Shown piece after piece: positions 1 through 56,973 of a DNA stretch of 56,973 nt. The notes below the pieces were generated by a model. It was not told where the DNA came from, did not search any database, and was given only the letters and a program-made list of their open reading frames with translations. Source of the DNA: a virus (taxonomy: Duplodnaviria; Caudoviricetes); IMG/VR virus record IMGVR_UViG_3300010354_002996, positions 1 through 56,973 of that record; one strand, 5' to 3'. The position numbers and the translations under genes were made by a program. Within the stretch, counting starts at the first letter, position 1; every line of letters begins with the position of its first letter.

Positions 1-618
1 CCAAGTTGTGATGATGAAAGAAAATTATACAACTATGATATCAAGCAGGATTGTGCTGTAGGTGAAATTAAAGTAGAAACACCAGAAGGATTTGTTGTTC
101 TTAATCAGCCATTTACTGCGACCACTGTATATTCTGCATCACAAACACCAACACCTCCTGTTAGAATTAAACCAGACATTCGTGCTATCAACAATAACAT
201 GTTACTTGATACTCCTGATAGTATCGCATCTGTTCTTGCGAGAATCAAAAAAGAAGAAGATAAAAAGAAATATGCAATCATTGAAATGTCAGAAGATGAA
301 GCAAAGGTTGCCTCTGATAACTCGAAGAAAAGAATAACAGTAGAACAAATAGCACTTATTAATTCTGTTAAATTGAAAGTGTCACCAGATGCTATTGTTC
401 TTTCTGATTGTTCAGTGTTCAATGTATGTTGGAATGAACGTGGATTAAATCGCTATCTTAAAGTAGATGAAAAATCTAAAAGCACTATCTACATCGGTAT
501 CAATGAAAGACAAGATAATGCAACATATACGATATCACAAAATTCATCAGAACCAGAAATCAAAATAACTGGAACTGGTAATCAAAATAGAATAACAATA
601 AAGCAGGTGGATAGATGA
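1..618 (+). CDS. FecR-domain-like protein, 5' truncated by the window edge
   Basis: The frame of ORF 199..618 is open back to base 1 (PSCDDERK...CAVGEIKVETPEGFVVLNQPFTATTV...PTPPVRI...INNNMLL). This resembles the C-terminal half of FecR-like proteins found beside curlin and CHASE2 cyclase genes. Stop overlaps the next ATG. Confidence 0.55.
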   Translation, partial: PSCDDERKLYNYDIKQDCAVGEIKVETPEGFVVLNQPFTATTVYSASQTPTPPVRIKPDIRAINNNMLLDTPDSIASVLARIKKEEDKKKYAIIEMSEDEAKVASDNSKKRITVEQIALINSVKLKVSPDAIVLSDCSVFNVCWNERGLNRYLKVDEKSKSTIYIGINERQDNATYTISQNSSEPEIKITGTGNQNRITIKQVDR

Positions 619-2009
619 AAAAACTTATTGCAGTCTTTCTTGCTTTATTTGTTACTGTAGCGTATGCTGAAGACCTTGGCGGCAACTTCGGTTTTGAAAA
701 CGGTAATCTAACTGGATGGATTATCAGTAATGGTGGTTCATTTAAGTCAGCCACGAGTTGGAGTTCTGATGGTAGTGGTGTTAGTGTTACTAATGGTATA
801 ACGAACTATAGTCCTGGTGGTGGTAACACATGGAATGTTACTGGTTATGGTTCTTATATGGCCAGTATTCAAGCTGGTTCTGGCTCTCCAACATTTGATT
901 CTTCGACTGCATCTTTAGGTCTAACAGGAACAGAAAATACTGCGATCAAAAACTTCTTGACAGCACAGGGTGGCAATTCAAATCCAACTAATGCTTCATG
1001 GATGAAAAGGAATGTTACACTAGAAGCTGGTAAAACATATACGATAGCATGGCAATATCTATCTACAGATTATGTTCCATTCAATGATGGATCGATGATT
1101 ACATTAACACACGCAACGAATTCTGGTATTATTCCTACACTGAACAATGAACAAAAAAGATATGCTCTACTTGGATTTACGAATCCAGGAACTGGTAACT
1201 ATTCAACAGGCAGCTATGCATCTACTGGTTGGCAGTTGGCAATATTTACTGTTCCAGAGAACGGCGAATACTCATTAGGATTTGCTTCATTTAATCTCGG
1301 CGATACTGCTTTGAGTCCTATTCTATTAGTAGATCAGATACAAGGCACAACTACATTGAATGGAACAAACTTTGATCCTATCGCACCAAATGCTGGTTCT
1401 ACTGCACCGACTACACCAACACAACCGCCAGCTCCATCCTATGCTAGTTCTATAACAACACAACAACAGAACAGAGTTAACACTTGGTTGAATCGTGGTA
1501 ATAACTCAAGTGGCGTTTATATAGATCAGATCGGCAATTATAATAACATAACAGTTCTACAGAAAAATCATAAAGATAACTATATCAAATATCAAGGCAC
1601 AGGAAATAACAATAATATAAACATAATACAGAAAACGGATAATGGAACTGGTGCTGGTCATTATCTTGAGTTGGGTAGTATAGGTAATCAGAACACCATT
1701 AATCTTACACAGGATAATAATGGCGGTAAGAAGATGTTTGTTGATAACAATGGGTCTGGTAACAACATTAATGTTACACAGAAGAATGGTGGTCAACATT
1801 ATCTTGATTTAGGATTAACTGGTAACGGTCATTCTGCTACCATTGTTCAAGAAGGTTCTGGCAACCATGCTGCCACGATACGCCTAAATAATTCTGGCGG
1901 TTCATCTAATTTGAATCTTAGTCAATCTGGAACTACCAATCAAGTATATTCAATCGAACAAACATGCACAAATCCAGCTGGATGTAGTGTATCGGTGACA
2001 CAACAATGA
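615..2009 (+). CDS. Secreted protein with N-terminal beta-rich domain, Pro/Thr linker and C-terminal curlin (CsgA/CsgB-like) repeats
   Basis: Signal peptide MKKLIAVFLALFVTVAYA; linker APTTPTQPPAP; repeated Q-x-G-x-x-N-x-I-x-x-x-Q units (IDQIGNYNNITVLQ, QGTGNNNNINIIQ, SIGNQNTINLTQ, GSGNNINVTQ, VQEGSGNHAATI); ends CTNPAGCSVSVTQQ. Confidence 0.75.
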   Translation: MKKLIAVFLALFVTVAYAEDLGGNFGFENGNLTGWIISNGGSFKSATSWSSDGSGVSVTNGITNYSPGGGNTWNVTGYGSYMASIQAGSGSPTFDSSTASLGLTGTENTAIKNFLTAQGGNSNPTNASWMKRNVTLEAGKTYTIAWQYLSTDYVPFNDGSMITLTHATNSGIIPTLNNEQKRYALLGFTNPGTGNYSTGSYASTGWQLAIFTVPENGEYSLGFASFNLGDTALSPILLVDQIQGTTTLNGTNFDPIAPNAGSTAPTTPTQPPAPSYASSITTQQQNRVNTWLNRGNNSSGVYIDQIGNYNNITVLQKNHKDNYIKYQGTGNNNNINIIQKTDNGTGAGHYLELGSIGNQNTINLTQDNNGGKKMFVDNNGSGNNINVTQKNGGQHYLDLGLTGNGHSATIVQEGSGNHAATIRLNNSGGSSNLNLSQSGTTNQVYSIEQTCTNPAGCSVSVTQQ

Positions 2010-4051
2010 AGAAACTAGTCGCATTTATTATTCTTGCATTATTCGTATTCTTGAAGGTGATGGATTATTCACCTGTTGAAATATTGCGACTAAAGACGTT
2101 TGACTATTTGCTAACAAGCAAAACGCCAGTCAAATCAGACAATGTTGTTATTGTTTCTATTGATGAAAAATCAATAAAAGAAAAAGGTCAATGGCCATGG
2201 TCACGCAAAGATATTGCTGAGACCATGGCGTCTTTGTTCAAGCAGGGCGCAGGAATAGTTGTATTCCCTGTGCTTATGTCTGAAAAAGATAGAATGGGCA
2301 CTGATGAAATCCTTTCTGAGTTTCTGACGAAACAGAAGGGCGTTGTTATATCACAAACGCCAACAACTCAGAAAGGAAATGGAAATGCAGTTGTTCGTGG
2401 ATATTCAGCTATTGGTGGCGACGTTCTACCTTACATTGCTAGGTGGAATAGTGTTATCGGTCCTCTACCCGATTTTGGTAAGAATGCTTCGGGCGTCGGG
2501 ATGGCAGCAACCATTCCTGAAAGGGACGGCGTTGTACGCCGCATCCCTATGCTTGTGGCTATTGGCGAGTCTATATATCCCTCGATGGTTTTGGAATCTA
2601 TACGTGTCGCTGTAGGATCACCATCGTTTCAAATTAAATCTACAGACGCAGGAATAGAAGCAGTCAGAGTCCGTGGATTCAAACCTCTGACGACTGATTC
2701 TAACGGTAGAATATGGCTAGACTGGAACTATCAATTCAATAAGATATCACATACAGATATTGGTAAGACTGATCTTAAAGGTAAGATAGTAATTCTTGGA
2801 TTGGAAGTAGAAGGTGTTGGCGGAATTATTGCTACACCATTAGGATCGAAATGGTCTCATGAAATACAGGCAATTGGAATCGAATCGGCGATACAAGGTA
2901 AGACTCCAGTTCGCTTTGCATTCGCTAATCTTCTTGAAGCAATGAGTATTGCTATTATTGGTATTGCGGTGATCTTACTTACACCGATACTATCACCCGT
3001 CGTAACATACTTATTATATCCCATATTTGTTGGTTTGTCAAGTCTTTTTTCTTACTATATGTTCAAAGATTATGGACAACTATGGGATGTCAGTTTCCTG
3101 ATTGTATCGTTCACTATCGTGTTCGGATACATGGTCATACTAAAGTTCCTCAAAGAACTGTTTCTCAAACTACAGATCAAGAAACAGTTTGGCACTTATC
3201 TGTCTCCTGCATTAGTTGAGAAGTTGCAGAAGAACCCAGACTTACTTAAACTAGGAGGAGAAACCCGTGAGCTGTCAATTATGTTTACGGATGTTCGTGG
3301 TTTTACTGCTATTTCTGAGCACTATGGTGATAATGTGCAAGGTCTTACGCAAATAATGAATCGCTACATGACGGCGATGACGGAGAAGATTATTAAGAAT
3401 GAAGGCACATTAGATAAGTATATTGGTGATGCTCAGATGGCTTTCTGGAACGCTCCATTAGATAATCCAAGACATGCTAGAGACGCAGTTAAAACAGCAT
3501 TGGAGATGTTAGATGATCTGGATTCTTTTAATAAGGAGATCGCCTCTGATGGTGTTCCTCCTTTTGGAATGGGCATTGGTATTAATACTGGCTCTGTTGT
3601 GGTGGGTAATATGGGGTCAACACAACGTTTCGATTATACATGTTTGGGCGATTCTGTCAACTTGGCTTCGAGGCTAGAAGGTCAGTCAAAGAATTATGGT
3701 GTTCGTTTGGTTATCGGCGAAGAAACTGCTAAACAAATAATGAACGATTTCCATGTCATAAAACTTGATGTGATAGCAGTTAAAGGTAAAAAGATTGGCG
3801 TCGGAATATATACAATAATATCAGCTGATGACATTATGCCCGTATATCATGCTACACATAAAGACTTTAGAAAATTCTATGAAAAAGGTGATTGGAATCA
3901 AGCGTTAGAATTCCTAAAAGTATTGAATAGCAATCGTGTATTCAATGGAGTTCTCAAAGAATATTATGAAATGATGGAAGAAAGAATATTAGAATATAAA
4001 GCCAATCCACCTAAAGATTGGGATGGAACATATCGTGCAACTAGTAAATAA
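2006..4051 (+). CDS. CHASE2-domain class III adenylate cyclase
   Basis: CHASE2 motifs (VVIVSIDEKS, GQWPWSR, DGVVRRIPM), three hydrophobic helices, and cyclase motifs FTDVRGFT, DKYIGDAQMAFW, GIGINTG, DYTCLGDSVNLASRLEG. Confidence 0.95.
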   Translation: MKKLVAFIILALFVFLKVMDYSPVEILRLKTFDYLLTSKTPVKSDNVVIVSIDEKSIKEKGQWPWSRKDIAETMASLFKQGAGIVVFPVLMSEKDRMGTDEILSEFLTKQKGVVISQTPTTQKGNGNAVVRGYSAIGGDVLPYIARWNSVIGPLPDFGKNASGVGMAATIPERDGVVRRIPMLVAIGESIYPSMVLESIRVAVGSPSFQIKSTDAGIEAVRVRGFKPLTTDSNGRIWLDWNYQFNKISHTDIGKTDLKGKIVILGLEVEGVGGIIATPLGSKWSHEIQAIGIESAIQGKTPVRFAFANLLEAMSIAIIGIAVILLTPILSPVVTYLLYPIFVGLSSLFSYYMFKDYGQLWDVSFLIVSFTIVFGYMVILKFLKELFLKLQIKKQFGTYLSPALVEKLQKNPDLLKLGGETRELSIMFTDVRGFTAISEHYGDNVQGLTQIMNRYMTAMTEKIIKNEGTLDKYIGDAQMAFWNAPLDNPRHARDAVKTALEMLDDLDSFNKEIASDGVPPFGMGIGINTGSVVVGNMGSTQRFDYTCLGDSVNLASRLEGQSKNYGVRLVIGEETAKQIMNDFHVIKLDVIAVKGKKIGVGIYTIISADDIMPVYHATHKDFRKFYEKGDWNQALEFLKVLNSNRVFNGVLKEYYEMMEERILEYKANPPKDWDGTYRATSK

Positions 4052-4061
4052 TATTCTTTAT

Positions 4062-4406
4062 CTATTTGCTTTTCTTTGTGCTATCTTCGCTGGGCTTTTG
4101 CTCTGGTATAGCTTTGGTCCCCTTCTCATCATTGATAACAAAGTCATGAGCTTTTTGTGTTAGTTCTTCGTGTTCCATCTTACGAAGTTGAAGAACTATA
4201 TTCACTTTTTGATTCAAACGAATGAGATCATTATCAAGCATACGAATACGATCAATGAGAGCAATTAGAGTTTTATTAGCTTCAGACAATACTGGTTTGA
4301 TTTCTTTTGTTGCCCACACCCAAACGAAATATACGAAATAACCAAGACCAACTGCTGCTACAATAGGAAACCCATACTTACTTATTAATTCTGCGATATT
4401 GCCCAT
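4062..4406 (-). CDS. Small single-TM plus coiled-coil membrane protein (YvrJ/holin-like), paralog of 4604..4891
   Basis: ISKYGFPIVAAVGLGYFVYFVW hydrophobic helix followed by heptad-like LIDRIRMLDNDLIRL. Confidence 0.65.
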   Translation of the reverse strand: MGNIAELISKYGFPIVAAVGLGYFVYFVWVWATKEIKPVLSEANKTLIALIDRIRMLDNDLIRLNQKVNIVLQLRKMEHEELTQKAHDFVINDEKGTKAIPEQKPSEDSTKKSK

Positions 4407-4590
4407 CTTTAATCTCTACTCTTCTTAATGCGGCTCTACCATCATTCAGTTCAACTGCTTCAAAAAAAGTGCCTGGTTTAAATGGTAATTGTTTGTTTAT
4501 TCTCTGATTAGGATTCGGTGTGAAAATCAATTCCTCATCAAATATAACTATATCCGATCCAATCGTTATAGTATATCCGAGATGAGGCAT
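4378..4590 (-). CDS. Hypothetical protein (about 70 aa)
   Basis: Fills the gap between the two paralogs. Likely start at ATG 4590 (MPHLGY), just after the upstream stop. Confidence 0.55.
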   Translation of the reverse strand: MPHLGYTITIGSDIVIFDEELIFTPNPNQRINKQLPFKPGTFFEAVELNDGRAALRRVEIKDGQYRRINK

Positions 4591-4603
4591 AGCATGTTTA
4601 TAA

Positions 4604-4891
4604 TCAGTCTCGTCTCGCGTCGTTTTTGCCATCTGCTCTAGCCAATCTATCAACATCGGGTTTTACGCCCATTGCGTTCGAAACCAAAGTATCAATACGG
4701 ATAACGTCATGATTCATCGTTTTCACACGATTATCGAGGGCAGTAATGATTCCGCTCAGACCTTGCACGGAACTCATTACTCCAGCCAGTATAAATTTCA
4801 TTGTGAGGAAGATAAAGTATCCACCAGCAATTGCTGCTGCTATTGGGAAGCCGACGTCTGAAATCAGCTTGAATGCACTATTCACGTCCAT
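4604..4891 (-). CDS. Small single-TM plus coiled-coil membrane protein (YvrJ/holin-like)
   Basis: ISDVGFPIAAAIAGGYFIFL helix, LDNRVKTMNHDVIRI. Strong purine-rich SD and a late promoter upstream. Confidence 0.7.
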   Translation of the reverse strand: MDVNSAFKLISDVGFPIAAAIAGGYFIFLTMKFILAGVMSSVQGLSGIITALDNRVKTMNHDVIRIDTLVSNAMGVKPDVDRLARADGKNDARRD

Positions 4892-4920
4892 GGTTGTTTT
4901 CCTTTCCTTCTTTTCACAGT

Positions 4921-4928
4921 TATTTATA
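4921..4928 (-). promoter_or_regulatory. T4-type late promoter TATAAATA
   Basis: Plus strand tatttata, 30 nt upstream of the ATG at 4891. Confidence 0.7.
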
Positions 4929-4961
4929 TTTCAACCAAACGCTAAATAAGGATATAAGATT

Positions 4962-5195
4962 ATGCCAACATATACGTTTCATAACACCAAAACTGATGAA
5001 TACCATGAGGATTTCATGACGATTTCCTCCATGGAAGAGTATCTCGCGAAAAATCCTCATATCAATATGGTTCCTGCCGCACCGATGATCGTATCGGGTG
5101 TTGCTTCTGGACGCAACAAACCAGATAGTGGTTTCCGCGATCTACTCAAAACCATCAAGAAAAATAGCCCTCGTTCAACAATCAACACATTCTAG
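4962..5195 (+). CDS. Conserved T4-like phage small protein (FmdB-like N-terminus without Cys)
   Basis: MPTYTF start, EEYLAKNPHI, KPDSGFRDLL. Typical position just upstream of phoH. Confidence 0.7.
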   Translation: MPTYTFHNTKTDEYHEDFMTISSMEEYLAKNPHINMVPAAPMIVSGVASGRNKPDSGFRDLLKTIKKNSPRSTINTF

Positions 5196-5271
5196 GAGGT
5201 TCCAAACGGCACAGCATCGTTCCATTCGTCGTCATGTTACTTACAGTAATCACAAAAAACGGAGCAATCAA

Positions 5272-6045
5272 ATGATTCCGAACAAAGTAACCGAACTCTT
5301 GAACGAACGAACCATAATCGAAGAGGCAGATCGATATTTGTCTCGCCGAGAACGGAAACAACTCAAAAAGAAAAAACCTAAGTCTGTTGCCCTTCCTCAT
5401 TTATCGTGGATACAACCACAAACTCCCGCTCAGCAAAAAGTATTTGATGCATTTCAGCAAGACAAGAATCTAATCCTGCATGGTGTAGCTGGTACTGGTA
5501 AAACCTTTATCGCTATGTTCCTTGCATTAGAAGCAATTCTCACTGGCGACGCGCCTATGCCTATCGTGGTTATTCGTAGCGTCGTTCCGACAAGAGATAT
5601 CGGTTTTCTACCAGGCAAAGCCGACCAAAAAGCAGCAGTGTATGAAGCGCCATACGCTGGCATCATTTCAGAATTAGTAGATAAACCCTATGACTGGATG
5701 AAGCAGAACGGATATATTGAATTTCATACAACTTCATTTCTGCGTGGCACAACATTCCGTGATAGTATCATAATCATTGATGAATGTCAGAACATGAGTG
5801 ATCAGGAAATCCATACTATCATGACTCGTGTTGGTGAAGGTTGTCGTGTTATTCTTTGTGGCGATTTTGCTCAGAAAGATTATATGAAAGAAGGCAGCGG
5901 TATGCCTAATCTATTGAAAGTGGCTGGTCGTATGAAGTCTTTCGAAATTGTAAAGTTCAATAAAGAAGATGTTGTTCGATCTGGTTTCGTTCGTGAGTAT
6001 ATCCTAACTCGTACAGCACTTGACGAAGCGGGATTAATAACGTAA
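5272..6045 (+). CDS. phoH: PhoH-like ATPase
   Basis: Walker A GVAGTGKT, RDIGFLPG, FLRGTTF, IIIDECQN, TRVGEG, DVVRSGFV. Start moved to ATG 5272 (SD ggag). Confidence 0.93.
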   Translation: MIPNKVTELLNERTIIEEADRYLSRRERKQLKKKKPKSVALPHLSWIQPQTPAQQKVFDAFQQDKNLILHGVAGTGKTFIAMFLALEAILTGDAPMPIVVIRSVVPTRDIGFLPGKADQKAAVYEAPYAGIISELVDKPYDWMKQNGYIEFHTTSFLRGTTFRDSIIIIDECQNMSDQEIHTIMTRVGEGCRVILCGDFAQKDYMKEGSGMPNLLKVAGRMKSFEIVKFNKEDVVRSGFVREYILTRTALDEAGLIT

Positions 6046-6066
6046 AATAAACACCTATATAATGGT

Positions 6067-6756
6067 ATGAGAATGCGATTTGATTATTCACCACATATTG
6101 ATTTGCCTAAAGCAAAACAAATCAATTCACCAGCGGGACGTCGTTATCAAACTCCCGCTGGTAGTCTTTATCCTTCCATAACAACTGTTCTTGGTGATCA
6201 GCCAGAAAAGAAACGTTCGCTCGCGGAATGGCGCGCTCGCGTAGGCGCGGAAAAGGCACAGGCAATATCTACGCAAGCAGCACGGCGCGGAACTAATCTT
6301 CACAATCTCATGGAAAAGTATATCCTTGGCGATGACGTTGATCCTAAAACAGTTCTTCCTTCAACTATCGCGCATTTCAAACCAGTAAGAAAATGTGTTG
6401 ACAAAAACCTTCAGCTGGTATATACTACTGAAACTTCAATGTATTCTGATTTGCTACGAATAGCAGGAACTGCTGATTTGATCTGCGAATGGGACGGCGA
6501 AGTTACGGTGGTTGATTTCAAGACTTCGCGAACTATGAAAACGCGCGAAATGATTCACGACTACTTCCTGCAAGCAACCGCATACACAATCATGTTCGAA
6601 GAACATACGGGAATCGAAACCTATAATATCGCTATCTTAATGGTCACGGATGAAGGCGAGTTTCAGGAGTTCCGCGGTCATCGAAATGATTATGTGGCGG
6701 ATTTGTTGAATGTTCGTAATGAATATGAAAAAAGAGTCTTGACAAATACACTCTAA
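6067..6756 (+). CDS. PD-(D/E)XK exonuclease
   Basis: YPSITTVL, RGTNLH, IAGTADL, VDFKTS, YFLQATAY. Usual neighbour of phoH in T4-like phages. Confidence 0.88.
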   Translation: MRMRFDYSPHIDLPKAKQINSPAGRRYQTPAGSLYPSITTVLGDQPEKKRSLAEWRARVGAEKAQAISTQAARRGTNLHNLMEKYILGDDVDPKTVLPSTIAHFKPVRKCVDKNLQLVYTTETSMYSDLLRIAGTADLICEWDGEVTVVDFKTSRTMKTREMIHDYFLQATAYTIMFEEHTGIETYNIAILMVTDEGEFQEFRGHRNDYVADLLNVRNEYEKRVLTNTL

Positions 6757-6772
6757 TGATATAATATAAATA
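6735..6772 (+). promoter_or_regulatory. Tandem sigma70-like promoter and T4 late promoter upstream of the tmRNA
   Basis: TTGACA 6739-6744, 17 nt, TAATAT 6762-6767; overlapping TATAAATA 6765-6772. Confidence 0.7.
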
Positions 6773-6777
6773 TATTG

Positions 6778-7100
6778 TTATCGTTGAAGTTGACGATAGA
6801 CGGATCGGACGTGGGGGCAGTACCCACCGCCTCCACCATGGATGCATCGTTCTCAAACCTGCTTAGGAAAAGCACCCGAGAACATAGCGCTCACTGTTTT
6901 GGTCGGGAAACCATCTACGGTGCATCTTTGATGGGGGCGAAATAGGATCGACGGACGTTGATGCGGAGATGGAGATAACGGGATGATCGCCTCATAGATC
7001 AAAAACCATAGGTGCCAACGATAATGTTGCTCCTCGTTACGCTCTAGCAGCCTAACATGAGTTTTCGGTGGGTTTGACTTGGAAACAGAATAAACCCACC
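6778..7100 (+). ncRNA. ssrA: Circularly permuted two-piece tmRNA, alphaproteobacterial type; tag (A)ANDNVAPRYALAA
   Basis: Acceptor piece first: T-arm GTGGG-GGCAGTA-CCCAC (6811-6827), CGCCTCC-ACCA (6828-6838). Coding piece starts GGGGGCGAAATAGGATCGAC at 6933 and forms a 7-bp acceptor stem with G3:U. Tag ORF 7014-7055. Outer boundaries approximate. Confidence 0.93.
7067..7100 (+). terminator. Hairpin closing the tmRNA coding piece
   Basis: GGTGGGTTTG...TAAACCCACC 10-bp stem. No strong U tract, so it may be structural or a processing site. Confidence 0.5.
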
Positions 7101-7171
7101 AACTTATGCGCCTGAGGGAGAGGCGTGCGCTAAACAAAATATCCCCTCACCTTTTAGAGGATGAAAGCAAG

Positions 7172-7741
7172 ATGATAATGCAAGAACGAATAGATAATTA
7201 CTGCAAAATCACTGGCTTTCCGAAATCACTCTTCTTGAGTGAAGACGGCAGAGTTGTCGGAACTTGGATTATGGGCAACGCATATGGAGTCCAGTCAGGA
7301 TATTATGGGGGATATCCAGCTGGATATCTCAAACGCATAAAAGCACTTTTTCCAGACAAACAACGCTGCCTGCACCTATTTTCAGGTAAGGTGGATCAGT
7401 CTGCTTTTCCTGGGGATACTGTTGACATAAATGATACATTGCAGCCCACATATGTGGACGATGCTCAATCCCTTGAAAACGTCCCTGTCGAGAACTACGA
7501 CATAATTCTCGCGGACCCACCATACAGCATTGAGGACTGTGATCATTATCAGACAACGATGGTAAAAAGAAACAAAGTATTACGCGCACTAAGTAAGGCA
7601 AACAAGGGGACCCATGTTGTTTGGTTAGACCAAGTTCTGCCTATGTATCGAAAAGAAGAATGGAAAATGGTCGGCGTCATAGGAATGGTGAAATCGACAA
7701 ATCATCGGTTTCGCGTTGTGACAATATTCGAGAGAACCTAA
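7172..7741 (+). CDS. SAM-dependent amino-methyltransferase-like protein (N6-A/N4-C type)
   Basis: Motif I-like LHLFSG followed by ILADPPYS. SD gagga at 7157; start 7172 or 7178. Confidence 0.65.
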   Translation: MIMQERIDNYCKITGFPKSLFLSEDGRVVGTWIMGNAYGVQSGYYGGYPAGYLKRIKALFPDKQRCLHLFSGKVDQSAFPGDTVDINDTLQPTYVDDAQSLENVPVENYDIILADPPYSIEDCDHYQTTMVKRNKVLRALSKANKGTHVVWLDQVLPMYRKEEWKMVGVIGMVKSTNHRFRVVTIFERT

Positions 7742-7753
7742 TCAGAGGTCATC

Positions 7754-8128
7754 ATGAAAACATTAGTCTTGACACTAGCTCTATTGTGCGGTATGATTAC
7801 TTCATCGATTGCTCATGAATGGTGGGGCAACGGAACTGAAGTTGATCCTAAGACAAAGATGAATTGTTGCGGCAAGTCTGATTGTAAGTATATCGATGAA
7901 AAGACTCTTATTCGCAGAGTATCACCGCAGGGTGTATATGTAAAGTTTCGAAATCCTATGCCTAAAGAAGAATGGGAAAAACTTTTCGGTTCACTTCCAT
8001 ATAATGAATATATCGAAGCAATTATCCCTCATGTTAGAGTTCAGCCTTCACCTGATGGTAGGTATTGGGCTTGTATAAATTCATTAAGCGATATACTTTG
8101 CTATTGGGAACCACATAATGGAGCATAA
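7754..8128 (+). CDS. Secreted Cys-rich protein
   Basis: Signal peptide, then HEWW, CCGKSDC, SPDGRYWAC, LCY. Pattern recalled from small alphaproteobacterial/prophage proteins. Confidence 0.7.
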   Translation: MKTLVLTLALLCGMITSSIAHEWWGNGTEVDPKTKMNCCGKSDCKYIDEKTLIRRVSPQGVYVKFRNPMPKEEWEKLFGSLPYNEYIEAIIPHVRVQPSPDGRYWACINSLSDILCYWEPHNGA

Positions 8129-8336
8129 TATGTATGAAAATGAAATTCGCCTACGGCTAGAAATTGTTCGTATGGCGCGTGAACAACTAAAAGATGAACA
8201 AGAAACACCACCGACACTACACCAAATTTTGGATCGCTCAAGAACTTTACTAGATTTTGTTCAAGGCAGTTCTGATCCGATGGTAAAAACTGTAACTCAG
8301 CTTCTAACCGAAATCGACACACAAACAGGGTGCTAA
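8118..8336 (+). CDS. Hypothetical protein
   Basis: Tightly packed ORF; YENEIRLRLEIVRMA...PTLHQILDRS. Start could be 8130. Confidence 0.65.
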   Translation: MEHNMYENEIRLRLEIVRMAREQLKDEQETPPTLHQILDRSRTLLDFVQGSSDPMVKTVTQLLTEIDTQTGC

Positions 8337-8337
8337 T

Positions 8338-8520
8338 ATGCTTTCATCTGAACAAAAAGTAGAACCGTTTAGCAATTATTCAATAGATAAAATGAAACGA
8401 GAACTTTTTTCAGATGAATTAAACAATATATTGATTCTACTAGATCTAAATGAAAATACAGATATCATAAAAGAATATTTCAAAGCTCGTATCAAGCAAA
8501 TAGACGAAAGATATAACTAA
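8338..8520 (+). CDS. Hypothetical protein
   Basis: 60 aa ORF exactly filling the gap before kdsA. Confidence 0.55.
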   Translation: MLSSEQKVEPFSNYSIDKMKRELFSDELNNILILLDLNENTDIIKEYFKARIKQIDERYN

Positions 8521-9372
8521 ATGTCATTTTATGATGATTGTGGTAATGATAAACCATTGAGCATTATCGCTGGTCCTTGTGTGTTTGAATCAAAGGACCA
8601 TGCGCTAGAAATGGCTGATCGTTTGCGTAATATAGTCCAAGATGTTGGATTTGTATTAGGGCGACCAGTCAACTTCATATATAAGACGTCCTTCGATAAG
8701 GCGAATCGAACATCTGCGGGAGGTTATAGAGGTGCGGGGTTCGATGAAGCGTTTTATGGAATGGACGCCGTCCGTGGATTAGGTATTCCTGTTCTTACGG
8801 ACGTTCATGACCCCTGGCAATGCGGAGCGACGAATGCTGACATCATACAGATTCCCGCTTTCCTTTGCAGGCAGACTGATCTACTCGAGGCAGCAGCACA
8901 GACTGGCAAACCAGTCAATGTCAAGAAAGGTCAGTTTCTTTCACCACAAGAAATGACGAACGTGGTGGAAAAGTTGGAGCATTTTGGTTGCAATAAAATT
9001 ATGCAAACTGAACGCGGAACAACATTTGGTTATAATAATCTAGTTGTTGATATGCGTTCGCTTGATATTATGAAACGCAACCAATATCCCGTTATCATGG
9101 ATTGCACTCATGCAGTCCAGCTTCCTGGAGGACAAGGAACATCATCTGGTGGTCAACGTGAATTCGTAGGAACTCTTGCTCGCGCTGCAGTTGCTGTTGG
9201 CGTGGCGGGCGTTTTCATGGAGGTTCATAACGATCCTGATAATGCTCCGTGTGACGGACCCAATATGTTAAATCTTGACATGTTCGAAGATCTACTATAT
9301 GATTTGTTTAAGATTGATCGAGTGAGAAAGGAAATTGATCATGAAAGACGACTTCAAGGAAGACAACAATAA
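8521..9372 (+). CDS. kdsA: 3-deoxy-8-phosphooctulonate (KDO8P) synthase
   Basis: IIAGPCVFES, KTSFDKANRTS, QIPAFLCRQTDLL, VKKGQFL, ERGTTFGYNNLVVD, DCTHAVQ, EVH, CDG. Confidence 0.96.
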   Translation: MSFYDDCGNDKPLSIIAGPCVFESKDHALEMADRLRNIVQDVGFVLGRPVNFIYKTSFDKANRTSAGGYRGAGFDEAFYGMDAVRGLGIPVLTDVHDPWQCGATNADIIQIPAFLCRQTDLLEAAAQTGKPVNVKKGQFLSPQEMTNVVEKLEHFGCNKIMQTERGTTFGYNNLVVDMRSLDIMKRNQYPVIMDCTHAVQLPGGQGTSSGGQREFVGTLARAAVAVGVAGVFMEVHNDPDNAPCDGPNMLNLDMFEDLLYDLFKIDRVRKEIDHERRLQGRQQ

Positions 9373-9913
9373 GACGTTTGCTCCTACGCTAGAAGAAAAG
9401 CACTACTATCTATTCAATAAAGATTTTAATCATGATTCCTGTGGAGATGCCCTTGCCTTTATCCTAGAACGTAATCTTATGGATAAAGATCGCCCCAAAC
9501 AAATCAAAATGATTATCAACTCTTATGGTGGCGTTGTTGATGCAGCATTCGCACTTATCGATACCATGAAGGGATCTCGTATTCCAGTCTTTACATACGG
9601 TCTTGGTTGTATTGCCAGTTGCGGTCTGATGACATTCATCGCTGGTCAAAAGGGAAAGCGATTCATTACTCGTAACACATCAATTCTTTCACATCAGTTT
9701 TCTTGGGGAAACTTTGGTAAGGAACATGAACTGTTTGCTACAGTAAAAGAATTTACCAACACTCAGCAGCGTATCGTAGAACATTACAAACGTTGCACAG
9801 GAATGACAGAAAAGAATATCAAGAAATATCTGCTTCCACCTGAAGACGTATGGCTAACGGCAAAAGAAGCAGTTAAATATGGCATCGCAGATGAAATAGT
9901 GGAGTGGTATTGA
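9341..9913 (+). CDS. clpP: ATP-dependent Clp protease proteolytic subunit
   Basis: IINSYGG, CIASCG (catalytic Ser), LSHQ (His), EDVWLTAKEAVKYGIADEI. SD aaagga. Confidence 0.92.
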   Translation: MKDDFKEDNNKTFAPTLEEKHYYLFNKDFNHDSCGDALAFILERNLMDKDRPKQIKMIINSYGGVVDAAFALIDTMKGSRIPVFTYGLGCIASCGLMTFIAGQKGKRFITRNTSILSHQFSWGNFGKEHELFATVKEFTNTQQRIVEHYKRCTGMTEKNIKKYLLPPEDVWLTAKEAVKYGIADEIVEWY

Positions 9914-9914
9914 T

Positions 9915-10466
9915 ATGGGACTTATAAATGGTAAGGTATGGGGTAATACAAGCGCACTCATTCAGAATTCGTTCGTAGAATTTCATCGGATTAACGCAAA
10001 AGCAGGTTATCGTTGTTCGGAGCATAAACATGCACACAAGTGGAACGCTTTCTATGTCATTTCTGGAGAACTTGAAATTCATGTACGAAAGAATGATTAT
10101 GATCTCACCGACGTCACTGTTCTCAGAGCAGGCGACTTTACTACTGTTTCTCCTGGCGAATATCATTGGTTCAACTGCACCGTCGATTGCGCTGCGGTAG
10201 AACTGTATTATCCAGAAGGCATCAGTGAAGATATTCAGCGCAAGAGCGTTGGCGGCGCAAATGTAACGAAAAAGTCACCTTGCGTTTCTATTTGTAAACT
10301 CGATGAAGTGACTGGTAAGTGCGTTGGTTGTGGTCGCACTATTGAAGATATTCAAGACTATGGTAACAAGTATCATACTCTCAGAGGTACTGTAACAAAA
10401 TATGTTATTCAGGATGAGCTGGTTGCAGAAGCAGTAGCAGCAGTTGATAAGGAACGTGGTAAATGA
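9915..10466 (+). CDS. Cupin domain fused to DUF1289-like Cys cluster
   Basis: CSEHKHAHKWNAFYVISGEL...VSPGEYHWF cupin; SPCVSICKLDEVTGKCVGCGRTIEDI. Confidence 0.8.
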   Translation: MGLINGKVWGNTSALIQNSFVEFHRINAKAGYRCSEHKHAHKWNAFYVISGELEIHVRKNDYDLTDVTVLRAGDFTTVSPGEYHWFNCTVDCAAVELYYPEGISEDIQRKSVGGANVTKKSPCVSICKLDEVTGKCVGCGRTIEDIQDYGNKYHTLRGTVTKYVIQDELVAEAVAAVDKERGK

Positions 10467-10696
10467 ACGAACTCTCTAGTCTTATGTCCTCAAATACTTT
10501 CGTGAGTTTGGTTGAAAAGCGAGTTCAGTCACTTGGTATGGGATACCTTGAAGCTATCACCGATGTCTGTGAAACTACTGGGCTTGAGTTTGAAAACGTA
10601 TCCAAACTTATGACGCCAACTATGCGTAAGCTGTTGCAATCAGAAGCACTTCAACTCAATTTACTAAAACGAACAGGATCTCGGTTGCCAATCTAA
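10463..10696 (+). CDS. gp33: Late promoter transcription co-activator
   Basis: YLEAITDVCE...EALQLNLLK...RLPI; synteny 33-59-32. Confidence 0.88.
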   Translation: MNELSSLMSSNTFVSLVEKRVQSLGMGYLEAITDVCETTGLEFENVSKLMTPTMRKLLQSEALQLNLLKRTGSRLPI

Positions 10697-11286
10697 TGGA
10701 AGGCATGAAAGCATATCAGCGTTATCAAGCACTGAGATTACATTTCACATCCGATTACGATTTCATCAAGTATGGCGGCAAGATTCGGCAGATATCCGTC
10801 GAATCGTTCATGAAGCGAAAAGATACTTTTTTCTTTCAGCGATTGGAGCGGCGATACAAAGATGAAGAACTCACTGAATACTTTGTTGCCAATTTCGTCT
10901 CGCGTTCTGGTATCAAATGGATCGGTGAACTATCTGGTATTGAGTCTGAGAAGGTTTATGCTGCATGGCGTAAACGTATTGAATCATTCTCATATCAGTT
11001 AAAGCAAGAACTCATGGATATCGAATGCGATAGTCTTGAAGAACTACTGACACCAAAGAATGGAAGTCACCCTCCACTTCTTCGGTTATATCTGGGAAAC
11101 AAGATTTCTATTGAAACGGTTCTTGCTTTTGATATCGCTCTTGACGTTCTTAAACTATGGGATGCCAAGATCGAAGACGAGATTGTTTGGTCTGACATAT
11201 CTCGGCAACTTCACAAATACAAACCGTTCCTAAATGTTGACAAAGCCAACATAAAAAAAGTGATGAGGAGTGTATTTAAGTCTTGA
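10696..11286 (+). CDS. gp59: Helicase loader
   Basis: YQALRLHFTSDYDFIKYGG, KRKDTFFF, HPPLL, ISIET, YKPFL. Confidence 0.92.
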   Translation: MEGMKAYQRYQALRLHFTSDYDFIKYGGKIRQISVESFMKRKDTFFFQRLERRYKDEELTEYFVANFVSRSGIKWIGELSGIESEKVYAAWRKRIESFSYQLKQELMDIECDSLEELLTPKNGSHPPLLRLYLGNKISIETVLAFDIALDVLKLWDAKIEDEIVWSDISRQLHKYKPFLNVDKANIKKVMRSVFKS

Positions 11287-11344
11287 CTAATGCATCAATT
11301 TTCGATAACAAAAAAGTGATGAAGGAGTGTAATTAAGTCTTGAC
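11248..11344 (+). repeat. Imperfect direct repeat of about 38 bp (two copies)
   Basis: aacataaaaaaagtgatgaggagtgtatttaagtcttgac (11248-11287) versus aacaaaaaagtgatgaaggagtgtaattaagtcttgac (about 11308-11344). Confidence 0.85.
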
Positions 11345-11368
11345 ATTAGCAGTCAAAACGAATAATAT
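11336..11368 (+). promoter_or_regulatory. sigma70-like early promoter of gp32
   Basis: AGTCTTGACA-N17-TAATAT, the same arrangement as the tmRNA promoter. Confidence 0.7.
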
Positions 11369-11428
11369 ATACTCATACGTTATGAATCATGTGGATAAGA
11401 CGAAACACAAACTATACGGAGAATACAA

Positions 11429-12334
11429 ATGAATGAATCTTTCTCAGCCCTCAAGCGGTCCCGCACCTCTTCCCTTGACAAGTTGTCTCAGGAACTCAAC
11501 AAACTGGCGAATCCACAAGCGCAGTCATCTTCGGGTGATGATCGCTTCTGGCAACCAGAAGTTGATAAGGCAGGTAATGGTTATGCCGTTATTCGCTTTC
11601 TTCCTGCGGCACAGAACGAAGAACTCCCTTGGGTCCGCATCTGGAATCATGGTTTCCAGGGTCCAGGAGGCTGGTACATCGAGAACTCTCTTACGACTTT
11701 GAATCAGCAAGATCCCGTTGCTGAAATGAACTCAAAGCTGTGGAACTCAGGCAACGATAAGGATAAGGAAATTGTTCGCGCGCGCAAGCGTCGGCTAACT
11801 TATATTGCAAATATCCTTGTCGTAAAGGATCCTTCTCATCCAGAAAACGAAGGTAAGGTATTCCTTTACAAGTTCGGTAAGAAGATTTTCGATAAGATTA
11901 ATGAAAAGATGAATCCTCAGTTCGAAGATGAAACGCCAATGAATCCCTTTGATTTTTGGGAAGGCGCTAACTTCAAGCTAAAGATTCGCAAGGTTGAAGG
12001 TTATCGTAACTATGATAAAAGCGAGTTTGAAGATGCTTCAGAAATTGCTGAAGACGAATCAGACATTGAGGCAATCTGGAAGAAGCAGCATTCGCTTCAG
12101 GCATTCCTTGCGCCAAGCAACTTCAAGTCTTATGATGAACTGAAGAAGCGTTTGGATAAGGTATTGAATGGATCTGCTGCCGCGCCTAGTCGTGACAGTG
12201 AAGATGAAGGCTTTGAACCAGCACCTCGTGCTTCAGCTGCACCTTCCGTTGGTAAAACTGCACCAGCTCCAAAGCGTGCTTCAAATGATGATGATTTGTC
12301 GTTCTTTGAAAAGCTGGCAGAAGATGATGATTAA
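11429..12334 (+). CDS. gp32: Single-stranded DNA-binding protein
   Basis: DDRFWQPEVDKAGNGYAVIRFLP, HGFQGPGGWYIENS, FGKKIFDKI, NYDKSEF, acidic tail. Confidence 0.97.
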   Translation: MNESFSALKRSRTSSLDKLSQELNKLANPQAQSSSGDDRFWQPEVDKAGNGYAVIRFLPAAQNEELPWVRIWNHGFQGPGGWYIENSLTTLNQQDPVAEMNSKLWNSGNDKDKEIVRARKRRLTYIANILVVKDPSHPENEGKVFLYKFGKKIFDKINEKMNPQFEDETPMNPFDFWEGANFKLKIRKVEGYRNYDKSEFEDASEIAEDESDIEAIWKKQHSLQAFLAPSNFKSYDELKKRLDKVLNGSAAAPSRDSEDEGFEPAPRASAAPSVGKTAPAPKRASNDDDLSFFEKLAEDDD

Positions 12335-12403
12335 TCGTGGGCTTTCCTTTCCTTTCACCTACGATTAAACTGGAGGGGAGCAGAAATGTTCCCCTCTTTT
12401 TTT
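12331..12403 (+). terminator. 11-bp hairpin with pyrimidine loop followed by an intrinsic terminator
   Basis: TTAATCGTGGG/CCTACGATTAA (12331-12368); GAGGGGAGCA-GAAA-TGTTCCCCTC-T7 (12373-12403). Confidence 0.9.
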
Positions 12404-14372
12404 ATGCTGATGCCGTTGGTGCTGCAGCGCGTTGATTTGTACACCATTTAATAAAATCACCAATGCCCTGACCGCCAAGTTCGTTTGCTGTTGGTAGAGC
12501 AGATATAGGACCAGTTGGATGATTTGGCAGATCGTCACTATATTCTTCAGACTGATTATTATTATATACTTCAGGTTGCATATTCTGCATCTGCATTTGC
12601 ATCATATTGAAATTCATAGAATCAGTTTGACGCGATTGATATTCAAGACCAGATCCTTTTAGATCTGGTTCAGCTGGACCACCTCTACCGCCAGCTGCTG
12701 GTCCTTGTCTTATGTTAACGGTTTCTGTTGTGTCTCTACCCTTAATCCAGCTCATAGGATTCAATGCGCTTCTTTGCGTTTGGCTTTCGAATGAAAAATT
12801 AGTAGCATTATCATCACCAACACCATAATCTGGAGATTTTACGTTTCTATACCACCAAGCAGAACCCTTTCCTTTATTCTTTTTTCCTTCTTCAGTAGCC
12901 AAATATTTTCTATATTCATCAATCAATTCTTGATTTTTATTAATACGTTCTACAAGTTGTAGATCTGTCAACAGTTCAGCACCAGGAATCAATCCAGTTT
13001 CTGTTCGTTCTCTATTACCGCCAAGTCTTCTAGCAGATGCTATTCGCGCGTTTCGAATCTCTTCTAGTTCTTCTGTGCTAACTTGTTTTTCTTTTGCTAC
13101 TTTGTAAACTTCATCTTTAAGTGCTTCGAAGAAATCTTCACCCTTAACAACTTTTCTGCCTAATGATCTTCCGAGAATACCACCAGCTTCGGCTCCAGCA
13201 AGACCGCCAATCAAAGAGCCCACAACAGGAACAGGAATAAGATTACCAACCATAGCACCAACATTAGCACCAAGATATGTTCCTAAAGCATCAAAGATAG
13301 AAATATAAAAATCCTTTCTAGTGTCTTCGATTTCTTTATCATTTCTTTGATCTGGCGGTCGACTCATCGCTTCATAATGTCGCATAAATGCACTGGAAAC
13401 AGTTGCAACAGCCATTACCGCCCCAAGACCGCTCATAACTTTATTGGCGATGCCACCATCAAAACCTAAAACGCCTTTGGCTATTTTAAGAGTATTTTCC
13501 GTTGCAGCCTTGAAAGCAGCTTTTACCTTTGGCGTCATCTTTTGTGGTGTTCCAGGAGCAACTGCTGGTGGTGTTCTGCCAGGAACGTTTGTTGTGACGT
13601 TACCGTATCCAGGTCCAGTTAGTCCGAATCTACCTGTTCCAGTTCCAGAAAGACTACCTATATTTTTCCCAGAAACTCCCGTTTTAGACGGCTCCCACGC
13701 CATAGAAACTCTGGCAGTGGGTTTTCCAGGAATTTCTAGATTGATTGGAGGCGCGTTACGAGGAACTCTTTGCGGCTTTCCTGGTGGTTTTGGTTTATTT
13801 GGTTCTTGTGTTGGTGTTCTTGTTTGTTGTGGTGTTCTTGTTTGTTGTGGCGTTCTTGGTGTTGTTGTTCTTGGTTTATTTGGTTCTTGTGTTGGTGTTC
13901 TTGTTTGTGGTGGCGTTTTTGGTTTTGGTTTTCTAGTATCAGGAATAACAGGAGGAATAACAGGAGGACCGCTGGGAAGATCAATTCCTTTCCCCGCTAC
14001 TCCAGGACCGAAAGGTTCTGCTTCACCGCCGATGCCGCCGCCAGCAAAATCAAATGATATTGCTTTCAATGCCGCTAGAAAATCATTTCTACTGGATTCA
14101 ATTTCTTTACGAAGATAGGTAAACTTAAATCTAATATTCTTTTCTAGATTTGTTAGATCACGGATTACAGCTTTGAATCCGTCTACAGTTTTTTCTGAAG
14201 ACTTTCTCAGATCTGCAAATGAATCATTAGTTTTGCTTAGAAAAGAAGAAAAATCAGATATAGCAAGTTTCAGCATATCACTAGATACTTTAACTACATT
14301 ATCATTAGCTGCTGCAGCAAATACGCTTGGTCTAATGTAATTATCATTAGAAGCAATAGTTGGTAATGCCAT
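12402..14372 (-). CDS. Putative tape-measure/hub-associated virion protein with Pro/Thr repeats and Gly-zipper hydrophobic segment
   Basis: Downstream of gp26/gp51; helical N-terminus, GAMVGNLIPVPVVGSLIGGLAGAEAGG, low complexity. Confidence 0.55.
   Translation of the reverse strand: MALPTIASNDNYIRPSVFAAAANDNVVKVSSDMLKLAISDFSSFLSKTNDSFADLRKSSEKTVDGFKAVIRDLTNLEKNIRFKFTYLRKEIESSRNDFLAALKAISFDFAGGGIGGEAEPFGPGVAGKGIDLPSGPPVIPPVIPDTRKPKPKTPPQTRTPTQEPNKPRTTTPRTPQQTRTPQQTRTPTQEPNKPKPPGKPQRVPRNAPPINLEIPGKPTARVSMAWEPSKTGVSGKNIGSLSGTGTGRFGLTGPGYGNVTTNVPGRTPPAVAPGTPQKMTPKVKAAFKAATENTLKIAKGVLGFDGGIANKVMSGLGAVMAVATVSSAFMRHYEAMSRPPDQRNDKEIEDTRKDFYISIFDALGTYLGANVGAMVGNLIPVPVVGSLIGGLAGAEAGGILGRSLGRKVVKGEDFFEALKDEVYKVAKEKQVSTEELEEIRNARIASARRLGGNRERTETGLIPGAELLTDLQLVERINKNQELIDEYRKYLATEEGKKNKGKGSAWWYRNVKSPDYGVGDDNATNFSFESQTQRSALNPMSWIKGRDTTETVNIRQGPAAGGRGGPAEPDLKGSGLEYQSRQTDSMNFNMMQMQMQNMQPEVYNNNQSEEYSDDLPNHPTGPISALPTANELGGQGIGDFIKWCTNQRAAAPTASA
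13783..13915 (-). repeat. Intragenic direct repeats encoding QTRTPTQEPNKP x2 and TPQQTR x2
   Basis: ttggtttatttggttcttgtgttggtgttcttgtttgt occurs twice, about 81 bp apart. Confidence 0.85.
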
Positions 14373-14373
14373 C

Positions 14374-16938
14374 TTAGAATGCCCTTGCGAATGCGCCGAA
14401 GAATGAAGTGGCGACTATTGGAAATTGATTGAGATTGCCGCCATCCACAGTTCTTGCTCTTGTTATTGTTTTTGTGTTGTTTATTATAATAGGTTTAACC
14501 CCTCCCATCGCAGGCATTCCAGCGCCCATCATAAAACCAAACATTTGTGCTAAACCAAACAAGGGAGAACCAACAAACGGATTCATTTGCATTGTAGGAA
14601 TACCAGCTGTAGCAGATTGTGATGCTACCTGACCTCCAGGACCAGGAACTGCTAGTGTGTTTCCTGGACCAGCAATTGGTTCTGTTGCACGAGCTCCTTC
14701 TTCTGCTGGAACGGTTGCTGCAGAACCACTAATCATACCAAGAGGATCAACTGGTGATCCATTTTTACGAATTTCGAAGTGTAGATGCGGACCAGTTGAC
14801 ATACCAGTGCTACCAACGAGACCAATAACCTGCCCTTGTTTTACTGGTTGACCAACAGAAGTTCTAAATGTATGTAAGTGGGCATACCGTGAGGTTGTTC
14901 CATCTGAATGCTGCACTTCTACCATATTACCATAACCACCAGCAACACCTGCACGAACAACAGTACCGTCTGCTGTCGCTTTTACTGGAGTTCCTGTTGG
15001 TGCAGCATAGTCGACGCCAGTGTGCATCCTACGAGTTTTCCTGATAGGATGAATACGATAACCAAACTTACTTGATATTCTAGCGCCATCTACTGGAGAT
15101 GTATATCCAGAAGAAGTGCCTGTAGGAGATCCTGGTGGTGCAGCAGGATTAGCAGCAGCATTAGCAGCTGGACCATCTACAGGAACGTTTGGTTGATTAG
15201 CTAGTGATGTTGGAGAGCCAGTTGGTGATCCTACAGCAGATTGTGCAGTTCCTAAAAATTGTAAGTATTTGCCTGATTTGTAAACGCTCCAGGCTTTAAA
15301 TCCTTGCTGTTGAAAAATTTTTCTAGCAGCCATAGCATTAATTTTAGGATCTTTAAGCTGTTCGTTGGTTTGAATACCAAAAAGACGTCTTCGTTCAGGA
15401 CCCAACCTATCAATCATATTAATTTGCCATAATCCGTATGAATTATCTCCAGTAGATCTGTTTGGATTATGTGCATTAGGATTGCCGCTTGATTCGGCTG
15501 CCCCTATAGCACCCATAATTGCAGCTTCTTGGTCATTGAACCCAGCTTCTTTTGCTAATTGAACCATCCGCGAAACGCTTAAAATGTTTGTTCCGCGGGC
15601 GCCACCTACATCACCAAACCCACCTCCAGGAGTAGCTGTGCCAGAAAGAGCTTCTGCATTAATAGTTGCCGTTTGTGCTTGTTGTCTTTGTCCTGCTCCT
15701 AATGGCGCTTTATCGCCTCGAATGGCTTTTACAATAGTCATACCCTCAGTTCTTTGTTTATGAGGATTGACTTCACCATGTCCATAAACTTGAGTATCGG
15801 AATACCCAAGCATTTTAGCTAGTTTTTTAGCAGCCTCTACTTGTACTGGTAAAATGTCACTATCGTCTTTAGCAATAACTTCGACACCTTCTGTATTGGC
15901 ATTCGAAAGTCCTTCACCAACGCCTTGGCCATTTTTCATATGCTGACCACGTCGACCAGAAGGAAGAACTTGATATATTTTTCCTTCTCGATCAATAATG
16001 AATTGCGTTGGGAAATTGCGTTGTTTGAATACGTTTATGATACCGTCAGCAGTACCGCGTCCTGCTGTATGATGAATAATAAACCCTTCTCTACCAGACA
16101 AACTGCCAAAATTAAATAATCCTTGAGTTTTATTTGTTAAATCGATTACTCCAGAAAGATTAGCAGCCCCAGCTTGTTGTCTATTGATAGAAGGTGCTTC
16201 GCCTGACGGCGTTTGTTGTCGATTGTTGTTGTTTCCACCAGCAGTATCGGGTTTTGCTCCCCCACCAAAATAAAATTTATGTAAAGCTGCTGCTCCAGCA
16301 AAACCAACGCCAGCACCAATACCAGCAGCAGCAATACCTAATCCTTTTGTTACAGCACGACGTCTTGCTATACGACCAGCGCGTGCTCGAACTTCTGCTC
16401 CGCGAGCGCCACTACGATAATTTGTATCACCACCTTGACTTGGACTTAATACTCCTCCGCCTTGTCTTGTAGCTTGACCAACTGTTCTTGTAGCACTCCC
16501 ACTATTTGCACGAGATCCTCCAGCAGCTGGTCTAGAAAGCGAAGCACCGCCAGATCCCGATCTTGATGATCCTTTTTTTGATGGTGATTTAAATGATGGT
16601 TTTGCTTTTGCGCCGCCAGCACGAGTTGCTTGTTGTGTGCCAGTAAGTTTTGCTATAACGGCATCTTGAAACTCTTTCTGTTGATCCTGTATCTTACGCA
16701 TAGTAAGATCGGTTTCGTTGGCAAGAGTTGTTATCGTGTCTGTTAATTTACCAAAAAACTTTGGATAAAGATCTTGAATCTTTTCCTGATTTTCTGAAAC
16801 GCTTCTAATTAGATTGTTAGATTCTTTAAGTTTCGTCCGAACGGGACCACCAAAATTATCATTAGCAGCTTTGACTATGCGCGAATAGGACGGAAGTGCT
16901 CCCCGTAGCATATCTTTTTGCGTGCTTGATATTGGCAT
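14374..16938 (-). CDS. Multi-domain virion peptidoglycan hydrolase: amidase + lysozyme-like/transglycosylase + M23 peptidase
   Basis: IIHHTAG...FIIDREG...GVEV...YGHGEV; AAESSGNPNAHN...SYGLWQIN; HTGVDY...YAHL...STGPHLHFE. Confidence 0.88.
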   Translation of the reverse strand: MPISSTQKDMLRGALPSYSRIVKAANDNFGGPVRTKLKESNNLIRSVSENQEKIQDLYPKFFGKLTDTITTLANETDLTMRKIQDQQKEFQDAVIAKLTGTQQATRAGGAKAKPSFKSPSKKGSSRSGSGGASLSRPAAGGSRANSGSATRTVGQATRQGGGVLSPSQGGDTNYRSGARGAEVRARAGRIARRRAVTKGLGIAAAGIGAGVGFAGAAALHKFYFGGGAKPDTAGGNNNNRQQTPSGEAPSINRQQAGAANLSGVIDLTNKTQGLFNFGSLSGREGFIIHHTAGRGTADGIINVFKQRNFPTQFIIDREGKIYQVLPSGRRGQHMKNGQGVGEGLSNANTEGVEVIAKDDSDILPVQVEAAKKLAKMLGYSDTQVYGHGEVNPHKQRTEGMTIVKAIRGDKAPLGAGQRQQAQTATINAEALSGTATPGGGFGDVGGARGTNILSVSRMVQLAKEAGFNDQEAAIMGAIGAAESSGNPNAHNPNRSTGDNSYGLWQINMIDRLGPERRRLFGIQTNEQLKDPKINAMAARKIFQQQGFKAWSVYKSGKYLQFLGTAQSAVGSPTGSPTSLANQPNVPVDGPAANAAANPAAPPGSPTGTSSGYTSPVDGARISSKFGYRIHPIRKTRRMHTGVDYAAPTGTPVKATADGTVVRAGVAGGYGNMVEVQHSDGTTSRYAHLHTFRTSVGQPVKQGQVIGLVGSTGMSTGPHLHFEIRKNGSPVDPLGMISGSAATVPAEEGARATEPIAGPGNTLAVPGPGGQVASQSATAGIPTMQMNPFVGSPLFGLAQMFGFMMGAGMPAMGGVKPIIINNTKTITRARTVDGGNLNQFPIVATSFFGAFARAF

Positions 16939-17127
16939 TTAATTTCTCTGTAACTGTTGTTCTTGTTTTTGTTTCAGTTCTTCAAGATAATCAAGCAGGA
17001 GTTTTACATAAATCTCCCTTTCCCACGGAATCATTTCTTCAAGCTCAGACAAACTATATTTGTGATGTTGCATTAACGAAAAGTTTGTCTGATAATAATT
17101 CATCAGTGTATTGTGAGAAAGGGTCAT
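16939..17127 (-). CDS. gp51: Baseplate hub assembly protein (gp51-like)
   Basis: NYYQTNFSLMQHHKYSLSELEEMIPWEREIYV. Confidence 0.88.
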   Translation of the reverse strand: MTLSHNTLMNYYQTNFSLMQHHKYSLSELEEMIPWEREIYVKLLLDYLEELKQKQEQQLQRN

Positions 17128-17834
17128 CAGAAAAAATCTGACAGCCCCTCCATCTCAACTGAATCTTCTTGACCACATCCAACACACTTATAAGAAAACT
17201 TGTGGCGCAACTTCGGCATAGTATTAAAGAATTCGGTAATCTTTTCAAACTGCTTACTATTCAATCCTTCAATAAATTGCACAGAATCTTCAATGTTATC
17301 TGGATCATACACTTCATCCTGATCGAACACACATTTAATGCAAGAGGCGAGCATACGAATTTCATCTTCGCCTTGTGATATTGAAGCTATACTGTCGATA
17401 GTTGGATATTTCATTTCAATACCCATTTTATCATCTAGCATAATTTTAGTTGTATGACCTTCCAGCTTTTCTACCTTTACATTTTCAAGATTAATATCAA
17501 CAGGAGTTACTGCTTCACATGGTTCACCTTTATAATTTACTGCACCATTGTGACGATATTCCATCTTGATAATTTCGCCAACAGACTTAGCACGAATATT
17601 CAAAAACAAATATTCAATATCAAAGTATGGCAGCTTTGAAGCGTCAAGGTTTCCATCAACACAGGAAACGACAACGTCCTTTACCGCATCAATCATTACG
17701 CTTTCTTCAGCTGCTTGTGCAGCCATAAGCAATACTTTTTCTTCCTTTACTAGAAAAGGTCTGAATGAAACCTTTTCTCCTGTTGAGGGAAGTGTAACAG
17801 AAAATTTAGGAATAGCAACTTTCGGTAATGCCAT
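17127..17834 (-). CDS. gp26: Baseplate hub subunit/assembly chaperone
   Basis: MALPK, RPFLVKEEKVLL, FDIEYLFLNIRAKSVGE, MKYPT, FFNTMPKL, C-terminal GLSDFF. Confidence 0.92.
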   Translation of the reverse strand: MALPKVAIPKFSVTLPSTGEKVSFRPFLVKEEKVLLMAAQAAEESVMIDAVKDVVVSCVDGNLDASKLPYFDIEYLFLNIRAKSVGEIIKMEYRHNGAVNYKGEPCEAVTPVDINLENVKVEKLEGHTTKIMLDDKMGIEMKYPTIDSIASISQGEDEIRMLASCIKCVFDQDEVYDPDNIEDSVQFIEGLNSKQFEKITEFFNTMPKLRHKFSYKCVGCGQEDSVEMEGLSDFF

Positions 17835-17857
17835 AATTTACTCCATTTCAGTTTATG

Positions 17858-18604
17858 TTATCTTCGAGCAGAGCGATCACTCTGTAATTTAGTTTTATCA
17901 TTATAAGTGGTATGTGCTTCGGTAGCATACCTATAGCGCATTTCTACGGTTAGTCTTGCATATCCTTCATCACCCCAAGACATTGCAATATCATTTACAG
18001 AAATAGGAAATGCTTCTTCAAGAAAAATTGAATACTGCAATTCATATCGATCTCTTAGTTGTGCTGCTGGAACTGATCCAGATTGGTTCGGTAAAGGCGT
18101 CAGTGAAGCAGGGGTCTGTTGATTATTTACTTGTTGACCATTTAAATCTCTTGATGTGTTTGATGTGTTTGTTGGTGTAGGATTAGAATATACATTAATC
18201 ATTACAGTGCCAATCATGTCATCGTAATATCTAGTATCGAACATTCCAACATATGGACCTTCTGCAAAAGATTTACGATAATGTCCTAGCCCATAATCTT
18301 GCCAACGCATAAACATTTCGCGTTCTCTATAATCTTGACTTAGGATAATAGTCATTGTACAAGGCTGATATGACGAAAGATAAGGTAACTGGCGAGGCAC
18401 GCCGTGATATCTTTGTTCTATCGTCAACATATTTCTGCCAGGAAGATTCAAACTTTCAATTCTATATGGTACATCAGTAGAACCATAAGTATTTAGAAGT
18501 TGAGACATTCCAGGACCAGAAAGAACATATCCTTCAAAGTAATTTGTGCGACCAATTCCACTCTTGGCAATTCTTGAGTTAAATTCGTTGATATTAAACG
18601 GCAT
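17858..18604 (-). CDS. gp54: Tail tube initiator (gp54/gp19-fold)
   Basis: SLNLPGR, REMFMRWQD, YYDDMIG, EAFPISV, LTVEMRY; synteny. Confidence 0.7.
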   Translation of the reverse strand: MPFNINEFNSRIAKSGIGRTNYFEGYVLSGPGMSQLLNTYGSTDVPYRIESLNLPGRNMLTIEQRYHGVPRQLPYLSSYQPCTMTIILSQDYREREMFMRWQDYGLGHYRKSFAEGPYVGMFDTRYYDDMIGTVMINVYSNPTPTNTSNTSRDLNGQQVNNQQTPASLTPLPNQSGSVPAAQLRDRYELQYSIFLEEAFPISVNDIAMSWGDEGYARLTVEMRYRYATEAHTTYNDKTKLQSDRSARR

Positions 18605-19218
18605 TATGCTATCCTGTTTCTGCTGTCGCGATAGATCGCGTTTTTGTTAGAACCAACAAATCTATCGAGCGGCAAGAACAACGCCATTTCCCATTCACTA
18701 GGCTCGATGTAAAAGAATTTTGTTCTTACATGACTAATAAGATATTTCTTTATACATGGACGAAAAAACTTATACTTTGATGCCTGATTTAGCACGTTAT
18801 ATGATATACGCAATCTGGTAGTTTCATCCATATTATCATTTGTTGCTGTATCATAAAGTGCATCCATCAACCGTGCGCGTAACGGAAGAGGAAGATAATG
18901 AACATTAATACCAATGAACGAACCGCCACTAGATGCCTGACCGCCAGTTCTGCCTGAACCGATTGGAAAAATTAATGGATATCTATCATAATACGGAAGC
19001 GTGTCTTTTCCTTTTGGATCATACTGAAACAAATACATACGACCAATCAACGGACTAGTAGTTAGACGTTCAGAACTACTACGAATCATTCTGCTAGGAT
19101 TAGCAGTTGTATTGCGTGCGGCTGTGCGAAACCAGTTACGACTGTCTCGTTTCACCGAAGGCGTGATACCTTGTGTGGATGCTCGTTTCAGTATTCGATC
19201 AAAGACGTATGCTACCAT
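18604..19218 (-). CDS. gp2: DNA end protector protein
   Basis: GRMYLFQYDPKGKDTLPYYDRYPLIF, GINVHYLP, CIKKYL, WEMALFLP. Confidence 0.93.
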   Translation of the reverse strand: MVAYVFDRILKRASTQGITPSVKRDSRNWFRTAARNTTANPSRMIRSSSERLTTSPLIGRMYLFQYDPKGKDTLPYYDRYPLIFPIGSGRTGGQASSGGSFIGINVHYLPLPLRARLMDALYDTATNDNMDETTRLRISYNVLNQASKYKFFRPCIKKYLISHVRTKFFYIEPSEWEMALFLPLDRFVGSNKNAIYRDSRNRIA

Positions 19219-19224
19219 GAACCC

Positions 19225-19232
19225 TATTTATA
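19225..19232 (-). promoter_or_regulatory. T4-type late promoter TATAAATA
   Basis: tatttata 7 nt upstream of the gp2 ATG. Confidence 0.7.
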
Positions 19233-19679
19233 TCAAAACTTCACGTCTTTCTCGGTTAAGACAACAAACTCCCAATTACGATCAGCGCAAAACTCTTTTG
19301 CCGCTTCCCATTTGGCATTGTTGATACCATAAGTCGCCACTTCTCGGAGATATTTCTTGGTGATTCGTTGTCCATCTTTACGAACTTCGGGAGGCACAGA
19401 TTGCGAACGAGGCTTAATCTCAATCATTTTAACAACAGTTTTGCCCTCGCGGTCGCGCATGCGCACGATGAAATCGGGAAAATATCTGTGCCATTTACCA
19501 TCTAACGGCGATTTATATGGCACAAACAATTCTTCGCTTGCCCATTGTAGCACGTTAGGATTTTTATCAAGATATCCCATGAATCTCAATTCCCACGACG
19601 AACGATACACTATGTTCGTGGGATTGCCTTTATATTTTTCGGGATATCGCGGACTGAATCTTCCTTTATAAGTAGCCAT
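19233..19679 (-). CDS. gp4: Head completion nuclease
   Basis: YKGRFSPRYPEKYKGNPTNIVYRSSWE, WASEE, HRYFPDF, IEIKP, NNAKWEAA. Start moved to 19679. Confidence 0.95.
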   Translation of the reverse strand: MATYKGRFSPRYPEKYKGNPTNIVYRSSWELRFMGYLDKNPNVLQWASEELFVPYKSPLDGKWHRYFPDFIVRMRDREGKTVVKMIEIKPRSQSVPPEVRKDGQRITKKYLREVATYGINNAKWEAAKEFCADRNWEFVVLTEKDVKF

Positions 19680-19695
19680 ACCTTTATGTATTCCG

Positions 19696-19703
19696 TATAA
19701 ATA
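19696..19703 (+). promoter_or_regulatory. T4-type late promoter TATAAATA
   Basis: Exact match in the divergent gap, upstream of 19732. Confidence 0.75.
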
Positions 19704-19731
19704 GTTGCAGTTTCTAACAAAGGAATAATAA

Positions 19732-20673
19732 ATGGCGCGCGGAGCAGCTGCATTAGCAGCTTTAAGAAGTAGAGCAGGATCAGTTGCACGATGGTTAGGT
19801 GTTGGTGTGGCTGCAGGTGTTGCAATATATGCTGCACAAAGAGCATTACAAGGCACATCTAATGCTAGTGCTGCCGATCCTCGCGGAACGTATCAGTTTC
19901 CAAATGACTTAGAAATGCACGGCAACTGGATGAGTCTAAGAGCATATCAGTCTACATTTATGAATAATTCTGCAGTCGCAAATTTGGCGGGTGTGACAGG
20001 AATATCAACAGTGTTAAGCCTCGCAGGGCTAGGAAATAATCCAATATCATTAGGATCAATTCAGAATATGGCAGGAACTGTTAATCTGCCGCTTCCAGCC
20101 AATTTATCAAATGATCTAGATCCTTCATACGAAGAAAAATCTCTAAAAGACCTCATTACGGGCGCGGCGGCAAGCAGCCTGTCAGCGCTGACGTCAGCCA
20201 GTATGCAAAAAGCTGCTGGGGTGGCGGCAGGCGCGGGAAACATTATGGCGGCTGCTAATGCCAAAGCAATAAATCCAATGAATGTTGTTCTGTTCACTAA
20301 CATAAATTTTAGACAATATTCATACAGCTGGAAACTTTCTCCAAAAAACCAAGCAGAATCTGGTTCTATCAGAAATATCGTACGATATTTGCAATGGGCT
20401 TCTGTTCCAGCATATTTTGGTGGTGGGCTTCTATTAGAATATCCTCATTATTTTATGATCAGTATCTACAAAGATGGTTATCTACATAAATTTCAACCAG
20501 CAGTTATTGAACGTATCAATGTAAACTATCACGGTTCTGGTGCATTCTATAAAAGAGGTGAAGGAAATCAAAACGAACCAGCACCAGCAGAAGTAGAACT
20601 TCAGATTTCGTTCAAAGAAGTAGCGATCGTTACAAAAGATTGGCTTAATCAGTCTGGGCAAGGACCAGGATAA
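19732..20673 (+). CDS. gp48: Baseplate tail tube cap
   Basis: YQFPNDL, LPLPANL, INP...FRQYSYSWKLSPKNQAES, YPHYF, LQISFKE. Confidence 0.8.
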   Translation: MARGAAALAALRSRAGSVARWLGVGVAAGVAIYAAQRALQGTSNASAADPRGTYQFPNDLEMHGNWMSLRAYQSTFMNNSAVANLAGVTGISTVLSLAGLGNNPISLGSIQNMAGTVNLPLPANLSNDLDPSYEEKSLKDLITGAAASSLSALTSASMQKAAGVAAGAGNIMAAANAKAINPMNVVLFTNINFRQYSYSWKLSPKNQAESGSIRNIVRYLQWASVPAYFGGGLLLEYPHYFMISIYKDGYLHKFQPAVIERINVNYHGSGAFYKRGEGNQNEPAPAEVELQISFKEVAIVTKDWLNQSGQGPG

Positions 20674-21263
20674 TGCTTTATTTCACACCATTCCCAAAAC
20701 GGCAATATCAACTAAACAAAAGAACGGCGTCACAGGAAGTCACCGATATTACTCGGAGATTTACTCTTGATTCGTTTCTGAGAAATAGTCAAGTAGTATA
20801 TGACGAATATCATGTTCAAGATGGCGAAACGCCAGATACTGTTGCTTGGGATTATTATCGTGATCCTACTATGGATTGGTTGATTCTTTTAGTAAATCAA
20901 ATCAAAGATCCATATTATGATTGGCCACTTTCATACGAAAAATTTCAATCATACATAAAACAGAAATATGGTAGTGTAGAAACCGCACTAACAACTACAC
21001 ATCACTACGAATGGATCATATCAAAGTCGACCGAATATCAAACTGAAGACGAAACATTTATTGTTCCAGAACGAACACTAATAGTTGATCGAGCAAAATA
21101 TCTTACTCTTGTCGCTACTGATCGTAGAGACGTAAAGATATATGATTATGAACACGATCTAAATGAATCGCGTCGAAAGATATATCTACTAGATCTACAT
21201 CTGCTTGAACAAATTAAAGATTTACATCCAATCATATTTGACCAAGGACTATTTGTTAGATGA
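20673..21263 (+). CDS. gp53: Baseplate wedge subunit
   Basis: YFTPFP, DGETPDTVAWDYY, WLILLVN, DWPLS, HHYE, NESRRKI. Confidence 0.92.
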   Translation: MLYFTPFPKRQYQLNKRTASQEVTDITRRFTLDSFLRNSQVVYDEYHVQDGETPDTVAWDYYRDPTMDWLILLVNQIKDPYYDWPLSYEKFQSYIKQKYGSVETALTTTHHYEWIISKSTEYQTEDETFIVPERTLIVDRAKYLTLVATDRRDVKIYDYEHDLNESRRKIYLLDLHLLEQIKDLHPIIFDQGLFVR

Positions 21264-22453
21264 GTGCACCAGGACAAGCGGCAATACAATCATTTACTGT
21301 TAATGGAGTTGATGCTTCTGATATGGTTCAGGAGATTCATCTCGTTGAGAGCATATATACACAATGTGTTACTGTAATTGCTACTGTATTTGACGCAGGC
21401 GGATTTCAAGAAAAAGCAAAGCTAAAAGATAAATTGGCTAAAGTATCACTTAAAGTTCTTGATAGCGCACAATCTCCTATCGAACTTAATCTTCGAGTTG
21501 CTCAGGTATTTGATCGTTCTAGAACCGCTAAGGGCGGCGAAATGATCAAGATACGTTGTCATCCTTATGAGATGTTAAAGAACCCTGAAAAGAAAATCAC
21601 TAAAACGTATGATGATCAAAAGGTATCAGATATCGAAAAGAAAATTTTTGAAGAGTATATCAAAGGATCCGATACTAAAAAGAAAGACGTTGATATAGAA
21701 GATACTGAAGGTAAATCGAAATATTATAGCACCAATAAAACGCCGCTTCAGGTTATGAATTGGGCTAATAAAAACGGCAAGAGCGCAAAGAAACCAGGAC
21801 AACGACTATTTTATCAGACATTGCAAGATGGATACAAAATTAAGTCTATCGAATCTTTGATTGAAGATAGTTCTTCAGCAACCACTATTGAACGTAAGAC
21901 TGTTAATCTTGGTGAAAATCAAGATATGTCTAATAGTGTTAAGAGCTGGTATGTTAATCAAGATGGTGATGCAACAAACGATCTAAATGGAGCATCAGGG
22001 ACAAGAACTGTATATATCGATCCTAGAACTGGAAGACGAAAAGAAGTTGAACGCAAAGGACAAAATGGTGAAGTATCGGAAGAAAAATATGTTTATAGAT
22101 ATTTCTTAGATTCTGAATCAAATTTTCAAAGAGCTCGGGCGGGAGAAGATGTAGGAAAAAACAATGAAGAAGGCACCAAGAACGAAGCATCTCGCGCGAA
22201 GGGTCATAAACTAGATAATAGAGTTATCACAGTAACTGTTCCTTTTCTTACTAAGTATAAGGTTGGTGAGAAAACTACGTTTAATGTTGCTGCTACTGGT
22301 GACACTAAAGAAAAAGATTCTCGTTCGGGAACATATCTTATTACTGGCCATAAAGTTAGGATATATCTAGATAAAGAAACTGGAACGCCTGCAATTAAAG
22401 GTGAAAGTATATTAGAACTTAAATCGGTTGTTGATGCCGACAAGGAGTCATAA
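21260..22453 (+). CDS. Probable baseplate hub protein (gp27-like)
   Basis: Lies between gp53 and gp5; ESIY, FYQT, SGTYLITG motifs. Confidence 0.6.
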   Translation: MSAPGQAAIQSFTVNGVDASDMVQEIHLVESIYTQCVTVIATVFDAGGFQEKAKLKDKLAKVSLKVLDSAQSPIELNLRVAQVFDRSRTAKGGEMIKIRCHPYEMLKNPEKKITKTYDDQKVSDIEKKIFEEYIKGSDTKKKDVDIEDTEGKSKYYSTNKTPLQVMNWANKNGKSAKKPGQRLFYQTLQDGYKIKSIESLIEDSSSATTIERKTVNLGENQDMSNSVKSWYVNQDGDATNDLNGASGTRTVYIDPRTGRRKEVERKGQNGEVSEEKYVYRYFLDSESNFQRARAGEDVGKNNEEGTKNEASRAKGHKLDNRVITVTVPFLTKYKVGEKTTFNVAATGDTKEKDSRSGTYLITGHKVRIYLDKETGTPAIKGESILELKSVVDADKES

Positions 22454-22455
22454 GA

Positions 22456-22833
22456 ATGAGTTTCATGTCATCTCTTCGTGGTATTTGGTATGGACAGGTT
22501 GTCGATAGAGGAACAGGACAATATTCTGGCAAAAAAGATAACTCCAAACTTGGCACATGTAAAGTAAGAATTACTGGATTAGATAAACCAGATCTACCAG
22601 CAAAAGAATGTCGTGATGCACAAGTTGCTTTACCTGTAACATCCGCTGCGATTAGTGGTGTTGGCGCTTCTCCTACTGGACTTGTAGAAGGAACTTGGGT
22701 TATTGGTATTTGGTTTGATGGAGAAGACAGCGAACAATGTCCATTGATTATTGGTTCACTTCCACACATTCAGCAGAAAAAGAATGATCGTGGTAAAGAA
22801 ACTGTCAATAACAAATTGAATATGGGTAAGTAA
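22456..22833 (+). CDS. gp5 N-terminal OB-fold, stand-alone
   Basis: WYGQVVD, LGTCKVRITG, PVTSAAISGVG, GLVEGTWVIGIWFDG, PLIIGSLP. Confidence 0.85.
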   Translation: MSFMSSLRGIWYGQVVDRGTGQYSGKKDNSKLGTCKVRITGLDKPDLPAKECRDAQVALPVTSAAISGVGASPTGLVEGTWVIGIWFDGEDSEQCPLIIGSLPHIQQKKNDRGKETVNNKLNMGK

Positions 22834-23649
22834 ATGCCATCCATTACAGTCAATAAGCAAACTACAACTAACACAAAACCGACCATCACTGGAACGGTTG
22901 AATTTAATCGTTCTAAAAACGAAACGATAAATGTTCGTTTGAATTATGTAACATATGATTTGTTTGGCGGCAACTTGGGAATAAAAGAATATATTGATGT
23001 TGTTCGTCCTACAGAGTGGATATTACAGTTAGATGATCCAATAAGCCCAGGCGTTTATGATATCGAAGCGTATGTATTAGATTCTACTGGCAAAATCATT
23101 GCTTCCGATGAAACTGTAAATGAACTTATAATTAATACTATTCCAGTAAATCAACAGCCTAAACCTAAGAGTTTGGCTGAAAAGTTGCAGGCTCTTGCGG
23201 CACTACAACAAGCAATGAATATACTTTCAGCAGGATCAGGCGCTTCGGTGGGAGGTCCGCATCCTGCTACAAATGATGATTCATCTACGCATCTTCATGC
23301 TCGTGGTAAAGAAGAATCAAATAAATCTGCTGAAGAACGCGATTACCAAAGAAAAAAAGCGACTGATGCAGCAAGACAAGATAAGAAGCCTAAGAATAAA
23401 ACAATTAAACAAGAAGGAGATGATCCACCTGAACCTCCTCGTAGACCTGAAGAATTGCAAGAAACTGCTGCCGACAGAGCTGATCAAGAAGAAGGGCGAG
23501 CCATGATAGAAAACGCCATAACTAGTTCTGCTCTAGAAAATATAGGCGCACCACCATTACCTTATTTTCCTCCTTCCTCTGTATCGCCTGCTGGTATAGC
23601 GCCAGATGTAGGAGCATCTACAACTCAAATCGGAACACCGACACCTTAA
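22834..23649 (+). CDS. Ig-like domain plus disordered tail
   Basis: ITVNKQTTTNTKPTITGT...WILQL...GVYDIEA...DETVNELII resembles bacterial Ig-like repeats. Confidence 0.6.
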   Translation: MPSITVNKQTTTNTKPTITGTVEFNRSKNETINVRLNYVTYDLFGGNLGIKEYIDVVRPTEWILQLDDPISPGVYDIEAYVLDSTGKIIASDETVNELIINTIPVNQQPKPKSLAEKLQALAALQQAMNILSAGSGASVGGPHPATNDDSSTHLHARGKEESNKSAEERDYQRKKATDAARQDKKPKNKTIKQEGDDPPEPPRRPEELQETAADRADQEEGRAMIENAITSSALENIGAPPLPYFPPSSVSPAGIAPDVGASTTQIGTPTP

Positions 23650-23661
23650 AGGATATTTTAA

Positions 23662-24654
23662 ATGGCTATTACTCAAGAACAAGCTATAAACTTTGCAAAA
23701 ACTTCGGGCGTTGTTCCTCCTGGTCAAAATTTTACTATAGGTAATCAACAATTTACAATGCCATCATCTTCATCTGCTGGACCCGCAGGAACAACATCAA
23801 CTTCTTCTGGTGGTAAGAAATACGGAGAAAGTAAGCCTGGAGATGGATATTCAAAGCAAGAATGGCACGGCACAAAATTGCTTGCGCGCAGCGAATCTGG
23901 CGTTGAAATCCGTATGGGAGATACTCCAGGAAACAGAGAATTTTTCATTAAGCATCCAAAAGGAGCATATATTCATATTACTGATAAAGGTAATGTAGAT
24001 TTTAGAAGTCCAGGCGCACACGCAGAAATTAATATGGATAACAGAACTATTCGTATTATGAAAGACATGACTATGGAAGTAGATGGAAATATCTCACTCA
24101 GAGCGCCAAAAGGCGAACTATTGTTAACTGGAAAATCAATTGGCATAAAATCTACTGGCGGTAACATTGATATAAATTCGGCTAAGAATATTACTCAGGA
24201 AACAGGAGAGTGGTCTACAAACGCTAGAGGTAAAGTTAACCATACTACTGGTGCTCAACATAATCATACTGTTCACGGCGAAGCGACTTTAACTTATAAT
24301 GGTGGTAAAAAAGATTCTACAACAGGAGATTCTATCACATCAGTAAGTGGTGACAGCGTTAGTATGACTGGCGGTGAACATTCTGTTCAGTCTGCTGGAA
24401 CAATGGGGTTTGGCGCTGCAGAAATAGGTATTGCTTCAACTCGTCAGACTACAATTAATGCTGTTGATGGAAACTTGACTTTGAATACAGGTGCTGTTGG
24501 TACGTTCGAAGCAACTGGTAAGTTGCAGCAGAAAGGCGCGCAAGTGTCAGTTGCAGGTGATACTTATATTGGTCAGGAATCTCTAGGCGCAACGGTAGGA
24601 CCTAAAGTCGCAACAGTTAGTGGTCCTGCAGATAAAGCGTTTGCTAAGGTATAA
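23662..24654 (+). CDS. gp5 C-terminal beta-helix spike
   Basis: SESGVEI, DTPGNRE, HPKGAYIHI, then V-x-G repeats. Confidence 0.75.
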   Translation: MAITQEQAINFAKTSGVVPPGQNFTIGNQQFTMPSSSSAGPAGTTSTSSGGKKYGESKPGDGYSKQEWHGTKLLARSESGVEIRMGDTPGNREFFIKHPKGAYIHITDKGNVDFRSPGAHAEINMDNRTIRIMKDMTMEVDGNISLRAPKGELLLTGKSIGIKSTGGNIDINSAKNITQETGEWSTNARGKVNHTTGAQHNHTVHGEATLTYNGGKKDSTTGDSITSVSGDSVSMTGGEHSVQSAGTMGFGAAEIGIASTRQTTINAVDGNLTLNTGAVGTFEATGKLQQKGAQVSVAGDTYIGQESLGATVGPKVATVSGPADKAFAKV

Positions 24655-24658
24655 AACT

Positions 24659-25951
24659 ATGAGTGCAGAAACAGATAAACTGATTGATGAATATCTAAGA
24701 TCGCGTAATGTTCCTTTGCTAGGATTAGGAGACGAATACATTTGGGATGGTAAAACGCACATATACTGCGAACATCTATTTCCTATATTAGATATTGCTG
24801 AACAGTATCCACAGTGCATGCACGCAAATAACTGTTTTGCTATTGTTCGTGATCAACAACCAAAACTTACTCAACCTATCAAAGAAAATAATAGGCTTGC
24901 ACTAGCAGCACAAATAGCAGCTAATCCAGCAACGTTTTCCGCATTATCTGGATTAATGTCTCAGCTTCCAGGTATAGATAAGGCAGTAGATGCAGTTAAA
25001 ACTGTTATAAACAACACTGCGAAACAAGTTCCAGGAAAATCTGGTCCAGCCGCTGATATAGTAAATAAAATTACTCAAGTCAATGCGCTGATGAACACTG
25101 CGCTTAAAGGACCAACATCACTTATATTTTCTACAATCATATCTAATCTTGCTAAAGGATTTCCAGAAGGTGGAACTGGAAAACTACCAGCTAACACATC
25201 AACATTACAACAAGAATTGCAAAAACTTATAGCATCAGCGAACAATCCAACTGCATATGGTGCACAGTTTAATAGAATGGCAGCTATGTTTCCACAAGTA
25301 AATATCAATAATCTTGCTGCAATGGCATCGCATTCTATTGGTAAAAAAAATCCACAGGCTTTGATTGCGGCTATTCCACAACTCGCAAGCCTTGCTGGTT
25401 CGGCACTAAAAATGCTTACTAATGGCACTAAACACGCAACAGAACAACCACAACCTGAAAAGAAAGTTCCACCTGCGCCTAAACCTAAACCTCTAATCGA
25501 ACCTAAGAATCTATTTGCTCCTAGTGCGGGTGGTAGTTCTGCAGCTATGTTAAATGGACCTGTAGGCGCACTCATGGGTATAGCCGCAACTGTAGTCAGT
25601 AATTTTAATCAAATGTCGCCAAGCCCACAAACAACATCAGCAGGAACTCAAAAACTAACAGGAACTGCGAATACGGTATATCATGGTTCGGGTCAATATC
25701 AGCCTATTGTTCAAGATAGGCGAGCGCAAGAAATGTTAGAACTTAGTCATGAGATAGAACAGCTTCAATCCGAAATCTCTAATTCAGTTGATTTAGAAAA
25801 AATTACAACTCGAACCGAAGCTGAACTTCGCGAAATATACCCTGCATTAAACGAATCGACCACAGTAGCTGAACTGATAGTTGCTATTGAAGAATGGGAA
25901 ACAAATAAGTATATTAAAGAAATTCGTGATCAGTTTCCCAATTTAAGTTAA
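24659..25951 (+). CDS. Hypothetical Ala-rich helical protein
   Basis: Long ORF between the gp5 spike and gp25. Start moved to ATG 24659. Confidence 0.75.
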   Translation: MSAETDKLIDEYLRSRNVPLLGLGDEYIWDGKTHIYCEHLFPILDIAEQYPQCMHANNCFAIVRDQQPKLTQPIKENNRLALAAQIAANPATFSALSGLMSQLPGIDKAVDAVKTVINNTAKQVPGKSGPAADIVNKITQVNALMNTALKGPTSLIFSTIISNLAKGFPEGGTGKLPANTSTLQQELQKLIASANNPTAYGAQFNRMAAMFPQVNINNLAAMASHSIGKKNPQALIAAIPQLASLAGSALKMLTNGTKHATEQPQPEKKVPPAPKPKPLIEPKNLFAPSAGGSSAAMLNGPVGALMGIAATVVSNFNQMSPSPQTTSAGTQKLTGTANTVYHGSGQYQPIVQDRRAQEMLELSHEIEQLQSEISNSVDLEKITTRTEAELREIYPALNESTTVAELIVAIEEWETNKYIKEIRDQFPNLS

Positions 25952-25975
25952 TATTGACCCATCGTTACATAACTC

Positions 25976-26004
25976 ATTATATCGTATAATCTTTGATTTG
26001 TCAA
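25976..26004 (-). promoter_or_regulatory. Perfect sigma70 consensus promoter, antisense to the late genes
   Basis: Minus strand TTGACA (26004-25999), 17 nt, TATAAT (25981-25976), in an intergenic gap. Confidence 0.8.
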
Positions 26005-26047
26005 GATCTTTTTTATGAATAAATAAGCCTAATAGGAAAAATAATAA

Positions 26048-26482
26048 ATGGCTGACATAAGAAAGAAACCACCAGGCAAATCACAGATATTATATCGTGA
26101 CTTCGATATAGGATTCCGTCGCCATCCAGCGACGGGAAAACTATTGCTGAAGCGAAACGATGATTCTGTTAAGCAAGCTCTAAAGTATCTCGTTCTTTCA
26201 AACAAATATGAAAGACCATTTTCACCAGAATTTGGCACTGATCTAAAGCGACATTTGTTCGAAAACTTTACGCCTTTTACGTCAGAAAATTTGAAAGTAG
26301 CAATCGAAACTGCTATAAAGAACTTTGAACCTAGAGTATCTATAGATGATAATGGACAAGGTCAGGGCGTTTTTGTATATCAAAAAGAAGATCAGAACGA
26401 ACTTTTTGTAACAATTCGTTATACAAATAAAGTCACATCTACAGTAGCAGATCTAAACATTAATCTGGATAGGATTAGGTAA
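26048..26482 (+). CDS. gp25: Baseplate wedge subunit
   Basis: YRDFD, HPATG, SVKQAL, YERPFSPEFG, NFEPRV. Confidence 0.93.
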   Translation: MADIRKKPPGKSQILYRDFDIGFRRHPATGKLLLKRNDDSVKQALKYLVLSNKYERPFSPEFGTDLKRHLFENFTPFTSENLKVAIETAIKNFEPRVSIDDNGQGQGVFVYQKEDQNELFVTIRYTNKVTSTVADLNINLDRIR

Positions 26483-28380
26483 TGGCAGAAAATAATCTAA
26501 ACGTCTCGGGCGTAAATTTCGACGAGATTAAAAATAATCTTAGAAACTTCATAGCCGCCAAACCTGAATTTGCGGATTACGATTTTGCTGATTCGGCGCT
26601 GAACACGCTTCTTGATCTACTTGCATACAACACATATTACAACGCATTTTATGCTAATATGGCAGTGAACGAATCGTTCATTGACACAGCACAATTTTAT
26701 GACAACGTTGCTTCACGTGCAAAAGCATTAGGCTATACTATCAATTCCGCACGTGGTGCAACTGCTAATGTTAAAATCATTTTTGCTGGTAGTACTGCTA
26801 ACGCAACATTCCGTTCTATTGTTGTTCCTAAGAATACTCGATTTAATACTCTTGTGAACGGAGTTTCTTATGGGTTTGTAACGCCTCAGACATATACTAT
26901 ACCAGCAAACACAACAAATGGTTTTGCTGCACATATTAATATCGTAGAAGGCACGCCTCTAACACATAATTACTACTTTGATCGTACAGCCAACACTGCA
27001 TTTGTTCTTCCTAATGTTGGCGTAGATACAACTAGTATTTCTGTTTCAGTCACCACAAGTGGCAACACACAAGTCTATCAGCGTGCAGATAATATTCTTA
27101 CAGTGAATTCAAGTTCTCAGGTATATTATGTTGATGCTGATCGCGATCAGAAATACAAAGTATATTTCGGTGATGGTATTCTAGGCAAATTACCTGCAAC
27201 TGGTAGTAATATTGCTATCGAATATAGGGTATGTAATGGATCTACAACAAATGGTGCAAACACATATGATATTGTAGATTCAACAATTAGCAATCAGGTG
27301 GGAATTGTTATTGTTCCTGTTGGTCGTGCTAATGGTGGTTCTGCTATCGAAAGTATAGAGTCTGTGCGATTCAATTCTGTTCGACATTATGCTACTCAAA
27401 ATCGTAGCGTAACTGCTGACGATTATGAGCGTCTTGTTCTTCGTGATAATCCAGACGTTTCTGCTCTTACTGTTTGGGGTGGCGAAGAAAATGATCCTCC
27501 AATTTACGGTAAAGTGTTCATGGCACTAAAACCTAAAGTTGGAAGGTTCTTTTCTGAAAATCGTAAAAGGAAAATCGTTGAACAAATCAAAAAATATAAT
27601 ATTCGTACAATCGACGTTGAAACCACCGACCCAACATATCTATACATTCTTCCTGAAATTACTGTAAGATATAATCCAAATGATACAACAAGAACTCCTG
27701 GAGAATTGGCTGCTGCTGTTGCAAATCGAGTTGTTTCATTTGAATCAGAATATCTTTCGACGTTCTCAAAATCATTTAGGTTTTCACGGTTCCTAGAATA
27801 TCTTGACTCCACCGATCGTGCGATATCTGGCACAAATGCTATTATTCGTTTGCGTAAAACGTTCTTCCCTAATTTGACTGGGGTGAACACTTACACAATT
27901 AACTTTGATAATGCTATTCAGCGACTTGGTTCTAAAGAACTCGTTTCTGGCGTCCCGCGCCATCCTGGATTTGGTTCTGTAACATCATCTACCTTTACTT
28001 ATGCTGGATACGGTTCTTATTTCGATGATTCTGGTTTCGGTACGATTCGAATTTACTATCCTTCAACAACAGGAAGATTGAATAGAGTCTATACCAATTA
28101 CACTGCAGGATCTATAGATTATGATACAGGAACAGTCACTATAAATAATTTTGTTCCTTCTGCTATTCCTGGAGGAAATGGTTCTGAGATATCAATTATC
28201 GCCGCTCCACTTTCACCAAACGTGACGCCCATAAGAAATCAGATTCTTTTGATGTCACAAAGTGAAGTAAATGTTGTTGATGATACTACAGGAAAAACAG
28301 TTGCTGTTTCTAGAAATGTTGATACATTTGGTCAAACTGCAACAATCATAACACCATCAGTAAGGTTGTATAACTTCTAA
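26482..28380 (+). CDS. gp6: Baseplate wedge subunit
   Basis: FDEIKNNL, FADYDF, LLDLLAYNTYY, FGDGILG, QNRSVTADDY, WGGEENDPPIYGKV. Confidence 0.95.
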   Translation: MAENNLNVSGVNFDEIKNNLRNFIAAKPEFADYDFADSALNTLLDLLAYNTYYNAFYANMAVNESFIDTAQFYDNVASRAKALGYTINSARGATANVKIIFAGSTANATFRSIVVPKNTRFNTLVNGVSYGFVTPQTYTIPANTTNGFAAHINIVEGTPLTHNYYFDRTANTAFVLPNVGVDTTSISVSVTTSGNTQVYQRADNILTVNSSSQVYYVDADRDQKYKVYFGDGILGKLPATGSNIAIEYRVCNGSTTNGANTYDIVDSTISNQVGIVIVPVGRANGGSAIESIESVRFNSVRHYATQNRSVTADDYERLVLRDNPDVSALTVWGGEENDPPIYGKVFMALKPKVGRFFSENRKRKIVEQIKKYNIRTIDVETTDPTYLYILPEITVRYNPNDTTRTPGELAAAVANRVVSFESEYLSTFSKSFRFSRFLEYLDSTDRAISGTNAIIRLRKTFFPNLTGVNTYTINFDNAIQRLGSKELVSGVPRHPGFGSVTSSTFTYAGYGSYFDDSGFGTIRIYYPSTTGRLNRVYTNYTAGSIDYDTGTVTINNFVPSAIPGGNGSEISIIAAPLSPNVTPIRNQILLMSQSEVNVVDDTTGKTVAVSRNVDTFGQTATIITPSVRLYNF

Positions 28381-30842
28381 TGGCTATAGTCGGCGGCACA
28401 GAACTACTCAGAAAGATCTCATCGCAGGTCGAATCTCAGTTTCCTTCCTTCATTCGCGAGGAAGGACCAAACTTTGTCGCCTTTCTTAAGGCATATTTTG
28501 AATATCTTGAGCAAACTGGTAATGCTACTGATGCTATCCGTTCGCTTGAAGACTTACAAGATATCGACAGAACTGTTGATAGTTTCGTAGAATATTTTCG
28601 TCGCGAGTTCTTACTTAATATTCCTGAATCTGCTCTTGCCGATAAGCGTCTGCTTACAAAACATATCATTCAATTTTATAAGAGTCGCGGTTCGGAAGAA
28701 TCATATAGATTCTTGTTCCGAATTCTTTTTGATAGAGAAATAGAACTATACTATCCTGGAGAAGATATTCTTCGCGCATCTGACGGCAGATGGGCCAAAG
28801 AAAGCAAACTTCGTGTCGGCGCACCATTTAATAAAAATCCTAGACTCTTCGAAGGCATTGAAGTGATGGGATTAGAATCTGGCGCAAAAGGATTGGTTCA
28901 GTTCGTTATCGGTACTCGTGCTTCTGGTCTTATGGTTTACGATATGACCGTCGAAAGCGTTCGGGGCGATTTTATTGACGGCGAACGTGTTATCGATGCT
29001 GAAGGAAACTATGTAACTGTTAGTAATCAAATTGGTCCGCTTTCTAATATCAAAGTTATCAATGGTGGCGCTTGGCATAACCAAGGTGATGAAATTTTGA
29101 TAAGTGGCGCAGGATCAGTAACTCCTGCAACAGCTGTTGTTACTAAAACAAATGCTACTAGCGCAATTCAAGTTCAGCTTGTTAATGGTGGATCAGGATA
29201 TACAAAAAACAATACCAGAATCTATATCGAAAATGAAACTACAGGTATTGGATTTGAAGCATTACCTGTTTCATTTTCATCAGAACCTACCGTTGTTTCA
29301 TTAGGAACAGATACTATTGGTCCTATGCGCAATGTTATTCTTAATACGGGACCAACATTTGTTAGCGCAGGAGCAAATACATCTAGCGTTAGTTCTGGTC
29401 TAGCTACTGCAAACGTATCTTCTACATTGCTATCAGCATTTAGTTTCAGTAATAGTTCGTTTTATGCTGTAAATGCTATTGCTCTTATTAATCCTGGATA
29501 TAATTTCACTTCACTACCAACAGTAAAAATTATAGACGATGAAGTTGGTCCGAAATTTGAAGCCGATGGTCATGGCGGCTATCTTGGTAGAAATGCTACA
29601 ATAAGCGTTTCTTGGGCACCTGGTTCTATTGAAGAAGTTGCTATTACGAATCCAGGCGTAGACTTTAACAAATATCTTTATGCTGACGCCTTTAATAACT
29701 CACAAGGTAATACTGTTCTGACTCTTCCATCGTCGGGATATTCTGCAAATGGATCTGCAAATACAAAATATCTATTGCGAAAGAAAACATATTCTGGTCA
29801 ATTTTTACCACAACCAAAAGGCGTCACGATATATCCTGGTCGGTATATTGATACTAAAGGATTCTTAAGCTGGAACAATAAACTTCAGGACAATTATTTT
29901 TATCAAGAATTTTCTTATGTTATTCGTGTCAGTGAGCAGTTGCAGAAATATCGCGAAGTTGTTACTAAATTAATACATCCTGCTGGCACTAAACTTTTTG
30001 GATATTATACAGTTCGTTCTAAGGCGAATGTTGCTCCTACTGTAGCTTCAAGTCGTATTAACATATTTAATCTTCCGCACACAGAATATATTACTGCTAT
30101 AGCAAACACAACAGTTGAAATTTCAACTTCACACAGCGAATCTGTAACTACATCAGATCTGTTTGGTGCTTCATTAACACTACCACTCAGTGACTCTTTG
30201 ACCAGTAATACTGTTGAAAGTGCTCAAGTCGATTTTAATGTTTCCGAACAAAACGCTACAATTACGCCAACAGAAACACAATCAACTCAAGTCGACTTTG
30301 TTTCTAGTGCCAGCGAATCGATTACTACAACGGCAACTGAAATCGGACAGGTTGATTTTAATGTTTCGGCTAGTGAATCTGCCACAACCAGTTCAACTCA
30401 GTCCGCACAAACAGTATTCCAGTCGTATGCTAATGACGCTATTCTTACTGTATCAACGGCTCAAATCGGCGAACGATTCGTTCTTATGTCTGGTTACTAT
30501 CAGGTTCAGTATGCTAACGATATTATCCAAACATACCAAACTGCACAGATTCAGCCATATGCTTATATTACTGTTGGTTCGTTTGATGGTAAAGCTAAAC
30601 TTGTTACTAACACAACGAGCGGATCGTTCTTCTCGAATGGTGCCATCAGAGCCAATACTGGTTCGATCAGTGTCGGCGGTCCTGGATCAAATCTGTTTAT
30701 TGTTCCTGTTGGCGATTCACTTGACCCAACGGCTATATATCAAGTCAACGCTATCTTCTCCAATACTGCCCTTACGCTGCGCACTGAATATCTACCAGTA
30801 ACATCAAATGCACAAATTTACTACAGTACGGGTCCAGGTTGA
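28380..30842 (+). CDS. gp7: Baseplate wedge initiator (gp7-like) with C-terminal extension
   Basis: FVAFLKAYFEYLE, FYKSRGSEESYRFLFRILF, LRASDGRW, LQDNYFYQEFSYVI, HPAGTKLFG. Confidence 0.8.
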   Translation: MAIVGGTELLRKISSQVESQFPSFIREEGPNFVAFLKAYFEYLEQTGNATDAIRSLEDLQDIDRTVDSFVEYFRREFLLNIPESALADKRLLTKHIIQFYKSRGSEESYRFLFRILFDREIELYYPGEDILRASDGRWAKESKLRVGAPFNKNPRLFEGIEVMGLESGAKGLVQFVIGTRASGLMVYDMTVESVRGDFIDGERVIDAEGNYVTVSNQIGPLSNIKVINGGAWHNQGDEILISGAGSVTPATAVVTKTNATSAIQVQLVNGGSGYTKNNTRIYIENETTGIGFEALPVSFSSEPTVVSLGTDTIGPMRNVILNTGPTFVSAGANTSSVSSGLATANVSSTLLSAFSFSNSSFYAVNAIALINPGYNFTSLPTVKIIDDEVGPKFEADGHGGYLGRNATISVSWAPGSIEEVAITNPGVDFNKYLYADAFNNSQGNTVLTLPSSGYSANGSANTKYLLRKKTYSGQFLPQPKGVTIYPGRYIDTKGFLSWNNKLQDNYFYQEFSYVIRVSEQLQKYREVVTKLIHPAGTKLFGYYTVRSKANVAPTVASSRINIFNLPHTEYITAIANTTVEISTSHSESVTTSDLFGASLTLPLSDSLTSNTVESAQVDFNVSEQNATITPTETQSTQVDFVSSASESITTTATEIGQVDFNVSASESATTSSTQSAQTVFQSYANDAILTVSTAQIGERFVLMSGYYQVQYANDIIQTYQTAQIQPYAYITVGSFDGKAKLVTNTTSGSFFSNGAIRANTGSISVGGPGSNLFIVPVGDSLDPTAIYQVNAIFSNTALTLRTEYLPVTSNAQIYYSTGPG

Positions 30843-30843
30843 T

Positions 30844-30851
30844 TATAAATA
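30844..30851 (+). promoter_or_regulatory. T4-type late promoter TATAAATA
   Basis: Exact match in the gap upstream of 30868. Confidence 0.7.
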
Positions 30852-30867
30852 ACATGAGGATTACATT

Positions 30868-31440
30868 ATGACAGTAGAAACTATTAAATCACAAGAAACA
30901 ACCGACGCAACGGTCATCAGAGGAGCCCAGAATATGGAATCGGTACACGCAAGTGGCACATATGAGGTTACATGCCACGATAGTTCAGGAAATCTTTTGT
31001 GGAAAGATGAGATCCAGAATCTAGTAACAACTGTTGGCAAGAACGATCTGCTCGATAAGTATCTTGCTGGATCTTCATATACTGCTGCTTGGTATGTTGG
31101 GTTGATCAGTTCGGTGTCATATTCGGCTGTTGCTGTTGGTGATACTGCATCATCGCATGCTGGGTGGAGAGAAGCTGGTCCGACAAACGCACCAAACTAT
31201 TCACAATCTACTCGCCCCGCTGCTGCTTTCGCTTCTGCTTCTGGCGGTTCGAAATCTACATCAAGCGCATCTTCTTTTACAATTTCTAGCACTGGTACTG
31301 TAAAAGGCGCGTTCTTGATTAGCGACTCAACTAAGGACGGAACTTCAGGCATTCTTTATTCTGCTGGTTTGTTTACTGGTGGCGATAAGAGTGTTGCTGC
31401 TGCCGACGTTATTAATATCACTTACACAGCTTCAGCGTAA
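30868..31440 (+). CDS. Virion structural protein (baseplate/fibre-associated)
   Basis: [25 protein letters not shown]; located in the baseplate cluster. Confidence 0.65.
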
Positions 31441-31443
31441 TAA

Positions 31444-33243
31444 ATGCCCGCACTTATAACTAGACATTTCAGAATACATAATGCGATTCAGTTTTTTGAG
31501 TCGTTTACCGAAGCATCTCCAAACCGATATTATTTCTTTATCGGTAAAAGTTTCGAGTATGCTAATACTGTACAAATTACTGGTACAGTAAAGACCACTG
31601 CTGGATCAAATACTGTAATTGGTCAGGGAACTTATTTTACTACTGATTTGTCTATTGGTGATAGAGTTGCTATAACAGGACAATCGAATGTTCATTTTAT
31701 ACATTCGATTCCTACAGCACAAACATTTATTACAACAACAAGCAATTACAATACTATAACTTCTGGTGCTAATGCGTATGTAAGAAAACTGTTTAACGAG
31801 TTTAATCCTCCTAGTCCAACTGATTCGTATCAAAGCACATATTATGACATTTGGCGTAATATGATGTCAATGAAACGTGTTCAAGAATCTGATCGTACAC
31901 ATGTAATTAATCGTTATGATTGGGCTAATAATACATTCTATTATGCTTATGATGATCTAGATTCAAGTCTAGAAACAAAACCATTTTATGTTTACACCTC
32001 TGATCGAAACGTATATAAGTGCATTGATAATAATCTTGGCGCAAATTCAACACATATGCCAACAACAACAACTACAACTATCGAAGAAACTGCTGATGGT
32101 TATCGTTGGAAATATATGTACACTGTTTCTTCAGGAGAAGCACTTAAATTTGTAACGGCGGACTTTATTCCCGTTAAGACGTTAACAGCAAATGATGGTA
32201 GTTCACAGTGGGGCGTTCAAGTTTCTGCTGCTAATGGTGCTATTAATCACATTAAGGTTATTGCTAACGGGGCAAATTATCTATATGCATCAAACACATT
32301 TGTTTCTATTTCAAACTCTACTGTTTTAACTATTTCAGATGATGCCTCTGGTGTTGATGGTGTATATGTTGGTTCAAGCATTTATATTGATTCTGGATTA
32401 GGTTCAGGCCAGCTTCGCCGAATTATTAAGTATCATGGAGCAAATAATACTCTTGTTGTTAATGGAGCATTTACTACTTCGCCTAATACATCAAGCAGTT
32501 ATTATATTTCACCTTCAGTCAACATATATGGTGATAGTGGATTAACAACAACTTCTCGTGCAGTTGCATATGTTTCTAATACATATGCAGGTCAGGTTCG
32601 TGAAATAACAGTGATTGCTCCTGGACGGTCATATTCAACTGCTAATGTTACTATCAGTGCAAATTCAAGTCATGGTCGTGGTGCTACTGGTCGCCCAATC
32701 ATTTCACCAAAAGGCGGTCATGGTCACGATCCAGTAGATGAACTCTACGGCACATCTGTTATGATGAATATTAAGACAATCAATTCTGAATCAAACACTT
32801 TCGTTTCTAATAATGATTTCAGAATCATTGGTATTGTTCGAGATCCACTTCTTGCAAACGGAACCGCTGCCAATACTAGCGTAATTGATCAGACAACAAG
32901 AATAACAGTTAATAATGTTTTAGGCGATTTTATTGCAGATGAAGTTATTACTGGCGCAACAACTGGCGCAAAAGCAAGATTAGTTTATTTTGCTAATACA
33001 AATGCTGCTAGAACTGAAGGCGTATTGAAATTGATTCGTGTTACAACAAACGGATTAGGTCAAAGTTTTGCTGCTGGTGAAGTTGTTACTGGAGAAACGT
33101 CAACTATCACAGCATCTGTTGTTACTAATACTCCACCTGCTGTGAAACCATTCAGCGGTATTGTAATATATACTGAGAATAGGGAACCTATTCAGCGCAC
33201 ATCATTGCAAACAGAAGATTTTAAGATAACCGTAAGATATTAA
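31444..33243 (+). CDS. gp8: Baseplate wedge subunit
   Basis: FRIHNA, RYDW, VYKCIDNN, DGYRWKYMY, PKGGHGHDPVDEL, NDFRIIGIVRDP, ENREPIQR. Confidence 0.9.
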   Translation: MPALITRHFRIHNAIQFFESFTEASPNRYYFFIGKSFEYANTVQITGTVKTTAGSNTVIGQGTYFTTDLSIGDRVAITGQSNVHFIHSIPTAQTFITTTSNYNTITSGANAYVRKLFNEFNPPSPTDSYQSTYYDIWRNMMSMKRVQESDRTHVINRYDWANNTFYYAYDDLDSSLETKPFYVYTSDRNVYKCIDNNLGANSTHMPTTTTTTIEETADGYRWKYMYTVSSGEALKFVTADFIPVKTLTANDGSSQWGVQVSAANGAINHIKVIANGANYLYASNTFVSISNSTVLTISDDASGVDGVYVGSSIYIDSGLGSGQLRRIIKYHGANNTLVVNGAFTTSPNTSSSYYISPSVNIYGDSGLTTTSRAVAYVSNTYAGQVREITVIAPGRSYSTANVTISANSSHGRGATGRPIISPKGGHGHDPVDELYGTSVMMNIKTINSESNTFVSNNDFRIIGIVRDPLLANGTAANTSVIDQTTRITVNNVLGDFIADEVITGATTGAKARLVYFANTNAARTEGVLKLIRVTTNGLGQSFAAGEVVTGETSTITASVVTNTPPAVKPFSGIVIYTENREPIQRTSLQTEDFKITVRY

Positions 33244-33252
33244 GGCGGAAAA

Positions 33253-36200
33253 ATGGCTAACGAAGCAAATAATGTTACACTTAATACCAATTTTAATGTA
33301 GCACCATACTACGATGACTTCGATGAAACGAAGAATTTCCATCGTATTCTTTTCCGTCCTGGTCTTGCTGTTCAGGCGCGCGAACTTACGCAAATACAGT
33401 CTATTCTACAAAATCAAATCGATCGTTTTGCTTCACATATTTTTAAAGAAGGATCAACAGTTCAAGGGTTAGAAATGAACTATGATCCAGTATATAATTA
33501 TGTGAAACTAAGAAATAATAATTCGACTGGTAGTTCTGTTAACGTAGGTTCATTCTTAAACAAAACGATAAAGGGTGCAACATCTGGTGTTATCGGTCTT
33601 GTTGTTAACACAACGCAAGGATCGGAAGCCAACACGCCTAATTTCAAAACATTTTTCGTAAAGTATCTTTCTGCAAACACATCAACTGGTTATCGATATT
33701 TTGCAAATAATGAAATTTTGAATGATGTCGCAGGGAGCGGTCTTTCTTGTAACACTATTACTTCTAGTCAAGGTGGCGCAACAGGATTTGGCGCAGCAGC
33801 TGAATTTAATGGTGGTATTGTTTATGCCAAAGATCACTTTATTCGAGTTCCTGCACAAACAGTAATTATCAGCAAATACAACACACAAACCGCATCAGGT
33901 AGAGTCGGGTTTGACATAACTGAAGAAATCATAACAGAAATTAATGACACATCCCTACTTGATCCAGCTCAAGGATCATATAATTATGCTGCTCCAGGCG
34001 CAGCAAGATTAAAACTTTCTGTCGAGTTGATTAATGTTCCGCTGAATCAGACTGTATCAAATACGTTCGTTCAACTTTTGGTTGTAGAAAACGGAACTGT
34101 TCAGTCAATTTCAAATAGAACACAATATTCACAAATTCGTGATTATATGGCTCAACGAACATATGATGAGTCTGGTGATTATATTGTCAGTGGATTTGCA
34201 CCAATTATTACAGAACACCTTAAACAAGCTAACAATCAAGGAAAATACACTTCGGCAGAAGGCGGAAATTCTAGTCTTTTGTTTGTTTCTGTAGAACCTG
34301 GAAAGGCTTATGTTAAAGGATACGATGTTGAAAATATAATTTCATCAGGGTCTTCAATCGAAAAGGCACTAGATTATCGTTCTGTCGAAAGCGCAAAGGC
34401 TTTGGCTGATTATGGCAACTATGTTATTGTAGATAACGTTGCTGGCCAGTGGGATGTTAATCAGCAAGGGACCATTTCTCTTCGTGCGCAACAAGCCAAT
34501 TCTGTTTCAAATAAAACATACTCAACAATTTCTTTTCCATCATCACACATAGGTCGCGCGCGTGTGCGCGGTGTTCAACATTACTCTGGAACTCCAGGTC
34601 TTCCAAGCGCACAATACAAATTATATCTAACAGATATTGTAATGAATAGTGGATTTAGTTTTTCTAATACACAGTTTATTGGTTGGAACAGTTCTACTGG
34701 TGCAAATGGTCATGCTGATATTATTGTTTCAAATGGTAAAAACGCAAACACATTTGATTCTAGATTTAATCGTGCAGTATTTTCTCTTCCTGCTGGTCCT
34801 ATTAGAAAACTTCGTGATACTTCTGGTAACGTCAATAATGATTTTTCGTTTTATAAGTCGTTTGATGTAACTTTTAGTTCTACAAGTGGTCAGGCTACTA
34901 TTACAACAGGAGATAGTAGCGAAACTTTTGATGGAAGTGGTGTTCTTAGTGATGCAGCAACACGCACCGATTTTTATGTCGTTTCGCGTGCAGCCGCAAA
35001 TACAGGAACTTTTACAGAAACGCTTTCAACAACAAGCGGATCAAATACAGTTACAGCTAGTGCAACTATTGATGGTAAAGTAAATCCTGGTGATATCATC
35101 AATATTCATACTGGCGGCGGTAATTTCTTAGTCAGTGCAGTTAGCGGAACAACAATTAATCTGTTTGAAAACGCTACCGCATCTGGCGCTGGAAAAGCCT
35201 TTCACAAAAGATTTGTTTCGGGACAAATTCTTGATTTTGCTGGTGTAGGTAAAGACGGCAATCGTTCAATTACGATTTCTGGAACTCCTTCTACTACAGC
35301 TCTTCTCGACATGAACGAGCCATTAACATCAACAATGGCGGCTACAGCTATTGTTATTTTGAATAAGATCGATGGACAAGAAGCAACCAAAACTGTAAAT
35401 CGTAATCGTTTGGTACAAATTCATGTCGGTAGCAACAGAGGCGGTTCTGGTTATACTGCAAACACTACTGGTCCTTGGAACTTAGGTCTTTCTGATGGAT
35501 TCAAATTAAATTCTGTTCGTAAGAAAAGCAGTTCGGACTTCAGTTCAACAACTGACGGAACTGATGTAACAAGCAATTTTACTCTTGACACAGGCATGAA
35601 TGACGGTTACTACGATCATGCTAAGTTGGTAAAAAAATCAACAAGCAAATTATCTATAGCTTCTGGTGATAGATTACTTGTATCGTTCGACTACTTTACT
35701 CATTCAAATAGAGACCGAGGATATTTTTCATTTGATTCATACCCTGTTAATGATCAAACAGCAGGTAGTGATACAACAAAAATATACACATACGAAGTTC
35801 CTCTATTCACTTCACAAACAGACGGTTCAGTCTTTGACTTGCGCAACAGCATTGACTTTAGACCTAGAATCACAGATACAGCAAACAGCGTAACAACTGT
35901 TACGAATATAGCAACTAATCCTCTAACTTCGTTAACTGTAACTTCTGTTTCAGGAGGGTTACATTTCTCACCACCAAACGAAGATTTTACTACTGATCTA
36001 GATTATTACTTGAGAAGAAACGATGTGATAGGAGTCAAGAAAGACGGGCAAATAGACATTATTCGTGGTGTTCCAGACGCATTTCCTTCTACTCCACCAA
36101 CACCTCATGATGTAATGCCTATTGCTCAGATTTCACTTGCACCATATCCTTCATTGCCCAATGAAATTGGTCGCCGTGTTAATAGACCTGATCTTACGAA

Positions 36201-39200
36201 CAGAATTCGTAGAATCAAAAATAAACGATACACAATGAAAGATATTGGAAAAATTGCTGAACGTATCGATCGGTTAGAATATTATAGTGCTCTAAGTCTT
36301 ACTGAAAAGAATGCTAAAGATCTTTTGATTCAAGATGAAAATGGATTAGATCGTTTCAAAAACGGCATTTTGGTCGATTCATTTACAGGTCATAATATCG
36401 GCAACGTCTTTGATTTAGATTATAAGATTTCTGTTGATAGTAAGAGAAACGAGATGAGACCTCTTTTTTCTCTTGACAATACATCATTAAACTATACAGC
36501 AAATTCTACTAACGTTGTTCGAACAAACGTAACACCAGCTGGCGTTTCTCGTGATCAGACTATTTCTATTAGCAACTCACAGGTACTATTTTCAAACGGC
36601 GAAACACTAACCTCTGGCGCATTTTCTGCTAAACTGAGACACAAATCTGATAACAAACTTTACATTGAAGCTGCAACTGGTAATTTTGTAGTATCTGCTT
36701 CAGTGACTGGTTCTACCAGCGGACATACTGCAACTATTTCTGCTGTATCTGCTATTACTCCAGGTTCTCTTGTAACTTTACCTTACACGCATGATATTTT
36801 AGTTCAACAACCAGCTGCTACAACAACAAGAAATTGTGTTGGTACAGCATACAATTATAATGGTAATTTGTTTATCACGCCCGATAGTGATTATTGGTAT
36901 GATACTACACAAAGACCTGATGCAGAAATCAATATTGATTTAAATACTGATAATTGGTTGCATCTTGCTAATAGCTGGCAAACTCAGTGGCAAGGATGGG
37001 AAACTATATTTACTGGCGAACCTTCGCTTGTTTCTGAGACCACAACCGATGTCGGTGATAGATTTTTAGGTGACCGAGTAGGAGCGTTTTGGCAAGTTCT
37101 TCAAGGAACTCTTACCGAACAAATATTCACTACACCTACAATTGAAGCTAGATCAGGCGTCAGGGATATTGTAAATGTAACAACTGATACACAATCTATA
37201 GGCAATTTTGTTCGTGACGTTAGTATTCAGCCGTTTATGAGAAGCCAACAGATTTTTTGTAAAATGGTAGGTATGAAAGCGTCTTCACGGCTTTGGGCAT
37301 TTTTTGATGGTATAGATGTTAACGCTTATGTGCAACCTCTTACAGAATCTGAATATAATAATAGACTAAGATCTCAAAATAATGGCGGTATCGAATTTTG
37401 CGTTTTGCCAACTTCTCAATTTGGCGACCCAATATATTCAGATTCTGAAGGAAACGCTTATGTCTTGTTCAGATTACCAAATGATGAATCATTGAGGTTC
37501 AGGACTGGAACAAAACGCCTAAAATTTGTTGATAATCCAACTAACAGCACGACTTTCGGTCAATTTACTACTTCAGCAGAAACTGAATATACTGCTGAAG
37601 GATTGACTTCTGGTGTATCTGATATTTCGGTCTCAACTAGACGTCCAGTCATTGAAACAATTCCACAATATGAAGAGCGTGGAAATTCTTTTAACACGCA
37701 AAATTCAATCCCAGGACAACGTTTAGTTGGTTGGTGGAGACCACGAAGCAATGATCCTATTGCTCAGACGTTTTTGATTGCTGGTCTGTTAAAGGCACAA
37801 ATCGAAACTTCTGGAATGTATCTAACCAAAATTGATGTGTTCTTTTCGACAAAAGATTCAAAACTACCAATCACACTACAGCTTCAAGAAGTTGATCAGT
37901 TAACTGGGGCTCTTACATCAAGGGTTGTTCCATTTTCTCGAACAACATTAAATCCATCCGAAGTTCATGTTAGCGATGATGGATCAAAGCCTACTACATT
38001 CTATTTCCCTTCACCTGTATATCTACAGGAAGGTAAAGAATATGGTGCAGTATTAATTCCAGCAGCTGCTAATCCGAATTATAACGTATTCACTTCAGTG
38101 TTGGGCGAACTAGATATCCTAACAGGCGCAACTGTTTCTGAACAACCTGCTTGTGGTTTCTTGTTTACTTCAGCAAATCAACGCACTTGGGTTCCTGTAG
38201 AAAACGAAGATCTTAAGTTTACAGCTTACTATGCAAAGTTCGATACATCTGTAACTGGTAATCTTACTGTTAAAAAACCAGAAATGGAATTCTTAACAGT
38301 AGCCAATAATACTGGAGGATTCTTAAAGGTTGGCGAACCAGTAACTGGTGAAACTACTCTTATTGGCACGTTTGCTCCAGGTAGCGGTCTTACTGGAAAC
38401 GTTGCTTCAAGCAATTCGTTTGTTCAAGGTATGGTTTCAGGAGCAACAGGTATTATCACTTCAATCACTTCAAATAAAGTGACTGTAAGGGGAGTATCTA
38501 CGACAGCTAAATTTAAGGGTAAAGAAGCTGTTCGATTCCGTTTAGGTGCGAATGCAACTCATTCACCGATTGCAGGCAATTCGACTGGCGTAATCACTTC
38601 AGCAACATATCCTATTGGTCGAGTTTATATGTTTGATACTGTAAACTTTGCTAACAATAGACTTTATGTATCAAACTCATCACACGTTAACAGTGGTTCT
38701 CTTTGGGCTAATGGAAGGTTGTTTAGCGTTAATTCTTGGGTTCGTGGACAAATTGATGGAAATCAGGCAAAAGTTGTTACAATTAATAATCTAGTTGCTG
38801 ATGATATCAATTTGCAAACTAATATGATATTGCCTTCAAATACTGCTGTTACAGCATCCATGAAAATGGCAACAAGCACATCAGCTCGTGACTCATCATA
38901 CGTTCGCGTAAATATCAATAATAATACTGAACTTGGAAACCCAAGATATATCATTAGTCGTGCAAACGAAGCTAACACTTCAGCCACTAGTGCGACAATG
39001 GGAACAAATAAATCTGTTGAATTTAAGTATGATATTGTTTCTAGGAATTTAGTCGCCTCTCCAGCAATCGATCTTGAAAGACTTTCATTTGTTTCTATGC
39101 ACAATCTTATCAGTTCTAATACTGATATAGGCAGTTCTGAAGATTATGTGTCGTTTGGTGGAAACTCGTTGTCCAGATATATAACTAGAACTGTTACGTT

Positions 39201-39615
39201 GGCTGACGGTCAAGACGCAGAAGATCTTCGTATATATCTAACAGGTTATAAGCCTTCTGGATCTGACATCCATGTATTTTATAAAATTTTGCATGGAGAA
39301 GATAGCGATACTATTCGTGATGCTAGATGGATTCCGATGGAAAGAGATGTAGGCGAAGGATTCACTTCATTGTCTAGATATTCTAGCAGCGAAAATCGTG
39401 ACGATTTTATTGAGTTTGTTTATAAGATTCCTCAATATTCAAACATAGCTCGTTCTGGTGCTAATACAGCTACAGGTATTGTAGAATATCGTAACAGTTC
39501 ACGAGCAAGATTTGTCAGTTTCAAATACTTTGCTATTAAAGTTGTTTTGACCAATCCAACTTCATCAAATCCGCCCAGAGTACGTGAATTGCGGGCGATC
39601 GCACTACAGGTGTAG
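33253..39615 (+). CDS. Large virion structural protein (DUF4815/VrlC-like)
   Basis: NVAPYYDDFD, ILFRPGLAVQARELTQIQS, APGAARLK, RTYDESGDY, RYTMKDIG, DRFKNGILVDSF, DPIAQTF, LRAIAL. Confidence 0.88.
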   Translation: MANEANNVTLNTNFNVAPYYDDFDETKNFHRILFRPGLAVQARELTQIQSILQNQIDRFASHIFKEGSTVQGLEMNYDPVYNYVKLRNNNSTGSSVNVGSFLNKTIKGATSGVIGLVVNTTQGSEANTPNFKTFFVKYLSANTSTGYRYFANNEILNDVAGSGLSCNTITSSQGGATGFGAAAEFNGGIVYAKDHFIRVPAQTVIISKYNTQTASGRVGFDITEEIITEINDTSLLDPAQGSYNYAAPGAARLKLSVELINVPLNQTVSNTFVQLLVVENGTVQSISNRTQYSQIRDYMAQRTYDESGDYIVSGFAPIITEHLKQANNQGKYTSAEGGNSSLLFVSVEPGKAYVKGYDVENIISSGSSIEKALDYRSVESAKALADYGNYVIVDNVAGQWDVNQQGTISLRAQQANSVSNKTYSTISFPSSHIGRARVRGVQHYSGTPGLPSAQYKLYLTDIVMNSGFSFSNTQFIGWNSSTGANGHADIIVSNGKNANTFDSRFNRAVFSLPAGPIRKLRDTSGNVNNDFSFYKSFDVTFSSTSGQATITTGDSSETFDGSGVLSDAATRTDFYVVSRAAANTGTFTETLSTTSGSNTVTASATIDGKVNPGDIINIHTGGGNFLVSAVSGTTINLFENATASGAGKAFHKRFVSGQILDFAGVGKDGNRSITISGTPSTTALLDMNEPLTSTMAATAIVILNKIDGQEATKTVNRNRLVQIHVGSNRGGSGYTANTTGPWNLGLSDGFKLNSVRKKSSSDFSSTTDGTDVTSNFTLDTGMNDGYYDHAKLVKKSTSKLSIASGDRLLVSFDYFTHSNRDRGYFSFDSYPVNDQTAGSDTTKIYTYEVPLFTSQTDGSVFDLRNSIDFRPRITDTANSVTTVTNIATNPLTSLTVTSVSGGLHFSPPNEDFTTDLDYYLRRNDVIGVKKDGQIDIIRGVPDAFPSTPPTPHDVMPIAQISLAPYPSLPNEIGRRVNRPDLTNRIRRIKNKRYTMKDIGKIAERIDRLEYYSALSLTEKNAKDLLIQDENGLDRFKNGILVDSFTGHNIGNVFDLDYKISVDSKRNEMRPLFSLDNTSLNYTANSTNVVRTNVTPAGVSRDQTISISNSQVLFSNGETLTSGAFSAKLRHKSDNKLYIEAATGNFVVSASVTGSTSGHTATISAVSAITPGSLVTLPYTHDILVQQPAATTTRNCVGTAYNYNGNLFITPDSDYWYDTTQRPDAEINIDLNTDNWLHLANSWQTQWQGWETIFTGEPSLVSETTTDVGDRFLGDRVGAFWQVLQGTLTEQIFTTPTIEARSGVRDIVNVTTDTQSIGNFVRDVSIQPFMRSQQIFCKMVGMKASSRLWAFFDGIDVNAYVQPLTESEYNNRLRSQNNGGIEFCVLPTSQFGDPIYSDSEGNAYVLFRLPNDESLRFRTGTKRLKFVDNPTNSTTFGQFTTSAETEYTAEGLTSGVSDISVSTRRPVIETIPQYEERGNSFNTQNSIPGQRLVGWWRPRSNDPIAQTFLIAGLLKAQIETSGMYLTKIDVFFSTKDSKLPITLQLQEVDQLTGALTSRVVPFSRTTLNPSEVHVSDDGSKPTTFYFPSPVYLQEGKEYGAVLIPAAANPNYNVFTSVLGELDILTGATVSEQPACGFLFTSANQRTWVPVENEDLKFTAYYAKFDTSVTGNLTVKKPEMEFLTVANNTGGFLKVGEPVTGETTLIGTFAPGSGLTGNVASSNSFVQGMVSGATGIITSITSNKVTVRGVSTTAKFKGKEAVRFRLGANATHSPIAGNSTGVITSATYPIGRVYMFDTVNFANNRLYVSNSSHVNSGSLWANGRLFSVNSWVRGQIDGNQAKVVTINNLVADDINLQTNMILPSNTAVTASMKMATSTSARDSSYVRVNINNNTELGNPRYIISRANEANTSATSATMGTNKSVEFKYDIVSRNLVASPAIDLERLSFVSMHNLISSNTDIGSSEDYVSFGGNSLSRYITRTVTLADGQDAEDLRIYLTGYKPSGSDIHVFYKILHGEDSDTIRDARWIPMERDVGEGFTSLSRYSSSENRDDFIEFVYKIPQYSNIARSGANTATGIVEYRNSSRARFVSFKYFAIKVVLTNPTSSNPPRVRELRAIALQV

Positions 39616-39616
39616 T

Positions 39617-39832
39617 ATGAAACACGCTAAAATAAAGGAAGAACCAGGACTAATCCGCGATATGAATAGTCAAGCCGTTATAAGCAATGATTTAAGCGGA
39701 TTATCTTCATATAAACGGCAGCGCGAAAAGATGAAACGGATTAGTGATCATTCTAAGGATATAAATAACCTCAAAGAAGAAATCAACGACATCAAATCTA
39801 TGATGCAACAGATTCTACAGAAACTAGGATAA
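39617..39832 (+). CDS. Small conserved coiled-coil protein that follows the large structural gene
   Basis: LIRDMNSQAVIS, DINNLKEEINDIKSMM. Confidence 0.75.
   Translation: MKHAKIKEEPGLIRDMNSQAVISNDLSGLSSYKRQREKMKRISDHSKDINNLKEEINDIKSMMQQILQKLG
39760..39767 (+). promoter_or_regulatory. T4-type late promoter TATAAATA
   Basis: Exact match 73 nt upstream of the fibre gene, but inside a CDS. Confidence 0.5.
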
Positions 39833-39839
39833 ATGGCAA

Positions 39840-41267
39840 ATGGCTAAAATCGCAAATGTCGCACTAACTAATACATTTGATTCATGGAGAACTCGTTCCA
39901 ATGAAGCATTTGATCGTTTGAGTCAATTTGCTATCAACAATTCTTCGTTGTATGCTAATACGCTCACAGCAAACGTTGCGTTCGTATCAAAGGGATTAGC
40001 CACTCTTCAGGGAAAAGCAACCGTAGGCACTAATCTTGTCGTTTCTGCAAATACGACTACTAACAAACTAGTTGTTACAAATTCTTTAGCAGTAAGCGGC
40101 GATTCAAATCTTGGTGATGCTGCTTCTGATATTATTAATATTCGCGGTAAGGGCAACACATTCTATTCTTTTGCTGTAGGTAAAAATCTAACTGTTTCTG
40201 GTAACACTTCTGCTGGCGTTCTTACTGCAACTTCAGCAAACGTCGCAATCGCAGCGGCATCTGCTAATCCTGCTCTACGGATTACTCAGACTGGTAGTGG
40301 TCTGGCACTTATTGTTGAAGATTCTGCTTCTCCAGATTCAACTCCAGTTGTAATTGATACATCTGGTAATCTCGGCGTTGGTACTAGAACTCCAACATAT
40401 CCTATTGATACTACTGGCGTCATTCGCACGACTTCTACTACTGGTATCTATTCTAATCAGTTGTTGCTACAGCACGATGGCACGAATGCTTATGTTCGCC
40501 CAACAAATGCTGGTGCGTTATATCTTGGTTCGAATAATCAGAACCGAATCATCATTTCTTCTGATGGTCTTACAACTGTCAATCAGTCATTAACAGTCGG
40601 CAAAAATCTTATTGTTACTGGTAATACAACTCTTGGCGATTCAGGCGCAGCTGATATAGTAACAATCAATGGCGGCGTGACAATGAATCAGTCGCTAGCT
40701 GTTACTAAAAATCTAACTGTATCTGGCAATACAACTATAAGCGCGATAAACATTACTGGTGGTATGTCGCTAAGCAAATCATTGTCTGTTACAGAAAATC
40801 TAACTGTATCTGGTAACACGACTCTTGGTAATTCTGCTTCTGCTGATAAAGTAACAGTTACTGGCGGCGTGACAATGAATCAGTCGCTTGTCGTCAGTAA
40901 AAACTTAACTGTATCTGGTAATAGTGCGTTTTCAGGAACAATCAACTCTGCTGGCGCCAATATTCTAAACCAAACGCTAACTGATGGTGCAACTATTTCT
41001 TGGAACACAGCACTAGGACAAATTGCCACTGTTACACTTGGCGGTAATCGTACTATGGCTGCTCCAACAAATCTTAAGGTTGGTACATATATTCTTCGAG
41101 TATATCAGGATGCTACAGGAAGCAGAACAATAACATGGAACAGTGTTTTCAAGTGGACTGCTGCTACTGCTCCAGTTCTTTCTACTACAGCTAATGCTCT
41201 AGATATTATTACATTATTTTCTGACGGCACTAATCTATATGGTTCTTACTTACCAGATATGAGGTAA
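39840..41267 (+). CDS. Tail fibre-like protein with NLTVSGNT repeats
   Basis: N-terminal TNTFDSWRTRSN attachment-like motif; repeated KNLTVSGNT; C-terminal LTDGATISWN...QDATGSRTITW...DGTNLYG. Confidence 0.75.
   Translation: MAKIANVALTNTFDSWRTRSNEAFDRLSQFAINNSSLYANTLTANVAFVSKGLATLQGKATVGTNLVVSANTTTNKLVVTNSLAVSGDSNLGDAASDIINIRGKGNTFYSFAVGKNLTVSGNTSAGVLTATSANVAIAAASANPALRITQTGSGLALIVEDSASPDSTPVVIDTSGNLGVGTRTPTYPIDTTGVIRTTSTTGIYSNQLLLQHDGTNAYVRPTNAGALYLGSNNQNRIIISSDGLTTVNQSLTVGKNLIVTGNTTLGDSGAADIVTINGGVTMNQSLAVTKNLTVSGNTTISAINITGGMSLSKSLSVTENLTVSGNTTLGNSASADKVTVTGGVTMNQSLVVSKNLTVSGNSAFSGTINSAGANILNQTLTDGATISWNTALGQIATVTLGGNRTMAAPTNLKVGTYILRVYQDATGSRTITWNSVFKWTAATAPVLSTTANALDIITLFSDGTNLYGSYLPDMR
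40670..40925 (+). repeat. Intragenic direct repeats in the fibre gene
   Basis: ggcggcgtgacaatgaatcagtcgct at about 40671 and 40863; aatctaactgtatctgg repeated. Confidence 0.8.
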
Positions 41268-41268
41268 T

Positions 41269-42387
41269 ATGTTCGCTGCATTTCTACCAAGACCAACAAA
41301 AGTCGTTACCATTAGTGGCGCTACAAATAATGTTAATCTTAGAACATTATCTGGAAGCCCGCCATATCCTTTGAATTTGCTGTGTTTTATTAATGCAAAT
41401 ATTGGTTCTTCTTCAACAGGAACACCTGCATTTGATATTGGCACTGGTTGGTATAATGGAACTTTCGTTCTAGTCGATAATAATGCTACAATTCAAGGAG
41501 CAGCTGGTTCTCCTGGTTCTACAGGATCAACAGGAGCAACTGGTTCTACTGGTTCTACTGGATCGACTGGTTCAGCTGGCGCAAATGGAGCTGGTGGTGC
41601 TGGCGGACACGGAAGATATTATCTAAATTACACCAGCGGTGAAGCTGGTTCTGGGGGAAGTTCTGGAGAAACTGGCGGCGCAGGTGGGACTGGCGGTACT
41701 GGTGGTCCTGGCGCGAGTGGAGGCACAGGAAATCCTGGCGGCAATGGTGGTATAGGTTTGCTAATTCCTTCAGCACCAGCAGTCATAACAGTCGTAGATA
41801 ATTCTGGCGGCGCTATTAATGGTGGCAATGGCGGTAATGGCGGTCCAGGAGGAACTGGTGGTCCTGGCGGTCCAGGCGGCACTGGTGGTGTTGGTGGAAA
41901 CGGCGGAACTGGTGGTGGTGGCGGTGGCGGTGGCGGTGGTAGAGATTACTACACCGATGGAAAAGGAGTCATTACCGATTATGAATATGGAGGAGGTGGC
42001 GGTGGTGGAGCAGGATCTCCAGTAGGTGCTGCTGGTGCTGCTACCGCACCAGCATCTGCTGGCGCAGCTGGAACATCAACTACAGGTGGTGCAGGCGGAA
42101 ACGGGCAGAACGGAACAGCACATAAGGGCGGAAACGGCGGTGATTTAGGCGTTTCGGGTTCTTCTGGCGCATCGTATTATGGCGTTGGTGGAACATCAAC
42201 TGATGGTGCAAATCAATCTGTAATTAATCAACGTGGTCTTCCTGGTGCTGGAGGAGGCACTTCTGGTGGTCGCGGTGCTGCTGGAGCAGGCGGTCCAGGA
42301 GGTCCAGGAGGTCCTGGTGGAACTGGTGGACCCGCAGGAACTGGTGGCGCAGCAGTAAGCGGAAGCGCAACCGTTTGGGTTTCTTAA
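41269..42387 (+). CDS. Glycine-rich adhesin (gp38-like/polyglycine)
   Basis: GxxGxxG runs and GGGGG tracts; follows the fibre gene. Confidence 0.7.
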   Translation: MFAAFLPRPTKVVTISGATNNVNLRTLSGSPPYPLNLLCFINANIGSSSTGTPAFDIGTGWYNGTFVLVDNNATIQGAAGSPGSTGSTGATGSTGSTGSTGSAGANGAGGAGGHGRYYLNYTSGEAGSGGSSGETGGAGGTGGTGGPGASGGTGNPGGNGGIGLLIPSAPAVITVVDNSGGAINGGNGGNGGPGGTGGPGGPGGTGGVGGNGGTGGGGGGGGGGRDYYTDGKGVITDYEYGGGGGGGAGSPVGAAGAATAPASAGAAGTSTTGGAGGNGQNGTAHKGGNGGDLGVSGSSGASYYGVGGTSTDGANQSVINQRGLPGAGGGTSGGRGAAGAGGPGGPGGPGGTGGPAGTGGAAVSGSATVWVS

Positions 42388-42400
42388 AAGGATATTATAA

Positions 42401-43147
42401 ATGGGAACAATAACAAACGGTTCAACTGGTTCTGTTGGGTCAACAGGTGCAACTGGTTCGACTGGAGCAACTGGTTCGACTGGCGAAAACATAACAGGAA
42501 GTGTTGTATATCCGCTTCCAGGAACATATACATGGACTGTTCCCTATTATAATGTTTTAACCATTGAACTTTGGGGCGCTGGTGGTAGTGGCGGTTCTGC
42601 GTATAATGGCAATACTACTGCTGCTGGTGGAGAAGGCGGAGACTATAAAAAATACACTTCTTCATCGGGACAACTAACTGTTGGTTCAAGCATAACATTA
42701 ATCATCGGAACTGGCGGCGCTGAAAATAGAAGTAATGGCCAAGCTGGTTATGCTGGCGGATACACTGTTTTTGGTGATCGTGTGTGGGCACAAGGCGGTA
42801 ATGGTGGCGGCGGACAATTTGCTGCTGGACCTGCTGCTGCATCATATACTCCAGGAACAGCACACAGCTTTACTCTTGTTACAAGCGAAAGTGGTGGAAC
42901 AAACGGATACAATGTTGCTGGCGGTAACGTAACTTATGCTGGTGGTGGCGGAGGAGGAGCTCGAAACACAGCAGGAGTTTGGAATAGTGGCGGCACTTCT
43001 ACCTATGGTGGACGTGGCGGTGATGGTATGGTATATTTTGGTTATCAGGGTAGCGATCCTGCAGGTGGCGGTGGAGCGACGATATGGAGCACGGGCGGCG
43101 CACGTCGAGGCGGTCATGGAAGAATTGCTTTGTCTTGGACAGTATAA
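42401..43147 (+). CDS. Glycine-rich domain fibre/adhesin protein
   Basis: PGTYTWTVP, ELWGAGGSGG, IGTGG, AQGGNGG, GGHGRIALSW. Confidence 0.75.
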   Translation: MGTITNGSTGSVGSTGATGSTGATGSTGENITGSVVYPLPGTYTWTVPYYNVLTIELWGAGGSGGSAYNGNTTAAGGEGGDYKKYTSSSGQLTVGSSITLIIGTGGAENRSNGQAGYAGGYTVFGDRVWAQGGNGGGGQFAAGPAAASYTPGTAHSFTLVTSESGGTNGYNVAGGNVTYAGGGGGGARNTAGVWNSGGTSTYGGRGGDGMVYFGYQGSDPAGGGGATIWSTGGARRGGHGRIALSWTV

Positions 43148-43150
43148 ATA
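43143..43150 (+). promoter_or_regulatory. T4-type late promoter TATAAATA
   Basis: Exact match upstream of 43182. Confidence 0.65.
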
Positions 43151-43181
43151 TTAGATATTCGTTGATAATAATGAGGATTGT

Positions 43182-43613
43182 ATGAATTTACACTATAAGA
43201 TAATCGAAGCGATAGAAGAAGATCATTTGATTGTTGTTAGATATTGGACCGACAAAATATCAGAACATATGTTATCTTGTGATAATTTCGTTAGAGATAC
43301 TGGCGTTCCCTATAGATGTCGTTCAGACGTTTCAATTACTCTCCCTATTCCAGTCCCACCAGCCGAAGAATTAGAAAAACTAATTTTAGCTAATGCCCCA
43401 TACAGATGGCTTAAAACCCTAGAAGACGTAGCAGATCCAGAAGTTGATACTTCTTTGGATAGTATTAAATCGCTATTGAATGTGCAAAACACCAAAACAC
43501 AAGAAGAACTAGATGAACTTGCCAGACAGCAAGAAATTTTAATGTTTGACGAAAAACCAGAAATCACAGAAGAAGAAATTGAAGAACTGATTAATAAAAT
43601 TACAGCACAATGA
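43182..43613 (+). CDS. Hypothetical acidic protein
   Basis: SD gagga; stop overlaps the next start. Confidence 0.7.
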   Translation: MNLHYKIIEAIEEDHLIVVRYWTDKISEHMLSCDNFVRDTGVPYRCRSDVSITLPIPVPPAEELEKLILANAPYRWLKTLEDVADPEVDTSLDSIKSLLNVQNTKTQEELDELARQQEILMFDEKPEITEEEIEELINKITAQ

Positions 43614-44647
43614 TATTTTACTATGATGCCGAAAAAAATATCTATCCTACACAGTTAGATGCTGTTGCTTCAGGAAAACCTTGCTTCTTTTATTATTACG
43701 ATAAAGAATTTATGCAGGTTGACTGGAAAACTGAACCAACAGAATCTCTTCAAGAACTGTATAGAATACGAGCACAACAGATTCGTGACGAAAACGAATA
43801 TGTTATTGTTTGCTATTCGGGTGGATCAGACTCAACAAACATACTAGAAACTTTCTACTATAACAACATTCATATAGATGAGATTGTTGTGGTCGGTGCA
43901 TTATCACAAGATCCAGAACAAGGAAGCGATTTTAATCACAACGGCGATTTATATCATAATGTGTTTCCGACGCTTACCCAAATGAATTTTCCAAACACAA
44001 AAATAACAGTTCTTGATTATACACAATGGTTCAATGATCCTACCAACTTTACTCTTATTCAAAAATATGGTAATGAATGGAGTAAATATATTGGAGGATT
44101 TAAGAGCGTTCATAATTTGTTTTGGTATGATTTTCGTAAGTTTGTTGGCAAAGGAAACAACAAACAAACTTGTTATATCATGGGATCTGATAAAACGATA
44201 ATATATCCTGGAAAAATTTTTGGATCATATTACACTAAAATTTCAGATTTATCTGTAAGTGATTATGGCGCAAACTATTCGGATGAAAATTTCAAAAGAA
44301 TTAATTTTTACATTTCACCAGAAAAAACTACCACAGATATCATGAGAAAACAAGGACACAGACTAATCAATTATGTTAATCTAAAATATAGTGGCAAATA
44401 TGATACGTCTAAAATTGATCAAACTTTTATCTACTATAATCTTAAGCATCCATTACAGTTCAAATCTAAGAAGTCGACCTATACTGCGTTGAGCGCAAGA
44501 GATAAGTTCATGTTGAATGCAACGAATAGTGAAATGTTTAATATGTTCACTGAAGGTCTTAAAACTATAGAAAAAGTGACTTCAACTAAGAATAGAATTT
44601 ATTTCCATTCTAGGAAATACTGGTTAACAGATTCTATCGAAACTTAG
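43610..44647 (+). CDS. PP-loop (adenine nucleotide alpha-hydrolase-like) protein
   Basis: IVCYSGGSDSTNIL motif. Confidence 0.65.
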   Translation: MIFYYDAEKNIYPTQLDAVASGKPCFFYYYDKEFMQVDWKTEPTESLQELYRIRAQQIRDENEYVIVCYSGGSDSTNILETFYYNNIHIDEIVVVGALSQDPEQGSDFNHNGDLYHNVFPTLTQMNFPNTKITVLDYTQWFNDPTNFTLIQKYGNEWSKYIGGFKSVHNLFWYDFRKFVGKGNNKQTCYIMGSDKTIIYPGKIFGSYYTKISDLSVSDYGANYSDENFKRINFYISPEKTTTDIMRKQGHRLINYVNLKYSGKYDTSKIDQTFIYYNLKHPLQFKSKKSTYTALSARDKFMLNATNSEMFNMFTEGLKTIEKVTSTKNRIYFHSRKYWLTDSIET

Positions 44648-45251
44648 GACCAACAACCCATATAACAATAGATTTACGAATTCCTTTTGTTACGGGAGCA
44701 ACTCTATGAACCATAAAGGAAGGGAACATAATAGCCCTTCCTTTTTTTGTTTGACATGTAATAGGTTCTGATTCTTTTCCAGTATTAATTTGAAATTCGC
44801 CGCCCTCATAATCATCATTTAGATTAAGAGTTACTGATAATTTTCTCATTTCTACATCATCAGTGAAATGGCCACCAAAACTCATATCTGTGTGCCAGTC
44901 ATATCTACCAGTATCTTCAGAATTGTATGTTGTATATTGAAAGGTGTTGTATCCATTAAGATCAAAATTATAATACATTTCGTTTGCAGCTTGAATCACG
45001 AAATTTAATTTATCGTATATCCAAGCAGTATCATCGTTTCTATTAACGAAACAAACGTCAGAAACTCTATGTTTTCTTGTATCTTCTTCCGACTTAGATC
45101 CGAATGTTGTTGCGAAAGTTTTGTCTAATGATTCGCAATGTGAAATTATACTATTGATTTCATCATCGGTCAAAAAGTTGTCCCAATACACCCAAGGATA
45201 AATAATTCTAGAACGAGTGACAGGGTCATTGTAAATAGTATTGTATCTCAT
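44634..45251 (-). CDS. 2OG-Fe(II) oxygenase (prolyl-hydroxylase-like)
   Basis: YDWHTD, RKLSVTLNL, YEGGEF, FPSFMVHRVAPVTKGIRKSIVIW. Confidence 0.92.
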   Translation of the reverse strand: MRYNTIYNDPVTRSRIIYPWVYWDNFLTDDEINSIISHCESLDKTFATTFGSKSEEDTRKHRVSDVCFVNRNDDTAWIYDKLNFVIQAANEMYYNFDLNGYNTFQYTTYNSEDTGRYDWHTDMSFGGHFTDDVEMRKLSVTLNLNDDYEGGEFQINTGKESEPITCQTKKGRAIMFPSFMVHRVAPVTKGIRKSIVIWVVGPKFR

Positions 45252-45931
45252 TCAAATCTTTTCCAATTTTCAATAGGTTGTAGTCCAAGAGGTTTTGCTG
45301 CGCTTTGTTTATATGTTAATAGAATATCTCCAGCCAAACATATTCTATTTTTATTAAGTCCTTCCACATCAGTTGCGCCTTCCATACTATCCATTTGTTT
45401 TCCTATTGTATCATGCGTTAACGTTGCAGGAAATACAAATAGATCGCCTTGTGTTGGTTCAAACTGCCATGTCATTGAGTTTAACTGATCCCAGATTCCA
45501 TTCGAATTATTCCAGCGAATAGAACCAGGATATGGTTCATGACGCCGTTCATAGTTATAGAATCTAATTGGACGAGTAAAATCGTCAGGAATATTTACAT
45601 AATATGTGAAAGATATATGAGCGTCGCCGTGCGCGTGCGTAGGTGTAGAACTATCTTTCTTTATGTTCAACCAAGTCTTCACAACATTAAACTCGAACAC
45701 ATCATCAATGTGTAGTCTTTGAGTGTATTGTTTTGCGCAGGAAACGGCATATCGAAATAGTGGTTCAAAAGAAGGTTCGTGATGTATAGCAACATGACCT
45801 GTAAATTCGGCAGAAAATCCTTCAGGCGTCATGTGATTCCATACATCACGATAAAATGTATTTCGAAATTCTTCGTGCTTATCATACTTAAACTGACAAA
45901 CAAGAGTTGGGAACAAATGATGTTCGATCAT
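45248..45931 (-). CDS. Putative 2OG-Fe(II) oxygenase (TIGR02466-like)
   Basis: LFPT, WLN, HAHGD, SFTYYV, PTQGDLFVFPATLTH, RICLA. Confidence 0.82.
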   Translation of the reverse strand: MIEHHLFPTLVCQFKYDKHEEFRNTFYRDVWNHMTPEGFSAEFTGHVAIHHEPSFEPLFRYAVSCAKQYTQRLHIDDVFEFNVVKTWLNIKKDSSTPTHAHGDAHISFTYYVNIPDDFTRPIRFYNYERRHEPYPGSIRWNNSNGIWDQLNSMTWQFEPTQGDLFVFPATLTHDTIGKQMDSMEGATDVEGLNKNRICLAGDILLTYKQSAAKPLGLQPIENWKRFE

Positions 45932-46902
45932 TTTATATTTTGTCGCTTTCTAATGATATCGAGGATTTCTTTTGGCGAATTTGCTACATCAAAAACCATA
46001 CGTTGTGCTTCTTCCCAGTAAATAGGATCAACAGGAATGTTGCGATCAGACATAGTCTTCATGAATTCGGGATCATTTACTGCCTTGCGAAATGCTTCAC
46101 GAAGTTCGGCGGCACGTTTGGCAGGAACTCCTGGAGGAGCGATGAATGGGCGAAGAAGGACGAACTGACTTTCAAACACTTCAAGTATTTTAATATATTT
46201 TGGATCCCTTGTCAATTCATTTAGTGTAGGAACATTTGTATATTCTGGGTGTCGAATCTTACCGTTGCCGAACTGAACTATCGCTTTTATTCCGCTATTA
46301 GGTTTCAACCAATCTGGTTTAGCAGATTTGATACCGATAAGACTATACACCACAGAATCAACTTCTTTCCGCTCAAATGCAAGGCGATTAGCACCAGTCG
46401 ACGAATATCCTGATATGATTTTCATCTTCAGCCCAGTTATATCTCGAATAAGCATAGCAGAATCTGCCGAAGCTGAATTTTCAGCACCAACAATCAGTTC
46501 TTCATTGATGTAATCTTTATTGCCATTATTAAGCCACATAATCACCGCATCTTTACGACCATCAGCGGTTGATCCTAGCCATACAAACTTTTCAGGATCA
46601 AAATTGGTATTACGAGGTTTAAGCACACCAACAAGAGGAATATTCTTATACACGATTCCTATGGTCGAACCGTCTTTTGGCGCAACATTATAAAGATAGT
46701 TTGCCGCAACCATACTAGCTGCTCCAGGAACAGACTGAAAAATTACGTTTGGTTTTTCTGGTAGATATTTGCTTAAATATGGAGCCAACAACTGAGCATT
46801 GAGGAAATAGCTATTATCGGTTCCTGGAACAATGATTTTAAGTTCGCTTGCTTGCGCAGTCGCAACAAACATAGCGAAGAATAGCATAATAAGTTTCTTC
46901 AT
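45928..46902 (-). CDS. Tripartite tricarboxylate transporter substrate-binding protein (TctC/Bug family)
   Basis: Signal peptide; PGAASMVAANYLYNVAPKDGSTIG, LAFERKEVD, VPTL, RPFIAPPGVPAKRAAELREAF. Confidence 0.88.
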   Translation of the reverse strand: MKKLIMLFFAMFVATAQASELKIIVPGTDNSYFLNAQLLAPYLSKYLPEKPNVIFQSVPGAASMVAANYLYNVAPKDGSTIGIVYKNIPLVGVLKPRNTNFDPEKFVWLGSTADGRKDAVIMWLNNGNKDYINEELIVGAENSASADSAMLIRDITGLKMKIISGYSSTGANRLAFERKEVDSVVYSLIGIKSAKPDWLKPNSGIKAIVQFGNGKIRHPEYTNVPTLNELTRDPKYIKILEVFESQFVLLRPFIAPPGVPAKRAAELREAFRKAVNDPEFMKTMSDRNIPVDPIYWEEAQRMVFDVANSPKEILDIIRKRQNIK

Positions 46903-46920
46903 GGCATTCCTATATAGTAT

Positions 46921-46932
46921 CATTTATAAATA
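46921..46932. promoter_or_regulatory. Overlapping divergent late promoters
   Basis: Plus strand TATAAATA 46925-46932 (gp13); minus strand TATAAATG 46928-46921 (TctC-like operon). Confidence 0.6.
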
Positions 46933-46961
46933 GGGTAAGACCTCTTATCTTGGAGTATTTC

Positions 46962-47702
46962 ATGGCTGTATCATCTCGCCAACAGTTCAAAGACTACGTT
47001 CTCCGCCGCCTTGGCGCTCCCGTTATTGATGTTAACGTAGATAACGAACAGGTCGAAGACCGTATCGACGATGCACTAGCCAAGTTTCGTGATTATCACT
47101 ATGACGGAACAAAACACGTTTACTACAAACATGTTATTACTTCTACCGATATTGCGAATCAATATATTACGCTTCCAGAAACAATGATTGGTGTCACTCG
47201 CGTATTTGATATCAATGATTCATACAGCGCAACGAACCTATTTAACGTTCGTTATCAGCTACATTTGAACGAACTGTTTAATATTGCAAGCGTTTCTGTA
47301 ACTCCATACGTTGTTGCTATGCGGCATATCGAGTTTCTTGAAGAAGTGTTTGTAGGTAAAAAGCCAATCCGTTTCAATCGTCATACAGATAAGCTGTATA
47401 TTGATATGTCTTGGAACGAAGATATTCAGCCAGGTCAGTATATAATCATCGACGGCTATTCTTCACTAGATCCAAATGTAGATACAGACGTATGGGAAGA
47501 TTCTTGGTTAAAGAAGTATGCAACCGCATTAGTAAAGCGCCAGTGGGGTGAGAATCTTAAGAAATTTGAAGGTATGCAACTTCCTGGCGGAATCACATTC
47601 AATGGTCAGAAAATTTGGGAAGAAGCTATCGAAGAAATCAATAAACTGGAAGACGAAGTGATTATGGATTACTCACTTCCCGTCACAGATATGATTGGCT
47701 GA
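46962..47702 (+). CDS. gp13: Neck protein
   Basis: LRRLGAPVIDVNV, QVEDRIDDAL, WLKKYATAL, QWGENLKKF, LPGGITFNG. Confidence 0.95.
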   Translation: MAVSSRQQFKDYVLRRLGAPVIDVNVDNEQVEDRIDDALAKFRDYHYDGTKHVYYKHVITSTDIANQYITLPETMIGVTRVFDINDSYSATNLFNVRYQLHLNELFNIASVSVTPYVVAMRHIEFLEEVFVGKKPIRFNRHTDKLYIDMSWNEDIQPGQYIIIDGYSSLDPNVDTDVWEDSWLKKYATALVKRQWGENLKKFEGMQLPGGITFNGQKIWEEAIEEINKLEDEVIMDYSLPVTDMIG

Positions 47703-47705
47703 TAA

Positions 47706-48536
47706 ATGACCACGAACAAATACTTCACGCCATTTACTTACGGTCGGCAACAAGACGTTGCGGAAGATTTAATCATCGAGTCTATCAAGATTCATGGTTT
47801 GGACGTGAAGTATATGCCACGGACTCTAGTCAAAGAAGATTTCCTACTTGGCGAAGATACGCTTTCCAAGTTTGAAAGTGCCGTAGATATCGAAGTTTAT
47901 ATTAAGAATGTACAGAACTTCGAAGGTCAGGGCGACTTTTTATCCAAGTTTAATCTTGAGATTCGTGACCAGATTACTTTCACAATGGCTCGTAAACGCT
48001 GGGGGCAGATTACTAACGAAAAGATTCTGACTGAAGTAGGTTACAACTATCAGGTAGAAACAGCCAACACAAACGCATGGGGAGCAACAGATTCTATTCA
48101 GTTGGAAGCGGGATCTGCTAATGGTTATTCTATAACCTCATCACGCCCACAGGAAGGCGATCTAATCTTTTTCCCGCTCAATAATAAGTTGTATGAGATC
48201 AAGTTTGTCGAGCACGAAAACATTTTCTATCAGCACGGCAAACTATACACATACGATCTTACATGCGAATTATTCCAGTACAGCAGCCAGCAATTCAATA
48301 CTGGCAACACGGCAATCGACACTATCGAAAATACATACTCGCTCGATATACTGAACTATCAATTCTTGCTTGAAAACAGCGATACGTTGGTTTCGGAAGA
48401 TAGTGGATATCTAACTCAAGAGTTCCGTATTGAAACTACTGATGCTGCTGCTAATAACGAATACATCACAACTCAGTCGATTGACTTCATCGACTTCAGT
48501 GAACGTAATCCATTTTCAGAGGTTGATCGCTACTAA
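47706..48536 (+). CDS. gp14: Neck protein
   Basis: IIESIKIHG, YMPR, LSKF, RPQEGDLIFFP, EIKFVEHE, CELFQYS, NPF. Confidence 0.95.
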   Translation: MTTNKYFTPFTYGRQQDVAEDLIIESIKIHGLDVKYMPRTLVKEDFLLGEDTLSKFESAVDIEVYIKNVQNFEGQGDFLSKFNLEIRDQITFTMARKRWGQITNEKILTEVGYNYQVETANTNAWGATDSIQLEAGSANGYSITSSRPQEGDLIFFPLNNKLYEIKFVEHENIFYQHGKLYTYDLTCELFQYSSQQFNTGNTAIDTIENTYSLDILNYQFLLENSDTLVSEDSGYLTQEFRIETTDAAANNEYITTQSIDFIDFSERNPFSEVDRY

Positions 48537-49417
48537 TGGCTATATTCGGTTCACAATTTTATCACCAAACGATCCGCCGTTATGTTATTGCCTTCGGTAA
48601 TATGTTCAACGATATGGTCGTGCAGCGTATCAATACCGCAGGTCAGGTTGTTCAGACGCTATCGGTTCCTATCGCATACGGTCCAAAAGAAAAGTTTCTT
48701 GTTCGTATATCACAAGATCCAGATCTAGATAGAGCGGTTGCTATTTCATTACCTCGTATGGGATTTGAAATGACTAGCGTATCATACGATCCTACTCGTC
48801 GATTGCCAGCAACTATAAAAAATGTTCATGTTGTTGACGATAAGAATAAACTGAACTATCAATATACGCCTGTTCCATATAACTTAAACTTCACTCTTTC
48901 AATCTTTGTTCAGAACGGCGACGATGGCGCACAGATTCTTGAGCAGATTCTGCCTTACTTTGGTCCAGAGTGGGTAAACAATGTAAAACTGATACCAAGC
49001 ATGGATATCGTTATGGATATTCCTTGCGTGCTAAACAGCGTTTCTACAGAAGATACTTATGAAGGCGACTTCGAAACTCGTCGCGCCTTGATTTACACGT
49101 TAGACTTTACTATGCGCGGTTATATTTACGGTCCTGTTCGTCGTCAGGGCGTTATCAAGCGCACTCAAATCGACTTTGGTATTGTTACTGCAAATTCTGG
49201 TAATCGTATTACGTTGGCAGATACTGCTATTGTTCCTCGCAGTTCGCGAATCGTTATTACTCCAGGATTGCTTGCTAATGGTTCGCCCACAAGCAATAGT
49301 GCTGCTTCTATTCCTTATTTGAATATTGACGCCGATGATGATTATGGTTTTGCAACTAATACTTTCTTCTATACAGATGGAAAAAAGTATAACCCAAGGA
49401 CGGGTAATGATGAATGA
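48536..49417 (+). CDS. gp15: Tail sheath stabiliser/terminator
   Basis: FGNMFN, VPIAYGPKEKF, LPRMGFE, PVPYN, EQILPYF, YEGDF. Confidence 0.95.
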   Translation: MAIFGSQFYHQTIRRYVIAFGNMFNDMVVQRINTAGQVVQTLSVPIAYGPKEKFLVRISQDPDLDRAVAISLPRMGFEMTSVSYDPTRRLPATIKNVHVVDDKNKLNYQYTPVPYNLNFTLSIFVQNGDDGAQILEQILPYFGPEWVNNVKLIPSMDIVMDIPCVLNSVSTEDTYEGDFETRRALIYTLDFTMRGYIYGPVRRQGVIKRTQIDFGIVTANSGNRITLADTAIVPRSSRIVITPGLLANGSPTSNSAASIPYLNIDADDDYGFATNTFFYTDGKKYNPRTGNDE

Positions 49418-49817
49418 AAATAAAACTAACTTCGAACAAAGTGTTGAAGAAGCACTAGGTCTTCCTATTTCTCCGCCTATGGTAGAAGTATTACCTGCTG
49501 TCGAAGTAAATGAAGATATTGATTCTGATTTCAATGTAGCTCGTAAAAATCTTCATAATATCATCAATAAAGGAACCGATGCCCTCGAAGAAGCGTTGCT
49601 GGTTGCTAAAACGTCTGAGCATCCTCGCGCATTTGAAGTTGTAGGTCAGCTAATCAAAACTATGGTTGACGCTAATAAGGATTTGCTTGATATTCAGAAA
49701 AAACTAAAAGATCTTAAGAAAACTGACGATCCAAAAGAACAACCACAAAACGTCACTAATGCGCTTTTCGTAGGTAATGCTGCTGAATTACAAGCATTGA
49801 TTAATGGTAGAAAATGA
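49407..49817 (+). CDS. gp16: Terminase small subunit
   Basis: DFNVARKNL, SEHPRAFEV, NALFVG. Confidence 0.93.
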   Translation: MMNENKTNFEQSVEEALGLPISPPMVEVLPAVEVNEDIDSDFNVARKNLHNIINKGTDALEEALLVAKTSEHPRAFEVVGQLIKTMVDANKDLLDIQKKLKDLKKTDDPKEQPQNVTNALFVGNAAELQALINGRK

Positions 49818-51430
49818 CTGTAAAGACCTATCTTGGTAATCCTAATCTCAAGGCGGCGGGAGTCGTCCATTCATACACAAAAGAAGAGATTGAAGAATAC
49901 GTCAAATGTGCTAAGGACGTAGAGTATTTCGCACGTAAGTATATCAAAATCGTAAACGTCGATCGCGGCTTGATTCCATTTGAAATGTGGGATTTTCAGG
50001 CTAATATGCTGCATACGTTTGCAAATAATCGTTTTTCTATTTGCAAACTCCCTCGTCAGGTTGGTAAGTCTACAACATCGGTCGCTTATATTCTTTGGCT
50101 CATTTTATTCACAGATCAGCAGAACGTAGCTATCCTCGCGAACAAGGGCGCGCTCGCGCGAGACCTACTAGCCAAACTACAACTTGCCTACGAATATCTA
50201 CCTAAGTTTCTTCAGCAAGGCGTTGTTACTTGGAACAAAGGTAATATTGAACTTGAAAACGGTTCAAAGGTAGTTGCGGCTGCAACATCATCCAGCGCCA
50301 TCCGTGGTGGATCGTATAATCTGATTTTCCTTGACGAATTTGCGTTCGTTCAGCGTAATCTAGCCGATCAGTTCTTTGCTTCTACCTATCCTACAATTTC
50401 TTCTGGTACAACAACCAAGATTATTATAGTATCAACTCCAAACGGAATGAACCATTTCTTCAAGATGTGGGTGGATGCTACCGAAGGTCGTAGCGAATAT
50501 AAACCTATCGAGATTCATTGGTCGGACGTTCCTGGGCGCGACGAGGAATGGAAAAGGCAAACTATCGCTAACACCAGCGAAGAACAATTCCGCCAAGAGT
50601 TTGAATGTGAGTTTATCGGTTCGTCACACACATTAATTCACCCATTAAAATTGCGCGAAATGGTTTGGCAGCAACCAACCAAAGATAGGTTTGGTTTGGA
50701 TATACAGGAAATGCCAGATCCTAGAAAATTATACATATGTGTGTTCGACGTTTCAGAAGGCGTGGGCGGCGACTACTCTGCTTTGTCTATATTTGATGTA
50801 ACACAATATCCATATAAACAAGTTGCTAAATATAGGAGCCGAGACGTTTCGCCACTGATGTTCCCTGATGTAATTTATCGTTTCGCTCGAATGTATAATA
50901 ATGCTTGGGTGCTTGGCGAAACGAATAATATAGGTCAACAAGTTGTTCAGTCGCTATATATTGACCTAGAATATGAAAACGTGATTGCTACCTTCACTAA
51001 AAATAAAAACATTAAGGTCGGCGGCGGATTTAGTTCAAGGTCTGCTTTTGGCGTAAGAACTACAAAAGCTGTTAAAAAAATCGGTTGTTCAAATCTAAAA
51101 ACGATTATTGAGAGCAACAAATTAATCATCAGTGATTTTGATACTATTGAAGAATTGACCACTTTCGTTGAAACGAAAGACACATATAAGGCTGAAGAAG
51201 GTTGTCATGACGATTTGGCTATGACTTTGGTTTTATTTGGATGGCTAGTTACACAACCATATTTCAAAGACCTAACCAATAACGATGTTCGGCGAGCATT
51301 ATCTGATGAAACTCTACAAGGAGTTCATGACGATTTATTGCCCGCTGGATTTATTGACGATGGAATAGACGTTCAGTCAGTAGAACACGATCGGCGGCGG
51401 CGATTAGACTGGGATTTGTCGGATATTTAG
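49814..51430 (+). CDS. gp17: Terminase large subunit
   Basis: YLGNPNLK, PRQVGKST, LENGS, FLDEFAF, STPNG, QEFEC, HDDLAM; no intein or intron seen. Confidence 0.98.
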   Translation: MTVKTYLGNPNLKAAGVVHSYTKEEIEEYVKCAKDVEYFARKYIKIVNVDRGLIPFEMWDFQANMLHTFANNRFSICKLPRQVGKSTTSVAYILWLILFTDQQNVAILANKGALARDLLAKLQLAYEYLPKFLQQGVVTWNKGNIELENGSKVVAAATSSSAIRGGSYNLIFLDEFAFVQRNLADQFFASTYPTISSGTTTKIIIVSTPNGMNHFFKMWVDATEGRSEYKPIEIHWSDVPGRDEEWKRQTIANTSEEQFRQEFECEFIGSSHTLIHPLKLREMVWQQPTKDRFGLDIQEMPDPRKLYICVFDVSEGVGGDYSALSIFDVTQYPYKQVAKYRSRDVSPLMFPDVIYRFARMYNNAWVLGETNNIGQQVVQSLYIDLEYENVIATFTKNKNIKVGGGFSSRSAFGVRTTKAVKKIGCSNLKTIIESNKLIISDFDTIEELTTFVETKDTYKAEEGCHDDLAMTLVLFGWLVTQPYFKDLTNNDVRRALSDETLQGVHDDLLPAGFIDDGIDVQSVEHDRRRRLDWDLSDI

Positions 51431-51445
51431 ATAAAACGCCGATTT

Positions 51446-51453
51446 TATAAATA
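51446..51453 (+). promoter_or_regulatory. T4-type late promoter TATAAATA
   Basis: Exact match upstream of gp18. Confidence 0.8.
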
Positions 51454-51509
51454 AATGAGAATCCAAAAGAATTCGTCGAAGAATAACTTCGTCTATAAAG
51501 GAGAAAACT

Positions 51510-53459
51510 ATGCCATTTCAAATCTCTCCAGGCGTCAACGTATCGGAGATTGATCTCACAACGATCATCCCCGCCGTAAGCACGACTACTGGCGCTTTAG
51601 CTGGACATTACTCATGGGGTCCAGCAGGGATTCGCGTTCTTGTGGATTCCGAAGATACGCTTGTAAACACATTTGGTAAGCCAAATTCAAATACTGCGTC
51701 AGACTTTTTTACTGCTGCAAATTTCCTTTCATACGGCAATGCACTGTATGTAACTCGTGTTATTCGCAGTTCAAACGTTGCTACGCTAGATACCGATACG
51801 GTAATTGCTCGTAATGCTATTTCAGCTGGTTCTAATAACCAAAACACAATCATTAAAAACGAAGACGATTACAACGCAAACTATTCAAGTGGTATTGCTG
51901 GTGTCGGTAGTTGGGTTGCTAAGTATCCTGGTGCTCTTGGTAATTCTATTAAGGTTTCTGTTTGCTTGACTGCAAATGCCTACGAGTCAACACTATCTGG
52001 AACGATCGTTTCTACGAATAATTCAGTTACAGTTACTGGTACAAATAGTCTTTTCCAATCACAAGTTGCGGTTGGTGATATTCTGGTATTAGGTCCAGAT
52101 AAAGTAGAACGCAAGGTTAGTGCTATCGCTTCTAACACTTCATTGACTTTGTCTGCTGTATATGTTGGTAATACAGTTACATCAGCAAATAATACTGTGA
52201 CACGTAAATGGGAATTTAACAATTACTTCTCTTCTGCTCCAGGCACTTCAGTTATGGCGGCAGGTGCTGGCGGCAGCGGCGACGAAATGCACATTGTTGT
52301 TGTTGACGAAGATGGCGAAATCACAGGCATTACCAATACTGTTATCGAAGTTCATTCAAATCTATCAAAGGGTAATGGCGCTAAAGATGAAGTAGGTAAT
52401 AACATCTACTACAAAGATTATATCAATCAGAACTCTCGTTGGGTTTGGTGGACTGGCGCTTTAGCAGGAACAACCGTTAGAACAATCGCATATGCTGGTA
52501 ATCATGCTTCTGGTGCACAATCTCGACCACTAAACAATTCGCTTTCAAAAGGTCGCGATGGTCACTCACCAAGAGAAGCTGATTATGTTAATGGGTATAA
52601 TCAATACAAGAACTCGGAAGATGTTGACGTTTCACTGATTCTTGGTGGTGCATCTACTTCAACTCGCGCTATTCATGTGATTAACAATATTGCAGAATAC
52701 CGTAAGGATTGTGTCGCAGTATTCTCACCAGAACGTTCAGACGTTGTAAACAACTCAGGGTATCCTGGTTCTGAAACAGATGATATTGTTGCTTTCCGCA
52801 ACACGCTTCCATCATCTTCGTATGCTGTTATGGATTCTGGCTGGAAATATCAGTATGACAAATACAACGATGTTTACCGCTATGTTCCATTGAACGGTGA
52901 TACTGCTGGCACGATGGTTCGCACCGATAACGAGCGCGATCCTTGGTGGTCACCTGCTGGTTACAATCGTGGTGGTATCAAGAATACAATTCGTCTTGCT
53001 TTCAATCCAAACAAGACTTATCGTGATCAGCTCTACAAGAACGGTATTAACCCAGTCGTCACATTCCCTGGTCAGGGCACTATCCTGTTCGGTGATAAGA
53101 CTCTACTTGCCAAGCCATCAGCGTTTGATCGTATCAACGTTCGTCGCTTGTTCATCGTTCTTGAAAAAGCAATCGCTACTGCCGCCAAGTTCACACTGTT
53201 CGAGTTCAACGATGCGTTTACTCGGGCACAGTTCAAGGCACTAGTTGAGCCATTCCTGCGTGACGTTCAGGGTCGCCGTGGTATCACAGACTTCCGTGTT
53301 GTTTGCGACGAAACAAATAACACACCAGAAGTCATCGATCGTAACGAGTTCATCGGTGATATCTACATCAAACCCGCAAGGTCAATCAACTTTATCCAGC
53401 TGAACTTTGTTGCGGTTCGCACTGGTGTTGATTTCACTGAAATCGTAGGCAAGTTCTAA
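51510..53459 (+). CDS. gp18: Tail sheath protein
   Basis: SPGVNVSEIDLT, WGP, PWWSPAGYNRG, FDRINVRRLF, KPARSINFIQLNF. Confidence 0.98.
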   Translation: MPFQISPGVNVSEIDLTTIIPAVSTTTGALAGHYSWGPAGIRVLVDSEDTLVNTFGKPNSNTASDFFTAANFLSYGNALYVTRVIRSSNVATLDTDTVIARNAISAGSNNQNTIIKNEDDYNANYSSGIAGVGSWVAKYPGALGNSIKVSVCLTANAYESTLSGTIVSTNNSVTVTGTNSLFQSQVAVGDILVLGPDKVERKVSAIASNTSLTLSAVYVGNTVTSANNTVTRKWEFNNYFSSAPGTSVMAAGAGGSGDEMHIVVVDEDGEITGITNTVIEVHSNLSKGNGAKDEVGNNIYYKDYINQNSRWVWWTGALAGTTVRTIAYAGNHASGAQSRPLNNSLSKGRDGHSPREADYVNGYNQYKNSEDVDVSLILGGASTSTRAIHVINNIAEYRKDCVAVFSPERSDVVNNSGYPGSETDDIVAFRNTLPSSSYAVMDSGWKYQYDKYNDVYRYVPLNGDTAGTMVRTDNERDPWWSPAGYNRGGIKNTIRLAFNPNKTYRDQLYKNGINPVVTFPGQGTILFGDKTLLAKPSAFDRINVRRLFIVLEKAIATAAKFTLFEFNDAFTRAQFKALVEPFLRDVQGRRGITDFRVVCDETNNTPEVIDRNEFIGDIYIKPARSINFIQLNFVAVRTGVDFTEIVGKF

Positions 53460-53503
53460 TAAGGCGAATAAATACTTAAAAGGAAACAGGGAGAAAAAAG
53501 AAA

Positions 53504-54112
53504 ATGCCCTTTAATGTGTCAACTTTCGCCGCTCAGGGACTTCCATTCGGTGGCGCTCGTGCTTCACTCTTCGAAGTGTTCTTGACGCTTCCAGCTGGTT
53601 TGGCAGAACCAACTGCAGAAGGTCAGTTCCGCTTCGTATGTCGTGCGGCACAGATTCCAACATCAACAGTAGGGCAGATTGAAGTGCCCTACTTCGGTCG
53701 CCGTGTAAAGATGGCTGGTAACAGAACTTTCGAAAACTGGACTGTTACCGTTATGAACGATGAAGATTTTCTAGTTCGTCACGCATTTGAAAAGTGGAGT
53801 TCATATATTAACTCACATAATAATAACCTTCGTGACGCAGCAGTTATCGCAGAGTCTGGTCTAACTTCATATCGTACTCAGGCAACAGTTCGTCATTTTG
53901 CTAAAACTGGTGCATTTGCTTCAGGAACAGCAGTTGGTGATGCCGCTATTCCAACACGCGAATATACTTTCATCAACATTTTCCCAATCAATGTGTCAAG
54001 CATTGATCTAAACTGGGAAACAACGGACGCAATCGAAGAGTTTACTGTTGAATTCGCTTATGATTACTGGACTGTTGATAAGGACGTCAACAATAAGGTA
54101 ATCGACTCTTAA
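53504..54112 (+). CDS. gp19: Tail tube protein
   Basis: GGARASLFEV, VPYFGR, GNRTFENWTVTVMNDEDF, IEEFTVEFAYDYW. Confidence 0.97.
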   Translation: MPFNVSTFAAQGLPFGGARASLFEVFLTLPAGLAEPTAEGQFRFVCRAAQIPTSTVGQIEVPYFGRRVKMAGNRTFENWTVTVMNDEDFLVRHAFEKWSSYINSHNNNLRDAAVIAESGLTSYRTQATVRHFAKTGAFASGTAVGDAAIPTREYTFINIFPINVSSIDLNWETTDAIEEFTVEFAYDYWTVDKDVNNKVIDS

Positions 54113-54158
54113 TTGATTGCTTATCTTCGATATTATTAATTTACTTGAAGGAATATAG

Positions 54159-56973
<2,815 letters not shown>

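Follow-up and report, generated by a model that had tools for sequence, protein, structure and literature searches.

The leaders of two adjacent late proteins of an uncultured T4-like phage carry ANDN plus a hydrophobic residue as a genuine short linear motif, and its enrichment in the proteins of this phage, as [AS][AS]NDN, is not due to chance. The same residues open the peptide tag encoded by the phage's own tmRNA. The motif could well serve to dock tape-measure-type tail proteins, a reading to which we give slightly less than an even chance; that it mimics the tag in order to be bound by the host adaptor SspB is possible but rather doubtful.

ANDN motifs in two adjacent proteins

The window, i.e. 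the whole stretch of 56,973 nucleotides that was analysed, had been read from its letters as encoding AANDN-type motifs at the N-termini of two adjacent virion proteins, and the motifs were found where that reading had placed them:

12402..14372, minus strand: 656-aa late protein (open reading frame; founding member of a family from uncultured phages, start MAISNLV)
14295-14312, minus strand: AANDNV, primary copy, residues 21-26 of the 656-aa protein, followed by the x-K-x-S-S block
14337-14354, minus strand: ASNDNY, upstream copy, residues 7-12 of the 656-aa protein
14374..16938, minus strand: 854-aa late protein (Pfam Amidase_2, SLT_3/SLT, Peptidase_M23)
16852-16869, minus strand: AANDNF, residues 24-29 of the 854-aa protein

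By ORF call, the 656-aa protein starts with MALPTIASNDNYIRPSVFAAAANDNVVKV and the 854-aa protein contains ...SRIVKAANDNFGGPV; a motif pattern search of the window returned matches at 14298-14312 and 16855-16869. A six-frame search of the window gave these two occurrences of AANDN alone, so the statement that no further exact copy exists was correct, and it gave three occurrences of ANDN (expected count, 0.3): in the 656-aa protein, in the 854-aa protein and in the tmRNA tag frame. When expected counts were computed on the ORF set of the window (55 genes, 18,283 aa), AANDN was expected 0.022 times and observed twice, and [AS][AS]NDN was expected 0.094 times and observed three times. All three [AS][AS]NDN copies lie within the first 40 residues, where ∼0.01 is expected, and three copies were reached in 0/300 within-protein shuffles, so the enrichment held against shuffled controls. 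The counts in the two proteins are not fully independent because their N-termini may be paralogous: they align at the motif by hhalign (E 3.5e-4, probability 37%), which pairs LPSYSR..AANDNF of the 854-aa protein with RPSVFA..AANDNV of the 656-aa protein. The BLASTP similarity between the two N-termini is weak (E 0.06).

Tape-measure-like proteins in a late tail module

The 854- and 656-aa genes sit in a T4-like hub and tail module of late genes, with the following neighbouring features:

12372..12397, no strand assigned: GC-rich hairpin and T tract, terminator-like, between the convergent gp32 and 656-aa genes
17127..17834, minus strand: gp26-type baseplate hub gene (PF12322, 213 bits), directly upstream of the 854- and 656-aa genes
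19225..19232, minus strand: T4-type late-promoter motif, TATAAATA, a short way upstream of the run of minus-strand genes

This minus-strand run comprises the gp2-like, tail-tube-like, gp26-like, 854-aa and 656-aa genes, and the gp48, gp53, gp27-like and gp5-like genes are on the opposite strand. The late-promoter motif has 10 matches versus 4.9 expected. The window gp26 is ∼42% identical to its best cultured-phage matches, which are cyanophages, and cyanophage S-CAM3 has two large unnamed proteins at the equivalent position.

The 854-aa protein has a helical-repeat-like leader at its N-terminus, then a hydrophobic stretch rich in Gly and Ala, then domains of the amidase, lytic transglycosylase and M23 peptidase types, and its C-terminus is hydrophobic. 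We take it for a probable tape-measure or ejection protein that carries its own wall hydrolases. Its PHROG matches to tape-measure and endolysin families run via the M23 domain, as do the matches of tape-measure genes of Listeria and other phages; tblastn against phage records gave matches through the enzyme domains only, and a metagenome-contig scan with alignment A1 gave M23-domain matches only. In its homologues the N-terminus, the M23 domain and the C-terminus are kept, and the middle domains are swapped. The motif is found in 6/7 of these homologues, with A25, N26, D27 and N28 invariant in the six aligned sequences (6/6); the distant homologue L179 has SGEPEF at the motif position.

The 656-aa protein is tape-measure-like in its build, with conserved termini (consensus C-terminus ...QNVQYQ), a middle of low complexity that is rich in Pro and Thr, and a glycine-zipper segment; a variable middle between conserved ends is the pattern expected for a protein anchored at both ends. 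The Gly-zipper_Omp match scores 22.2 bits, under the Pfam cut-off of 25, and no Pfam tape-measure domain matched. Tape-measure and tail-lysin families of PHROG match it only weakly (phrog_794, E 3e-4), and the ESM Atlas label 'putative tail tape measure protein' (0.91) is a lead only. By tblastn with the 656-aa protein and the members P0029 and P0021, no cultured-phage counterpart of the MAISNLV leader was found; scans of viral and metagenome contigs with the 656-aa protein, and of viral contigs with P0029, returned no relative, and the two genes had no megablast match among phage records.

Both proteins look like tape-measure or ejection proteins, which would place them in the tail lumen. Tape-measure proteins with wall hydrolase domains are known, e.g., T5 Pb2 and those of mycobacteriophages. 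The 854-aa protein resembles them in being long, in its place in the tail or hub module, in having segments that are hydrophobic or glycine-rich and in the M23 domain close to its C-terminus; the present case differs in that two such proteins occur in tandem, and in a T4-like contractile-tail phage. In T4-like contractile-tail phages, gp29 and gp5 normally divide the tape-measure and hydrolase roles.

Conservation of the motif and its relation to tmRNA and ClpP

The 656-aa family comprises 58 library representatives at E <= 0.001, and motif conservation was scored on a 53-sequence alignment. [AS]NDN is present at the primary N-terminal site in 33/53 members so that, with the count for the 854-aa homologues, the conservation in orthologues on which the tag-mimicry proposal depended is borne out in both families. 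In 28/34 cases the primary motif is followed by V, L, M, I or F, as is the rule in alpha-type tags, and K or R is found at +3 in 52/53 members. Copy number ranges from one to three. Extra copies are found in 7/53 members, at no fewer than three, i.e. at least three, separate places on the tree, and presence or absence of the primary motif switches 4–5 times; in the 53-sequence set, the window's 656-aa protein alone has a second copy within its subclade. As the extra copies (ANDNK, ANDNR, ANDNRP and SNDNY) keep ANDN and not the flanks of the primary site, the selected unit seems to be exactly the part that matches the tag.

The leader is laid out as M-A-I-S-x-L-V ... R-P ... F-G ... A-N-D-N-hydrophobic-x-K-x-S-S, followed by a coiled-coil-like stretch. 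Over the 53 sequences the information content is 4.3/4.0/4.2/3.5 bits for M-A-I-S and 4.0 for L, 3.2/3.6 for R-P, 3.7/2.8 for F-G, 2.5/3.15/2.3/2.8 for A-N-D-N, 3.6 for K and 4.1/3.5 for S-S. Although the members share only 24–30% identity, the N, D and N columns still reach 2.3–3.2 bits, and the 20/53 members without [AS]NDN at the primary site retain the remaining leader blocks. ANDN is one block of a larger N-terminal module, the other blocks of which are better conserved.

Related loci were collected with the gp26-type gene as anchor, and the best 80 of 584 viral-contig relatives were kept. In these best 80 of 584 loci, 12/12 [AS]NDN copies are in large proteins encoded after gp26, and 10/12 lie in the first 35 residues. 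A proteome-wide avoidance of [AS]NDN was considered and dropped: the count elsewhere in the best 80 of 584 loci is 0, but this absence is noise because the comparator [AS]NDT is equally absent (0, 6.6 expected).

The tag and the protease with which the motif had been proposed to act are encoded at lower coordinates of the window:

6735..7146, plus strand: two-piece permuted alpha-type tmRNA (ARAGORN, Rfam)
9335..9913, plus strand (divergent): ClpP-like serine protease gene (PF00574)

The phage tmRNA was verified as alpha-type by ARAGORN, which places the permuted gene at 6742-7146, and by Rfam scores above the gathering thresholds (RF01849, 114.9 bits, gathering 50; RF04321, 115 bits, gathering 47). 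Its tag frame (∼7014-7055) encodes ANDNVAPRYALAA, ending ALAA, and AANDNV is indeed identical to the first six residues of the tag when the alanine of the charged tmRNA is counted; the start of the Caulobacter tag, given as AANDNFAEEFAVAA in PMC9393093, is likewise identical to AANDNF. The phage clpP stood in part. The ClpP-like protein scores 113.8 bits on PF00574 (cut-off 20.2), and in an alignment with a solved ClpP its Ser, His and Asp fall on the triad; however, it falls under every NCBIfam ClpP cut-off (best 99.8 bits versus 249) and thus below the level of cellular ClpP. On the head-maturation model it reaches 65.6 (cut-off 120), its best PHROG is 'head maturation protease', and no match to ClpP was found for residues 1–47. 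The tmRNA and ClpP-like genes lie behind sigma-70-like promoters (TTGACA-17-TAATAT at 6739-6767, and 9275-9303, respectively), whereas the 854- and 656-aa proteins are encoded in the late operon.

The proposed coordination of the motif with phage ssrA and clpP did not hold consistently across related phages. In the three phages in which both are visible, the residue after ANDN in the protein does not track that in the tag: the window has V in the tag and V and F in the proteins, L005 has A and F, and the closest relative, G012, has V and M. The phage tags seen are ANDNV, ANDNA and ANDND. L011 has a tmRNA with an ANDN tag and has lost the motif from the protein; L022 and L023 also have ANDN tags, yet their proteins are without ANDN and carry an N-terminal repeat, NPV..RSSDA.RAVS, twice. 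At the equivalent position, L004-L015 have one or two copies of SKYYY..DG..VDE.G.PA, and the pair of proteins encoded after gp26 in a more remote T4-like clade has a different N-terminus in common, MKLTKTYSGDL... (BLASTP E 3e-6 for the L074 pair; the L079 pair is alike by eye). G012 retains the motif, an identical tag and the ClpP-like gene. The latter is present in 2/3 closest-clade records and in 0/5 sister-clade records with the motif, all of which are fragments. No phage-encoded SspB gene was found in five records, all fragments (the window and four related ones). The profile of the T4-type prohead protease, PF03420, matched neither the window nor G006, both fragments, but its control had no match anywhere, so this absence carries no weight.

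Candidate functions of the ANDN leader

As candidate hosts, we took the five alphaproteobacterial genomes with the closest KdsA homologue (57–62% identity). In 5/5 of these genomes sspB adjoins ssrA, and their tags carry two ANDN units (ANDN...ANDN), which fits a dimeric reader. Alphaproteobacterial SspB reads the N-terminal, adaptor-binding part of the ssrA tag. Compared with the alphaproteobacterial tag, the core A-A-N-D-N plus hydrophobic residue is identical and ASNDNY is a near match; both are in terminal, probably flexible segments, and the lineage that possibly includes the host has SspB. However, the phage motif is N-terminal (residues 7–29) and genome-encoded, whereas the ssrA tag is C-terminal and added co-translationally; the phage proteins, unlike the tag, lack a terminal LAA/VAA-type ClpX degron, and the conserved K-x-S-S that follows the phage motif is not found in ssrA tags.

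Under the docking reading, which we hold at just below an even chance, the leader would be a segment that fixes the head-proximal end of the protein to a symmetric phage partner during tail assembly, for instance to the terminator, the lumen of the tube or a factor of hub assembly. Within this segment ANDN would make one of the contacts, could be duplicated for added avidity and lost upon a change of partner, and would match the start of the ssrA tag by chance, over a pattern of four to five residues. Both the exposure of the leader and its binding partner are inferred. This reading is favoured by the better conservation of the other leader blocks and their retention in motif-less members, by the hhalign alignment of the two window N-termini at the motif, by the different motifs that other clades share at the same position, and by L011 and L022/L023, which have ANDN tags and proteins without ANDN; it is also favoured by the T4 hub and tail context, the late-promoter motif and the weak tape-measure matches (PHROG, ESM Atlas). 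On the other side, chance identity with the tag has a low prior probability, given the expected ANDN count, and a lower one still in a clade that itself encodes ANDN tags; the hydrophobic residue after the primary motif, the extra copies that preserve ANDN but not its flanks and the weak BLASTP homology between the two N-termini also count against docking.

The coincidence would be removed if the ANDN-hydrophobic motifs were true tag mimics, i.e. putative docking sites for host SspB, a sequence-derived proposal that we regard as possible and clearly less probable than assembly docking. Through SspB, tail-lumen proteins that are unassembled or have been ejected would be brought to ClpXP and there cleared or extracted; alternatively, the motifs would be a decoy occupying SspB while the phage tmRNA tags proteins. 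In favour of mimicry, the phage tags, the candidate-host tags and the Caulobacter tag all have this pattern; near-terminal position, one to three copies and 4–5 gains or losses are the behaviour of an accessory linear motif; and the motif occurs in two different protein families, in a phage whose closest relative keeps motif, tag and ClpP-like gene together. The adjacency of sspB and ssrA in all five candidate-host genomes, and their double-ANDN tags, point the same way. However, a ClpX-type C-terminal degron is absent (the window proteins end ...APTASA and ...FARAF, the family ...QNVQYQ), tags have nothing equivalent to the family-wide K and S-S, and the motif is missing in 20/53 members of the 656-aa family and in 1/7 of the 854-aa homologues. 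L011 is among the motif-less members in spite of its ANDN tag, L022/L023 combine such a tag with a different repeat, ClpP is missing from the five sister-clade records, all fragments, and the sigma-70-like promoters of tmRNA and ClpP point to a timing different from that of the late operon.

Phage precedents for parts of such a system are on record. An SspB homologue is found in the T4-like Pseudomonas phage pf16 (PMC5587285), a member of the T4 group that seems to interfere with the pathway of this adaptor and is a precedent for mimicry; in the account given there, pf16 has the adaptor itself and no tmRNA, whereas the window has a tmRNA and possible adaptor-binding peptides and no SspB gene. 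SAR11 and OM43 myophages (Melnitz, HTVC008M-type) encode two-piece tmRNAs (PMC9004378) and, as described there, are likewise T4-like aquatic myophages with a permuted alpha-type ssrA behind an early-type promoter. SspB and ClpP each have 0 occurrences in the searched text of PMC9004378, and its passages on phage tmRNA mention no tag-like motifs in virion proteins.

The remaining two readings are both improbable. Slightly the better of them is that ANDN has no function of its own and is a locally conserved stretch of a fast-evolving leader, with extra copies produced by slippage where the sequence is rich in Asn. The motif has few residues and is absent from one third of the 656-aa family, the upstream leader is often Asn-rich (GNANRP, GNVNRP) and, as the [AS]NDT comparison indicates, [AS]NDN is not unusually avoided elsewhere; but the confinement of 12/12 copies to the large post-gp26 proteins in the best 80 of 584 loci, the information retained in the N, D and N columns at 24–30% identity and the recurrence of the motif in a second protein family argue otherwise. 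We find it still less probable that the ANDN-marked leader is trimmed during tail or head maturation, by the phage ClpP-like enzyme or a prohead protease. Tape-measure proteins of other phages are known to be cleaved. Here the gene of the ClpP-like protease, with its aligned Ser-His-Asp triad, lies at a distance of 2.5 kb and is kept in 2/3 closest-clade records, and the best PHROG of the protein is a head maturation protease. However, ClpP-family enzymes are not known to recognise defined sequence motifs of the ANDN kind, none of the five motif-bearing sister-clade records, all fragments, has ClpP, and the first seven residues, the most conserved part of the leader, would be lost upon cleavage.

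Even if ANDN is a mere assembly contact, as assembly docking would have it, these data define a previously unnamed family of putative tail-lumen proteins in uncultured T4-like phages, and they show that the leaders at the N-termini evolve as short motifs, prone to repetition and different from clade to clade. Leaders with one to three ANDN copies might, more tentatively, be the first viral structural proteins that plug into the host trans-translation adaptor. Either on entry or ahead of assembly, the leader would be captured by the dimeric adaptor, which would pass it to ClpX; wall-degrading, membrane-active proteins would be extracted or cleared, or SspB would be diverted from its normal clients. 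The motif would then have been lost and duplicated repeatedly as the phages adapted to hosts that do or do not have SspB and to hosts with one or two ANDN units in their own tags. If SspB binding is true, phage tmRNA, the ClpP-like gene and tail-lumen hydrolases, three phage features so far without a common explanation, would be linked; the adaptor-binding half of the tag would be used in nature away from the C-terminal degron, and phage-encoded trans-translation would gain a concrete, testable partner.

Gene layout of the window and probable identity of the two proteins

The window, a fragment of 56,973 bases of an uncultured virus record that is ~32% complete, has a T4-like myovirus gene order. 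The left end carries on the (+) strand, in this order, a CHASE2-cyclase gene, PhoH, a PD-(D/E)XK nuclease, the two-piece tmRNA, a DNA methyltransferase, a KdsA-like gene, a ClpP-like gene, a cupin, a gp59-like helicase loader and gp32. A converging (-) run comprises gp4-like, gp2-like, tail-tube-like and gp26-like genes, followed by those of the 854-aa and 656-aa proteins. Beyond it, the opposite strand encodes gp48, gp53, gp27-like, gp5-like, gp6, gp7-like and gp8-like proteins, and neck, sheath-stabiliser, terminase, sheath and portal genes lie further along. The main features are:

2006-4051 (+): 681-aa CHASE2-cyclase, matching the CHASE2 sensor domain at 130 bits and the adenylate/guanylate cyclase catalytic domain at 80 bits; it could be a nucleotide-signalling auxiliary gene
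8521-9372 (+): KdsA/DAHP-synthase-family gene (227 bits)
12402-14372 (-): 656-aa protein
14374-16938 (-): 854-aa protein
23662-24654 (+): gp5-like hub protein of just 330 aa, partial match to the 'hub subunit and tail lysozyme' profile (E 4.8e-10)
33253-39615 (+): 2,120-aa ORF downstream of the baseplate wedge genes

Both the 854-aa and the 656-aa genes lie near the hub gene in a late operon, and a T4-type late-promoter motif is present upstream of the (-) run, as it is upstream of several other late genes. The two proteins share an architecture in which a conserved N-terminus and a conserved C-terminus enclose a variable, low-complexity or enzymatic middle. The 854-aa protein bears Amidase_2, SLT and M23 domains; across this protein and its homologues P0002-P0006, the first ~200 residues, the leader included, and the M23/C-terminal part are kept and the middle lytic module is swapped, being Amidase_2 with SLT, a VanY-like peptidase (PF13539) with or without SLT, or a chitinase-like domain (PF00182). 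The short gp5-like gene gave no lysozyme match; this hub protein seems to be without a lysozyme part, and the wall-degrading activity seems to have shifted to the 854-aa protein. In cyanophage S-CAM3 the corresponding position is likewise occupied by two large proteins, both unnamed. From position and architecture, direct profile matches being weak, the 854-aa and 656-aa proteins are best read as tail-lumen proteins of tape-measure or ejection type.

Occurrence and conservation of the ANDN motif

The sequence-only reading had placed ASNDNY and AANDNV in the 656-aa protein (within 14295-14354) and AANDNF in the 854-aa protein (16852-16869); sequences and coordinates were both exact. In the 55-gene ORF set (18,283 residues), AANDN occurs twice against 0.022 expected and [AS][AS]NDN three times against 0.094 expected, all within the first 40 residues, and none of 300 shuffles attained three [AS][AS]NDN. 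In the six frames of the window, ANDN is found three times: in the 854-aa protein, in the 656-aa protein and in the tag frame. Among ORFs totalling 264,253 residues from 80 related loci, retrieved with the gp26 gene as anchor (the best 80 of 584 relatives), every one of the 12 [AS]NDN matches falls in a large protein after gp26, and 10 of them lie within residues 1-35 of 656-aa protein orthologues. These data confirm the motif observation, beyond chance. Avoidance of the motif elsewhere was considered and dropped, as the comparable [AS]NDT is also absent against 6.6 expected.

Conservation, which the same reading had left to be checked in orthologues, was found in both families. A first set of the 656-aa family had the motif in 14/16 members, the exceptions (L011 and L012) being mutually near-identical. 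A profile search with this family against 1.84 billion cluster representatives yielded 58 matches at E <= 0.001. The first 125 residues were then aligned for 53 sequences: the window protein, its close relatives P0008-P0012 and the 47 profile matches that begin at the family N-terminus (P0013-P0061, minus the later-starting P0054 and P0055); the weak or partial matches P0062-P0067 were left out. The N-terminus reads M-A-I-S-x-L-V, and [AS]NDN occupies a single aligned site in 33/53 sequences, with VNDN in one more; K/R at +3 is present in 52/53, with S-S after it, and seven of the 53 carry two or three copies of the motif. When the 46 full-length members (>= 450 aa) are placed on a maximum-likelihood tree, presence and absence of the motif take five changes (4-5 across bootstrap trees; just two are forced by well-supported branches alone), and multi-copy forms lie in at least three separate places. 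The motif in this family is thus old, repeatedly duplicated and repeatedly lost.

The 854-aa family has the motif in 6/7 members. K-[AV]-A-N-D-N-[FY]-G-G-P is kept in five homologues from a large protein library, whose whole first 110 residues are so similar that its retention alone says little; in the more distant L179 (41% identity over the first 150 residues) the flanks are kept and SGEPEF replaces ANDNF.

tmRNA, ClpP-like gene and candidate hosts

ARAGORN and two Rfam models agree on a two-piece tmRNA, as first proposed; its tag is ANDNVAPRYALAA. The accompanying ClpP claim held in part: the protein scores above the Pfam cut-off and has Ser, His and Asp residues that align with a solved ClpP, but it is divergent, falling below every NCBIfam ClpP cut-off and best matching the PHROG 'head maturation protease'. 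Upstream of the tmRNA lies a sigma-70-like promoter, TTGACA-17-TAATAT (promoter features within 6739-6772 (+)), overlapped by a perfect T4 late-promoter motif, TATAAATA (6765-6772 (+)), 4 bases before the Rfam permuted-tmRNA start; because of this overlap, the gene may be read both early and late.

The closest genome matches of the KdsA-like gene, a possible host-range clue, are alphaproteobacterial contigs (57-62% identity), with Planctomycetota and Bacteroidota next (<= 53%). In all five alphaproteobacterial genomes examined, chosen by this homology, sspB lies directly beside ssrA, and the predicted tag, ANDNVALVAANDNNVVAARLAA, contains two ANDN units; ARAGORN called it in 2/5 loci, with a different call in one and none in two, and the coding stretch aligns in 5/5. 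In the flexible C-terminal tails of their SspB proteins (L165-L169), A-A-N-D-[ET]-K shortly precedes the conserved S-[LM]-E-[AS]-F-R-K-R end, placing a tag-like tetrapeptide in the tail of the adaptor itself.

Possible docking within the phage or mimicry of the tag

The reading we prefer, at somewhat short of even chances, is that ANDN has a docking role internal to the phage and resembles the tag by coincidence. Mimicry, by which the motif would engage the SspB pathway, appears rather unlikely, and the remaining probability goes to processing or to no specific function. Mimicry draws on a match spanning five positions (A-N-D-N-hydrophobic), with V, L, M, I or F after the primary motif in 28/34 sequences, and on additional copies that retain ANDN and not its flanks. 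However, the leader extends beyond ANDN, and its other blocks are better conserved and persist where ANDN is lost. G012, the closest relative with sufficient sequence, has the motif, an identical tag and a ClpP-like gene in the same order, and the sspB-ssrA pairing and double-ANDN tag of the alphaproteobacterial genomes point the same way; yet in L011 the tag is of ANDN type and SANDP and NANANL replace the motif, and in L022 and L023 (4174-5802 and 866-2494) the tag is ANDND and the N-terminal motif is NPV..RSSDA.RAVS, present twice.

Other clades also count against mimicry. In the sister clades L004-L015, the first large ORF after gp26 has G.SKYYY..DG..VDE.G.PA...F instead, in one or two copies, and the two post-gp26 proteins of a distant clade share yet another N-terminal sequence. 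These proteins thus generally bear N-terminal motifs that are repeated or shared, regardless of the tag. PMC5587285 reports an SspB homologue in a T4-like Pseudomonas phage, which favours mimicry, but no phage SspB was found in the window and four related records, all fragments; five fragments from sister clades lack ClpP, and no C-terminal ClpX-type degron was found. The tmRNA and ClpP-like genes lie behind sigma-70-like promoters, but the 854-aa and 656-aa proteins are late. In the open-access papers and preprints searched, no description of virion proteins with tag-like motifs was found, and the searched text of the Melnitz paper on the two-piece tmRNA of SAR11/OM43 myophages (PMC9004378) mentions neither SspB nor ClpP.

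Engagement of SspB would be unusual and is cheaply testable with peptides and purified SspB. The motif itself is a genuine short linear motif, both conserved and evolutionarily dynamic, carried in the leaders of two proteins of tail-lumen type.
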